DNA from: Phoronis australis
Lineage: Eukaryota > Animalia > Phoronida
DNA length: 64,000 nucleotides
Assembly: GCA_002633005.1 (NCBI GenBank)
Contig: NMRA01000108.1
Coordinates: 601,006 to 665,005, forward strand
Direction of reading: 5' to 3'
The notes under the pieces were generated by a model. It was not told the origin of the DNA, made no database searches, and saw only the letters and a program-made list of their open reading frames with translations. Of the stretch, positions 1 to 64,000 are shown one piece after another (within the stretch, counting starts at the first letter, position 1; every line of letters begins with the position of its first letter). The translations under genes and the position numbers were made by a program.

Positions 1-474
1 AAAATGGTTGCGAACAAACAATTTTAATTTATAGATGTTTGGCCAGTGAATTTTTGTACCGGTAACTATTCATTTATTAGTATCACTAGACAGAATGTGT
101 TTTTTGTTAACTTTCAGGTCAGCAGTAATGTGTAATCATAGTAAAAGAAATGAAATGTTATAGGCAACATTTAATTCCGATTTATTTACTATTCAGATCC
201 AATGGTAATAAATTACTACAACCTTTTGAAACAGAAAATGAAAATCATCAACTGGTAACACCTTGGCACAATGTAAAACAAGGCTCTAGAAATATTCTAC
301 CAAAAATACACCGTACTTGGTTTTTGTTGATTTTCAAAAACACTGTCAAAAATGGACGGATAAAATGATTCAGTTTCCAGACATTATAGTCATCACCATT
401 CATTAATTGCTTACTCACTTCTCCAGTATATTTATCAAACAAGTATTTGTATTTGATGAACACTTCCTAGTGCT

Positions 475-480
475 TTTATT
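475..480 (-). terminator. Candidate BBS7 polyadenylation signal (AATAAA); a second candidate lies at 73-78
   Basis: tttatt on + strand about 1 kb downstream of the stop; motif match only. Confidence 0.35.
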
Positions 481-1507
481 TGTTGTTAACCATGCAACAG
501 AGACTATAAACGAGTTGCTTCTGTGAGCACTAGTTTGATATGACCTATGCCCATGTCACAATCACTAAGTTGTGTATTCCTCAGAACAAAGCTCAAAACA
601 TCAGCAACCTACATCTCTCAAAAATGACTACAGCTCATCTGTCTCTCACTAACAGGGTGCTGAGTGTGAATGAAACTAAATTAACCAAGTAAACTCATCA
701 ATGAGCAGTTTTGTTACTTCATGCACGACAGTTAATATTTGTATGTTGAGCTGGTCGACTGCTTCTCAACAAAGTTAAAGAGAGGATGGAACCAGCGGAT
801 ACAAACTTAGATTTCTTTAGCTGAGTTAAGCAGAACTGCATATTGTGATTTTCAATCTTTTATAAGAGATATTGCATTCTACAAAGTTAACCTAGTCAAC
901 TTACAAAAAAAACCCAGCAAATTAGCAACTCCTTTCGTAGAACAACGAGAGATACAACCCATTATGCTCTCAACAAACCAATCCCACTTACTAATTTGCA
1001 AATGGCTGACAGAGGGTATGGTCACACAGAAATTATTTCTGCCTCCACTTGTCCCAAAAGCAACATGTTGATTCACAAATTAATAACTTCGGTATTTACT
1101 TCATACTCTTTTGACAAAACTCTTAACTTCAATACCCAGACCATGGATCTGTTCACAATTTTAACTGTCCATCTCCAGCCCCAGGAGAGTATGCAAAACG
1201 TACAATCAGCTGTTAACGCACAGGCATCACCAATGCTTATCAGTGACGCGACATTCACTCTCTTTGCCAAGTACTCATCGCCTGGGTAAAGTTTGAGACG
1301 AGAGCACCTATCGACCCTCATCCCACACATTATACGGGAATGATTAACTACTTCTCCACCAGGTGGCTCTTAATCACATAGTGTTGCTGTGTCGGTGCTG
1401 CCTGCTGTAACTGTGTAAACATTGTCAGCACACCAAACCAAGATCATCTCTTTTGATGGACGTCACATCCTTCACCAAAGCAAACACGACATATGCCACA
1501 CTACCAT

Positions 1508-1644
1508 TTACATGGCATTTTGAAAGAAGTCCACTAGAGTTGGCAGGTCATAGTTGTCCAGACATTCCAGCAACACAGGCACTTTGCTCTTGACATTTTG
1601 ACCTTTAAACTTGAACTTGTCAATAAATAGGTCAGTGATCATAC
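1508..1644 (-). CDS. BBS7: BBS7 last coding exon ([15 protein letters not shown]...FFQNAM*)
   Basis: ttcccag| acceptor, TAA stop at 1508-1510. Confidence 0.95.
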
Positions 1645-4600
1645 CTGGGAAAAAGTTGAATGAAGAAATATTATAATTACCGTGAACTGCAAAACGGTGA
1701 ATTTCACAAACGCTGACTACTGTCTTATTTAATGGCAACTGTAAATAAGGAATGCAAGGCAAAAATGTTCGACTTGCTAGGAAATGTTTTAAAAGTATGA
1801 TGCATAGTTTCGAATTGCAGTGGTACCCAACAAAAATCTTTTACAAACTGAGGTTATTAAAACTGGACATAGTGTGCAGTCACTTAGTCAGGTTTTTACC
1901 TCAACTGGAACAGAGAACATTGCAACTACAAAAGCATTCCAACACTATCTAATCAAATTAATTCTCAATGCAATTTACATGTGCAATTTCCATACATTAC
2001 CGTATTCTCCCTAATAACCACCCATGCCCCTACAAGCGCCTCCCACGCGCTTTCGGACTTTGCTAAAATAAGCGCCCAGCCCATGAACGTGTACGTGCGA
2101 AAAATGCCTTACCTGCAGTCCTAAAATTCTATAGTAAAATGATCATAATTTAACAGCAAAGTTTGACAGCAATGCACCACAATTTTGAAGAAAGTCTGTC
2201 ATAGGTTATAGATACGTCACAGAGCGTAAATATGACGAATCTTAGGTTCCGATTTCACCCGTTTTGGAGACAGGATTTTAACGCCTTGGGTTACAATAAG
2301 CGCCTCCCCTGAATCGAATTTTTCTAAGCGTCCTGGGTGGTTATTAGGGCTAGCTACCAGAAACGAGTCAGAATCAATTCAGCTTCCTTAGAAAAATACA
2401 GTAACTTTTAAAAGTGTAGTACCATAAAGTCTCTCAAGGTGGCATGGCTGTTTCTTGTACTCCAGCTGAAGTTTATCTGCATCTTCTAAGATCTGTCGAT
2501 ACTCGGGTGACATGAAACTGATGTCAGATTCATGGACGGAAAGTTCCTAAAGTTACAAGAAGTAACATCAGTTTTTAACACTGTGATGTAAATACTTCTT
2601 TAATAGCAGCTACACAAAATTATTCAACTGCGATTCTAACTCAAAAGAACACGTCCTCCCTCCTTACAACCTTTACAGTGATATTGTTAACAACAAATTG
2701 AAGTGCTTTTCAGCAAACACAGAACCTTTGCAGTTGCAGCTTAACGCTGAGCTAAATGTCACATGATAAAGGAACTGACAAAGTCAGCGGCTTTGATTTC
2801 AACGAATGTCTGACAGACAATGGCAATAATTTTAGATTTGTAATAAAATCACAAATGCAAAAAAGATTAGTATTTTAAGGCTCTGGTCAAAGCTAGTAAC
2901 TTCTAAACAAAAAGTTTATCCCATCCACCGATAATCCCAAAAATACGTTTTTGGTTGCAAAAATGACAATGTCTCACTCTTTCAAACATGAAATTCACAA
3001 ATTCAAAGGGACTAACTCCAACAAACAAGCCTCAAAATTTTCCTTTCCACAATAGCAATAACATAAAGATGAAATGAGAGGTCACCTGAGACTGATATAA
3101 CGTGGCTTAACACAGAATGTTACAGAAACTCGCAGCGTTTTGACATTCTTCTTCATGATAGAAAGTTTAAGGCAATGTTTGCCGTTACCTTCAGCGCGTC
3201 AATCAGCTGCACTTTCTTGGCTAGTAGCAACTGATACTCCAGCTTGGGATGAATGAGGCTTAATGTGTGAGGGATGGACTCATCGTTGATTTCTGTCAAA
3301 AGCAACAGAATCACGATTACTTGATGAATTTTTCACCCCCTAAGTTCATCAATCGTACAGTTTTAAGCACAAATGATTTACAAGTCTAGAACCATTGAAG
3401 ATAATTCAGAAATTTCTTTGATTTCACTAAATTAAAACCATCTCATCCTAGTTTCTGATTCAAGGGCAATGGATGTACGTCCACTCACGACAATTGATGA
3501 TAAAATTGCTTTACTCTATCTAACCGATTTAATAAGAGATCATGTGATGCAAAGACCGGAGCGTGCTCCACATGAGATTGGAGAAAGCATTAAAAATGCA
3601 AGATTTGGTGAGACAAAACTGGTGGCCAGGGTGTTATACTCAATAACACAACGTTAAGAGGCACTCCTTGAAAATACAATTTCATCACAATTGTCCTATC
3701 GCAAGCTACGACCTCTTGCAAAAAGACGACAAACAAACAATACGTTTTACCCGCTAACCTAGTGTTTGTTGAGCTTGGTGGCTTGGAAATGAACGTGTGT
3801 CAAGAATACTGCGTTCTGATTGGTCAATTAAGCTGTTACTCAAAATCTTGGTGATAGGTCAATTTGCAATCAGAAGCATCATTACAGGAAATCTCCGTTA
3901 TTTTTTGACAGAAATTGAGATTTCTCAGAGTCCAGACATAATTATCCTTAAACTATTTAAGTTTGACACTAACCATATGTTATGTCCAGTCGAATTTTCT
4001 TCTTGGTGGCTTCTTTTGTCAGAACATCTTTCAGAATTGAGATGGTGGAAATATTATCGGACCTGAACACAGCCTCGCCTTTTCTACAAAATGTATTAAT
4101 TCACACACTACCATCAGAAAAGTAGTAGTCATTTTCTATAAAATTATGCAAATCTTGTGGCAAAACCCCCAAAACACACAGAACAGAAAAATTCACATGG
4201 GAAAATATTGATGACTGATTTATCAACTGAAAAATCATTTTCAAGGGAGTCACAAAAATTGCAGCAATACCGAGACCTGCATCACGATGACTGATTTTGC
4301 ATTACACTAACACGGTCAGACGTTAAAGACCTAGAGCAATGTTCAATATTTGGTAAGCGCCATTTTAAGATAAGCCATCCCCTGAAATGACCTCTTCTCC
4401 ATCACGGAGGAAGACAAACACATATGGTATGACAATCCTAGTTCTCAACATGTCGGCCACAAAATCTGAGTTGAGTAGACAACACATCATGCATCAACGA
4501 TTATCTACAACAGCCATCCAGTTTAAAACTGCAACCAATGCCATAGTTTAATACTGTAACTGCCGTCAAGTTTCCTGGAGTGCGCAACTCACTTTTCAGC

Positions 4601-7600
4601 ATACTTCCACAATGGCACAATGGTATCAACCTGTCCAACTACAAGGCTAAATTGTTACCTAGTAAATCTCTAATTCCTATTGAAATAAAATACAAACTAG
4701 CATGACAGCAGTGAACAACAGTCAAAGAAATGTCTGACTGCAGGTAAACTGCAACAGAGTAGAGGTGTGGCACCGTAACAACAGACGTACAAAGAAGGTG
4801 TGGCACCGTAATAACATCATTATGTAATACTCACCTGTAAATACAACTGAGTTGTGTGTCAAGGAACGTGGACATGAACTGGAAGGATATAGAATCGCCA
4901 ACAGGGGTCTTCTCTGGTAATTCAGGGAGACAAAACGTCACCCATGAGTGGACCTCGGCCAAACTGAATGACCCTGTCAATTTCAGCGTGTTGTGAGGTC
5001 TGAAATGAAAGAAGCAGCAATGAATTTGATTAGAAATCAACTTCTGCAATATAAACGTTCACTTGGCTAAACTTTAACATTTAAAGCCACAAGAATACAG
5101 AGTCAGTGTAATGTTATTCCTTCCCACAATCCCCCGGTGCTACCACAACTGTACAATTACACTGTAAGATTTTGTAAAATTAAGTTCTTGAAAGAGGATG
5201 AAAAAGTACGCGTCAAGTGTAAACTTTAAGGTACAGCCATATCCCGCACAGTCAGTCTATTTAATTATTGAAAAGTTCATTATATTCTACATTGATAAGA
5301 AATGCATTCATTTCTTCATCCAGGTATTACACATTAAGTGCCTGCAAGAGACTGGAGTGCGTACATAGAGTTTTACTCCCACAATATGGTTCAAGTCTTA
5401 CAACAGGACTCAGAGGAAACTGGATTAAAGTTTTTCTAGAATCTAGCAGATGACCTTCATAATTACTTATAAGTGAATTGTCTAAACATGTTTACAATCC
5501 TTGTTACAAACTTAAAGAACTAATGTAGTTATTATAAAAAGTGTACGATACACTCAAGAAATCTATTATAAAATGTGTACGATACACTCACAAAATCTAT
5601 TATTTATCGTAATCTATTTTGCCCGGGGTACGCCACGAGCTATGTTGCAGAGTAAAACAAGAGGAGGATTGCGAATATTGTCATTTATTATGACGTAATA
5701 GATAAAACTAACTAAGACTCTGCAAGATGGGCATGCAAAAAACGCCATAATGGCAGCACGGAATGCTGACATCGCCCATTGTCATTGATGCGGTTCCTGT
5801 TTGTTTGCAATGACTTGAAATGTTTTCACACCAGGTGGGGTTATTAGCTAGTCCAACCGTATAGCCACTGGGTGCCACGCATTAGCTTAACATATCCGTC
5901 ACTTTTCAAATTCACAAATTATTGTGTAAATGTATAAAAGCCCATCTATTAACGAAAAAAGTCTTTACCTGTCTTCATTAAATACATGCGTTCTTTGATG
6001 TAAGGACAAAGGCTTGATTGCATACTGTTTACACTGACATGTCTTTGGCTGTAACCGAGGGGTCACGTATGCCTGCAGCATGCCGTATTGACCCTCGATG
6101 GAGCGAATCTTCAACTCCAGACGAGTGGTGTTGGCTTGACACCTATAGGTGGCCAGGAGAAAGTTACCTTCCTCTGGGTTACAGGCGCTGTAGCTGACCA
6201 CTGCTGAGTTCTTGTCCACATCCAAGAGGTCGATGGGTACATCGCTCTTTAAAACAAATTCATTAATTATTTTTTCCCAATAATGTCTACTTCAGTAGAC
6301 ACTTTAACCGCTATGCGTATAAGTAGCAATTAACTATCAACAACAAAATACCTCATGCAACTGTTCACACGAGTAGTATTTCTAACTTGGTAACTAATGA
6401 GGCATACAAGTCATTTTTTATCTAGATACATCAAGACCAGCCTCCCGTTCAGTAACGCTAGGACCTCGCTAAAAAGCAAGACTTCGCGAGATTACATGAG
6501 ATATTGCCGTGCATTTTAAATGAGAACACATGACTTTGACTAGGTTTTAGCTAGGTCCTAGCGAAGGTCCTAGTGTCTACTGAACGCACGCCAGATGTTG
6601 ACTCAACAAACACATTTGAGTAGCCAAAAACACCCAGATACAAAATGCTACTTGCAATCATTCACACGACATGTGCAGGCATGTGAACGGGCAATACCTA
6701 CAACACATGCGAACGACATGTGCAGGCATGTGAACGGGCTATACCTACAACACATGCCATAAATAAGTGGATGTGTTGTTTCCACATCCTGACCACCAGT
6801 TCTGCTCACAGACAAATCTTAACAATGGAATTAAGCGTTTCCATCCTGTTACTTTTTCCGCAAATTCACAACTCAAGAGCAAATAGGCATTAAGACCGCT
6901 TACACGCAGCCATCATGTCAAATTCCAGATCACTTTGATTGATTACTTTTGGCGTACCCTGAAGACTGTCATTATGTTACCACACGAGCCCAGTGATCAG
7001 CTCACCTGTAGCAGAACGTTGTCAATGGCCATCTGCACTTCCAGACTGAGAGTGTAGCTAGCGTCCTCTTTGTTCAGAACAAACTTGTCGTTGATGTTGA
7101 AGTATGGCACAGCTGAGATAGCCTTGCTATCCTGTGACGTCTGCTGGTACTTCTCTCGCTCGCACAGCACCTTCTGCTGAAGTTCTTCCAACTCTTGTCT
7201 AAATATTTACAAAATAATCTGACAAATTCGGAAAATGCATGTTCTGATGCATTCGGTTCATCTCAAATGAAGGAATGGTGATAATGTACTTGCACGAAGA
7301 ACATAATTGAAAGATGGCATCATACGACTTGGGATATCAAAACTTTTGGACTTGACATTTTTCAAGGGGCAGAAGCTATTTCCCGAAATTTAGATATCAA
7401 TATTATACATTCACAATGATCAAGTCTTAGCCAAGTAATTTTCAGCATCAGAAAACAAGGACAATTAAGTAAGGTTCTGTAACTTTTCTCAATTTTACAT
7501 GTACCAACATGTACTCAAGCACTCTTTATTTTTCATTACAAACATTGCCACAGACTCGTAATACTTCTGGAATTGGTTTACATAGAAAATGACCACTTGG

Positions 7601-10600
7601 TATTCAACCCTAATTATAATTTGATTAAGATGCAAAAATGACCAAGTAAAGGCATACAAAAGTACCCCGATATTGGTATTCACACTTTACAAGAAACTCC
7701 ATCTTCAGTTGTGCATATTCAACAGTGCAAAGACTTAGTATTAATGCTAAATCTGTGCTCAAGTTTAGGAAATTAAACATTGAATGACTTTCATATGACA
7801 CAACATATTAAGGTTATGAGGACTCCATCGACATGTCCGTGTATTTAGCCATAAAAGTATTACTTTCTGGGGGCGGAAAGTCAGGCCCTGTAGAATTTGA
7901 AATTCTTACTTTACAACAATCTGTTTTTAGGTTGAGTGACTAGTATGTCTTTTTGATAAAATAGGTAAAAAAGAAACGGGTATATTGATAGCAAAATAAT
8001 GGTATCAATAAAACTTGGACAAATTACAGTAATTTGATATTGATGTTCAAGGTGAAGTCTTAAAAATGTTAGTTTTTATTTCGTTTTCGTTTTATGCATA
8101 TTTTTGGTTCTTTCATGAAAATCATAAAAATCCCATTTTTAATAGCCTCTCATACAAAATTGCGTACAGTGCATAAAGAACGATAGTATCTGAAAGTTTC
8201 GAATAAATCTGATTGGCCATTTCTGAGATTAGGCGTTCCGAAGCTCGCCAAATTTGGACATTTTGCTGGGGTCCTACAAAACCTTAAAGTGCAATCTGTA
8301 CACTGGACCTCTACTTAGAATATTAAGAACACATCCATGTCAACACAACAAACACGAATCAATTGGTGCCAAAAATTGTGAAAAAAAAGGTCTAGGGAAG
8401 AAACTGCTACCAATAAATACTGTTTGTTTCATTCAAGAGTATCGAGACAACCAGGTATACAGGAGCTACAAAATGGGTTGAAATGCGTTTATGACTACAT
8501 CCCAAATGGTATGCTTCTAGAGATGTTTATCAGTACCAAACAAGAGCAACGCGGAGCATTGAAATGCGCCCATGAATGCAACGCAAACGGTGTGCTTCTA
8601 GGGCTGTTTATTTGTTTCATAAAAATGGCCACTAGATGGCGCAAAAACGTCCAATTCATCTGACAACGGGAACATGCCATCACTTCTTTAGCAGAAAGCT
8701 ATTTACCAAATTTCAAAAAATCTGTCAAAAGAACTTCAGAGAAACAAAGGGAAACAGAAAAAGTGAAATTGCCATTATGGGCCACAGCGTTCAAGGGATC
8801 TGTATGAATGACGTCGTCGTCTGTTGTTAGCTTCATGTAAATACAATTACTAATAAATAAAATTTAATAAAGATCCTGCGGTGGGTTTAGGAGATGCAGC
8901 TATGGGCGCAAAACAAAACAAAACTACCAGTAGGAAGCGCCACAGTAGTCGAAGTCATCACCGTCAACCGTCCTCTTCACACTAAGAACATATATGCACA
9001 TTTTCAAAATAATCCTTAGAATGGTTTTCTTGATTGAGGGGTGGATTCCAAAAAACAGACTCAAAATCAGCAAAAATGGCCACTACATGGTGCAAAGTAC
9101 CTCGATTCCATCTAAAAACAGGATGATAGTATCATCTCAACAATAGATGCCCATATTCCGAATTTTCTGAAAATCCCTTGAGCACCTTGAATATACAGAG
9201 GTAAACCTAAAAAACTAAAATTGCCACTAGGGGCACATCAGTAGTCAGATCAGTCAGAAAGTTGTTGTCATCCATAGACAACATCATTTGCTAAATTTAG
9301 TAAAGATCCTGCAAACCGTTTAGGAGATACAGCCATGGGCGCAAAACAAACAAAACTGCCACTACGAGGCGCCACAGTAGTCGAAATCATCGGAAAATCA
9401 TCCTCTGAGTCGTCCTCTTCACAGTAAGAGCATACAGGTAAATTTTCACAATCATTTTTGAACAGTTTGGTTGACAGAGGGGTGGACGCCAAAAAAACAG
9501 ACTCAAAAACAACAAAAAATGGCCACTAGGTGGCGCAACCTGCGTCAAATCCATAAAAAATGGGAGGATATCGCCATTTCACTAATAGATGTCTATATGC
9601 CAAATTTTATGAAAATACATTGAGGACTTTTGAAGATACAGAGGGTAAATGTAAAAAACTATAATTGCTACTAGGGGGCACACCAGTAGTCAGATCCATC
9701 CGAAAGTCTGCTCATGTTGTCCCATCCACCAAAGGAACACATGTGCAAAATTTCATGAACGTATGTCCAAGGATTTGGAGATAGAGCAGTGGACGCCGGA
9801 CAGACGCCGAACAGACGCCGGAGAGACACCCGACAGACAGAGATGACGGCATAACGCGCCCACATTAGGTGGTGCAGAATATGTCAAACCTGCGTGGAAA
9901 CTGGAATTAAGCCTTATTTTCTTCCTTACAATAACCTAGTTGCAGAATTTCATGAAAATCCATTTAGGAATTCCACAGACACCGAGGCAAACATAAAAAA
10001 TAAAATTGTCACCATGACGCACAGCGGAAGTCAAATCTGTCTGAAATAAGTTGTCATCTGTTGCCAAGTTCACATGTTTGCACTTGTCCTATTTCACAAA
10101 GAACCTTGCAAGGAATTTGAAAGATAGAGTTTTGGATGCAAAATGCCACTAAGGATGGGGCACCACATAGTGATACCCATCCCAAAGTTAACATCCAGAA
10201 TGAAGTAATGCTGCTGTCAATACCAAAACATCTGAAAATTTTCTTAAATGACCTTTTCAGCAGTTTGGTGAATAGAGAAGTTGACACAAAGACAGACTAA
10301 AAAATAAAAATGGACACCGGGTGGAACAGAAAACATCTAATCTGTACAAAAATAAAAAATGTTGTCTACTTAATACTAGTATTTGCCATATTTCTTAGAT
10401 TACTGTCAAGGAACTCTGAAGATACTGAGGTAAACAGAGTTTGGTCAATCCGAACATCTTCGTCTCGTCATCAGTCGCCAACTTCACAGGTACACATTCT
10501 GGAAAATCGCATCAACATCCGGAGAGGGATTTGAATATACAGAAGCAGATGCTGCACAGACACCTGGACTCCCAGACAGAGATGACGGCAATATGCATCC

Positions 10601-13600
10601 ACGTTTACGCGGGCGCATAGAAACTGTGATATGAATATGTAAGAGCTTTAAGTGAAAGACTGGACAACACAATTCAGGTACAGGATTTATTGGGTAATTC
10701 ACCACCTTGAAAATGAATGAAAAAATGGAAAATGGAAAAATGGAAAAAAAGAAATTACTACTAGATGTTGAATGTGAAAAATGAAGGGAAATATACGAAA
10801 CTTCCTCATGTCATGTCATGGAATTATTTTTAACATTTGATAGCATAAAAATCTTTCACTAAAAGTAACACAAAATTAAAAAATAAGAAAGAAATAAAGT
10901 AGTACATCTTCCACAGCATACAGGTGACAGGAACGATCCACGCTCCCAGCAATCTTTGTGGCGAAAATTAACAGGTAAGTTGCCCCATTCCTTCTCTCGT
11001 TTGCTACAAGCCAAGCAGACTTACTTCAAATGGACAATTTTGATTTGTGTCCCTTCGTCTATCTTGACCTGTTGGCCAGGGCCAGCCTCTTTCTGCATGG
11101 GCTCAGTAGTCAAGCCAAAGATCCACCCTAAAATGACCAGTGTTCCAACAGAGGGAGCTACTTACAAGGAAGGTCAGTTCACACAACACAGAATGGTGGG
11201 TGATCACTCTCGTCATGTGACCGGCATGAGGTTAAGCAGTCGATTGGGTAAGACACCAGTTTTTGAATCAACTTTGTTATCTAAAGCGACAGTGAGCACA
11301 CTTTGAGAGGTCAAACCTTCAAATTGAGATATGATTATTTTGTCAATGGAAATAGGAAAAAAAAATCAAGATTCACACAGCCCATAATGCAATGCCGGAG
11401 AACTGCTAACCCCCACCAATGACTTGAAAGGCCATACTCATCCGGTTTAATGACTGACGTTTGGCTTACCGCAAACCATCCAAAATTTACAAGCTTTTGT
11501 TTCTAAGTGCCCATGCTTGGGTTACCACCGAACCCCAATAAAGAATTTATTGACTTAGAATGTTTGTTTGTATACGCCCGTCTCATCAGCATTTTAGCTC
11601 CCAAAAAGTACTGCAACTCGCTTACCCTTTGTCTTATTTGGATGACAAAATGCCCATACTATCTTACTCTTCACTGAAGGAGACATAAAATGGTGCGGTG
11701 CTTTTGGCCTTTATTCATTCTAATATTACCAAATTCAATAAGCTAGTGCATAATTTATAAAGAAATTCACAGTACTCATAATGTTTGTATCCCCCAACAA
11801 TTGTTTCTAATCACTCATGCCTGGCTTTTACAGTTTCCAATTAAAACGCCCCGGGCAGTGACTCGGAAGAGTACGGTATTTCTTCAAACGTGAACACTTG
11901 CCATATGTTCAACACGTATGTCCCAACACAATAGTCCTGTAAGTGGCACAAAAACTGTCAACTGTCGCTTTATTAGAAAAAAAACTAATTAAAAAACATT
12001 AGATATAAATAATTGTTGTTGCAACTGGTTCAATGATTTAAAAGGTTGCACTATTTTTTTGGATAATCTGAATGTAGTGTAGACGATTTGAGTATCAAAT
12101 AGTGTTCCCTAAGTCACTTGACTGAGACGAGTTCACACAACACCAAAAGATCTACCACATTGCAAGAGTTCCAGAGCAAGAATTCACAGCGCTCAATAAC
12201 AGAATGTTGACGGTTAATAAAACTGGCTTGACATCATTTAAGAAACACACCCTCCACCTTGACAGGTCCAACTACGCGACTGTTAGTGCAAACGACTCGG
12301 GAATGTCACTGCATCACAACGATGACAGGATACCTGAGTTTGAGAACCTGGTCTGAAGCAAATTTGCCGACAATAACAATGGAATTTCCGGACCTCACGC
12401 CCTCACCATACACCGGCTCAGTCGTACAAGACCAGATGCTCCCTATCACAACATAACGATGAAGACAAGTGATCATCTAACATCAAATTCTAAATACAAA
12501 ACGTCAAGGAGTATGACAGTCAGGAGTGGACAATGTGTGTTCTACAACAACCTCTCAAAAACTGTTACCGTGCACTGTAAATGTCAAGCCCAACAGCAAA
12601 ATAATGACAAACATGAATAGCTGTAAACACTCAGAGTTATAATCAAGCTTTGATCGATTTCAGTTAGGCTTGTCCCAGCAGAAAAGATCAATCAAACTGA
12701 CAAAGGAACAGCGTACCACTTGCTATAGATACAAGGTCAAGTATCCCCAGAAAGGTTCTCATATAGGAGTTGGCGGGAACTTGCTCTGAGGTTTGGGACA
12801 AAGAGGTGGAGAGTTGAAGCCAAAGGGGGGTACTGATATTGTTTCGAGCAGAGTTGTTTGATCTCACTTGGTGTTACTTTGGGTACTTGCTTTTGCCGAT
12901 ACCTCAGCAGTGGAAAAATACAGGGGAAATTTCAGAATGTTTCACCCCAGCTAGGTATTGCTTTGGTCTGGATTTCAAAAATACATTAGCACCTCCTATG
13001 GAATATTTGGAAGAGAACCCCTGGGGAGTGCTCCCATATCCATCTCGCATGAAAAATTTAGACCTACCAAGCTTATTTCAACAGCAGGACACGCTACTCA
13101 TGTTTGACAAGACTGTAAAGACATCAGAAATAGTGGCGTGCTGACACAATAAGCATGCCTGACCACGGGCCAGTGGTCACCTTTACCTGAGCACAAACAC
13201 CTTTTGTTGGGCCAACTCACTGGACACAATGACCGTGTCTCCATCCCGACACACTGGGTCGTAAAGGTTCTGTGTTGTGAAGCTAAACAAGCAGCCTATA
13301 CACAGTGATATATCGTTTATCACAATGAAAAACAACAAAATAGTATTAAGGTTATCTCCAACCTTATTCACAAAAAGTGGCCATTTTTACAATATTTCAC
13401 TTGTGTCTAGCAAAATACCTAATCTTCATTCTCAGGGAACTTCAAATACAAAATACACACTAAGTAGCGAGAAAAAAAAATTTAGCAGAACCACCTTGGA
13501 ACTTCACACCCGCATGGATATTTGTTTACTACTTATCCAAGGTCAAAGGTTAAAGTGCTTTCAATTAAATCGAATCTCCCGCCAGGTACAGAACAGCTTC

Positions 13601-16600
13601 GGATGCCGTCAGTCCTTTCATTCACAAAGTCGCAATAACATTGAGCTAACGAGGTGTACTTATGATAGAATGGTGCCGGGGAAAATGAAGACAAAATGTA
13701 GTTTTGATCCTAATGGAGTTGTGCGTCTACATGCATGCCACCGTTGGCGTTGAAAACGAAATCTACGAGTCGCCTCAAGCCTCTGTGGTCATGAGCACAG
13801 AAAGTTGTGAAAAGAGATAAATCCTCACCCTAATTCCTTACTTCAATAAATAAGTTGACATTTCGATGTTTCGATTTCATGCTAACAACATACTTTAACC
13901 ACCGATTCGATTTTTGCAATCCATTTCTTTCTTGGTTTCGTATCAATATCCCAGCATGTGACGTGTACAGCCTATGAACTGTGACCTACTTAATAGAAAG
14001 TAGGGCGTAAACAACAGTAAAAGTTGGCTGGGAACAATACGTCTATTTGAGGTTTTAATGATAATTAAGTTAGTTACGCAATGCAAAATCAGTTAACATT
14101 GCGAGTGAATGTTGCAATAGCTAACATAGTTAAGGATTGTATAGGTTATGTGTACCAAAACAAGTTTTCACCGAATAATTAACCAAAGACTTTGAGATTT
14201 TCACTTGGCCCAGTTTAATCGGCTTTTTCTCGGCTTCGGCAAATCGACTTTATTTGAACTTAGGAACACTAGTTCTCGAAAACGGCTTGATGGATTTCGC
14301 TGAAACTTCCCAAACGTAATATTCAGTCATCAATCTCAAAAACGCTGTTAGGATTTTTAATATAAAGGCCTAGTTTTTGCGTAATGTGCCAAAGATAAAT
14401 ATAACTTCAATTTTTTACAAAAATACCTTACGTTTTACAAGTTGATTTGTCATAGAAACCAAATTAACAGACTAATCGAAAATTCCTAACAGCTTTTTGA
14501 GGTAACTGGTGAAGTTTTCATTTAAACAAGGTTTCATTAAAATCAACCAAGGATTGTTTTGTTATGAAAGTATCTTTCTTAAAAATGAAATTTTGACTTA
14601 AAAAGGTTTTTACGAAAAATAATAATAGCACGTAAATACAAAAAGTATATTTAATATTTCCTGGTTCTGTTCTTTCAGAAAATATACTTTTACTAGTTGA
14701 CAAAGCTTAGTTTTTTGATATCCGAGTTAGAATGGAGGCCACTAAATAAGGTTGGAGATGACCTTAAGTAATCGATAAACATTCTCAAGGTCTTATGTAG
14801 CTGTATAACCATCAGATTGTGATGTAAAAAGCAACTTTGAGTTCAAGACAGGGACTCATCAGGCGACCGTCATGGCCATCCATGAGGAAGCCAATATTAA
14901 ACAATGACAGTTTGGACAGCAGGGCCAAGAGAAAAAAAATGACCAGTTTCAAGTCAAGCTAAGCCAAAATGACTGCTAAACAAGGAAACTTAACATTTCT
15001 GATAAAAAAAATTATCGAAACCTACAATTCATTGTTTAATGCCATAAATATTCAGACATAAATCAAGATCACAAACCATTACCGCCTATTTTTTACCATA
15101 AATTAGACACTATCAGCACATGCTGGCAGCCAGGTTTTTCGGGAGAATACCTTTCTTTACTGTGACATCAGGATGACCTCACACGGAATCCCTGCATTTG
15201 ACGAGTGCCAATCTCACAAATTTGGACCCCCACTTTTTAAATGCTAGATGAGTCCCTGGTTTAGCATAAAGCCGTGTCCTCATAAAGTGCGCCAAACACT
15301 AGTTTGTCTTGAAGGTTACTAATCTTCATTGATGGTCTAAGTGTTATTTACACACAAACATTTTATTTAATGTGTGTATGAAAAAAAGCAATTTTGAGAA
15401 GTCCAAATAACAATGTCGGGTCAATTTCAGAATGTAACACTTGACAAAGTAAATCTACCTCCATAAGTAGCGCAGACAATTTCGTCGTAGCCTGAGGTGA
15501 TGACCTGACCTCCTTGGATGGAGGTCACACTTTCACTGGACACCTGCAACAACAAAAATTACAGTTCGCCATTCTCTTTCTGAATTGTGTTAAGCTTCAT
15601 CTTACGAAATGCCATTTGAGTTAATATTGAGTCCTACATCGAATAGCCCTAGATAGCCAACGTCTGAGTAAGACGAAAGCTAAGAAACGAAAAACAACAC
15701 CTACAAGTGCCTTTCAGACCACAGTATAACCACAGATAATATAGATAGATATGTCCACTTTCCTAATTTCACAACTCCACTTTTTGTGGCCTTTTTGTGC
15801 AAAATTAAATCAAATCTTCAACACTCACCAATGATTGAAATGACATGCACATTTTTTTAACCGAACCACTAACGCCTGCGTAATTCGGTCACAATTTTGT
15901 CCTTTCTAAGATTAGAAATGATTTCTGGACCATGACTACTCGAGACTAGCCTCAAGAAGTTGACAACAAAATTTCTCCTAAAGCCAGTTCTTCCTTAACC
16001 CACAAATCACTTCTAATTTCAAGATGGGGCAATAGGTGGCAGTAATAAGTGGCCTAATTCAAAAGTTGGTATCTTTGAACGTGCAGGTGGGCAGCGCATT
16101 GGGACTTCAAATATTAAACATTCTGCACAGAAAACAATGACAATGCGCTTCTGCTACACAAGATCAATCATCAGTGACTTGCCTTTGAAAGAGAGTTGAC
16201 TAACACTACTTGGCAATATATGAACACTTTGGGAAAGAGACATTTAAAATTTAATGGTCCAGTGACCATAATAAAATGTTAAGACAGCATTTAGATGATT
16301 GACATTTATGTTACTACAGGATTTGTTGACAGACACGTACAATACAACAGCAGTACTTGATTGACAAGATTTGCTGTCTCACACTCACACTATGCAGCTA
16401 CATAGTTGATTGATACTTACACTACTATAAGATTTGACTGACACTTATTGACTGACACTTATGTTAATACAGCATCAGTTGACTGACACTTTAGTGCAAA
16501 ACAGTTGGCACTTACATTACTGTAGCGCAGACTTGGTTCGTCAGCCTCATCATAGCTGTAAGCCTCCACAATGCCGTCGTCCCGACCCACAATCAAGTCT

Positions 16601-19600
16601 TTGATGCCATCAGCTGTGATGTCATAGTTGTCCAGGCTTAGTACACCTACAACAACAGAGGGCTCTGTCAACGCTGCAGCAGCTCAGTAAATTCATAAAC
16701 AAGACAGTATATAATCTTTACTCACTGAGCTCAGTTGAACTCGCTACTAGACAAGTAATAGAGAAAGGCATGAGAGACTTGGAAACGCATATCAGTTTCA
16801 AAATATTGTTCATCAAATTCTCAGAAGTCTCACAATTTAACTAGTAATGATCAGAAGTATTGAAGTGATACAAATAACACAAAACTAAACCCTTACCACA
16901 AAGACTTGCTTTACACATAGGAATGTATTATCTTTTATTAAAGCAAAAGCATTATAAACAAAGTGTCAAGTGATAAGGCAACATAGCAGATTTTTTTTAC
17001 AAGGAGAGATGAGCCAAGATATCTAACACACGTATACAATAATCAAACTTCATTGAGGACCAGATCCGCCACATTTGAATAACTTCCCAGACATTGTTGC
17101 ATTCTGGAGAGCGAGCTTTTCATGAGTGAAGTGAGTCTTCACTACTTATCGTCATACCAATTTTCTCACGAGTGCCTCGGGTCTACCGAACAAGTCCCAC
17201 GGTAGCATTGCATTTAAATCGGGGAAGAGAATGCTTCGCAAAAGTGGCGAGTATGAACAATCATATGCCTACCTCCATTTCGCTTTTCATTTGGAACCTC
17301 CCATCTGTGCATTGGAGAAAGCCTACAAAATGATGACAACAAGAATGAATCACCACCACCTGCACACAAAAGCCAATGTGACAATAAAGATAAGAACTTG
17401 CACGTTAGTGTTGACTGCACAAAATGTTTCAGCACTCTTATGTTCAATGAAAAACTTGCAAGGCTGGGCGTCTGCTACTGAATGCGACACTTCTTCAAAG
17501 TTAAATTGATTCTTGCAAGCTTTTGACTTGACCTAATCATCAATATATAAGGGCTTTAAAATTTAATTAGAATTAAATTAAATTGTACACTTTGATACCT
17601 CATCTACAAGTCAAGGACAATTACTCATCTCTTACTAAAAACACTCACTGCTACCCTGAAAGTAGCCATAAACCACTGGCTGAACATAAACTTCTCAACC
17701 ACTCACAACAAATCATAACAGCAATATCTGTAACACGGACACACATACACACACACACACTAACTGCACCAAGTACTCTACAAACAAATTGGACCTCAAA
17801 CTTTGAATATTAACACTATTACCTCATAGGTTCGCCTCTTGCAAGACTTAAATTCAGCATAAAAGCAAGCAATAGGTCACAAAATGCAAAATAAGATGAT
17901 CACAAAATGCATTTTTCTTCCAAATATCAGAAAAAAGTTTCGAAATGGACATCAAAAGTGACCAATCAAAATATCATTTCTAAGGCAAATTTTAACTACA
18001 GAATAACGTTTCCATCTTCAGTTGTTAACTTTAGCAGTTAATTGCCAGTCTCTTCCACTCATGATGGACTGCCACTATGACGATAAATTCCACTAGCATC
18101 CTGCCGTCATGACGGGGATATCCAGGTCATTTTGTGATGGCATATACTGTGCCAGGCACAAAACTGGCTCATATAGTTGTCTCACAAGTGGAAAAATTGG
18201 TAAAAGTTCACCCAGAACTAAAACGATATCATTAGTTAAGTCCACACATCGAATTATCCAGGAACAACTTGCCCCAAGAAACTGTGTTCTCACCTGGTGA
18301 GCTGAACCAGTCCTATGCGACCGTCAGACGTGCCATACAACACCTCATCACCGTTCTCCCCTCCGTCATTACAATAGAGGCACAACACCACGGGTGGTCC
18401 TGGCACCTCAACCTCGTAAAGTAGATCCGAGTCCTGGGAACGGAGAGAGTGAGAGAGTTCTAATAAAATAGGAAACGATCTGAAGGATACATATTAAGTG
18501 TCCATTCTTACATCTACCACGTTCACAAGATCACTTCGATACACAGGATAAGGGTACACTCCCAGTGCTTCACCATAACTGGAAAATACCATGTTCCTCA
18601 AAGTGGTTCACTCATCTTGAAATTTAACACTGGAAGATACCGTCTTACGGTTCTAGATCATGCAGACCTTTTATGTCATGGGTGTACATTAATAGCATTG
18701 GTTGTTCGTTTTTAACCCACCACAGCATCAAATCCATCGACATCACAAATAATTATATCAGAAAAACAATTTTTGGGACCTGGAAATGTTTTTAACTTAG
18801 TTCACACATAGCTTCTAAACAAGATAGCTTCTAACAGACCTCGGAAGCGGAGTTCTAAAAAAAGCCTAAATTTGAAGCGTAATCAAGTTATGAAATCCAA
18901 ACTGAAATAGGAGCAACCAAAACAAGACAGGAGCTGAGAATTTCATACAATTAAAGCAGCTATAAACTCTCTATTTCTCAAAAACAACATTCATTTAGAC
19001 AACTCAACGTGGCGAAATTGGACTTGAAATGTTCCATAGTTGTATCAGATGTGATTTCTGGTCTTCACTATTGCTCGAGACCAGACTCTACAAGTTGGCT
19101 CAATTATCACAGTGGGTCATTTTATGCATCCAGCATCATTTCAAGCACCAACTGAAAGCTCTTTGAAGTCCAGAAATCGCATCTCATTTGAATAACGAAC
19201 AAGTTGATATCAATTTTACAGCGGTAAGTGGTCCAACTCTAAAGTTAGTTTCTTTGGTTGAATATAGGTTAATAACTGCTTTAAGAGATGAAGCAAGCGA
19301 AGGTAACTAGATTGCGTGCCACAACCCAGCATGCAGCCATTTTATTCTACGTCTACAAATCTACAAAGCTACGATCTTTTACTTTTAAGTAATTAAGAGA
19401 ATTCAAAACACTTTTCATTATTGCTTAAACACTCTCATATGATTCACAAAGTGTAATGCTTTAATAAATAAATCAAATAGATGCTAGCATGTCGTGCAGC
19501 TATAGACGACATTTCAAGCGATGCGCTCTTTGTCAAGGGTATGATACAGACTGCCAAATAGATGAATATAAATAAAATCATAAAGGTGACCGCATTGTGG

Positions 19601-22600
19601 TATACAATAGACAGCATGAACAATGCTTTGTAAAGGTTCCTAACAGTTCAAACAGGAAACAAGACGGCTGAACATGAGAAAGATGGGAAGTCAATTTCAA
19701 ACTACGTCTATGCTACTGTCAGTAATGATGCAGAACTAATTACATGGCATGAATTCAAACTTCCAAAGAAAGGAAAAGCAAAGATAAATAATTTATAATC
19801 ACTCAGTTGTACCTCAACAGCCTTGTATTTTACAGCAAAGACAAATTAAAAAAAAATGTTTACTTAAGACTTTACAATCGACCAGATTGCTAACGAGTAC
19901 AGAAAAGAAGTGGATAATTGACGGTATAAGAACGCGGGAAAACAACCAGGGGCCAGGGTCAAACCACTTGATTCAAAAATGGACCAACTGTGAGGTCAAT
20001 TTCAAGTAAACTTCGAAGTTTGTACTCGAATTACGTGATACGATTGATTAAGTTTCGAGTCGGAGTACGAGTTGAGTCTGAGTTCAGGGATTAGCTCCTG
20101 GTCCCAGGTCTTACGTGTTATTGAAAAAAGAAAACAGAGAAAACAAAAGTTCTCAGTATTAGATGACTGAATGATAGGTTGGAGAACGTTACATGTGGTA
20201 AAGAAAACTAGAGCAAATATCTTCACTGTAAATTGCATGTTTAGATTGGTAGTAGAGCATAACAGAAAGCACTTAGTGAAATGCCATCCAATTTTGAATA
20301 TCTTCACTGACACTTAAACTGTGGGAAAAGTCTTATCTTTTGACAAAAATATAATTAAATTTGTTTTTAACTGTTATAAGAATATAAGACAAAAATCCAA
20401 AAGATGTTGAACTTGAGAGTTAAGATACAATTTGTATGTGAAGTCCTCGTTCAACACCTTGGTGTGGCCTGCTAGAATGCACTGGCGGACACCTGTCAAA
20501 AAGACACGACAGAAACATTTATACCCGGTCTCACGTATTTTGACTTTTTCATCTTTTATTTTAACACCTTGTACACTTTCAAACAATATGTAAATGCAAA
20601 TCCCAGCCAACATATACCTGTAAGACTCGCAGGACACGGTCCTGACATGCCAGAATTGGTGTGACCTCGGGGACTCGTTGCACGGGCAAACATATCAGGT
20701 CGTTGATTTTGTCACCTGACAGGAAATAGTGTAGGTCCTTGCAGTCACGATAGTGGTTGAAGATGTAGTTACCAGCTACCATTAGGTCTGCTCCCTCCAC
20801 TTGCCTGGGTAAAAATAGCAGTCAATAGTAACAACCCGAATTGAACTCTCCTCTTTAGCGGAGGTAGAAAACTCATTGTATGACACTGTAAAATGTTTGT
20901 AAAATGTTGTACATCAATAGATTCTCAACTCTGACATTTTTCTTGCGAAATTTCCTAGCAAACTCAGCTTCCGGTTAGTGTAATGCGACGGGAAATTCTT
21001 GCATCTATTTTACTGTCCAGTGTAGCAGACAACGTACTTGCTGGAAGTAAACCGTGCTATGTCTGTCAGGTGATGTTAGTGAACAGTGACATCACGGCTT
21101 ATGCGTAAGATCAAAGATTTCCTCCATTGAAAATGTACAGAGTTGGAAGTCCACATACTAGTCTATGGTCAAATGCAATTCTTTTGTGCGTCGAGTCTCA
21201 GTTTTAACTAAACGATAAAACCGTCAGTACCTTGAAAATTTCAAGTCCAGTTTCCCGACCTAAATTACCAGACAACAGTAATTTTCAAAAATGTTGTCAA
21301 AATCTGTTCTCATTGAAAATCAAATTTCTAAGTTGAAATTTCTGGTCAATTTTCAGATGACTTTAGCAATCTTCCTCCGCCTCCCTTCCGAGATTTTTGT
21401 AAAACTTTGATGAACCCGAACAAAACCCGTCAACTTCTTTCGAAAATTAACATCACGAATGTACATTCACAGAACAGGCCTAATTAGAATGAAGTGTAGC
21501 TTCAACAGGTTACAGTTACTTCCCCTGTATATTCCCTCCACTCACATGGATCGTATGCTCTCCGTCATGTTGGTGTCGAAGCCCAAGAACTGCTTCCCCT
21601 TCTTGTTAAACCCCTTCACCTCGGGTCCGCATGCCACAAACATCTTCTCCTTAACACTACCAGCGGGACCACCAAGATCAAGCCGGCTTATCTTTGTTCC
21701 AGGAAGGGTTTTGAAGGAATGCTGAAACAATTAACGTTCAACATACAAGATTATGACTCCAGTTCACATGAGGTTTAAGTCATACAATACTCCAATAACT
21801 GAAGAGATGCATAAATAACAGCTAACTAGAGGTGAAAACTGGTACATATTTTGTCGTTGGTGAGAGAATGAGATAAATGCAATCACTCAAAGCTTATCTC
21901 CTTTGGCAGCCATAAGTTTCATCCCCTTGTAGTAAATGAATTTGCGTAGCCAACCTTTCAACATTAGTACCACACTTTTGCTTCCCTGAGACAAGTTTGA
22001 AAACATTTCCTTAAACATTTTTTGACACTTAATTAATTGGAGTTAAATTGTAACAATTCTTCTGCTCCATGTTTTCATCTTTTGTATTATGTTTTCGTAT
22101 TTAACCTCGACAACTCAACAACAGGTGATTGTTGAGTTACCACACCCTTTCTCCAGTTAGGCCACTATGGGACCTTATCATCTCTAATGCAGAAGCAATT
22201 TCCCTAACGACAACACACCAACACTTCCTCTGTAATAAAATGTCTACTCGCATTTTGATGTGAGACGAAACTAGAGTGATTTGAGACTTAAATGAGAGAT
22301 AAATGCAAGGTTGACCAACCACTGAACACTGTTGCCAGCTGAACAAGTAGATCAACACTGGACAGCATATACGACCTGCAAACGCAAACCCTGTACCACG
22401 AAACCCGACAGCTCGTTCAAACGCCATTCATAACGATGGCATTGCTCCTGTTTTGATACCACACTATCTTGTTCAATTACAAAGGCTTGAGGAATCGGAT
22501 ATTAGACCTGGGATATTGCCCAAAATGCACTGGGTGGGATAAGTAGACTAATACTTAACTTTATTCTGGATTATACAGACAAAACAAGTTGATACTTTCT

Positions 22601-25600
22601 TCTCGAAAATTGGCAAAATTTCAGAGAAAAAATTTCAAATGATTTAGTTTTATTTATTGCCTAGTTTCCTTCGAGGTTGCAGCCATAATTTCAACGAACC
22701 CGGACAACTTTTGACTAACTTTTTGTGAAAACAGAAACCCAAATGGTTTACGATACAATACAGCAGACACGCAATTTAATTAGCTTAAAACCTCAAACCA
22801 TGAAGTACGAGATTATACTGTAATTACTAAGAAGCTCTTGGAAATTGCCAGACTGGCATAGTTCCATCTCATCTTGCATAGTACCGTACTTTGATTTTGA
22901 AGAAACCAAAAGCATAGACAGAACACACGTGGCGAAAACAATTTTAAAGCTGCAGCACTTTAGTCTACGGTGACAGAAGGTCCGTGTAAAATAGAATGTG
23001 ACTTTGTAAAATTGTTATTATGTTACTTTGCAAAACTGCCATAAACCCATCTTCCGTCACAAAAGCATTTTTATCTAGACAATTTACTGTTACGAAACTG
23101 GGCTCAAATTGTTTCTTAAGTTAGTCAAATGATTTCAGGGCTTAGAAAAATTGCAAGTTCGTTAGTGCTCGAGACCAGGAATTACAAGCTGGCTTGTGGC
23201 AGCTTGTCATTTTATTTGAGCAATAATCAGATGTCACACCAAAAACCGCTTCTCATCAGAGTAAGGAACAAGTTGGCACCAATCTTGTAGTGGAAAGTGG
23301 TCCAAATCAAAATTTTATTTCTTCAACAAAATGCAAGTTTACTGCCACTTTATGTGGAAATTCTTTCGTAAAATTTGTTGTGGCACAAAACCCCAGTTAG
23401 TTTCATACATTTAAAATACACCAATAAGTCCCTTAACTGTCATGCTGATGTTTATACATGATTTAATGATTAATTTTATTGTCTGTAGGTCTATTTCTTG
23501 ATATTTTTAAAAATTTTGTTTCTGTCATTTCTTTATAGTTTCATGTAACAGACAAGACATCAAATTTGTCTTGACACACAGGTAGTAAATCAACAGGTGA
23601 AAAGTTTTGTAAGATTTTCGCCAAATAACTGTGAATAATTATTAATGGTATCATTGCTACTTTTCATTATTAGCTTCACTAATTAAATGCTGTTCACACT
23701 TTGTGTGTCAGGTACGTTTGTGTGAATAAAGATTTCCAGTTGTAACAAAACATTTCCTACTCACCCTCTTTCGTGCTCAATAGCTAGTGTAATTTGAAAG
23801 ATTTCTGCCGTACAAGTTTTGTGGTAAATTTGTAGAAACTCATGAAATTATTTAGATCATAAGCTCAACATCTCATTATAGAATTAGTTGATGACCCTGA
23901 CAATAAAGAAAAAGGTAATTATATTAAGTTTTCAGCCTAGGATGGTAAATAAAGCAACTGAAATCTTCAAGTCATACTGAGTGTGCTTTAAGAGGCCAAA
24001 AACTCAGTAATTAAAGTACGTTTTAAAGCAGCTACAAACCTTTTTTGGCACAAAAATAACTTTTCATTTCGAACAATTACCATTACGAAAATCACCTCAA
24101 ATCGTTTGTTACATTTCAAAGTCAAAAATTGGTTTGATTTCTGTAAAGAATCAGCAGTTCGTTATTGCACGAGACACGACTCTACAAGTTAAACAGTCAT
24201 GACATGTTGTTTTATTGCATGAGACAAGACTCTAGAAGTTAAACAGTCATGACGTGTTGTTTTATTGCATGAGACAAGACTCTACAAGTTAAACAGTCAT
24301 GACGTGTTGTTTTATTGCATGAGACAAGACTCTACAAGTTAAACAGTCATGACGTGTTGTTTTATTTTGCCGGGCATGGTCTCGAACTATAACAAACTGA
24401 AAGTTGTTTGTAAAACCAAAAATCACATCTTATCTGAGAGAGAAACGTGTTGAGACCAATTTCATAGTGATAAGTGGCCTAAATAAGAAAATCAGCTTTT
24501 ACATCAGAATGTGGGTTTGTTGCCACTTATAAATGCCAAAAGCATCGCTTCTGACACGGACATGGCATGATCACGCAAAACGGAAGAACATTTGAATCGT
24601 TTCTGCTGACAAATGTAAAATCAAAAAATGACTATAGTCATTGAATTATACGCAATAAATTGTAGATAGAACTCATACTAGTTGTGCTTATGAGTTGGGC
24701 ACAATCAATATGACTTACGAAAAGATGCTATAGCCAAACAAGTCAGAAACAAACAGATCAGATAGACACTAAATAAACTTATTTTTAATGTATAAACTCG
24801 GGTGATTTCATTGACAGTGCTGCGGATGTTTTTCAAATGCATCGTGGGACGGTGACATCACGTGCATTTAAAACACGGAAACAACACTGTGGCTTGAGCG
24901 CAACAGGATTGAAAGCATGACTGTGTCCTCTGCAACATGCTTTTTGGTGCGAGTACGACTAAGAAAGTCGTCGTACAAAAATACAAGAGCAAAAGGGAGC
25001 CTCAAAATGCAATGAATATTTAGCAAACCTTTTTTGCGGAAGATTCTCCAGACAAGTGTCGCCAGGTCACACTGCAGTTAAATCTTATCACCTATAAGTC
25101 AACTCAGTCAGATTGCATGTCACCAAGTTACCTGCGATGTCACCGCGTGTTTACGAGATGACAATACTCCCACAGTGCATTTGAAAAATGATATCAGTGT
25201 TGTGGATGAAACCCTCAAATCCATACACAATTNGAGACAAGACTCTACAAGTTAAACAGTCATGACGTGTTGTTTTATTGCATGAGTCAAGACTCTACAA
25301 GTTAAACAGTCATGACGTGTTGTTTTATTGCACGAGACAAGACTCTACAAGTTAAACAGTTATGATGTGTTGTTTTATTTTGCCGGGCATGGTCTCGAAC
25401 TATAACAAACTGACAGTTGTTTGTAAAACCAAAAATCACATCTTATCTGAGAGAGAAACGTGTTGAGACCAATTTCATAGTGATAAGTGGCCTAAATAAA
25501 AAAATCAGCGTCTATATGTGGGTTTGTTGCCACTTACAAATGCCAAAAACATCGCTTCTGACACGGACATGGCATGATCACGCAAAATGGAAAAACATTT

Positions 25601-28600
25601 TAATCGTTTCTGCTGACAAATGTAAAATCAAAAAATGACTATTGTCATTGAATTATACGCAGTAAATGTTAAGATTGAACTCATACTAGTTGTGCTTATG
25701 AGTTGGGCACAATCAATATGACTTACGAAAAGATGCTATAGCCAAACAAGTCAGAAACAAACAGATCACATAGACACTAAATAAACTTATTTTTAATGTA
25801 TAAACTTGGGTGATTTCATTGACAGTGCTGTGGATGTTTTTCAAATGCATCGTGGGACGGTGACATCACTTGCATTTAAAACACGGAAACAACACTGTCA
25901 CTTGAGCGCAACAGGATTGAAAGTATGACTGTGTCCTCTGCAACATGCTTTTTGGTGCGAGTACGACTAAGAAAGTCGTCGTACAAAAATACAAGAGCAA
26001 AAGGGAGCCTCAAAATGCAATGAATATTTAGCAAATCTTTTTTGCGGAAGATTCTCCAGACAAGTGTCGCCAGGTCACACTGCAGTTAAATCTTATCACC
26101 TATAAGTCAACTCAGTCAGATTGCATGTCACCAAGTTACCTGCGATGTCACCGCGTGTTTACGAGATGACAATACTCCCACAGTGCATTTGAAAAATGAT
26201 ATCAGTGTTGTGGATGAAACCCTCAAATTCATACACAATTTTTATGCCAGTTTATATTTTAAGTTTCATTACCACACTAGTACCAATCTAACACGGGATT
26301 TGCTCAATTGTAAAAGAATATCATCAATTATTAAATCTGCAAAAATCAACCAGGGGTTTCCAAAACGTAAGAATATAAAACAGAAGCAGAAACTCAATCA
26401 AAGAATTTATAGGTAAACATATTATTTTGCAACGGATAGGATAAATATTTTATGGTTTATACTCCAGCACTCAAAATATGAAATAGATAAAGGAGGAAAT
26501 AGTGAAGAAGAGGGGTTGTCAGCTGTTGACCTACCTGCATCTTGAAGACGGCAAAATGGGTGGAATGGAATAGAAATACAACACACCTAGTTAACTCCGA
26601 TAGTTTTGATGGGGAAAGGCAAGGCAAAGGTTATGTAGTTTAAACATTACGACAGAAGTGAAATTATATCTTCGATGCCGAATTTCACAACATAAAACCA
26701 AGAAAAACTTATTCATATACCGGTAGCTGTTCAAATGTTTGAAGCATAATTACTGTAGTATTTGGAAAAAGCACCATGTCAATTATGCGTATCTGAAACT
26801 GTTATTCTTTACTGTTCAAAAGGTCAAATGTACTTAAAGCCTTCCTCAAACCGATTCCCAATGTATTGCACTGCCCAGACAGTCCTATCACATCTAAACG
26901 CAACACACCGCAACGAGATTTAAACAAGAAAATGCAGGCACATTAAATGATGTGTGAAGTGGCTGTCACCATGACAACAGCCAACCACAGCATGGACATT
27001 CGCCAGTACCTGCTATAGAAGTATGTATCTGCAGTGAGTACCCGAGTACATTGAATAGAACACCATTGGAGTGGGTGTTGTTCATAACTGTCTGAATTAT
27101 CCAAGGATTGTTGTGGTGACCAAAATTACATTTGCCTTCAATGTAGTCAGAGCGATGCTTTAAACATGTTGTAGGAACTAAATTGGATGTGCTAATATTC
27201 AGAGTGTGCTTTAAAGATGTATTTTTATGCTCCTAACTATACTAATGTATAGCAGGAACTAAAATGCAATGCTACTTGAACATCACCTAAACAAAGTGCA
27301 GTTGTATTCAATGACAACTTGTAAATATGAAAACAAAAAATTCTGCAAATAGGTGATCTTTGCACTAATGACGTACCTCACAGGCTCATATACCCCGCAT
27401 CATGCACTGTTATTCCCCAGCACCATGTCACGATACTTACTGGACGTGTTTCAGTGATTTACAGCGGATCATTTCGACACAAAACTCGTTCTTAAAAACA
27501 TTTGGCAATTTTCAACGTACTTCATATTCACATCGTTGCTGTATGTTGTGTTTCTAACTAATTGAACCAAGCAATAACACAGATAAGGTATTAGCGTGCA
27601 AGTTCCACTTTAAATCAAAACAGCTCCTGACCAGTAAAGACTAAAGTTGAGCAAGTGAGATTTCAGAACAAGACTTGGAAAACATGACTTACCCTTAACA
27701 ACATCTACCCTTACCAGAGTGCTACAGAGTGAGATTTTATATTCAAATTGTCACCATGACAACACGATCCTACCGCAGGTTTATTTTGGAATTCTGATCC
27801 TACTACAGAATTACCGGGTATCTTGTAAAAATAGAAACTCCTCGCAACAATTGTACCCAGAGCAGGTTTTTCACAAAAATGTAGCTCTCCGTAGCTAAGG
27901 GCAGCCAATTTCACAATGCCTCTCACTACGCTTACATTGATTTGTAATTACCACAAAAACTTCTTTGCATGGAGCAGTGATAGCAAATGCAGAAAGTAAG
28001 ACATTGGAGATGATTACAGACATCCTTAAAATGTTGTTTATTTTCCTTCGCCATACACTCACCAGGGGCAGGTCCAGGATTTTCATTTAGAGAACGACAG
28101 GAAAAATTGTTATGAAAACTTGAGACTATTACCTGTGGTTCACCCTTTTTCATGTTGAACACCTGAAGAACACCATCTTGGTCACCCACCGAAACCTAAA
28201 ACAAATGAACACAAATAAGTCATACATATTCGGGCACATTATAACGGAAATCTGGAATGCTGAAATAATGATCTCAATACAGTTCTGAATAGTCTCATAT
28301 TAAACAGCGAATGGAACAATACATCAGATAGTGAAGCACTAGCTTCCCTAGTGTTTGGATAGGAAACCAGCCTATTCCCAAACCAGACGGCTGAACAGAA
28401 ACATCAAGTTCTTTAGTTTCAACCTCAGCAAAAAGAGCCAGCTTCTCAAAGTCAAGAAATTACCTTCAATGTTGATATTACTGTAATTATGTAAATCTTA
28501 AATTGGTGAAATATAGATCACAAACATATTTAAGTCTGGTCTGCATGCCACCTATTGGCCACACCACATGATCTAATTAACATAACTCCAAAAAGATTTA

Positions 28601-30874
28601 AGATTTGGATATATAATTACACTCAGATTTCATGGGCGGGATGCCCACTGCTAAGTCTGATTGGATTTCTGTATTTGAGTGGTGGTCCCGATGGTTCAGT
28701 GAATAGAGCGTCTGCATGGATAGCAGAAGGTCAAAAATGCATGACCAAAAACAAAAAGAAGTACTTAACATGGAAGACAGCATTCCCTACCTGCTGGATC
28801 GGATTTTTCTTCCCTGTCTTCGGAAGAAGTCTCATGGTCTTTTGTGAAGTAACACCGACCTAGAGAAAGAACATTGTAAAGTCTCCAAGACGTATTTAAA
28901 ATGAAAGTTTGCAACTTGCAATTAAAAAAGAAAACTGCTTATGAAACGCTGAAGTTTGCAACTTAAATTTTGAATAAAATATTGTTTATGAATAAGTACA
29001 CTTAAGTTTGAGTCTTAAAACTAAAATGAAAGATTACTTATTCGAATAAATACAATATACTTAATCATCTTGGATAAATTTGAAATGAAAATAATAAATA
29101 AGACATTTACTCTCAACTCTTTCCATTTTAAAAAGGAAATTTCCACAAATTCCTTTCTGCGTGTGAAAAGTTTCAGATTTTTATATGCCCGAATTTCCAT
29201 CATTCTTGCTTTGAAAGTATTTTTCATTGCGTTCCAGTCTTATGTTATGATTTTGCTTGAAAATGCATAGCTTTCATGTTCCAAGCAATATGCGAATAAG
29301 ACCGTTGTCTTTTTACAAAAATTTCTTGTGTTTTGAGAGTTAATTTGGCGTAAAACTCAAAATAAGCCAATAATAAAAAAATTCTAACAGCGTTTTTGAG
29401 ACATAGCGTACAATTTTCATTTACAAAAATTTTGGTAAATTTGGTTGCTATCACTGTACCTTTCTTGCACATGAAAATTTGACTTAAAAAACGTGACCAC
29501 GTGATAATAATAAAGACACAGTAATAAGAAGCATATCTTAGAATCCTCGATCTTTCTCCTGGCAGAAAGTAATTATACACTCTTAATGGTTGAGGTTATT
29601 TATCAAGGTTCTAGATAACCCTAACTAACTTTTGAAAAAACAAGAAAAGAACCTTCTTGACAGAATGCGCAAAAATGCAATCCTCAAGATTTCTGCGCAA
29701 GAAAATTTTGCACTGAAACGTGAACACTGGAGGATGTGCAGAAATTTCAGCACAGAAAATTCTGCACTCGAGGATATGCGCGAATTGTTATGCAGAAATT
29801 TTGGCAATTGTTTACAACATGACAACATTGACTTTGGTACCGGTCAATTCCTTGCAATGTTATCTTTCCAAAAATACATGAAAATGTCACCTAACCTGTT
29901 CCCTTAGTATTTTATCATCAAATTTATGCTTGCACTCTATGCCAGTTGTGACATCGCCGTGTTGCATGGAAAGAGTCATCTGGCAGCCAAAAACTGAACT
30001 AATCTACCGATACCCATATTCTGCAGAGCATTACTCTTCATTTATAAGTTCAAACTGACCAAGACCCATCAATCCCCTGCACAAACTATGGTCCCAAGAG
30101 TTCGAATTCCTATTATGACCCTGGTACTCCCTAACAAGAATCTGTAAAAGGGGGTTGTTTTTAGGATCCAAATTTCTGAATAGGTATTCACGTCAGAAAA
30201 TTTCATGGAAAAGTGGTCAAATGATCACAATTCTAAACATTTTTGAAAATGGTGAAGTGCTGCCCCTTGCTGATATAACATGGACCATGTTATCTCAGGA
30301 AAACTTTAGGGGAAATCTCGCAGGCATTCGTAATTGATGATGCCGTTTCATTCATTAGTTACAGTTGTCGCTGTAACCTCGAGTTGAGCAAACATGGCGA
30401 TGCCAACCGAGAAATAGCGCGAAAAATGAGAATTACAGGTAGAATCAAATGATACCAAAGCCATAGGGGTGTAGGTCAATGTTGTCATATTGTGATCAAT
30501 CACTGAAATTTCTGCAGTGGATGTACAGAAATTTCTGCAGTGAGAGAAGTGCAAAAATTTCGGGATAAAAAAGGAGTAAACAGGTCTTTCTTGAAAATGG
30601 CTGCCAAGAACCAGTTTTCAGTGAGTAACGGCAATGTCCGTTATTCAGTATAAACTGATTTACAATAGCCATTTTGAAGGGGGGCCCGGTTACTCCAATT
30701 TACCAATTTCTGCAGTGGAAGATGCGCATAACTTTCTACACATGATAATTCAAAAAAATGAACTGCAAGACAATATTCAATTTTTAAGCAAACATGATTA
30801 AAATATAGATTCAGGACAAAATCAATCAACCATACCTGGCAATAGTCGACTCGAGTGAGATTAAGTTCCATCAT
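1508..30874 (-). CDS. BBS7: Bardet-Biedl syndrome 7 protein (BBSome subunit), whole gene; 17 coding exons, 2154-nt CDS / 717 aa using exon 10C (719 aa with 10A or 10B)
   Basis: Spliced translation is collinear with human BBS7 from [21 protein letters not shown] to [23 protein letters not shown]. Exons: 30836-30874, 28791-28859, 28133-28195, 21546-21721, 20618-20804, 18294-18433, 17273-17322, 16516-16646, 15459-15543, [13187-13295 | 12334-12442 | 11025-11127], 7006-7198, 5969-6246, 4835-4999, 3974-4083, 3189-3292, 2423-2546, 1508-1644. All introns are GT-AG, phases match, and there are no internal stops. Confidence 0.97.
1998..2358. mobile_element. MITE with TA-CCGTA terminus (Tc1/mariner-pogo-like)
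   Basis: TACCGTATTCTCCCTAATAACCACCCA ... TGGGTGGTTATTAGGG inverted ends, internal TAAGCGCC repeats; right tip decayed. Confidence 0.65.
2423..2546 (-). CDS. BBS7: BBS7 exon 16 (ELSVHESD...[11 protein letters not shown])
   Basis: ctttag|...|gtacta, 124 nt, phase 0-1. Confidence 0.95.
3189..3292 (-). CDS. BBS7: BBS7 exon 15 ([35 protein letters not shown])
   Basis: tgacag|...|gtaacg, 104 nt, phase 1-0. Confidence 0.95.
3974..4083 (-). CDS. BBS7: BBS7 exon 14 ([36 protein letters not shown])
   Basis: ttgtag|...|gttagt, 110 nt, phase 2-1. Confidence 0.95.
4835..4999 (-). CDS. BBS7: BBS7 exon 13 ([19 protein letters not shown]...LSCIY)
   Basis: tttcag|...|gtgagt, 165 nt, phase 2-2. Confidence 0.95.
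5969..6246 (-). CDS. BBS7: BBS7 exon 12 ([17 protein letters not shown]...[10 protein letters not shown])
   Basis: ttaaag|...|gtaaag, 278 nt, phase 0-2. Confidence 0.95.
6447..6592. mobile_element. Palindromic MITE; partial second copy at about 35830-35924
   Basis: CGTTCAGTAACGCTAGGACCT ... AGGTCCTAGTGTCTACTGAACG inverted ends; shares GAGATATTGC..TTTTAAATGAG core with 35830-35924. Confidence 0.65.
6666..6757. repeat. 47-bp tandem duplication
   Basis: ACGACATGTGCAGGCATGTGAACGGGC.ATACCTACAACACATGC at 6666 and 6713. Confidence 0.9.
7006..7198 (-). CDS. BBS7: BBS7 exon 11 ([10 protein letters not shown]...IDNVLLQ)
   Basis: atttag|...|gtgagc, 193 nt, phase 2-0. Confidence 0.95.
7808..8287. mobile_element. 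Non-autonomous TTAA-flanked DNA element (Kolobok-like)
   Basis: TTAA-GGTTATGAGGACTCCA ... TGGGGTCCTACAAAACC-TTAA imperfect TIRs. Confidence 0.65.
8538..10623. mobile_element. Helentron/HINE-like non-autonomous element with internal modular repeats
   Basis: Starts AAACAAGAG; repeated AAAATGGCCACTAG / AAATTTCATGAA / GAGATACAG modules; CAGA microsatellite; terminal hairpin ATGCATCCACGTTTACGCGGGCGCAT followed by A-run; related copy at 45100-46668. Confidence 0.55.
11025..11127 (-). CDS. BBS7: BBS7 exon 10C, ancestral-like ([35 protein letters not shown])
   Basis: ttttag|GG...AA|gtaagt, 103 nt, phase 1-2; close to human [35 protein letters not shown]. Confidence 0.95.
12334..12442 (-). CDS. BBS7: BBS7 alternative exon 10B ([37 protein letters not shown])
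   Basis: tgatag|GG...AG|gtatcc, 109 nt, phase 1-2, open frame, retains TTEP motif. Confidence 0.75.
13187..13295 (-). CDS. BBS7: BBS7 alternative exon 10A ([37 protein letters not shown])
   Basis: gtatag|GC...AG|gtaaag, 109 nt, phase 1-2, open frame, homologous to 10C at both ends. Confidence 0.75.
13346..14767. mobile_element. 1.4-kb non-autonomous Kolobok-like DNA transposon
   Basis: TTAA-GGTTATCTCCAACCTTATT ... AATAAGGTTGGAGATGACC-TTAA; near-perfect TIR with TTAA TSD; related right-end fragment at about 29370-29625. Confidence 0.8.
15459..15543 (-). CDS. BBS7: BBS7 exon 9 ([28 protein letters not shown])
   Basis: ttgcag|...|gtagat, 85 nt, phase 0-1. Confidence 0.95.
16516..16646 (-). 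CDS. BBS7: BBS7 exon 8 ([25 protein letters not shown]...RYSN)
   Basis: gttgtag|...|gtaagt, 131 nt, phase 1-0. Confidence 0.95.
17273..17322 (-). CDS. BBS7: BBS7 exon 7 ([16 protein letters not shown])
   Basis: tttgtag|...|gtaggc, 50 nt, phase 2-1. Confidence 0.92.
18294..18433 (-). CDS. BBS7: BBS7 exon 6 ([14 protein letters not shown]...[13 protein letters not shown])
   Basis: ttcccag|...|gtgaga, 140 nt, phase 0-2. Confidence 0.95.
18951..19284. mobile_element. TTAAAG-type MITE (family also at about 22944-23353 and 24023-24532)
   Basis: TTAAAGCAGCTAT ... ATAACTGCTTTAA ends; shared internal GC.CGAGAC..GA.T.TACAAG and AAGTGG.CC..A motifs among copies. Confidence 0.6.
20618..20804 (-). CDS. 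BBS7: BBS7 exon 5 (QVEGADL...DRVLRVLQ)
   Basis: acccag|...|gtatat, 187 nt, phase 2-0. Confidence 0.95.
21546..21721 (-). CDS. BBS7: BBS7 exon 4 (HSFKTLPG...TESIRSM)
   Basis: tttcag|...|gtgagt, 176 nt, phase 0-2. Confidence 0.95.
24163..24366. repeat. 50-bp minisatellite x4 (3 more units at 25234-25379)
   Basis: GAGACAAGACTCTACAAGTTAAACAGTCATGACGTGTTGTTTTATTGCAT at 24171, 24221, 24271, 24321. Confidence 0.95.
24221..26240. repeat. About 1-kb near-identical tandem duplication joined at a single N (25233)
   Basis: 24221-25232 is repeated at 25234-26240 with scattered SNPs and one small indel. Confidence 0.9.
28133..28195 (-). CDS. BBS7: BBS7 exon 3 ([21 protein letters not shown])
   Basis: tttag|...|gtaata, 63 nt, phase 0-0. 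Confidence 0.93.
28685..28732 (+). mobile_element. tRNA-derived SINE head fragment
   Basis: GTCCCGATGGTTCAGTGAATAGAGCGTCTGC resembles a tRNA 5' half/A-box; no B-box or 3' half. Confidence 0.35.
28791..28859 (-). CDS. BBS7: BBS7 exon 2 ([23 protein letters not shown])
   Basis: tctctag| acceptor, |gtaggg donor, 69 nt, phase 0-0. Confidence 0.93.
30836..30874 (-). CDS. BBS7: BBS7 coding exon 1 ([13 protein letters not shown])
   Basis: AAAATGATG start, donor CAG|GTATGG; resembles human MDLILNRMDYLQ. Confidence 0.93.
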
Positions 30875-31260
30875 TTTGAGGCCGTTTCAGATTTTACTTT
30901 ACAGACGGTTACTTTGAACGGACGATGACTGTAGGATTACCAAACCTGATGTTCACCTAGACAGCCCAACGTTAGACGAAAATATTGGAAAGACTTCAGT
31001 TCTCGTAACTGGAAATAAAACCTTTGGTTTGCCTTGTTCCTTGGTCTTGCCTTTGGAGGCGTTTTGGCAGCCTAGCCCGAGTGGGGAAATAACTGGATTT
31101 CGAGCCGTTATTCAATTACAGCGTAACAAACAAAACTTCTCATAAAAATCTCTTAAAATTAACGTCATTGTAAACAAACTGTAGTAAAACAGTAAAGCTC
31201 AAGATAATTTCCATAGAATAGACTGCCAAATCCTTAATTTTGAAACACAATTTGATATTC

Positions 31261-31304
31261 GTCGCTGCAGCAACAACGCCATCGAAAAAATGTCACCCGG
31301 AAGT
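31261..31304 (-). promoter_or_regulatory. Putative BBS7 core promoter: X-box (RFX) GTCGCT-GC-AGCAAC, ATGGCG (YY1-like) and ETS CCGGAAGT
   Basis: Motifs cluster about 0.4 kb upstream of the ATG; the X-box fits GTNRCN-N(0-3)-RGYAAC; BBS genes are established RFX targets. Confidence 0.5.
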
Positions 31305-32154
31305 ATTCACAGGTCCGCACAAAATTTATTTGCGCGGCCTCTATTGATTACACAGAATAACAGAACTATCATGTTCGCAGGAGGTGACCTGCCTCAGTCA
31401 CACAGCAGACCGACAACCAGCGTGGCCCATCGCCAAAGCGCGATACACTGTGTAGGAAAAAAATGATGCTGTTTATAAAATTTTGAGATAAAACGAACTA
31501 CATGATTGTTTGGCTAGTAACATCATCGTGACGGCGCAATAGAATCTTGGGCAAAGGCGCCTGATTGGCCCAGGAAGCCAGTCAGCATGCCAAGTCATTT
31601 CACTTCGTTTTTATTTTTCACTTTGTGGAAATGTCTGTGAGTGACATGGACTTTTAATTAAGACCATGACTGTGAAAAGTTGCAGGCGTATACTTTGTGG
31701 GATTAGGGCTATTGTCGTCGGACGTTGAGAGACTCTTCCCTGCACGGGATAGCGTCGTTCAAGTTGGCCGACACTAAAAAACAACTGGAAGAAAAGTCTT
31801 GGATTTGTCATGGCCACGTGAGGGCTAGGACATTAAAAACACTTCAGTGATCGAATAACTACCGCATCATATCATCAATCTACACTGCCAATTTGAACCC
31901 AAAACGTTCGGTGAACTCTCTAAAATAGCACCCTTGATGAGTTCCTGAAAAAGTCTATGGCAACGCCCCTGCTGAACCTGACAAATTCTGCACCGTTTCG
32001 ATAATTAATTGCATGGATTATTCCAACTGCGTCAGAGCCAAGCACTTAACAAAATTGGGCGCGCCGTCTGCCCTCTGCAAATGTCACAGACTTCTAGGCC
32101 TATGGCACAATATATCGCTGCGTGACAGTAAATCACATAGACTTACATGAAGTT

Positions 32155-32247
32155 GCGAACAAGATGTAGAGACATGCGAACAAGATGTAGAGACATGCGG
32201 ACAAGATGTAGAGACATGCGGACAAGATGTAGAGACATGCCAACAAG
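32155..32247. repeat. 21-bp minisatellite x4.4
   Basis: GCGRACAAGATGTAGAGACAT at 32155, 32176, 32197, 32218. Confidence 0.95.
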
Positions 32248-35200
32248 TGAGTTGCTCTTTACCTTTTATATGTTCTCATTTTTAAAGGCTTTCTTTGTTT
32301 TGAACACATAAGTTTTGAGTTACATCAACAAATTGCTGAAACATTTTGTTTAAATGCAACAATCTCTGAATGTTTAAAAGTGCAGTAGAAAAATGAAGCT
32401 CGGTGACATTCAATTTAGGTGACCTATTTGTGGTACACTATCTGAACTCCCGGTAACAATAATAAAAGTAAAAATTCATTCTTAATTTGTGTTCACTGAA
32501 ATTAAAAAATGACGATAGCATGTTGTAAGAGTATCAGAATTGGGAAACACTTTTGCATATTGTGTCAAAATTTGGTTAATTATTTTTTTTAATTAGACCA
32601 AGCCGAATGACTATTTTTTAGGTTCATGGGTCACTTTTATTCGCTGTCGGTGCACAAACACCTGCTATTAAATCCCCGAGTGCTCTCTGTCCCGAGTGCT
32701 TTCCGCAGTAGATGCATGTTAAAAACAACAAAACCATTATGTTACCAATTCGTCGGACTAATTACAACCTATTTAGATCATCAATAATAACTAGTGCCGC
32801 GTCAGCATTACAAAAACTTTGACATTGCTTCGGTGTTCCAGTACAAATTAAGCTGATGCAAGCACGGATTGGGAAACTGAAAACCATCTTTGGCTGACCG
32901 ATTTTACACGACGTTACAGCTGATGTATTCACGAATCAAAAATCTGCAACGGTAACACACGATACGAAGTAAACTTCGGATGAGTTTATTAAAAGTGCTT
33001 AGTAGCTGTGACTGACGTAAGAGGAAATAATGTCATTTTTGAGTGTTTTTGTCAAATCAACGATGATAAATCACACTTGCAACTTCACCTCATATTCGTG
33101 CCACAACACGGATTGTGTCCCGTCATGTCAAATCATTGTCACCCAGGCCTACGTGTTAGTGCGAAGCTCATAGGCTTCAGTGTCAATGCGAAACAGATTT
33201 TTGAGGTGTTGAATAACAGGTTTCAGAGTGCCGGAAATCCGGCAGCTCATTACCACAATGTCTACAAAATGTAGACTCGTAATAATGTATTCTAAAAACA
33301 AGTTTTCAAAACCATATACACTTTATATTCAACGACAAAATTGAAATACTATTAGCACTGAGATAAAAATTATAAAACAATGATTAAGATCCATCAGGCA
33401 GTGAACTAGAAAAATGAAATGTTACTTTTTTTCAAAACGTTTTCTGGTATTGATTTCCTTGGTGGCAACAAGAATCGTGCAAATTTGTAAAAGAATCAAT
33501 TGGAAACACAAAACCCCTTTAACGTTCCAGTTGCTTAAATGTTTTGTGAGTATAGAACAGGAGGCTGTGTTTTGCAAAAAGAAATATTGTCTTTGGTACA
33601 TAGATCTCATAAATTTTCAATACGGATACATGCATATATATTTAAGAACAGCCAGTTAACACAAGGTAGTTTTACTGGAACTCCAAAGAAAAGGTAATAT
33701 GATGTAGAACAGTGAACGGATGGACTTAGCCTTTTTGAATATTAGTCTTGTCGGAAAATTATATTTCTTTTCGAGTGAAATTTTTTAAACCATAAAAGAC
33801 TAACAAAACTGTTTTTCTTGACGTTTGGAAATTTGTTATGATGTTATATAGCCTGCCTGCACGAGCTCATGCAGGTATGCAAAACATGGCGAACACGAGA
33901 CCAAACGAAGGTATCTGCAACAAGAAACAATCAATCAAGTACAATGCACGAGTTTTATTTCCTGAAAGATTTATCACAGGTGGTCATATATCACAGTAAA
34001 AACGCCAACCTCGGATGCCAGGTATGTATCGACTAATTAGCAAACGGTGGCGTTCACTAGTTATCTCAGTCATCACGTTTATTGATCGCTTCTCGAACAC
34101 AAGCACTCGTGCGACGGATCAACAGTCTGCCTTATCACAAAGTATTGGCAGAAACACATTTGACTACCTGAGTACACCTCGAGAGCGTCTTTAGGATTGC
34201 CTTTGGTGTTGGACTTTCTCCAGAATCTTCATTAGCAATGTCGTCGTCCACGAAGTCACGTGAATATCGGCGTCATCGAAGTCTGCCACAAGAAAATAAT
34301 CAGTAGAACTGATCACATGACGGTCGGTCACTTGCACGTGAAGACGAACCGTCGCCAATGATGTGAGCAAGCTGTTATATATACATAATCCGACACTTAT
34401 GTTGATCAGATATGTTACGCCTTCGTCAAGGAGCAGTCTCTTAATAGCACCGTGTGATCAGGTAGCGAAAGGTAGGTATGAAAAAATTCAATCGTTTGCC
34501 ACTCAGCTTTGTTACCGTGATACATATGCATATATGGGTGCATCACCGTGCATAGCTGCTAACAGGAGCAACAGAATCCTTGTCAAAAGTAATTCTTGAT
34601 TGCTTTATTCATAATCATCCCGTTAGGTATAGCTGTGATGGGTGTATCGTAGACGTAAGACCATCACTCGCGAGTAAAGCTGTTGTCACGTGCTTCACTT
34701 GTAATTCATGCCAATATCTCGCAAAGACTTGCGTGATCTTGCTTTTCGCGAATGCCTTGCGTTTACGGAGTGCACCTCAGGTATAGGGCAACAACCGTCG
34801 TGTGTATGTCACGTTATACACAACAAATGGCTTCTCATACAGTTGCATCCATAATATGTGACTTTTGGAAAATAGACCGAACACACTTCGCGCGACATTT
34901 CCTATATGTTCCAGTAACCTGACTCAGATTTCAACCTATGGTTGGCTCCCAGATGGTAAGCCTACTGAAGCTAAAATTTTTAACATCATACATGTAGAAG
35001 GGAAACGAGCGTATTGCCCCATTACATTTAGACGGCGAAGCAGTAGGCTATAATATAAAGACCAGCAAATCTCCTCCTATGATGTACATTTTGGCGATAG
35101 CTTTGCATTGTTATGCAAAATCGTTTCGGAATTTCTTAATCTTGCGAAAACAGAAGAAATACCCTGGAATCGCATTTTGAACACAAAGGAGCGTCTTTTT

Positions 35201-35532
35201 GTGAATGTGCTACCGTTACCTTCAAAAACGAGATCTCGCTGTCAACAAGCTTATCATACTTAGGCCTACTATTTAATCGCGTTTGTAGCAAATTTTCACT
35301 GTGCTTCCTGTCATTGCTACATTGATTTTGTTTTGGATAGCGAATAAAATCATTGCATAGCTAGCAACTAAGGGACATGTACACGAAAAAACATTTTCCG
35401 AAAAGATCACTTTGTTGCCGTTTATTTCAATTTCCGTGTTTCATTAACAAACCGGGCATCACGACATCTTTACTGAACTACCCTTCTGAGTTCAGTACCT
35501 CAGTGATGGAAACTTCAACAATACATTGTCTT

Positions 35533-36063
35533 CCTGGGGCCTGCTCCTCTTGGCTTTTTGTCTTTTGATTTTCGGTTAAAAATCAGTCGACGGAAATCAG
35601 ACTGAGGCTGAAAGTCAGAAAAATTGTCTACAACTTGAAGTCAAGAGACAGAAATCCGCCATCTGTTGGAATAGACAGAAGGCAAGATGTTTCGAGAAAC
35701 GCAAAACGCAAAAGTCAATTTTTGGCTATTCGCAGTCAGAATAATTCTTGGCTTTTCTCAAAGTCAAAAGACTTAACCCAGTAGAGTCTTGAGGAAAACA
35801 AAGCCCTGCCTCCTGCCCACCTCGCTACGTGAGATATTGCTGAGTATTTTAAATGAGGGCACGTGACTTTGGCTAGATATTAGCCAGGTCCTCCGGTAGG
35901 TCCTAGCGTTACTGAACGCACGCCTTGTATTTCAGTCAGACTGGCTATCATACGGACAATGTTTTGACTTTCGTCAAACCAGGGGCATGTTTCTCGATGA
36001 CTGATTTGTAGCGGAAAGTCAAAAGACGAAAGCCAATAGACTCTTGGCGAAACAGACCCCAGG
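35533..36063. mobile_element. MITE with a nested fragment of a second MITE
   Basis: CCTGGGGCCTG ... CAGACCCCAGG ends; internal AAAGTCAAAAGAC repeats in both orientations; contains the 6447-type element piece. Confidence 0.5.
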
Positions 36064-39000
36064 AGACTGTTTCGTGAAAAGTGACAGAAGACTAAGACAG
36101 AAATTAGGTCTCATTGGACAATTACAGAATAAAGGTTTACCCAAGTAATTATGAGCGCATCACGGACTAGAAATGATTAACGAGATTTATTTCAGTAACT
36201 AACAGTTATGCGCATATTCACAGAGACTTTGCATTTTTCATCAGGTGAAATGCAATTATTCATTTTTTCGGAAATAGTTCTGTAGAGCGTAAGACCATAT
36301 TCTTGACTTTAGTCTTCAGTCACTTTTCATGAAAAAGACTAGTGCGGAGTAAGCAATGGGGATATAACGACTTTGTATGAAACATGAGTCCACACCGTCG
36401 GAAATTCGAGCCCTCCCATATTGAAGGGCACTGTGGGTGCGCGCATGTGAGTAATAAAGTATATATAAAACTCCGATCTGGCTAGCGTCGCAGGTACATG
36501 CGAGAAAATAAGTCTTTGACAAATGTGGTTGAATCTCTACTTGTGTCATTTTCTTGGAATATGGCGGGTATATAAATTCAAACTGAAGATTGAAATACAT
36601 GTATGGGAAATGGTTTCCAGAAATAGCTTCCTCCCATTTAATAATAAGAAATAGATTTCATTTAATTTCTCCTCCAAAAAATCACAAATAAATTCGAAGT
36701 TCAAATTACAGCCCTTCACTGTACATACCGCAAGTCTTTACCGTGAGAGGAGATATATCTGATCAAGTGGGATTTTAACATAGTAACAAAACCTTGTTTG
36801 AACGTGTTATACATTTAGGAACAGATTGCTTGCTCAGGTTAGGACCTGGAGTACTCGAAAGTTGACTCGAAGATTGTATAAATATGCGTTTGGAAGATCT
36901 AGGTCATATTTTTTATCTAAAAGCTTAAAAGATCGACTATTCATGTATTGGATCTACTACAGACTATATCTTTGTTTCTAAGTCATAACGCTAAAAATTT
37001 TGAGATTAATCGCCATTGAGATGGACCCCGATTTGTTGGGGGAGCTTTGATCTGTCAAAAGCTACACTTAATTTTTAAGGGTTTCCCAATGACATAAAAT
37101 TAAATCCTTTTGAACGGATTTTAATAGGTATGGCGTCATTCAAAAAGCTTATCTGTTCATTTAAAATTTGATAAACAACATTTTGAGCAGTAGTCTTCTC
37201 AATACAAGCAACCTAGACGAAATATCAACCACTCCTGCTGAGTTCGGGTGCAAAATTAAACCTTTTATACAGATCTAACCCATGAATATAGTGCCTTTAG
37301 CCGAAAAGGTACCCTTTCGCGAGGAGTCCGGAAGTAAAAACTACCCAAGGATCTGACCGGGGCGTCCGCTTATGCCTTCCCATGTAAGCTTTCCAGGGAT
37401 TTGAATTTTGTATTTGCAGTAAACTATGAGCTGAGCAATTTGTTCCTTGTAGTATCACCTCGCCCTCAGCCTCTCCTTGATTGCGTCACGGAGTGAATGT
37501 ACCAAGGGTCTTCGTTGGAAGCAGAATCAAGCCTCATCAACATTACAGGAAAACACGGATAACTCGAGCCTTCAACGCTAAAATCTGAGCTTTGTTTCCC
37601 ATCCTATTTCCAATTGCAACTCGGTGTACAGTTTGTATGGCACTTTAAATGTAGTGCATAATTGACCGGTGAAAATAAACACAGCTTTAAAAGACTTCAA
37701 AATGATTTATTTTCTTCGCGGACTTAGACATTCCTACATTTCCACATGGTGGTCAATTACGACCTCAGAGATTTTTGACGCGTCATTGCCATGCCAATCG
37801 CGGGCGTTGCCAAGTCTATCCCGTGACGTTTATAGCCTTGAGTTTAGCAATAATCGGTTAAGCAAGAACACTGTAGCGTCAAAACTAATGATCTCTGCAA
37901 CCATCCAGTCGGGGTCAGTAGCACTGCACACACGTGTTTATGACATTTAGTTTTTCTTTTGAAAGCTGTCCCTCGCTTTCCAGATGTGACGAAATAATAG
38001 TATGCCAGCTTTTTCTGAAACTTCATATTAGGCGATGAGAATTCAAACTTGATCAACAGAATCATTCACCCCATGTGACCCCAGGACGAGAACTGAAAAG
38101 TGACCTTCAGGTAAAATGCCAAGGACTACAGCTCTGTCTGGTAATTAACAGGTTGGCATTGAAACGAGGTATATTTATTTTGGGCGTTCAAACAGACATG
38201 TCGAAACAATTGGTATCAGAAAAAATCCATTTAAAGGGTGAAGGCATGCCCGATGTGATAAGAATTTTATTATTCATTAACACGTGAAGAGTGTTAATTT
38301 TCATAGTTTGTAAAATCAATGTATTTGTTCAAAAAAAGAAAACAATTAATGCATTGTTTATGAGACAATTATTGTGTTATACTTTCACGTGAATGCCTGA
38401 GGTCAAATTACTTAAAATGCGAAGCTATAGAATAAACAAGATTTGGGACAAAAAAGGCAATTGGGGTCAACGGGGGCGAGGTGAAACATTTCGCACACAC
38501 TTCGCAGAATTCTTTTTTCACGACAGCAAGTGATTAAAGGGCGGGGGTTACTCCCACAAAAGAGGAATACGGGTGAATTTTTCACAAGTTTCCGAACGAA
38601 ATCGGTGCATTTTCCGACATAGTTCACCCGAAAACGTTTTTACATTGGTAGTTCAAAACTCTACGAAAGATTTTTACCAATTTACACAGCTATACGGAAA
38701 GTTTTAATATCATTTATATTTTTAAAACTTATTGCAAAATATAGACTCGTTTTTGACAACATGGTACCTTTTTGCGCTGTTTGAGGCTTTTACTGGGAAA
38801 TTTTCAGCTGTGCAAGAATGCCGCAAAAGGGTTAGGTCTGTGAATTCAACTCCAACAAAAGGTGGCGGTTCTGAAGTGAATGGGCGACTTTTTCATGGAA
38901 ACTCCCTGCAACTGGGTTCTTTTTCCGTGTACTCTCTAAATGGGTGGATATCCCAACTTTCCAGCTGCATCGCCATCAAAAATATAAACAAGTACCCCCA

Positions 39001-42000
39001 GAGGTTAAAGCCAGCTGACATGTTGTCTTGCTTGTGTCAAACTCACTGACATAACAAACTTGGTTTACAGACAACCAGCCAGGATATCTTTCTCTATTGC
39101 TACAGACAATATTGCATGCCTTCTTATTTCTACTGGATCAGTGTTTACGTCGCATGTGTGTAGGATACAGAATTGCCTCATGTCTCATTTGTTCGAATTG
39201 CCGCTGAAATCGAATCACTGCAGAACGCAGACTGATAGTGTCTTTTGCGTACCTGTTGCAATTTCGAGTCGATTCTGTTAGTACCTATGAGTGGAAGGTC
39301 TAAAACACCGTACCACAAGGTAAGTCAAGTTATGTTGACTATGAAAGTGGTCGAAACATAAAGGGCCTAGTATGACGTCACAGTTGACGGCGGGAACCAG
39401 TACATGGGTGGCCGACAGTATTCCGAGTTGTAGGTCGGGTCTCAATGAAAGGAACCAACCAGCGCCTGGTTCGTCTCTACAAGATCGAGGTACAAACCTC
39501 AAAGTTATCAAACTATGAGCTTAACAGGCCACGGTATCTGTACTCAGCTTTGACTTATGCATTAGAAAAGGTGAATGAGGGCAACGATGGCTAGAAAGAG
39601 TGACTGAGGTGTGGACTTTGAGACAGCAAGTATAGTGACGACAAATATTGATTTGCAACAGACGAAATTTGTCTCCCTTTCTTGTTGACCCTCTGACTGA
39701 AGCCGCATTGACTCCGCTTGAATTCACCACCAGGTGTCGCACCGTAACTTGTCAAGTCTGCCCGACTGGTGACGTTCTTCTGAACTCCTGATAAATAAGA
39801 ATAGTAGTTTTACAGTTTTGTCACTAGCTACAGTCTGCATCGAATTTTCCTACACGTACTGGCCCTTCCAAATTCGCACTCCGAACAAAATCGCAATATT
39901 CAATCAAACATTAAAAGGCTACTTCTAGATTTTTCATGCCTTGTTGCTGGTGTGAGTTATCTTATTTGCATTTTTTATTTCTTGTAGGTTTAACAATGCC
40001 ACAAGTGAATTTAAACTAAGTTCTGAAATGGTGCGTACTTTTGATAGCAGTTTTGGTCGTAAACATTTCACAAAACGACTGTACACAAAATGTCAAGAGC
40101 TCGTTATCGCTGAGTGTATGATTCAACCGCAAGTCATGAGGTGTTTCTCATAACAGTGTGAAGTAGCGGCGACTCCCATTGTCTGTTCTAAGCGAGGTAA
40201 GGCACTGGGTCAGATTCGTCAAAGGAAACATAAGCCTACCTGTTGGAGGTAACTCGGTGTCCATGATCTAAGTAAAGGCTTCGTGCGTTTATCAAATCTG
40301 ACCAAAGTGCGGAAATAGATCAGCCCCATGATGTGTGTACTGTGACATTCATAACCTTTGATTGATAACGTGTTTACACGCAGCAGCTTGTTGACGAGGT
40401 TTTGGTTATTACATCACTAGATTGTGAAGGTAAAAGACGCTCATGCTTTAGTTCCTACTGGCGGTTATTAAGGAGTCACTGGTGAGGACACTTTGACTAT
40501 TCTGTGCCTCATATATGGAGGTATAGTCATAATTATAATTATGTTTAAGAGTCACGGTAATGTAGCATGTTGCCGCAGTGAGATTGTATATAATTTCTTA
40601 GTTTTGATTTTTGTATGACAAAGAAAATTTCACGCAGGTTGTGACTTTGAAATTTTGATCGCTGATTTTAAAATACAGTGAAACGTGCTTCATGGGTGTC
40701 GGTTTATACTTTCCTTTGGTAACTTTAATTTGGTTTGTTTCCGCAGAGAGTTTCTTTACAGTGTCGTGGTACAACCGGTGTTTTAGGTCAAATGGTTATC
40801 GGGGTGGTTATGATGAACGCTTTAACAAACGTATTTACATGTTTGTATACATTTTTGTAAATGTGTTTATTAAGCACCTTAAAGTGCAACTGTCTTTCCT
40901 AAAATACAGAAACCAAATGCATATTACTATACCATTATCAATTTTGTGTTGGTATCCAGACCCAACAATGTGATTATATAATACTTGTTCTTTAAAGTAT
41001 AGCCAAAAGCATTCTGATATGAGGGAATACGTAAAGTGAACGCCATGTTTTTGTAAAAAGATTTGCGTAATTGTAGCGTCACCATGGAAACTATGTTGCA
41101 CGTGTGAAAGGACTTTAATTCAGTAGCCTCGTTCCGCACTCCAGCGCACAATCGTCTTGTCTTCGTGGGAGCCGAAATTACAGCTCCCCAAACCATCGAC
41201 GCCTCGACGTTAGTATGAAAGGTCCATCATATAAGTTCCTGACTGTGTTGACTTCTTTATTTGGAAAGTCACGTGAGTTGACTACCCTAATATGTGTCTT
41301 TACTTTCGCATTTCAAAAAGGCTATACAGAATACATAAAACACCGTTTGTTTGTCGTTTTTCAAAACTTTCTGTACGCTATGAATTATCGTACGTAGCAT
41401 AGACAGAGACTATGTCGCATCTTCATAATGGGAGGACAAAAATTGTCGACTAGACGCAACAGTCAAATGAGCTACACTCTAATTTGTCCATTGAGCGCAG
41501 TATACTACGCTTATCAAATCCGCGTGTTGCAATTACTGAACGAACATCATAGGCCCTATGGAATAAAGGCAAAAAACCATAGCGATGAGAGGTTCAATAT
41601 GTGCCCTTGTTGAGAGATCGAATAGTCTTCGTCGCGATTATAAGCAGGTCGCCTTCTATCACTCAAACAAACTTTTGATTTAGGCCACTTTACGTTATGA
41701 AAGTGGTCTCAATGCTTATTTCGATCAGAAAGGCTTTGTGAACTTTGGAAAGTTCGGGCGCTTTGTAACTGGGCGTGACCTGAGGGCTCTACAATTTGAC
41801 TCGTCGGGACGGGACACTTTTTGAAATTTGTACGTTTTGATATTTGGAGTTATGTTCCGTGACAAGTAATTAAAATGAAATAGACAATGTCAAATAAGCA
41901 TGAAATAGGTAGGCGGAAGTCATTGATAATCTTAAACATGTAAAATTCTTACCACTGAGATATAGTCATAATTGTGAATACTCTGTCAGGTATCAAATAA

Positions 42001-44276
42001 AAGGTTACGCTTCAACAGCGAATGCTTGTTGAGTGATTACACTTTGGTAGCCATCGACCTACAACAAATAATCCATTCTCTTGACTGTGGCATTCTGACA
42101 CTATCATTCTGTTATCGCGATACAGGCGTTTTATTGCCTCTTGTCCACTTCCAAATTGCACAATAGTCGGTAGACATTACATGCTTCCAACAAACTGGTT
42201 AATTGTGGCACAAATTAAAAAGAGCCAACTATGGAGCATGGGATCATTATTTGTGTTGGCGATTGATGGACTTCTTATTTCAGAGGTATTCCTTCCTTTA
42301 AATTCACCAGTTAAGATCATAGAACTGATTAGTTCCGTCAGTCGAAAGATGTCGCTAAAATATATACATGTCGTAACTTCCAGCTCTGTTTGTTTTTGCC
42401 TTATTTTACTATTTCTTTAAGTTTTCCTTAAAGTGGCGGCAATTGAGCCACTACCCATAATGCACGAGTCCGCTGCTGTCACTCACTACGACGGTGGTAC
42501 ACCACCAAAAATAAAAATCAAATTACAAAAATTGATATTAAATTCAATTAAGTTTGAAAATATTTGAGGTTGTGTTCAATGAACATCATTTGGAAATTAA
42601 GTTTTGGATGAACTCACTAAAGTCCGTTTTATGAAGCTATTAACTAAAATAAAGCTGAAATAGCAGAATCTTGAACAGCACGATTTAGCAAAGACCGTAT
42701 TTCCGAAATTTATTTTGTCAAGTGCAGGTAGTAGTTGACTGTAAATACGGGCTACTGTCAAAGTTACGTCAGCTGCAGTGATTCGTTCTTGTCAAGAGCA
42801 TATAGCATAGCGTTCCCACTCACGTACCTAGGATCATCTTAGCTGCGACTGGGTGTTGGTGCCACGTTTGATAAAACAGCCTCTTGGTCAATAAAAATTT
42901 TAATAATCAAACGAGCGTTTCGTTACAGACTGGCTACTCAGCACAGTACCAGCATTGTTGAAATTAAACGTAACCCTTGAGCACAATGCTCACATTTTGC
43001 GTGATTACAAAAGTTAAACAAGTCTGTATGCCCTCTAGTGAGTTACCCGGACAAATTACGGTTCACGCTGAAAGTTTTGTGATCTCCGCTTATCTAGCTA
43101 ATTTTGAAGTTGTACGCCACTCAGGGGCATTGGTGTGCATGGCACGGCAATAAAAGATTCCCCGTTATGGAGCAAACACCAATAAATCAACGTTGACTGA
43201 AGATGGAAGATATACCAGTTTCACACGTTACCTCAGCGCGTTTTCAACGAAAACAAAGCGAAACACTTGGCACCTAGGCTCGCCATCTGCGTCCAAATTA
43301 TATGCCAAGAACAATGGTTTTGAAGTGCTTAGTTGTTCAAATTTTATATGCCATGTCGCTCTTCAAGGAAGTGCTTAGCTGTTAAGTTTAAGTTTATTTC
43401 CGTTTTTCATTTTACTATAGGCGGTGGTCATTGTCTACTCATGAGAGTGCATGGCCTACGTGTGATTGAAAGGTTAACGCGCTTGTTATTTCGAACACAG
43501 TTTTCCAGTTGTTAGAGCTTGGGCAAAAATTGGAATACCTAACTTCTTTGTTGCATTTGAGTTTGTTTGCATATCCTGACGTAACTTTGTTTTTGTTAGC
43601 TTGTATTTTCGAGTGCCAACCACAAACACCTTCATTGAGCTTGTTGGCATAATTATGCGTTTGAGTTGATAAAAGTGCTGCCTATGTACATCATTGAGTA
43701 AAACAATTATTTGTTATTAATAATAGCTACTCATCGGCAATATAGTCAACCGTAAAGGTACATTTCACCGGACACGTTTTGGCCTCATCGTTAGCGTTTC
43801 TGTTTTCGAAGTCATTAACGTTTAGTTTCAGTTTTCACTTTGTTACAGTAGAGCCAGTGTCTGAACCGGTAAAATTTCAAATAATGAACAAAGGCGTAGA
43901 TACTGTGGTAACCTGTTATGTTGTATTCACGATTTCAATACGAACTTTTGTAGTGAGCGAACGTTAGGTACACGCTAGCGGAAAACATCTACTGCTCTCA
44001 AAACGTTCGTTCGCTTCAGGCGGTGCTTTTGTCAGTTCACGTTATAATTGAATATAGCATTTGAAATATAATTCAAGTTGTCTCAGTTGCGCGAATGCAT
44101 TACAATTTGATATTTAGTGAAGCCAAATGCACATGATCCTGTCTTTAATGTTTGAGCAATCGCTCGAATTACCTCTTTTTACAACTATTTATTCATTTGA
44201 AATACCATGGGTAGATAACTCCATAAATTAATGTAAGATTTACTGGAAAGCTGACTAAGAGCATGAGAACATTTTA

Positions 44277-44726
44277 CACGGTGTTTCAAAAAGGTGCACC
44301 TGCAATCGAGAACTATCTCATCAATATATTTAGTAGGTAGATGGCATATGGAATAGTTCCCTTACCGTATGTGCCTTTGCCAGAATCCCAACTGTATTGA
44401 AGCAGCCTCAAATATTGAACACCACCCAACGTCTCGGGTATTTGCTTAGGTTACGACACTACCCTGATGCGGAGGCTATGATAGTACTCGAAAGGTTTTG
44501 GATGGTTGCCAGACATAAACGCGCGTGCTCTGCATTCAATCCTGGGGCCCGTGACGTAGCGTAAGATACTTTCAAGTAAAAATTAGTGTAAAGCAAATAT
44601 TGGTGTAGTCACGTTTTTGCTTGTGATTCATAGCGATATCTCCCGAAAACTAGTGGAATCTCGCCAAACTCATAACGACCTGTTCTTACGATGTGCAGTT
44701 CAGACCCACCTTTCTGAAACACCCTG
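44277..44726. mobile_element. Tc1/mariner-type MITE with TA TSD
   Basis: TA-CACGGTGTTTCAAAAAGGTG ... CACCTTTCTGAAACACCCTG-TA. Confidence 0.75.
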
Positions 44727-45099
44727 TATGTGGTTTACTACCGATATGTCAAATCGCTTCAGATGGATTTTCAATTATGAGCAATGCTGAAGATCACTAG
44801 TCTTATCAAAATGTGTATAGCGTGGACTTTTTTTTCTGATAGCATACATTGTTTTGTTTTCTTACTTGAACTTTGGTGGTTCCACACGCAAAGCACAATA
44901 TGTTTCTATTGGTGTTTATCAGCTTCACACAAAGTACATAGAGACCGCAATGAGTATCTGAAATAGTAAAAATTGACAAACACGTGTTGCTTTTTAAATT
45001 AACATAATTTAAAAAGTTTAAAAATGAATAGTTTCAAACTTTTCAACAAAGAAATAATAATGTCACAAAGGGACTAGAGACATCTAAAAATTTGCAGGT

Positions 45100-46668
45100 G
45101 TAGTCTACTTATTTTCACAGAAAAATCAAAAGATTTGGCAGATAAAAAGACACACCCGAAACGACATCACTTGTTGGAATTAGCTCCGAACTGTTATTAG
45201 CTGCAAATGTCTTCAAACATGAACATAATTGTTAAATTTCATTCCAGGCGGTTTTGTGGACTGAGATACATGTATGGGCACACTACGTCAAAGATAAGGG
45301 GGGTGCTAGAGTTGTCGAGTAGACAGGCGCTGACACATTGCCACCAATACCCCGACAGGTGTCGAGGTTCATCAAGATCCTCCCCCCATTGGCTCTCTCA
45401 TCCGGAAATGCTTTCGAGTAGAAATAACTGAATAGGTGCAGGGGTAGTCAAATCTCAGTGTCAAAAATCCACTAGTTCCGTTGCAATATCGTATCATATC
45501 TGTTCAGTTTTAACATGAGTCATAATTCAGCTCTTTAGATATTAACCCAAAAGGCTTTTGGCAAAAAGTAGGATAACGAAAACATAAAAGAAGACTAGGA
45601 TGAGATATAATTTCAAATTCATCGAGAAATCTCCTCGCATTGGGAAATTTCAGCCAAATACCCTTTAGTGTTGTTAAAACCTGTCGCTATAATGAATGTC
45701 CACTTCTCGGAATGACCAGCCAAAACCAAAATGACCAATAGGGAATATTACGGTAGCGGATTAATCATTACTCCAGATAAATCCCCGTCATAGTACCTGT
45801 CAGATTTTCCTAGATCTGCCAAACGTTTTTTAGATAGAGATACTGCTGGAAAGGATGGTCACTAAAGTGGCCACTTGGGGACGCTAAAGTAGTCAAATCT
45901 GCTGGAAAAGACTTTTGCCTGTGGAAACCCATTACAAATCTCTGCGTCATTCGGTTCTCTATATATCATCCGAAAAACGATTTTTGCAAGACACGTCTTG
46001 CTGAAAGTTTAAACCCCATAGCTAAAGTAGACCAATCCAAATGAAAATGGACTCTTACCGGAGCATTGCCGTCACATATCTCTATGTCTTGTCACATTGA
46101 AATCTGTCTATTGTTTCTCTAGATGTCATCCGAAAATGCTCTTCCTTCAAAAGCACAAGAAAATCACGTTATCGAGACCAAAAGACACTAGATGGTGCTG
46201 CAGTGGTCTAATCCGCCAGAATAAAATCTACTAGTGTCGGAGTATTACCGTCGCATACTTTTGTGTCATTGAAAACCGCCAATCGGTTTTCTATGTATTA
46301 TCCGGAAACGCTACTCCCCAAAAGTACTGAAAAGGCTCTTGAGATCCGAACGGCCACTAGGATGTATTTCAGAAGTCAAATCTGCCTGAAAATGGACTGG
46401 TGTTGACCATGGCCGCAACATACTTGTTTGTCAAGTTTCATTGAAATCCATCTATCAGTTCTCTAGATACCATCCGGAAACGCTCTTCCCCAAAACATAC
46501 TGAATATTGAAAAGTGGCATGCAACGCCCTAATGTTGCCCTACTCCCTTGTGTCGCCAAATTTCATTAAGACATCATCGGAGAGTTTTGTGATATCGAGC
46601 GGACAATTGGACGCCCAGTTGGCGTGACGGTAAAATGCACGTGCACATAAATACATGGACGTATAAAA
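45100..46668. mobile_element. Second Helentron/HINE-like modular element
   Basis: Repeated TAGAT.TCATCCGGAAA.GCT and CACTAG..GG modules; ends TGACGGTAAAATGCACG...CGTATAAAAA like the 8538-10623 element; boundaries approximate. Confidence 0.45.
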
Positions 46669-49600
46669 AGATAGCTCAGTAAACTGCTTCAGCTTGATAA
46701 AATCTTGCAAAAAAGTTTCAATTTCACTTCACGTGGCCGAAATGATAAAATAGATACTGTAAGTTCCCATACTTATCTGATAATATTTGTGTTGTGACTA
46801 ATACACGGTTTGTTTTGCTTTGTGTTTTTGTAAACCTCACTCCGGCAGTCACGGACCGAGGATTTGCAGACATCGGTTGGCATTTTAGTGATCTTTATGG
46901 CTTTGTCTGAGGTAAGCCAGCCATTATACAACATTGACTGAATTCTTGTCAACAAACTTCATAAGTGTAAAACTGAAGCTTTGACCGAAGATGAATTGCA
47001 AATTCGTTAAGAATACTCACTAGTGACATCGCAGCGTTTAGCATGCCTACAGCTACGCCAGGTATTTGCACTTTGTATTTCACATCCATGAAGGTGTTGA
47101 CATGTTTCAAGTTAGTTTGCTACCTTAGTCAATCTCGAACATTTCGTCGGCTGACGTGAGTGTAGACAACCAAGATTCACAAGCTGTGTAAGCCAATACT
47201 AGCGCGAATACGCGAAGTTGCGAATATTCCCCTAGAAAAGGTAAACGGGATATCATGTACATATCTAAAACTTGTTGCAAAAATGTCTTTTTGTACGGTT
47301 TCAGGGTTAGTGGGTTAAAAATCAGCTATCTAATATCCATTACGATCGGGTTGGGTTTATCAAACCAATTTCTACAAAAACTGATGATTTTGGAGTAAAC
47401 CTATACGAAAGGGTGAGATTTTCATAGAATCTCCACTCAAATGAGTCCCTTTTTCCAGTCCACTCTCTAAACAGATGAATATCATAATTTTCCATCTGCT
47501 CTCGAACTAAGCATATTTTCGAGTGTCCCCCCGGGAAACGAACCGAGATGCTGTCAAAGATATTGGTGCTGGTGTGATGTTTAGCCTCAACGTGTGGAGC
47601 CATGAGCTATGTCGTGTGAATGAATATGACTGTTTCGCTCGTAGAAGTTGTAAATATGAAGCGACAAAACTAGACTAAATGTCAAAGGCATACTTCACGT
47701 ACTATAAGCGGTATATTGTTTAATTTGTAGAGTGACTGACACGTAGACATCGCATCGTAACGTAGACAAAATAGAAAACAATTCTTCGTCTCAAGATTCT
47801 CACAACTGAAATAGCAAATCATAGTCATTTCTTAGTTAGGGAAGATCTGAGGAGGTAAACAGATTTTGTGTCGTACTGGATTTCATTGAGTTGTGCACAT
47901 CGTGCAAAAAACTAGCGTGACGCACTTGAGTCTTCTAGTGAAACGGTTGATTATTGTCCTTCACTTAGGCTTCGGAAGGAGGTATGTGTTTTGTCTTGTG
48001 TGAGTGTACGCAGGTCTGTCTTCCGCGAGGCAAGTTACTGAGAGTTTAGTGATATCACCCAACTCTTCGGCATGCATTGCACGCGATTCATTTCCTTTCA
48101 ATTGTAATCTTGCGTTGTGGAAAGGAGCCAAGTTTAATTTGGAACGTTTGCAACGACATTTTGGTGAATTTTCAGACTCGGGGACAAGCCGGTTATTCCA
48201 CTCTTTTTCAGAACCGTAGGACATTCTCCAATGTTTTCTCAGAGCTATATTTCCTATTTCATCCATGATATGTTTTCTTTTGAACTCCCAATTTTCTTTC
48301 CATTGAACCACAATTCATTTCACTCACTTATACGAGACCTGAGTTAGCACATGCTTGGTAGAGCGTTTGACTGACAGTATACTGGAACTGAGCACCGAGT
48401 GTGCATCGATGAGGAAAGAAATGTGTTCCTAAGAAAGGGTTACGTGAATACAGCACGTGAGAAAAGAATTGTGCTCACAAGAAAATGACGCTGCAAATAT
48501 GAAACCCGTGCAGTGAGTGTAAGGAAGGATCGATAAGATTTGGAAATAACTCTACCTTTACAGAAACTGACATTGTTTATCGAATAATTACAAGTAAAAG
48601 AACGATGAAAAATCAAAAAGACGGGAAGCAAGCAACTTCTGACCTGTCGCCACGCCTTGGCAGAGGATCATAGTATCGAGTTTAATCCCCCCTAAGCGCT
48701 CACCTGTGCCTTTTTAGAAATATGATGATCTCATGAACTTAATATTCTTGTGCACTGAGTTTCGTATTAGGACTACCATAGATCATAAACAACAAATTTG
48801 AGCTCTGATATTCGCACCTGCTATGAAATTTCCAGGGGGCGCCACTCTCTTCCAAAAGCACAACTCCTGTTAGTGAGCACTGAGCAGTCGACCTGCCTTG
48901 CTTGTCGTAAGTAAAACGTGCGATACACCAAACGTCGCTAGTGAATAGTAACGTCGCGGCCAGCTTGTGCGCTAGATCCCATACATGTATATTATGCACA
49001 AAAACATATAGAGTTGATGGTCCATGAGCCTGCTTAGATTTTACGCTGAGCGATTGTTCGTATTCGATTAATGCTTCTCACCTGCAGTACATGCCAAAAA
49101 TATTCAGGCAAAATGACCCGGAATTCCCCGTCGCGACGGCTGGGCAGAAGCCAAATTCATCGTCAGAATGAAGGGAATTAACAGAAAAGTATTTTATCTG
49201 CCTAATCAACTTTGACGTGTTCTGCTCATCAAAGTTACAGAAACCCGTTATCCCCTTTGTTTTATGTGTCACTGGTCTAACTTCGGCCCTCAGACTGTTA
49301 TAAAACCTCTCAAAACTACTTGATATTTCCAGATATAAAACCTGTACTATCCGGCTGAGCAGTAAGATTAAAGGGCGTTGCCTCCCGCTTGATGATCAAA
49401 GACGAAAAGAACTCGCCGAACATGAGACGTCAAGAAAAAAGGAAGGCACCACCAACATACGTAAGCATGAAATCGATGTTTCAAAATTACTAATCTTTGC
49501 TACGTAAAATGATGGGTGAGCTCGTTTAGCGAACGTTCTGAGCGCTGCACTCGTTGATAGTGGTGTAAGGTGTATGCTATAGACCGGGGAAGAAATATGG

Positions 49601-50237
49601 CTACATAAAAGTAACATCATGCGTATTATTTTAGCAGTTTACCTTACACCGTTGGCGTAAAGCATACCGCTCGGAACATTCGTTTTTTAATAGTTGTGTA
49701 CCCTCTATATTTCCCATTTTTATTCATTTTCTTCTCAGAATTTCAAATTGAAATTTAAGTTTCCGTTTACCTTACTTGTTGTCAAAAGTGACTTTTGGTA
49801 ACCGTCACTTACCCCTACAAATTCGTTTTGAATTGTTCTTTCTGCGCTTCGGTAGAACTGGTAGTTATTAATTACATAAGGTAGCCTCATAAGTTGACTT
49901 GATCCGACGGGTCAGTTTTGTGCACCAAGCAGGACACTGTGCATCAACAAACTGTGCACACATCTACTTTAAAGGCGAAGGCAACCTTTTTTCATGTCAT
50001 TTTGAGCTAAAATAAGGTTGGTTGGTTATCCTAGACATATTTTCCACTTAATTACAGCTTTTCGTAATTTTGTTAATTACTCGTCCGCTACTCCGGAAGT
50101 GACGTTTTAGGAGGCAAGCATTTCGCGCCAATTTCTTTTCATATACTCTGACTGTGAGAGCTGCCGACTCAGTCATTGTTCTACCTCGGTTGCGTTAAGT
50201 TCCGTCGTCGTTTGCTTTCATTTACTAGTCAGTCAAC

Positions 50238-50684
50238 ATGCCACACTGTTGCTGCGTACCGGGATGTACTATTTATCGTCTCACGCGCGCTTTGGGAGTA
50301 CCTTTGCATCGCTTTCCGATGGATGACACACTTCGCCGTACTTGGCTCGTTCGTGTGAAGAGCGCAGCGTTACCCGTCCACGCAACGTACAGAGCAGTCG
50401 AGAATTACCGTGTGTGTGGCAAACACTTTCTGCCGTCCGATTACGAAAGGGATTTGTACGCTGAACTGATGAAGGTCCCTGCGAAACAACGCCTGAAGCA
50501 GGATGCCATTCCGTCTGTGTTGATTCCCGGCAGTGCCCCGTCGCCACCCCCAAGATGTGCGTATTTGAAGCGAGAAGCCTCGCGAGCTGTGGCCAGTACA
50601 GTGACTGGAGCCAGTGGAGGCACTTCATCTACTGTCACCCGTGCCTCAACGTACCCCAGAGCGTGCCATTCCTGGAACCAGTAA
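50238..50684 (+). CDS. THAP zinc-finger N-terminus of the transposon's transposase
   Basis: MPHCCCVPGC...LHRFP...W...VCGKHF...RLKQDAIPSV is a complete C2CH THAP signature with AVPTI-like box; an acidic/Ser linker ending KFIV continues in another frame up to the gap. Confidence 0.85.
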   Translation: MPHCCCVPGCTIYRLTRALGVPLHRFPMDDTLRRTWLVRVKSAALPVHATYRAVENYRVCGKHFLPSDYERDLYAELMKVPAKQRLKQDAIPSVLIPGSAPSPPPRCAYLKREASRAVASTVTGASGGTSSTVTRASTYPRACHSWNQ

Positions 50685-50848
50685 GTGATTCGCCCTGTGC
50701 TGTTTTCTCCAGCCCAGAGCCTCTAAGCAGCCCTGCAGCGATATTGAGTAGTGGGAGTGATTACAGGCCCAGTTCGACACCCAGTGAAGAGGACAGTTCG
50801 TCGTCCAGTGAACAGATCGGTGAGCCAAACTTTGATAAGTTTATTGTG

Positions 50849-51166
50849 NNNNNNNNNNNNNNNNNNNNNNNNNNNNNNNNNNNNNNNNNNNNNNNNNNNN
50901 NNNNNNNNNNNNNNNNNNNNNNNNNNNNNNNNNNNNNNNNNNNNNNNNNNNNNNNNNNNNNNNNNNNNNNNNNNNNNNNNNNNNNNNNNNNNNNNNNNNN
51001 NNNNNNNNNNNNNNNNNNNNNNNNNNNNNNNNNNNNNNNNNNNNNNNNNNNNNNNNNNNNNNNNNNNNNNNNNNNNNNNNNNNNNNNNNNNNNNNNNNNN
51101 NNNNNNNNNNNNNNNNNNNNNNNNNNNNNNNNNNNNNNNNNNNNNNNNNNNNNNNNNNNNNNNNNN
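50849..51166. other. Assembly gap (318 N)
   Basis: Run of N. Confidence 1.
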
Positions 51167-52559
51167 ACGGGTCACCGAGTCCAGCCATTTTCAGCTTACA
51201 ACACTCTAAACAATCCCTAAATCCAACGTAGTTGAGTTCTCTACTAACCTATCTTGCCGCAGAATACTCGCCGATGGAAAGTGGTGGCGACAATTGTTGA
51301 AAAACAGCACAAAACAAAAGTAGAATAGAACAGATTCGCACGGGAAAGTCAACGCAAAACCAAGTGGCGGGAAACGCTTGCCTCCTAAAACGTCACTTCC
51401 GGAGTAGCGGACGAGTAATTAATAAAATTACGAAAAGCTGTAATTAAGTGGAAAATATGTCTAGGATAACCAACCAACCTTATTTTAGCTCAAAATGACA
51501 TGAAAAAATGTTGCCTTCGCCATTAATGCGTAATTCAATGTCCAGTTGTATATAGTATCAAACGAGCTTCTTGGTTTTACTCAAATGCGCCTTTATCGGA
51601 TATAGACACAGTTTTACACAGAGGCGGTAAAACCGATGGTGAAATATGGAGTACATTGGTCATGTCGGTGGTCGGCAAGGGCTAATAATGGATCCAAGCG
51701 ATCCCTCAAAGATTCATGTTAGTCCGTGGGTATAATGAGGATCCATGATGTATCGGATTCATATGAAATTTTCATATACCACGCTTTGTGTTCTGTTAGG
51801 AATTGTTTTAAAAAGTTCCACTTTTGCATAAGGGGCTATCAAAAATAGGGGTTTATGACTCAAATGTTGCATAAAACCACAACGAACTGATGATTGAGGA
51901 AATCGTAACAATGTTTTTGAGATTCCATCTTTGACATTTATATCAACTGAAATTAGGTCATGTTGTTTATACCGTTGTTTTTTTTCTTTGCTAAATTTCA
52001 ATAAAAGACATATTTTCCTTGAATGTATTTCTGTCAGATAGCATGTCTAGTACTCAACTTTGCCCTCAGTTGACGATAGCATATGACGACAGTCTCTAAA
52101 TACTGCATGTGAAAAGAATTCCTATTCTTTTTTGTGCAAATTGCAAGAAATGCGTCGTGATTACTGCTTATGACAATGCGCCCAACATAATGGTACAGTA
52201 GAGAATATGGCGTTGGATCATATAAGTATAGTTTATGCAGCTTGTTCACTTTTATTATGCTTCAGAGTGCTAATCAAACAAAATCCACGCCCTGTTTAAA
52301 AGTCTCGCTCTCGATTTCTAGAATTTTATACACAATGTCACGGCGCCATCTCTTGAGGTGAGAATTTCACCTCCCCGCACTGGAAAGCATGATGTGTGTG
52401 ACTTGACTGATGTACTCTCCGAACTCTCCTACGGCTCCGCCACAACGGGCAGCTAAGTGCCTGCTTTCGTTTCGTTGGAGTCAAGATTGATTGTGAGCAA
52501 AGTTGCCAAAATTATCGTGTATACGGTGATGACAGTGCTGTAAACACACTAAAAATTTA

Positions 52560-55500
52560 ATGGTGTTTCAGGGCAAAGCGATTTGGGGACAAAGATTACA
52601 CAGTTGGATATTGCTGACAGGTAAAGTCATGTAACAATACTACCAGTCAGATGGTAAAAATACTGGGATTACTGCGACGGTGGGCATAACTTATTGGCTG
52701 CCGCTGACCGCCCTGGCACATTCTATTGCTATAAGCAATTATTATCAAGTTACACCTACATAGGGTAAAACCATGAAACCGATTGAAAGGATATTAAACC
52801 ATGATATAATGATTTTACCCAAAATTGTCCTGGTTACCTGCTATTGTGCAAATAGTGCTTCCCTCGAAAAATGAAAGCTCTGTTCAGCTAAAACTCACTC
52901 CTCATTGTTTCAAAATTGGTTCTGTGATTCGAGACAAACACAAAATTCATATATCACCCGATTTAGCATACTTCGTAACGAATTTCTGAATTGAATTGAT
53001 CTTTTAAGCACTAGTTGATTTCAAAGATTTTAAAAATGTTATGTCGGTGTTAATATTCTTTAATAGTTTGATATCCTTTTGGCAAACAACGGGGTAAACT
53101 GATTTAAGAGATTATTGGTCTGACAATAAGGTCTTGGATGCATTCGCAGTTCTACAGCTGAATCGTTATGTCGTTTCCGTATTATAATCTGAGGAATCGC
53201 CGGGTGACGAACCAAAAATTGATTGACTGCTATCGCAACAGCTCTGAAGGCGATATTCGTTTTTTTTTTCTTGTGGGTAGTGTGAGACTGGACTACTAAA
53301 TCAGTCCGTGTCATATGCTTATATAGTGAACGTATCTTCCTTCATAGTGTCAACAAATAGTTTCATCTTACTGCTAGGCATAGGCTGCGTTGATGGTCTC
53401 CTTACGAAGCCTGTCCATAAGTCAATGGAGGAGCTGCAGTAGAAATCTGCTCTTCCTCAAACAAGAGCAATCTTTTTGACTTCATAGATTTGTGTATAAC
53501 CATAAAAATAATTAAATTATGAATTTACAATACATTTTACCATTGGATCAGTTGTGCCAATATCTTTTTTCAGGCTTTGTTATCGTTTGCTCGCCAACAG
53601 TGAGCGCGCAAAGCTCAACAGCAATTTACGTCACCAGCCCCACCTATACTGTTAACACCATAGATGTGACCACATCGCAGACGGTTAACAGTTCAACGTC
53701 TGCAAAATCAAACAACACGTCAGCTATCAATGGCACACCACTGTCGTCCGTTACGAATATCGGTGCCTCGGATGGCAATAACACATATCCTACCAGTACG
53801 TCGACGTCGCTGGGAAATGGACCATCAAGTCCTTCTCCTACATCGACATCAATGGAGACTATTTCTAGCACAGTGGCGCCACACTCGACAAGCAGCTTGT
53901 TCACAAGTAATGAGGCTGGGTTGAATCTGACGTCATCCATGACGAACCCAACTAATGCGACTTCGACACCAGACATTTCTTCTTCTTCTTCACAGGCCGT
54001 GGGAGGTATTGCGACCAGCACGTTAAACGCTCCTTCGATCCATACACGCAGCATCGAATCTCAGACCCTGCAAGAAACGACGCTAGACATAGTGTCGACA
54101 GCTTCTTCAATAAATGGTAGCTTTCAAACACCGTCAATATCTGCAATGGAATCGTCATCCGCAGTTTCGAATCACACTTTGCCGTCTGAAGTCACATCAG
54201 TTCTGGGGTCATCCTCGGAACATTTGGTCAATTCATCGAATGTACCAATGTCGTCGGTGTCGTCAATGTATGGTGGCATTCAAACACCGTCAAAATCTGG
54301 AATGGACTCGACATCCGCAGTTTCGAATCACACTGTGCCGTCTGAAGTCACATCAGTTCTGGGGTCATCCTCGGAACATTTGGTCAATTCATCAAATGTA
54401 CCAATGTCGTCGGCGTCGTCAATGTATGGTGACATTCAAACACCGTCAAAATCTGTAATGGTCTCGACATCCGCAGTTTCGAATCACACTGTGCCGTCTG
54501 AAGTCACATCAATTCCGGGGTTTTCCTCAGAACATTTGGTCAATTCATCAGACGTACCTTCGGTGACAGCTAGTAGTTCTGTCCGAGACTTTCTTACGTC
54601 AACACTCACACCTTCTTCACCAGAAGTGGCAAGCTATTCAGGAACAATTGAAACATTGTCTTCATCGAAAGAAATTAGTATTTCACAAACACCTGAGGCG
54701 GTTCCATCGTCAGGAGTGACACATTACCCAGAAATAATTGAATCAGTTACTTCGTCTAAAGTAATTAGCTATTCATCAACAACTGATGCAACGTCTTCAG
54801 TTGAAGTAACTGGCAACTTGTCAACATCCGTAGCAACGTCCTCATCAAACCTAATAATTCATAGTACTGTAGCGACCACACAGGTAGTAACACAGCAAAC
54901 TGGAATGACGTCAGCTTTATCAGCTGCAGAGCAATCTGTGACGACAGTAGTCTTCTCAGACGTACTCGAAACTTCGATGCCAACCACCAAGTCGTCAACA
55001 AATTTTAATTTGACGTCTTCCACCTCACTAGTCGCTGCAACGACACACCAACCTTCGTTGCCATCTGTTTTAGTTTCGTCTTCTACCCTTTTTGTAGCAG
55101 AAGCATCTTCAGCAGGCAGCAAAACGTCATCATCGATGACCTCTTTCCAGACTGCATCTTCTACTACCGCAACAACAATGCATATGATCTTAAGTACGTC
55201 TGCAGCTGCTGTTCCAGTCACTTCTGCAACTCCTACTACCACGGCCGTGGACACTACATCAGAAGCCGTCGTTACGTCGCCGCCTGTGTTGGACATTAAA
55301 TATACTGCGACTTTGGAAGGAAATTGCACCGTTGCATTGAAAAAGAATCACACCTTCCAGGAGGAATTCGAACGTGCTGTGTTAAAAACTCTGCAAATAA
55401 AGTCGCATATTGTAGTAAACGACATAAGGTGTGGTTCAATTCTTGTTGACTTCACAATAAACAGTTCAACAACACACAACCTTGAAAATATCGACTGGAG

Positions 55501-56017
55501 TAAGACAAATTTCACGATATTTGGATATAACTTTGCTTTTGTATCTGTCAAAGGTCCAGGAAAGACAACAGTCTCGACCACTGAATCCCCAACTAGTCCA
55601 AAAACTGAGCCAAGTATGGCTCTTAGTGATCTTGATCTTATAGTTATTATAGTGGCAAGCGTCGTCTGTACCACTCTCATACTGTTCGGTATTTTGATGT
55701 GTGTTCGAGAACTTTTTAAACAACGGCGCGCTAAGTCGTTTAATGTTATGGGAAACGGTGTTCGTGGGAGAACGGAAGATTTCACACTGACTCCATTGCC
55801 ACGGTCGCAGCCAGAATATGATGACAACGGAATGACGCATTCAACGTCAACGTTTGAACCCAACAAAAACCCAATGACAACAATTAGTGTAGATTTGCCT
55901 CCGCCGGATAGAGAGCGACTTTTGGTGACAAAAAATGAACCATCTGGTGTAGTCAATCCGACCTATGACACAGTGGATGACGAACATGCGGTGGCTGTAA
56001 ATGGCCAGCCTTCTTAA
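52560..56017 (+). CDS. Mucin-like type I transmembrane glycoprotein with SEA-like domain, 834 aa; exons 52560-52620 and 53574-56017
   Basis: Exon 1 MVFQGKAIWGQRLHSWILLT-G|gtaaag splices in phase 1 to tttttcag|GFVIVCSPTVSA-Q, forming a signal peptide. Then about 560 aa Ser/Thr-rich stalk with many NxS/T sites, SEA-like domain with GSILV, TM helix LIVIIVASVVCTTLILFGILMCV, basic stop-transfer RELFKQRR, and a tail with NPTY. Confidence 0.85.
54116..54560 (+). repeat. 156-bp (52-aa) coding tandem repeat x about 2.8
   Basis: CAAACACCGTCAA at 54125, 54281, 54437; unit GGIQTPSKSGMDSTSAVSNHTVPSEVTSVLGSSSEHLVNSSNVPMSSASSMY. Confidence 0.95.
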
Positions 56018-57114
56018 CTTACTAGCCAATTGCAGTTTCATTTGCTTAATGACAATTATCTGGAGGGGCAAGAGCCAAAACGCAGTGTGTCCATAGTTCC
56101 AATTAAGTGGAGAAAATCAAGCATCAAATATGCCCACTGGAATGTAAAGTGTTGAGTAAAATGTGGGGATTGACATTAGCAGAAAACAAAGAAGCGCGTG
56201 ATTTCGAAGTTATTGATTATATGCAGTAACGTCTTCGTTTATTTTCATCCAAAGAAAGTATTCGGGGAAATAGGTTCGTTTTTGTTATGAAAACTATGGT
56301 GCATAAGAGAAATCCAGCTTAAAAATGTTGCGCGCCTTAAGGATTTGTGTGTATTGTAAACTTTGCCAAAGCACAGTCAAATTTGAACGCTAAACCATGA
56401 TTCACTAGAAGTAAAAAGGGGAACTATGCCGGCTCACTTCAATTTCAGAGCCTGCGTGTTACAATTCTTGAAACACCCAAGAATGAAGGTTATTTTTATA
56501 ATATAGCCTACCTTTGCTAACAGTAACCTCCGGCCTATTGTTATTGCGCGTTATGCAGTATTATTGTTCGAAGATTCTCTCCGTCTGTTTGAGTCTGTAA
56601 GTATCTGATTGAATCTAATACTCAAATTATGGTGAGGTGGTGTACATTGCAATTCTTAGCTTATATGCAAACTATGTTACTTTGTTATGAAACTGATATG
56701 AGCCTGCCTTCTGTCATAACAAAACAGGATTTAGACAATTTACCTCCATACTTGTGTCAAATTTTCCTTTACGCAACTTAGAAGTGAATTCCTGGCTCGG
56801 GGACAAATGGAAACTCTTTTACAGCTGAGTCATGAACATGTGGACATCAGTCGTATAGGAACTTCCTACACCGGGAGTTTTCGCCAAATTATGCCACACT
56901 GATTAAAACATCTGAGTTACCTTGCTATAAGCACACTTTGCGCATAGAGAGACACCTCAGGAGGCCGTCGGTATCTTTAATTCCTTTAAACTCGAACAGT
57001 CTCGAACTTTTTTCGAGCAGTCCTTCGTTCAGTTGCCTAAATCGGCCAACTAACCATTTTTAACACTCTGTGCGCGGTAAAAATAGGGCGACATTGGACT
57101 GTATGCACTGAATA

Positions 57115-57600
57115 AAAATACGCGTAGATTAAGAAAGAGTACGCGTAGATTAAGCAAAAGTACGCGTAGATTAAGCACAAGTATTAAGCGCCAAGGGGTT
57201 CTTAAACAAGTACATTACTTTGCTTTGAAATGTGCTTAATCTACGCAAACTTTGAACCAGTTCATGTAGGCCAACAACGCCCGTGCTCTCAAATTAATTG
57301 ATTAAGAAAAAACGACGTTCGTTTAAGAATTAAAAGTACGCGTACATTAAGCAAAACCACGCGTAAATTAAGCAAACGTACGCATAGATTAAGCAAAAGT
57401 ACACGTAGATTATACAAAATCACGTGTAAATTAAGCAGAAGTACCCGTAAATTAAGCACAATTCCACGCGTGGAAATGTACTCGTTACAAAAGAACACTT
57501 AGATTAAGCAAAAGAACACTTAGATTAAGCAAAAGTACGTGTAGATAAAGCACTTTTCTACGCGCAGAAAGGTACTCGTTTAAGAACTCTTTGGCACTTC
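57115..57600. repeat. 21-bp degenerate tandem repeats associated with a TIR element (57186-57600)
   Basis: AAAGTACGCGTAGATTAAGCA units; AAGCGCCAAGGGGTTCTTAAACAAGTAC ... GTACTCGTTTAAGAACTCTTTGGCACTT inverted ends. Confidence 0.75.
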
Positions 57601-59599
57601 ATAGTTTGGTAACACCCAATAGTCTAAATCAAAAGATAGCTGTTCGGCATCTTAAATTGTAGTTGTACTTTAGTGTGATCCTTCTAACGTGCCTTCCGTT
57701 TCTTGCGAGTGTAGTAAAACACGCAAGATCACGACGTGGCAAACTAACACCTCGAGTATAAATATAAAGTGGCATGATAACTGACACTGAAAAGTGATTA
57801 GACGGCAACACGGAGAGGTCAATTTCCGTTGTGCCAAGCTACCTCGCCGATACATCACGGCGAATGACGAATCTTAATCACGTTCCTCTATTCACCAAAA
57901 AGCAACATGTGTGAGATCGTAGATTCGTCAGGACTGTGTGTGTTCTGCAACAAAGGCTGGCGAGACAGATGTGGTGAGAAATCTTAAGTCATAGAGCCAA
58001 AACTGTACGAACCTTTTCCCATAATTCAACGTTCCAGCCTCAGTGACGGCCATTTTGGTAGCTGGTGTACGTGAGTGACGTTCCGAGTGTACTCGTGAAA
58101 CAATCATTTGTGTGACTTCATGACATAATGACAAACTGGAAAAATCGCATAAAACACAGTTTGTTTATATAGTTGTATAACATATTTGAAAACGCTAACT
58201 TGGGCCCGAGGGCATGAATGTTAGCTATTGCATAACAAAAATGGCGTCACTTTATCGACCGTCACATTGCCGTTTTTGAATAACGGTTTTGACGTCATAA
58301 AATTATATTTATCCCTCGAGAATTACTCAAGGGTTTATAAAATAGTGATACCATGATACACGTACCTGAGGGCACCGAAACGTATTATAATTCGCAATCA
58401 GGTTAATTTTAACTTCCTACGCATGTAAATGCTTGATGAGTTCAATATACTTATTTTATTTTGTATGTTACTGAAATGTTGGCAAATAAAAAGAGAAACG
58501 TTAAAGTGTCGCAATTTTGATAATGAGAATAGCCATGGTATATTTCGTTGTAAATAATTTTGAGAATGACATTTTGGTACAATTGTTTTGTATCGTATAC
58601 TACCATATGTACAATACACTGTAAAACACAGTAAACTATTTAAAAAGTTGCCGATCTCTGTGATCATTTGGAAGTTTTCGGATACTACAAAACATTACAT
58701 GCTACAATTACTGTATGGAAAACAACCTGTGAAGAAACAATGCACCCAGTACTAACTGTGCTCGTTTTGATGATTAAGATTACATGCGCACGGTCTTTAG
58801 TTATATACATATATCGAACATAAACAGCGTTACACACAGTTAGTTTGCTTTGAAGACGCTTGTCCATGTACAACAAGGTGATCGTTTTGCACAGACATCG
58901 TGGTAAAGTCAGTCGCCAAGAAATCATTGACAGTGCGACTTTAAAGTATATTGACCGCACGATGCTCGGACTCGAGACCCAAAACGTTTTTTATGGCCAT
59001 TCTTCGCTAATCTCATCTCTTTAGCCACGATTGCAGAGATATACTTGACAACAGTTACCCAGTTGCAAACTTTTCACCAAAAACGCTTTTGGGTCATGAG
59101 CTAATCTCATGGAGCTCCATTTGCCTTTGCATAGTGCCCACGTATACTCAGTTTCATTAGAAGTGGACCGTGGCCAGCTATCTTCACAAGAAGGCGATGG
59201 AAGTGCCGATCGGATGCTCCAAATACATTCAGGGGAGACAACCACTGCCTTGTAGAGTCATCTTATAGTGCAGAACTAGATCACTGTCAGTGCTCAAGTG
59301 AGCATTTATTTCCGCACCCAAGGAAAAGAACAATATGAACTGTGCACTCGTGTATGGAGCAACACTCTGAAACAGGCCCACTCTGGCCAGAGTGAGTTCA
59401 TATTCTACTTGAAAACTGGCTCACATCGCCAGCACGGCTTTGCCGGACTTCTTGTACAGCTTCCCACTTTTTATAAAGAAGTCTTCATGTGAACATTTTC
59501 ATGGAGAACGCCTTTTAAAACTGCACACTACAGCAGTCAAGTTCACTGATGGTGAAAGAATGTAGTTGTAAAAGAAAAGAGCAGCACATTTAAAACCAG

Positions 59600-60520
59600 C
59601 TACTAATTACGATAACTGCCGTATAGGTATATGCCAAATCAGCCACTTTGGTTCACAGAAGATGGTACGTCCGAGTGGAAATCTGGTTACATTGAGTCAC
59701 AAGATTTACATCCACATTCAATTTGGAAGTTGTCAACCATGACAGTAGTCACCGACTACCAAGGATGAGCCACGACATCAAATCTCGTTATGCCATCGCT
59801 GCGAAGCAAGAGATCCAGCGTCAAGTTCCTCCCATGCCACCGGAACAAGAGTCGTCAACTGCACGTGCCGACAGTGACCCGTTACCATCTGCCTCTGAAA
59901 CAACCGCTCCTTGTCGTGACAGTGACACACCATCCTTTGTCATTGACACTGTCACTCAGCAGACGTCTTCTTCATAACCACAAGTAGCGAACCGTCTGCA
60001 ACAACAATGAAATAGAACACAACACCTGCCAAACAGATGCTCCTGTACAGCACAGGCCTGTACCAGCTACATCAACATTTGGACGACATCTCAAGACTAC
60101 AAAAAACTGACTACGTTTACCGCACAAGAGTGCGAAAAAAGTGACATTTGCATATTTTGTTTACGTGAAGTAATTGAGTTTTCCTTAAGTAGTAGTTACT
60201 AATGGTAGATGATGGAGCTGTTTAAAAGTCATTTTAGACTCTTGTCTTTGTTTGAAATAACTTGTTGTATGCTTAGTAGCCTTTAAAACTTTATTTTAAA
60301 GTTAATGCGACTATTGTTGCATTGGATTCTTTGAACATTCGAGTTTACAGATTGTTTTTTAAGAGTTATTTAGTTCTGAAACTACCTAAAAGGGGACATG
60401 CTGTAGTAATGCGTAGTAAGCAGTCCATTCATAAATCGTAGTAACCCTTGACCTCCTTGCGTATAAGTATGTAGGTATATGATTGGTTGTCATGTGATGT
60501 ATTGTCCAACCACAGTTCAG
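59600..60520 (+). mobile_element. Decayed Ty3/Gypsy LTR retrotransposon 3' end (integrase C-terminus, PPT, start of LTR)
   Basis: Frameshifted PNQPLWFTEDGTSEWKSGYIESQDLHPHS..V..HRL.R.SHDIK resembles the integrase C-terminal W.xG...PxSY.V...RRN.xH pattern; low-complexity linker; STFGRHLKTTK..DYV end motif; AAAAGGGGACA|TG polypurine tract/LTR junction at 60388-60400; right boundary approximate. Confidence 0.6.
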
Positions 60521-60857
60521 TTATACCTCTTCTTTCGCCGGTCTAACTCTCGCTGGTACCATGGCCTAGCCAGCTATCTCTGACCACCTAGCGGCACGCA
60601 GGGAACCGGCGAGCGGTCTAACTAAAGAGCTTCGAAAGAACTGACTGTTCGTTACTGTTTGAGACCAGGCTCTTCAAATTGACTTGTCACGGCTTGTCAC
60701 CTTATGCATCATGACAATGCTCTCAAGGAAAAACGAATTGTTATTTCTTTGCATAGCCTGAGTGAAACCACTTCTCATTTGAGTAAAGAACAAGTTCTAG
60801 CAGCAAGTATTCTCGCTTATATTTTCATTCTCTATTGGTGTAAGAAAATGTGGCGTT

Positions 60858-61022
60858 CAGCGTTCGAAATACACACTGGCCCGGTGTCCCGGTGCCAGTG
60901 GATTTTCGGTCGGGTCCGGCAGTAACTTTTAAAATTTAACTTGGCACCCCGGCGGACCACTAAATTTTCAGACAAACTGGCCCGGTAGGCCAGCACATTT
61001 ATTAGCTGATGTTCGAACACTG
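60858..61022. mobile_element. hAT-type MITE, 165 bp
   Basis: CAGCGTTCGAAAT ... ATGTTCGAACACTG TIRs; 8-bp TSD GTGGCGTT / GTGGTGTT. Confidence 0.8.
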
Positions 61023-61821
61023 GTGGTGTTCTTTCGTCCTACTGTTGACTGCTGTCTGTCCACATTGTGGAATAAACCACGTCCTTGTTTCAGTGCTGAC
61101 GACCTCGTACTACTTGCACCATCTATTGGCGGTCTTAATAAATGAAAATATTGTGAACAGTTAGTCACAACATAAAGTTCTAAAAGTACAATCATTTTCT
61201 TTTGACTCATGCTACTTTACCTTTCTTTTGCTTAATGGTTCGATTGTTAGGAAGTTTAGTCAGGTTAAGTACTGTGGTCAAATTTTGACAATTGGCTGGA
61301 TCGGAGTGATGGCGCTCTCGCCATCGTAGGCAGTGCTCGTAACTGTTATCAAAGTTAAGATGTGTTCTCTTGAGGTTTTAATCTTCTCCACTTTTTGTTC
61401 TTCTGAGTACTCTGCCCATTTTGGTGGAAATTTAAAATCTCAGCTATCTGAGTATCTTACCATAACGTTTTTAAGCGTTTTCTCGGTTTCTCAAAATTTT
61501 AGAGCACCTCTTCAAGCTGTTCCGCATTTGACTGTCTGTAATGCAAAGCTTTTGCGTTTCCCACGCCACCTTTCGGAGTCTGACAATCCCCTTGTTCAGT
61601 TGTTGCAATGAATGACTCTGATATGTATGTCAGCTACATTTGTTTGTACTACTTGCATTCACTGTATACTATAGAGTTTAGTTTGTCTGTTGTTTAATTT
61701 TTTCCTGAAGTCTACAATACATTTACATGATGTATAGCTGTTATGTTCTATTCATAAGCATATTTCGTTATTGTAGTCCTTTTTGGACTGTTGTACGCTT
61801 CGCAGAGTCTGAAATAAAATA

Positions 61822-61853
61822 TATTCTATTCTATTCTATGCTATGCTATTCTA
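61822..61853. repeat. (CTATT/CTATG)n microsatellite
   Basis: tattctattctattctatgctatgctattcta. Confidence 0.85.
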
Positions 61854-63380
61854 AATCAATCTAGAACGCGCATGTATAACCGCTTTTAAAACATCGTTAA
61901 TTTTAATTATTAAGATGGATAACGAGTAAATACAAAGCTGCAAAGGGTGAAAGGTGACATTATTGAGCCACGTCACGGGTGACACGCAAAGTCTCAGTGT
62001 GTTTATGTCGCGAAAAATGATTTTTAAAAGAAAGGCAAAAGGGCAAGCTGTCTCCCATGTTCAGGTGAAAATGATGCATTTGAACGTAAAAAGAAATGTC
62101 TTGAAGTGTCTTGCGCACAACTTTTCAGTTCAACGGAGTATGTGAGATAATTACATTTCAGTTTATTTAGATTGCGGAAAAGCGAAGTTCCGCAATACTA
62201 CGGATAAAATGAGGGTACATTCTACATCTGAAAGGTGATGGGTGGTCCTTGTACAAATGGTGCGCCATACGACTTAGTGACATTTTCAAATTGATCGTTT
62301 TTGCTCCACACAAAACGTGCAATATGTACGAACTTTCATTGACGTATTGTGAACTCGTGGATTGTGATGGGTGACCTGCAAGATAAATATAGCAACATGC
62401 AACACCTTTCGAGTTTATAAAAGGAGAAAGACAGCAGTTTTGTAAAAAGTGTAAAAGAACGTAAACGCCTCTACAATACACGAAAGGTGGAAGATGGTCT
62501 TTTCACAAAGGGAAAGTTGCGAAGTGGTAGGAGTGACCTTTTACACACATTTTTAAAAATTAAGGAGGTAAAGTTTCGCGCAGCGCTACCTCCAAGCAGG
62601 TACGCGATTCAGCTTTAGAAGTTTCAATCGAATTACATACATGTGTACACTGTACAGTTTATTGACAGTAAGCAACGGTAGTAGTACCCTTAAGGTACAG
62701 GCCCGTATGACGGGGCATTAATCAAGGTCGCTGATAAATTCAATTTCATCGACCTCTGCCCCCGGCCTTCACCAGGGTTTCTCTTCTGGTTACCAGCTGT
62801 GCCGGGGACACGTGCTCGTCCCCCTCGCCCCAGAGTTCCGCTTTTTATAGGGCACTGATGTGTTGTGATGTGTTTTAACGGCGTGTGATCTAGTCAGCCA
62901 GCGTCGACTCTCGTTTTCTAGTACTTGGTGAATGAGTAAATGTGAGGCAGTCGTAACATGCGAAGACTAAAACAGATTTTCTTTGATCAAAACCATTATT
63001 TCCGATATTGCGTCAACCAAATTATCACACTTTGTCAAAGTCTATGAGCTGAATGATCAATGAGTTGTAAAGCAGAACGCATCATAATCAGTGCGTCCAC
63101 AGCACTTCGCGTGTTTTCATAATAAAAATCATTTTTAACCAGAGCGGTACTGTTAAATAGTCTTTATTTAAGCCTTAGGAGAATAGAATCATTAATTACG
63201 TTAGCTGTAATCAGTCGCTGGCAGGTTCCCTGTGCATGAATTATTCAGCGTCTGAAAATTTCTCAAAAAATCCCGGTGGGAGTAAATCCGCTATGAGAAC
63301 AGCCATGTGACTTCTGATGTATTAGCTCAGAGGAGGATTTGTGGAGCCGCGCGAAGGGTTGATGCACGTTCCTCTTGAGA

Positions 63381-63459
63381 ATGGCGTTAGTTTTACATTT
63401 GAAATACGCCGAACAATTGAAGGGAAAAGGTGATAGACTGGCAAAGGTGTCCTTTAGAG
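63381..63459 (+). CDS. OTOF: Otoferlin (ferlin family) coding exon 1, start of C2A domain; gene continues beyond the window
   Basis: MALVLHLKYAEQLKGKGDRLAKVSFR-G|gtaggg versus human OTOF [27 protein letters not shown]; 79-nt phase-1 first exon as recalled for human OTOF. Confidence 0.85.
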
Positions 63460-64000
63460 GTAGGGTCGTTTCTGTGTTTGCAATATTTGATCTGTGTGAA
63501 ATAGGGTTTGATAGGGAACTGAATATTGTGATCAGAAATGTAAACAACGAACTTTCAGTGCAGACTAATTGAGATGAAGACAGTCAGAAGACAGTTGTTT
63601 CCACATGAGCTGGCTGCCCTTGATAGATTTGTCAAAACTGAAGCTTTATCAGAAATTTGCAATGTTTTCCCTTTACTGTTGTTACAAAACTTATATCTGA
63701 ATTTTAAACGAATCGCCCGCTTCACTTGATCTTCATAAATATTCGCAGTCCAAATTATAGAAATCTATCGTTTGATATCGCCATTTTAAAAGTCCTCTTT
63801 TAGAAAGTGCCATTCATGCGTGTCCCTTGCAGATTTTCCTACCATATATTCAACTGTCCCATTCAAGGAGACGCTTAACGGATTCCCGCATTGATGTGTC
63901 TGCTTGCTGACATGATTTACAATGGTCTCATCAATTAAAATCGACTCCACCTGGTCAAGAGTAATTACGGAAAATAAAGAGTTCTCGGTAAATATTGGAA

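Follow-up and report, generated by a model that had tools for sequence, protein, structure and literature searches.

Mutually exclusive exons (MXEs) are a well-known class of alternative splicing; what is new here is a case in BBS7, at the loop that corresponds to the ARL6 contact of the bovine complex. In 60% of human MXE clusters, the lengths of the exons are not divisible by three, so that joint inclusion shifts the reading frame (Hatje et al. 2017, PMC5740500). Like the clusters described there, the three versions of exon 10 in the BBS7 gene of Phoronis australis are neighbouring, homologous exons of similar length and the same frame, whose ends are embedded in a strand and a helix. They differ from those clusters in being very diverged (~25% identity between exons 10A and 10B) and in that junction reads in P. 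australis were obtained for exon 10C only. The main text of that survey contains no occurrence of BBS7.

Within the BBSome, the nearest described case is exon 2a of BBS8/TTC8, a photoreceptor-specific cassette microexon of 30 nt that adds 10 residues in vertebrates (PMC7917623), and thus a splice form of a BBSome subunit limited to one ciliated cell type. In contrast to exon 2a, the BBS7 case is the exchange of a homologous exon, located at a known ARL6 contact and found in lophotrochozoans. BBS7 itself appears only in a table in the retrieved text of that article. A structural counterpart is provided by the bovine BBSome:ARL6:GTP complex (Singh et al. 2020, PMC7018513), where the region corresponding to exon 10 likewise contains the loop, residues 320-335, that adds a strand to ARL6. 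The difference is that, among the matches listed, deuterostomes and cnidarians have a single version of this linker. The passages of PMC7018513 that deal with the bovine-type BBS7 linker mention no isoforms of it, and the word 'isoform' has no occurrence in the retrieved text of a 2023 review (PMC10356136). The earlier note on this DNA had reported no known description of mutually exclusive exons in BBS7, and our search of titles and the beginnings of abstracts, mostly in the open-access literature, found none either.

All coordinates are positions in the window, the whole 64,000-nt stretch of P. australis DNA that was analysed (contig NMRA01000108.1, 601,006 to 665,005). The three exon-10 copies proposed in the earlier note were recovered in full, including their coordinates, strand, AG/GT ends, lengths (109, 109 and 103 nt), open frames and peptides (Table 1).

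Table 1 Coordinates of the BBS7 gene, the exons around the switch and the neighbouring element.
Feature	Position	Strand	Evidence
BBS7 gene, 17 coding exons	1510..30871	-	ATG at 30871, stop codon at 1510 end; AG/GT exon model, open 716-718 aa
Exon 9, common upstream exon, 85 nt, donor GTAGAT	15459..15543	-	Reads at 10C (16 + 7) have their loose ends on its 3' end
Exon 10A, diverged alternative copy, 109 nt	13187..13295	-	AG/GT-bounded, open frame; selection and similarity scores
Exon 10B, diverged alternative copy, sister of 10A, 109 nt, donor GTATCC	12334..12442	-	AG/GT-bounded, open frame; selection and similarity scores
Exon 10C, ancestral-type copy, major spliced form, 103 nt	11025..11127	-	Bovine BBS7 match; junction reads to exons 9 and 11
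Exon 11, common downstream exon, 193 nt	7006..7198	-	Reads at 11025 have their loose ends on its 5' end
Likely non-autonomous DNA transposon, 1.4 kb	13346..14767	.	23-nt inverted ends (96% complementary), TTAA at both ends

The gene was identified as BBS7 from a search with exon 12, which matched 695 proteins, the named ones being BBS7, with up to 93% identity over this exon. The full-length model is 73-77% identical to lophotrochozoan BBS7 proteins, the highest values being those of Lineus (77%), Owenia (76%) and Lingula (75%). The Lingula relative contains the four BBS7 Pfam domains, has a fold like that of 6VBU_7 and follows the domain order propeller-hx-GAE-platform-hairpin. Each exon-10 copy has a length of 1 mod 3 and, therefore, only the inclusion of a single copy yields full-length BBS7, as the earlier note had claimed. 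In the 17-exon model built from the coordinates, any one copy resulted in an open protein of 716-718 aa, while none, any two or all three copies led to a stop at codon 354-357. The copies lie next to each other, are similar in length, share the same frame and contain no in-frame stop. The mutual exclusivity of 10A, 10B and 10C is thereby established as a constraint of the reading frame.

To follow the use of the copies, three raw RNA runs from one study were mapped on positions 10950-13340, with ~18-19% of each run being read and a junction threshold of 3 reads per run. Of the mapped reads, those with a likeness of 99% or more amounted to 30/37, 18/28 and 4/14 in the three runs. The junction between exon 9 and 10C was found in 16 and 7 reads in two runs and fell below the listing threshold in the third, while that between 10C and exon 11 was found in 12, 5 and 3 reads. 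The 23 listed exon 9-10C reads bypass both 10A and 10B. No junction of 10A or 10B reached 3 reads per run in any of the three runs, which are shallow and come from one study. Exon-joining reads, which MXEs lack unless the join shifts the frame, were not listed between 10A, 10B and 10C anywhere in 10950-13340 in the three low-depth runs; in BBS7, any such join would shift the frame.

The read depth followed the same pattern, with values of 21.7, 11.6 and 1.8 over 10C across the three runs. The depth over 10A was 0, 0.9 and 0, and that over 10B was up to 3.4, 1.4 and 0, close to that of the neighbouring intron (2.0-2.4 in one run). Based on the junction reads and this depth pattern, 10C is the major form in the sampled RNA, with minor use of 10A or 10B being possible. 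Of the junctions that the earlier note had proposed from exons 9 and 11 to each copy, those of 10C were thus observed on both sides, but none was listed for 10A or 10B in the three shallow runs. The duplicated, frame-exclusive copies that it described are borne out, whereas its suggestion of three BBSome variants from one gene, for example for different cilium types, goes beyond the splicing of 10C that was observed.

We then considered whether 10A and 10B carry the marks of coding sequence. Their alignment is gapless, and the identities at the three codon positions are 12, 23 and 9 of 35. Silent sites are saturated (pS 0.85, with pN 0.50). For comparison, neutral divergence was simulated by placing 61 random changes on either copy and keeping the stop-free outcomes. 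The BLOSUM62 sum of the 10A-10B alignment is 48, against neutral values of -1.4 (from A) and -2.6 (from B) with an SD of 12.5; a score of 48 was reached by no stop-free simulation starting from A and by a share of 0.0002 starting from B. The flanks of the two copies match at 21/60 and 13/60 positions. Taken alone, the amino-acid identity of 9/35 (~25%) is borderline (p about 0.05), and the stop-free state is a weak signal, expected by chance in 22-28% of cases. The GC content of both copies is 0.50, like that of the other exons, while introns average 0.38 and 2.5% of 750 intron windows reach 0.49. Scored with a small matrix compiled from splice sites of this gene, their splice sites lie inside the range of the constitutive exons, the acceptor of 10A having a modest score of 2.4. 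As judged from these comparisons, 10A and 10B appear to have been constrained as protein long after duplicating, and may have been silenced very recently.

To place the arrangement among related animals, we took the best 120 of the 695 exon-12 matches and opened 30 clusters, viewing up to 15 members of each. Unnamed Logan/JGI records, fragments without the segment, the chimeric models P0030, P0081 and P0138 and the odd models P0102 and P0176 were kept outside the tally. Among the matches listed, 48 lophotrochozoans were found, 24 of them with at least two records, and all 24 (22 molluscs, Lingula and Lineus) have two or three versions of the segment. The matches listed also include 41 deuterostomes and cnidarians, of which 8 have at least two records and none of these 8 has a second version, this negative side of the sample being thin. 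Same-species isoforms that differ in this segment alone occur in Haliotis (3 species), Mizuhopecten, Ylistrum, Ostrea, Saccostrea, Mytilus, Mercenaria, Physella, Biomphalaria, Lineus, Gigantopelta and Lingula, the last with three versions. Two exon-10 segments are also found in Patella, Crassostrea, Magallana and Bradybaena, and three annelid species and Tubulanus have one version each, from a single record each. Searching by region with the X3 segment of Lingula gave just 2 proteins, both already in the set.

Most isoform records of the relatives are automatic annotations, and the isoforms have thus been present, unremarked, in such annotations of many molluscs, Lingula and Lineus. In addition, proteins of 713-733 aa with the alternative segment are encoded on Logan contigs of 2.2-3.5 kb in a scallop cluster (P0133) and an oyster cluster (P0189 and P0191). 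As a contig of this size encoding the full-length protein must be a spliced transcript, these records correspond to expressed alternative forms; among the relatives, transcript contigs of full length bear one version or the other. The mollusc segments comprise an upstream class, with a helix start of G-K/R-x-K-I and an L-R end, and a downstream class, which is nearer to the one exon that the outgroups have. The three chimeric models hold parts of both exons, and in them the alternative class precedes the major class, the order also seen in P. australis. The arrangement is thus conserved, more widely than expected, in 24/24 multi-record lophotrochozoans among the matches listed, and we are highly confident that a working exon switch exists in lophotrochozoans.

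The same comparison revealed a second variable site near residues 221-231, where a propeller loop near residue 225 carries an insert of 4-16 residues in isoform pairs from Ptychodera, Lingula, Lineus and Ruditapes (P0070/P0141, P0064/P0143, P0062/P0146 and P0061/P0158). The alignments suggest a conserved microexon or an alternative splice site.

For P. australis, the reading we favour, with somewhat better than even confidence, is that 10C connects exons 9 and 11, with 10A and 10B as likely minor alternatives, restricted to certain tissues or stages, that would swap the likely ARL6 loop of BBS7. That 10A, 10B or both are still used in this species is, by itself, probable. Alternatively, both copies could be relics that remained functional for a long time and are now silent, leaving 10C alone in use. 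The restriction of the listed junctions to 10C is compatible with such silencing, as are the extreme divergence of 10A and 10B from all relatives, the insertion that ends 50 nt ahead of the 10A acceptor and the modest score of this acceptor. Both copies, however, keep their frame, length, splice sites, exon-like GC content and a strong signal of protein-level selection; the relatives express alternative forms (P0133, P0189 and P0191); and the RNA sample is shallow and comes from a single study. We consider silent relics rather unlikely.

The position of exon 10 in the protein was obtained by alignment and modelling. Exon 10C aligns with residues 313-343 of bovine BBS7 (6VBU chain 7; E 2.4e-05), and exon 10 as a whole maps to bovine residues ~312-346. 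As loop 320-335 lies within this range, the exon carries the whole ARL6-contact loop. In the AlphaFold model of Lingula X3 (mean pLDDT 79, 40-sequence alignment), the exon starts at residue 322 and runs through the strand of residues 323-328 and a loop modelled with low confidence (331-342) into a helix that spans 343-374. The Pfam propeller of this protein ends at residue 328, and its best fold matches are the BBS7 chains of BBSome structures. Exon 10 is accordingly modelled as the predicted last propeller strand, a flexible loop of ~16 residues and the initial turns of the hx helix. The earlier note had placed the segment where the propeller ends and the helical linker to the GAE domain begins, which agrees with the model, and near the BBS2-BBS7 interface, to which just the last ~10 residues belong; the part of the segment that diverges most corresponds to the ARL6-contacting loop of the bovine complex, not to the BBS2-facing helix.

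In the bovine BBSome, loop 320-335 becomes ordered only on joining the edge of the ARL6-GTP sheet as an additional strand (PMC7018513). This contact comes from one bovine structure and is described as one that 'may stabilize' (PMC7018513). Across the exon-10 versions, the strand pattern and the helix end are kept, while the sequence and length of the loop vary most. In 10A and 10B, hydrophobic strand-like stretches (TVIVS and SIVIVG) replace QVKID in the loop, a change with a presumed effect on its function. As judged from the mapping and the model of the relative, the loop would be exchanged within a preserved strand and helix. If the strand that the bovine loop gains on ARL6-GTP also forms in these animals, such a swap could yield BBSomes that assemble alike and differ in ARL6 recruitment or activation, plausibly by ciliated cell type. 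We give an even chance to ARL6 engagement being the main property tuned by the switch.

A live switch might instead tune the hx coiled coil between BBS2 and BBS7, or the closure of the BBS7 propeller, and thereby assembly or head flexibility rather than ARL6. The exon does reach from the last propeller strand into the BBS2-pairing helix, of which it supplies the first ~10 residues, and the mollusc upstream class is most conserved at the helix start (G-K/R-x-K-I, with its L-R end). These are, however, the elements kept across all versions, the variation being concentrated in the loop, which is the ARL6 contact in the bovine structure. We regard tuning of the helix or propeller as unlikely.

The BBSome is treated as one fixed octamer, and here a core subunit varies, across several phyla, exactly at the segment touching its activating GTPase; this position makes the switch worth following up. 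Should the forms differ in ARL6 binding, they would constitute a natural set of variants for probing the BBS7-ARL6 contact, as well as a route to cilium-type-specific trafficking in heavily cilia-dependent animals. In its widest form, which we put forward tentatively and consider less likely than not, a lophotrochozoan switch of the ARL6-docking loop, older than the mollusc-brachiopod split, would build BBSomes with differing ARL6 dependence for different cilia (for example, motile cilia of sperm or larvae versus sensory cilia), the P. australis lineage having enlarged it to three settings, two of them radically remodelled. The tissue pattern is testable at once in oysters, mussels, scallops and snails, for which large public RNA sets exist.

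By default, exclusivity would be enforced by competition between acceptors together with the frameshift and decay of frameshifted messages, a likely mechanism that follows from the frame constraint. Steric hindrance, which requires a donor to lie within ~50 nt of the branch point, is not supported, as the introns measure 744 and 1206 nt and the AG-free zones just 32 and 28 nt. Branch-like motifs are predicted within 60 nt of the acceptors of the exon-10 region. Arrays of MXEs selected by RNA pairing at docking sites, such as those of Dscam, contain more than two alternative exons. The BBS7 array is similar in this respect, but, in contrast to them, its tested flanks form no duplex better than shuffled sequences: with 200-300 nt of flanking DNA from this species, none of 6 flank pairs surpassed all 30 shuffles (best 3/30), and no shared inverted repeat was present.

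The 10B donor GTATCCTG (12325-12333) is, in our assessment, close to the donor consensus of the minor (U12) spliceosome. A motif search found no CCTTRAY near the acceptors of exon 11 or 10C, the nearest being at -615. A CCTTGAC is present at ~12505, 67 nt upstream of the 10B acceptor; another AG follows the motif at ~13 nt, and the arrangement may be due to chance. The 1.4 kb element listed in Table 1 ends 50 nt before the 10A acceptor, where its end creates a branch-like CCTTAAT motif at -56. Reads on the element fall on both strands and contain many other letters. We take its ends to resemble those of Kolobok-type DNA transposons.

The frame constraint would also permit 10A and 10B to act as poison exons that, when joined with 10C, shift the frame and lower BBS7 levels through nonsense-mediated decay. 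Double inclusion does lead to an early stop, and such messages would be rare in RNA-seq. Poison use has no need of amino-acid conservation, though, and this is present in both copies; moreover, no joints of 10A or 10B with 10C were listed, and the relatives have full-length transcripts with a single alternative exon. Poison exons are very improbable as an explanation.

Open segments with splice-like ends are common in this region: between exons 9 and 11 there are 77 stop-free AG..GT/GC candidates of 85-130 nt in the right phase. For this reason, all 77 were scored against 47 exon-10 segments of other animals, using the mean BLOSUM62 score. Exon 10C ranked first (72.6), followed by 10A (18.0) and 10B (16.9); ranks 4-6 were overlapping variants of 10A and 10B, while the best unrelated candidate scored -0.6 and the median was -22. 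In pairwise comparisons, the score of 54 between 10A and 10B and that of 18 between 10A and 10C were each matched by 0/2000 shuffles, and that of 22 between 10B and 10C by 6/2000. The copies thus display the sequence similarity expected among MXEs, which is weak by HMM for 10A and 10B.

In a profile HMM of the 47 segments, 10A scored just 2.3 bits and 10B 0.8 bits, with one unrelated candidate at 2.4, which identifies 10A and 10B as remote copies. A six-frame HMM scan of the whole window detected 10C alone, and not 10A or 10B. A protein search with 10A and a few upstream codons gave 3 candidates, none of which scored; its weakness is explained by isoforms being buried inside 90% clusters. No DNA-level duplication covering the flanks of 10A and 10B was found. 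Both copies have diverged far more than the alternative exons of relatives; neither has the conserved W behind the first G, nor the G-K/R-x-K motif that marks the upstream class of molluscs. With class profiles, 10A obtained 4.2/1.0/1.4 bits and 10B 2.0/0.8/2.0 bits, so that the profiles place neither in a class. Chance intronic open frames or an assembly artefact, for which the 77 formal candidates and the near-zero HMM scores might speak, are already largely refuted and close to negligible, given ranks 2 and 3 of 77, a 10A-10B homology beyond 2000 shuffles, the codon-position signal, flanks without DNA-level duplication and the same switch in 24 species.

The upstream-class exon of pulmonate snails and Patella (P0056, P0067, P0135 and P0199) also lacks the conserved W after the first G, having C, S or Y instead. 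That of the pulmonates is, in addition, shorter and rich in lysine.

The history of the duplications was approached with trees of the protein and of the exon. A quick tree built from 38 proteins without their exon-10 segment placed P. australis outside the gastropods and bivalves, its nearest neighbours by path being Lineus, Owenia, Ruditapes and Lingula, without resolution among them; this fits a lophotrochozoan that lies apart from the gastropods and bivalves sampled. Lingula X3 scored best with the upstream-class profile (21.8 bits versus 11.0 and 5.8), and 10C with the outgroup type (58.9 bits). A 34-column exon tree set 10/10 upstream-class exons, together with Lingula X3 and both 10A and 10B, apart from the remaining 24 rows (SH-aLRT 97), with long branches for 10B and Lineus X1. 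In AU tests, an origin of Lingula's three copies within Lingula only was rejected (p-AU 0.015), while a window-only origin of 10A, 10B and 10C (p-AU 0.28) and a mollusc-only origin of the mollusc pair (p-AU 0.093) were compatible with the data. This combination makes an old duplication common to molluscs and brachiopods, before their split, likely. The split of these two groups is more than 500 million years old.

Due to the long branches, the membership of 10A and 10B in this old duplication is tentative. The two copies group as sisters. Later duplications probably took place in single lineages, giving rise to 10A and 10B in P. australis and to X1 and X2 in Lingula. The switch would hence be common to molluscs, Lingula and Lineus; one duplication or more likely pre-dates the mollusc-brachiopod split, and later ones are lineage-specific, a history that is partly documented by these trees.

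Several other features were observed in the window. An intronic repeat at 8500-10800, with a periodicity of ~442 nt, showed an RNA depth of up to ~800 per bin, on one strand and with 90-95% likeness, and is an expressed repeat family. In BBS7 intron 3, a 1 kb tandem duplication at 24221-26240, with copies that are 96.5% identical and meet at a single N (25233), likely corresponds to two haplotypes assembled in tandem. The region 49969-51526, which contains a THAP-domain ORF (50229-50684; Pfam E 4e-14) beside an N gap and between 171-nt inverted repeats (95%), is likely a DNA transposon. Finally, an open frame of 833 codons at 53516-56017 (+) encodes a Ser/Thr-rich, mucin-like protein with internal repeats and without a Pfam match, which likely possesses a transmembrane helix and a cytoplasmic tail, as predicted from its sequence.
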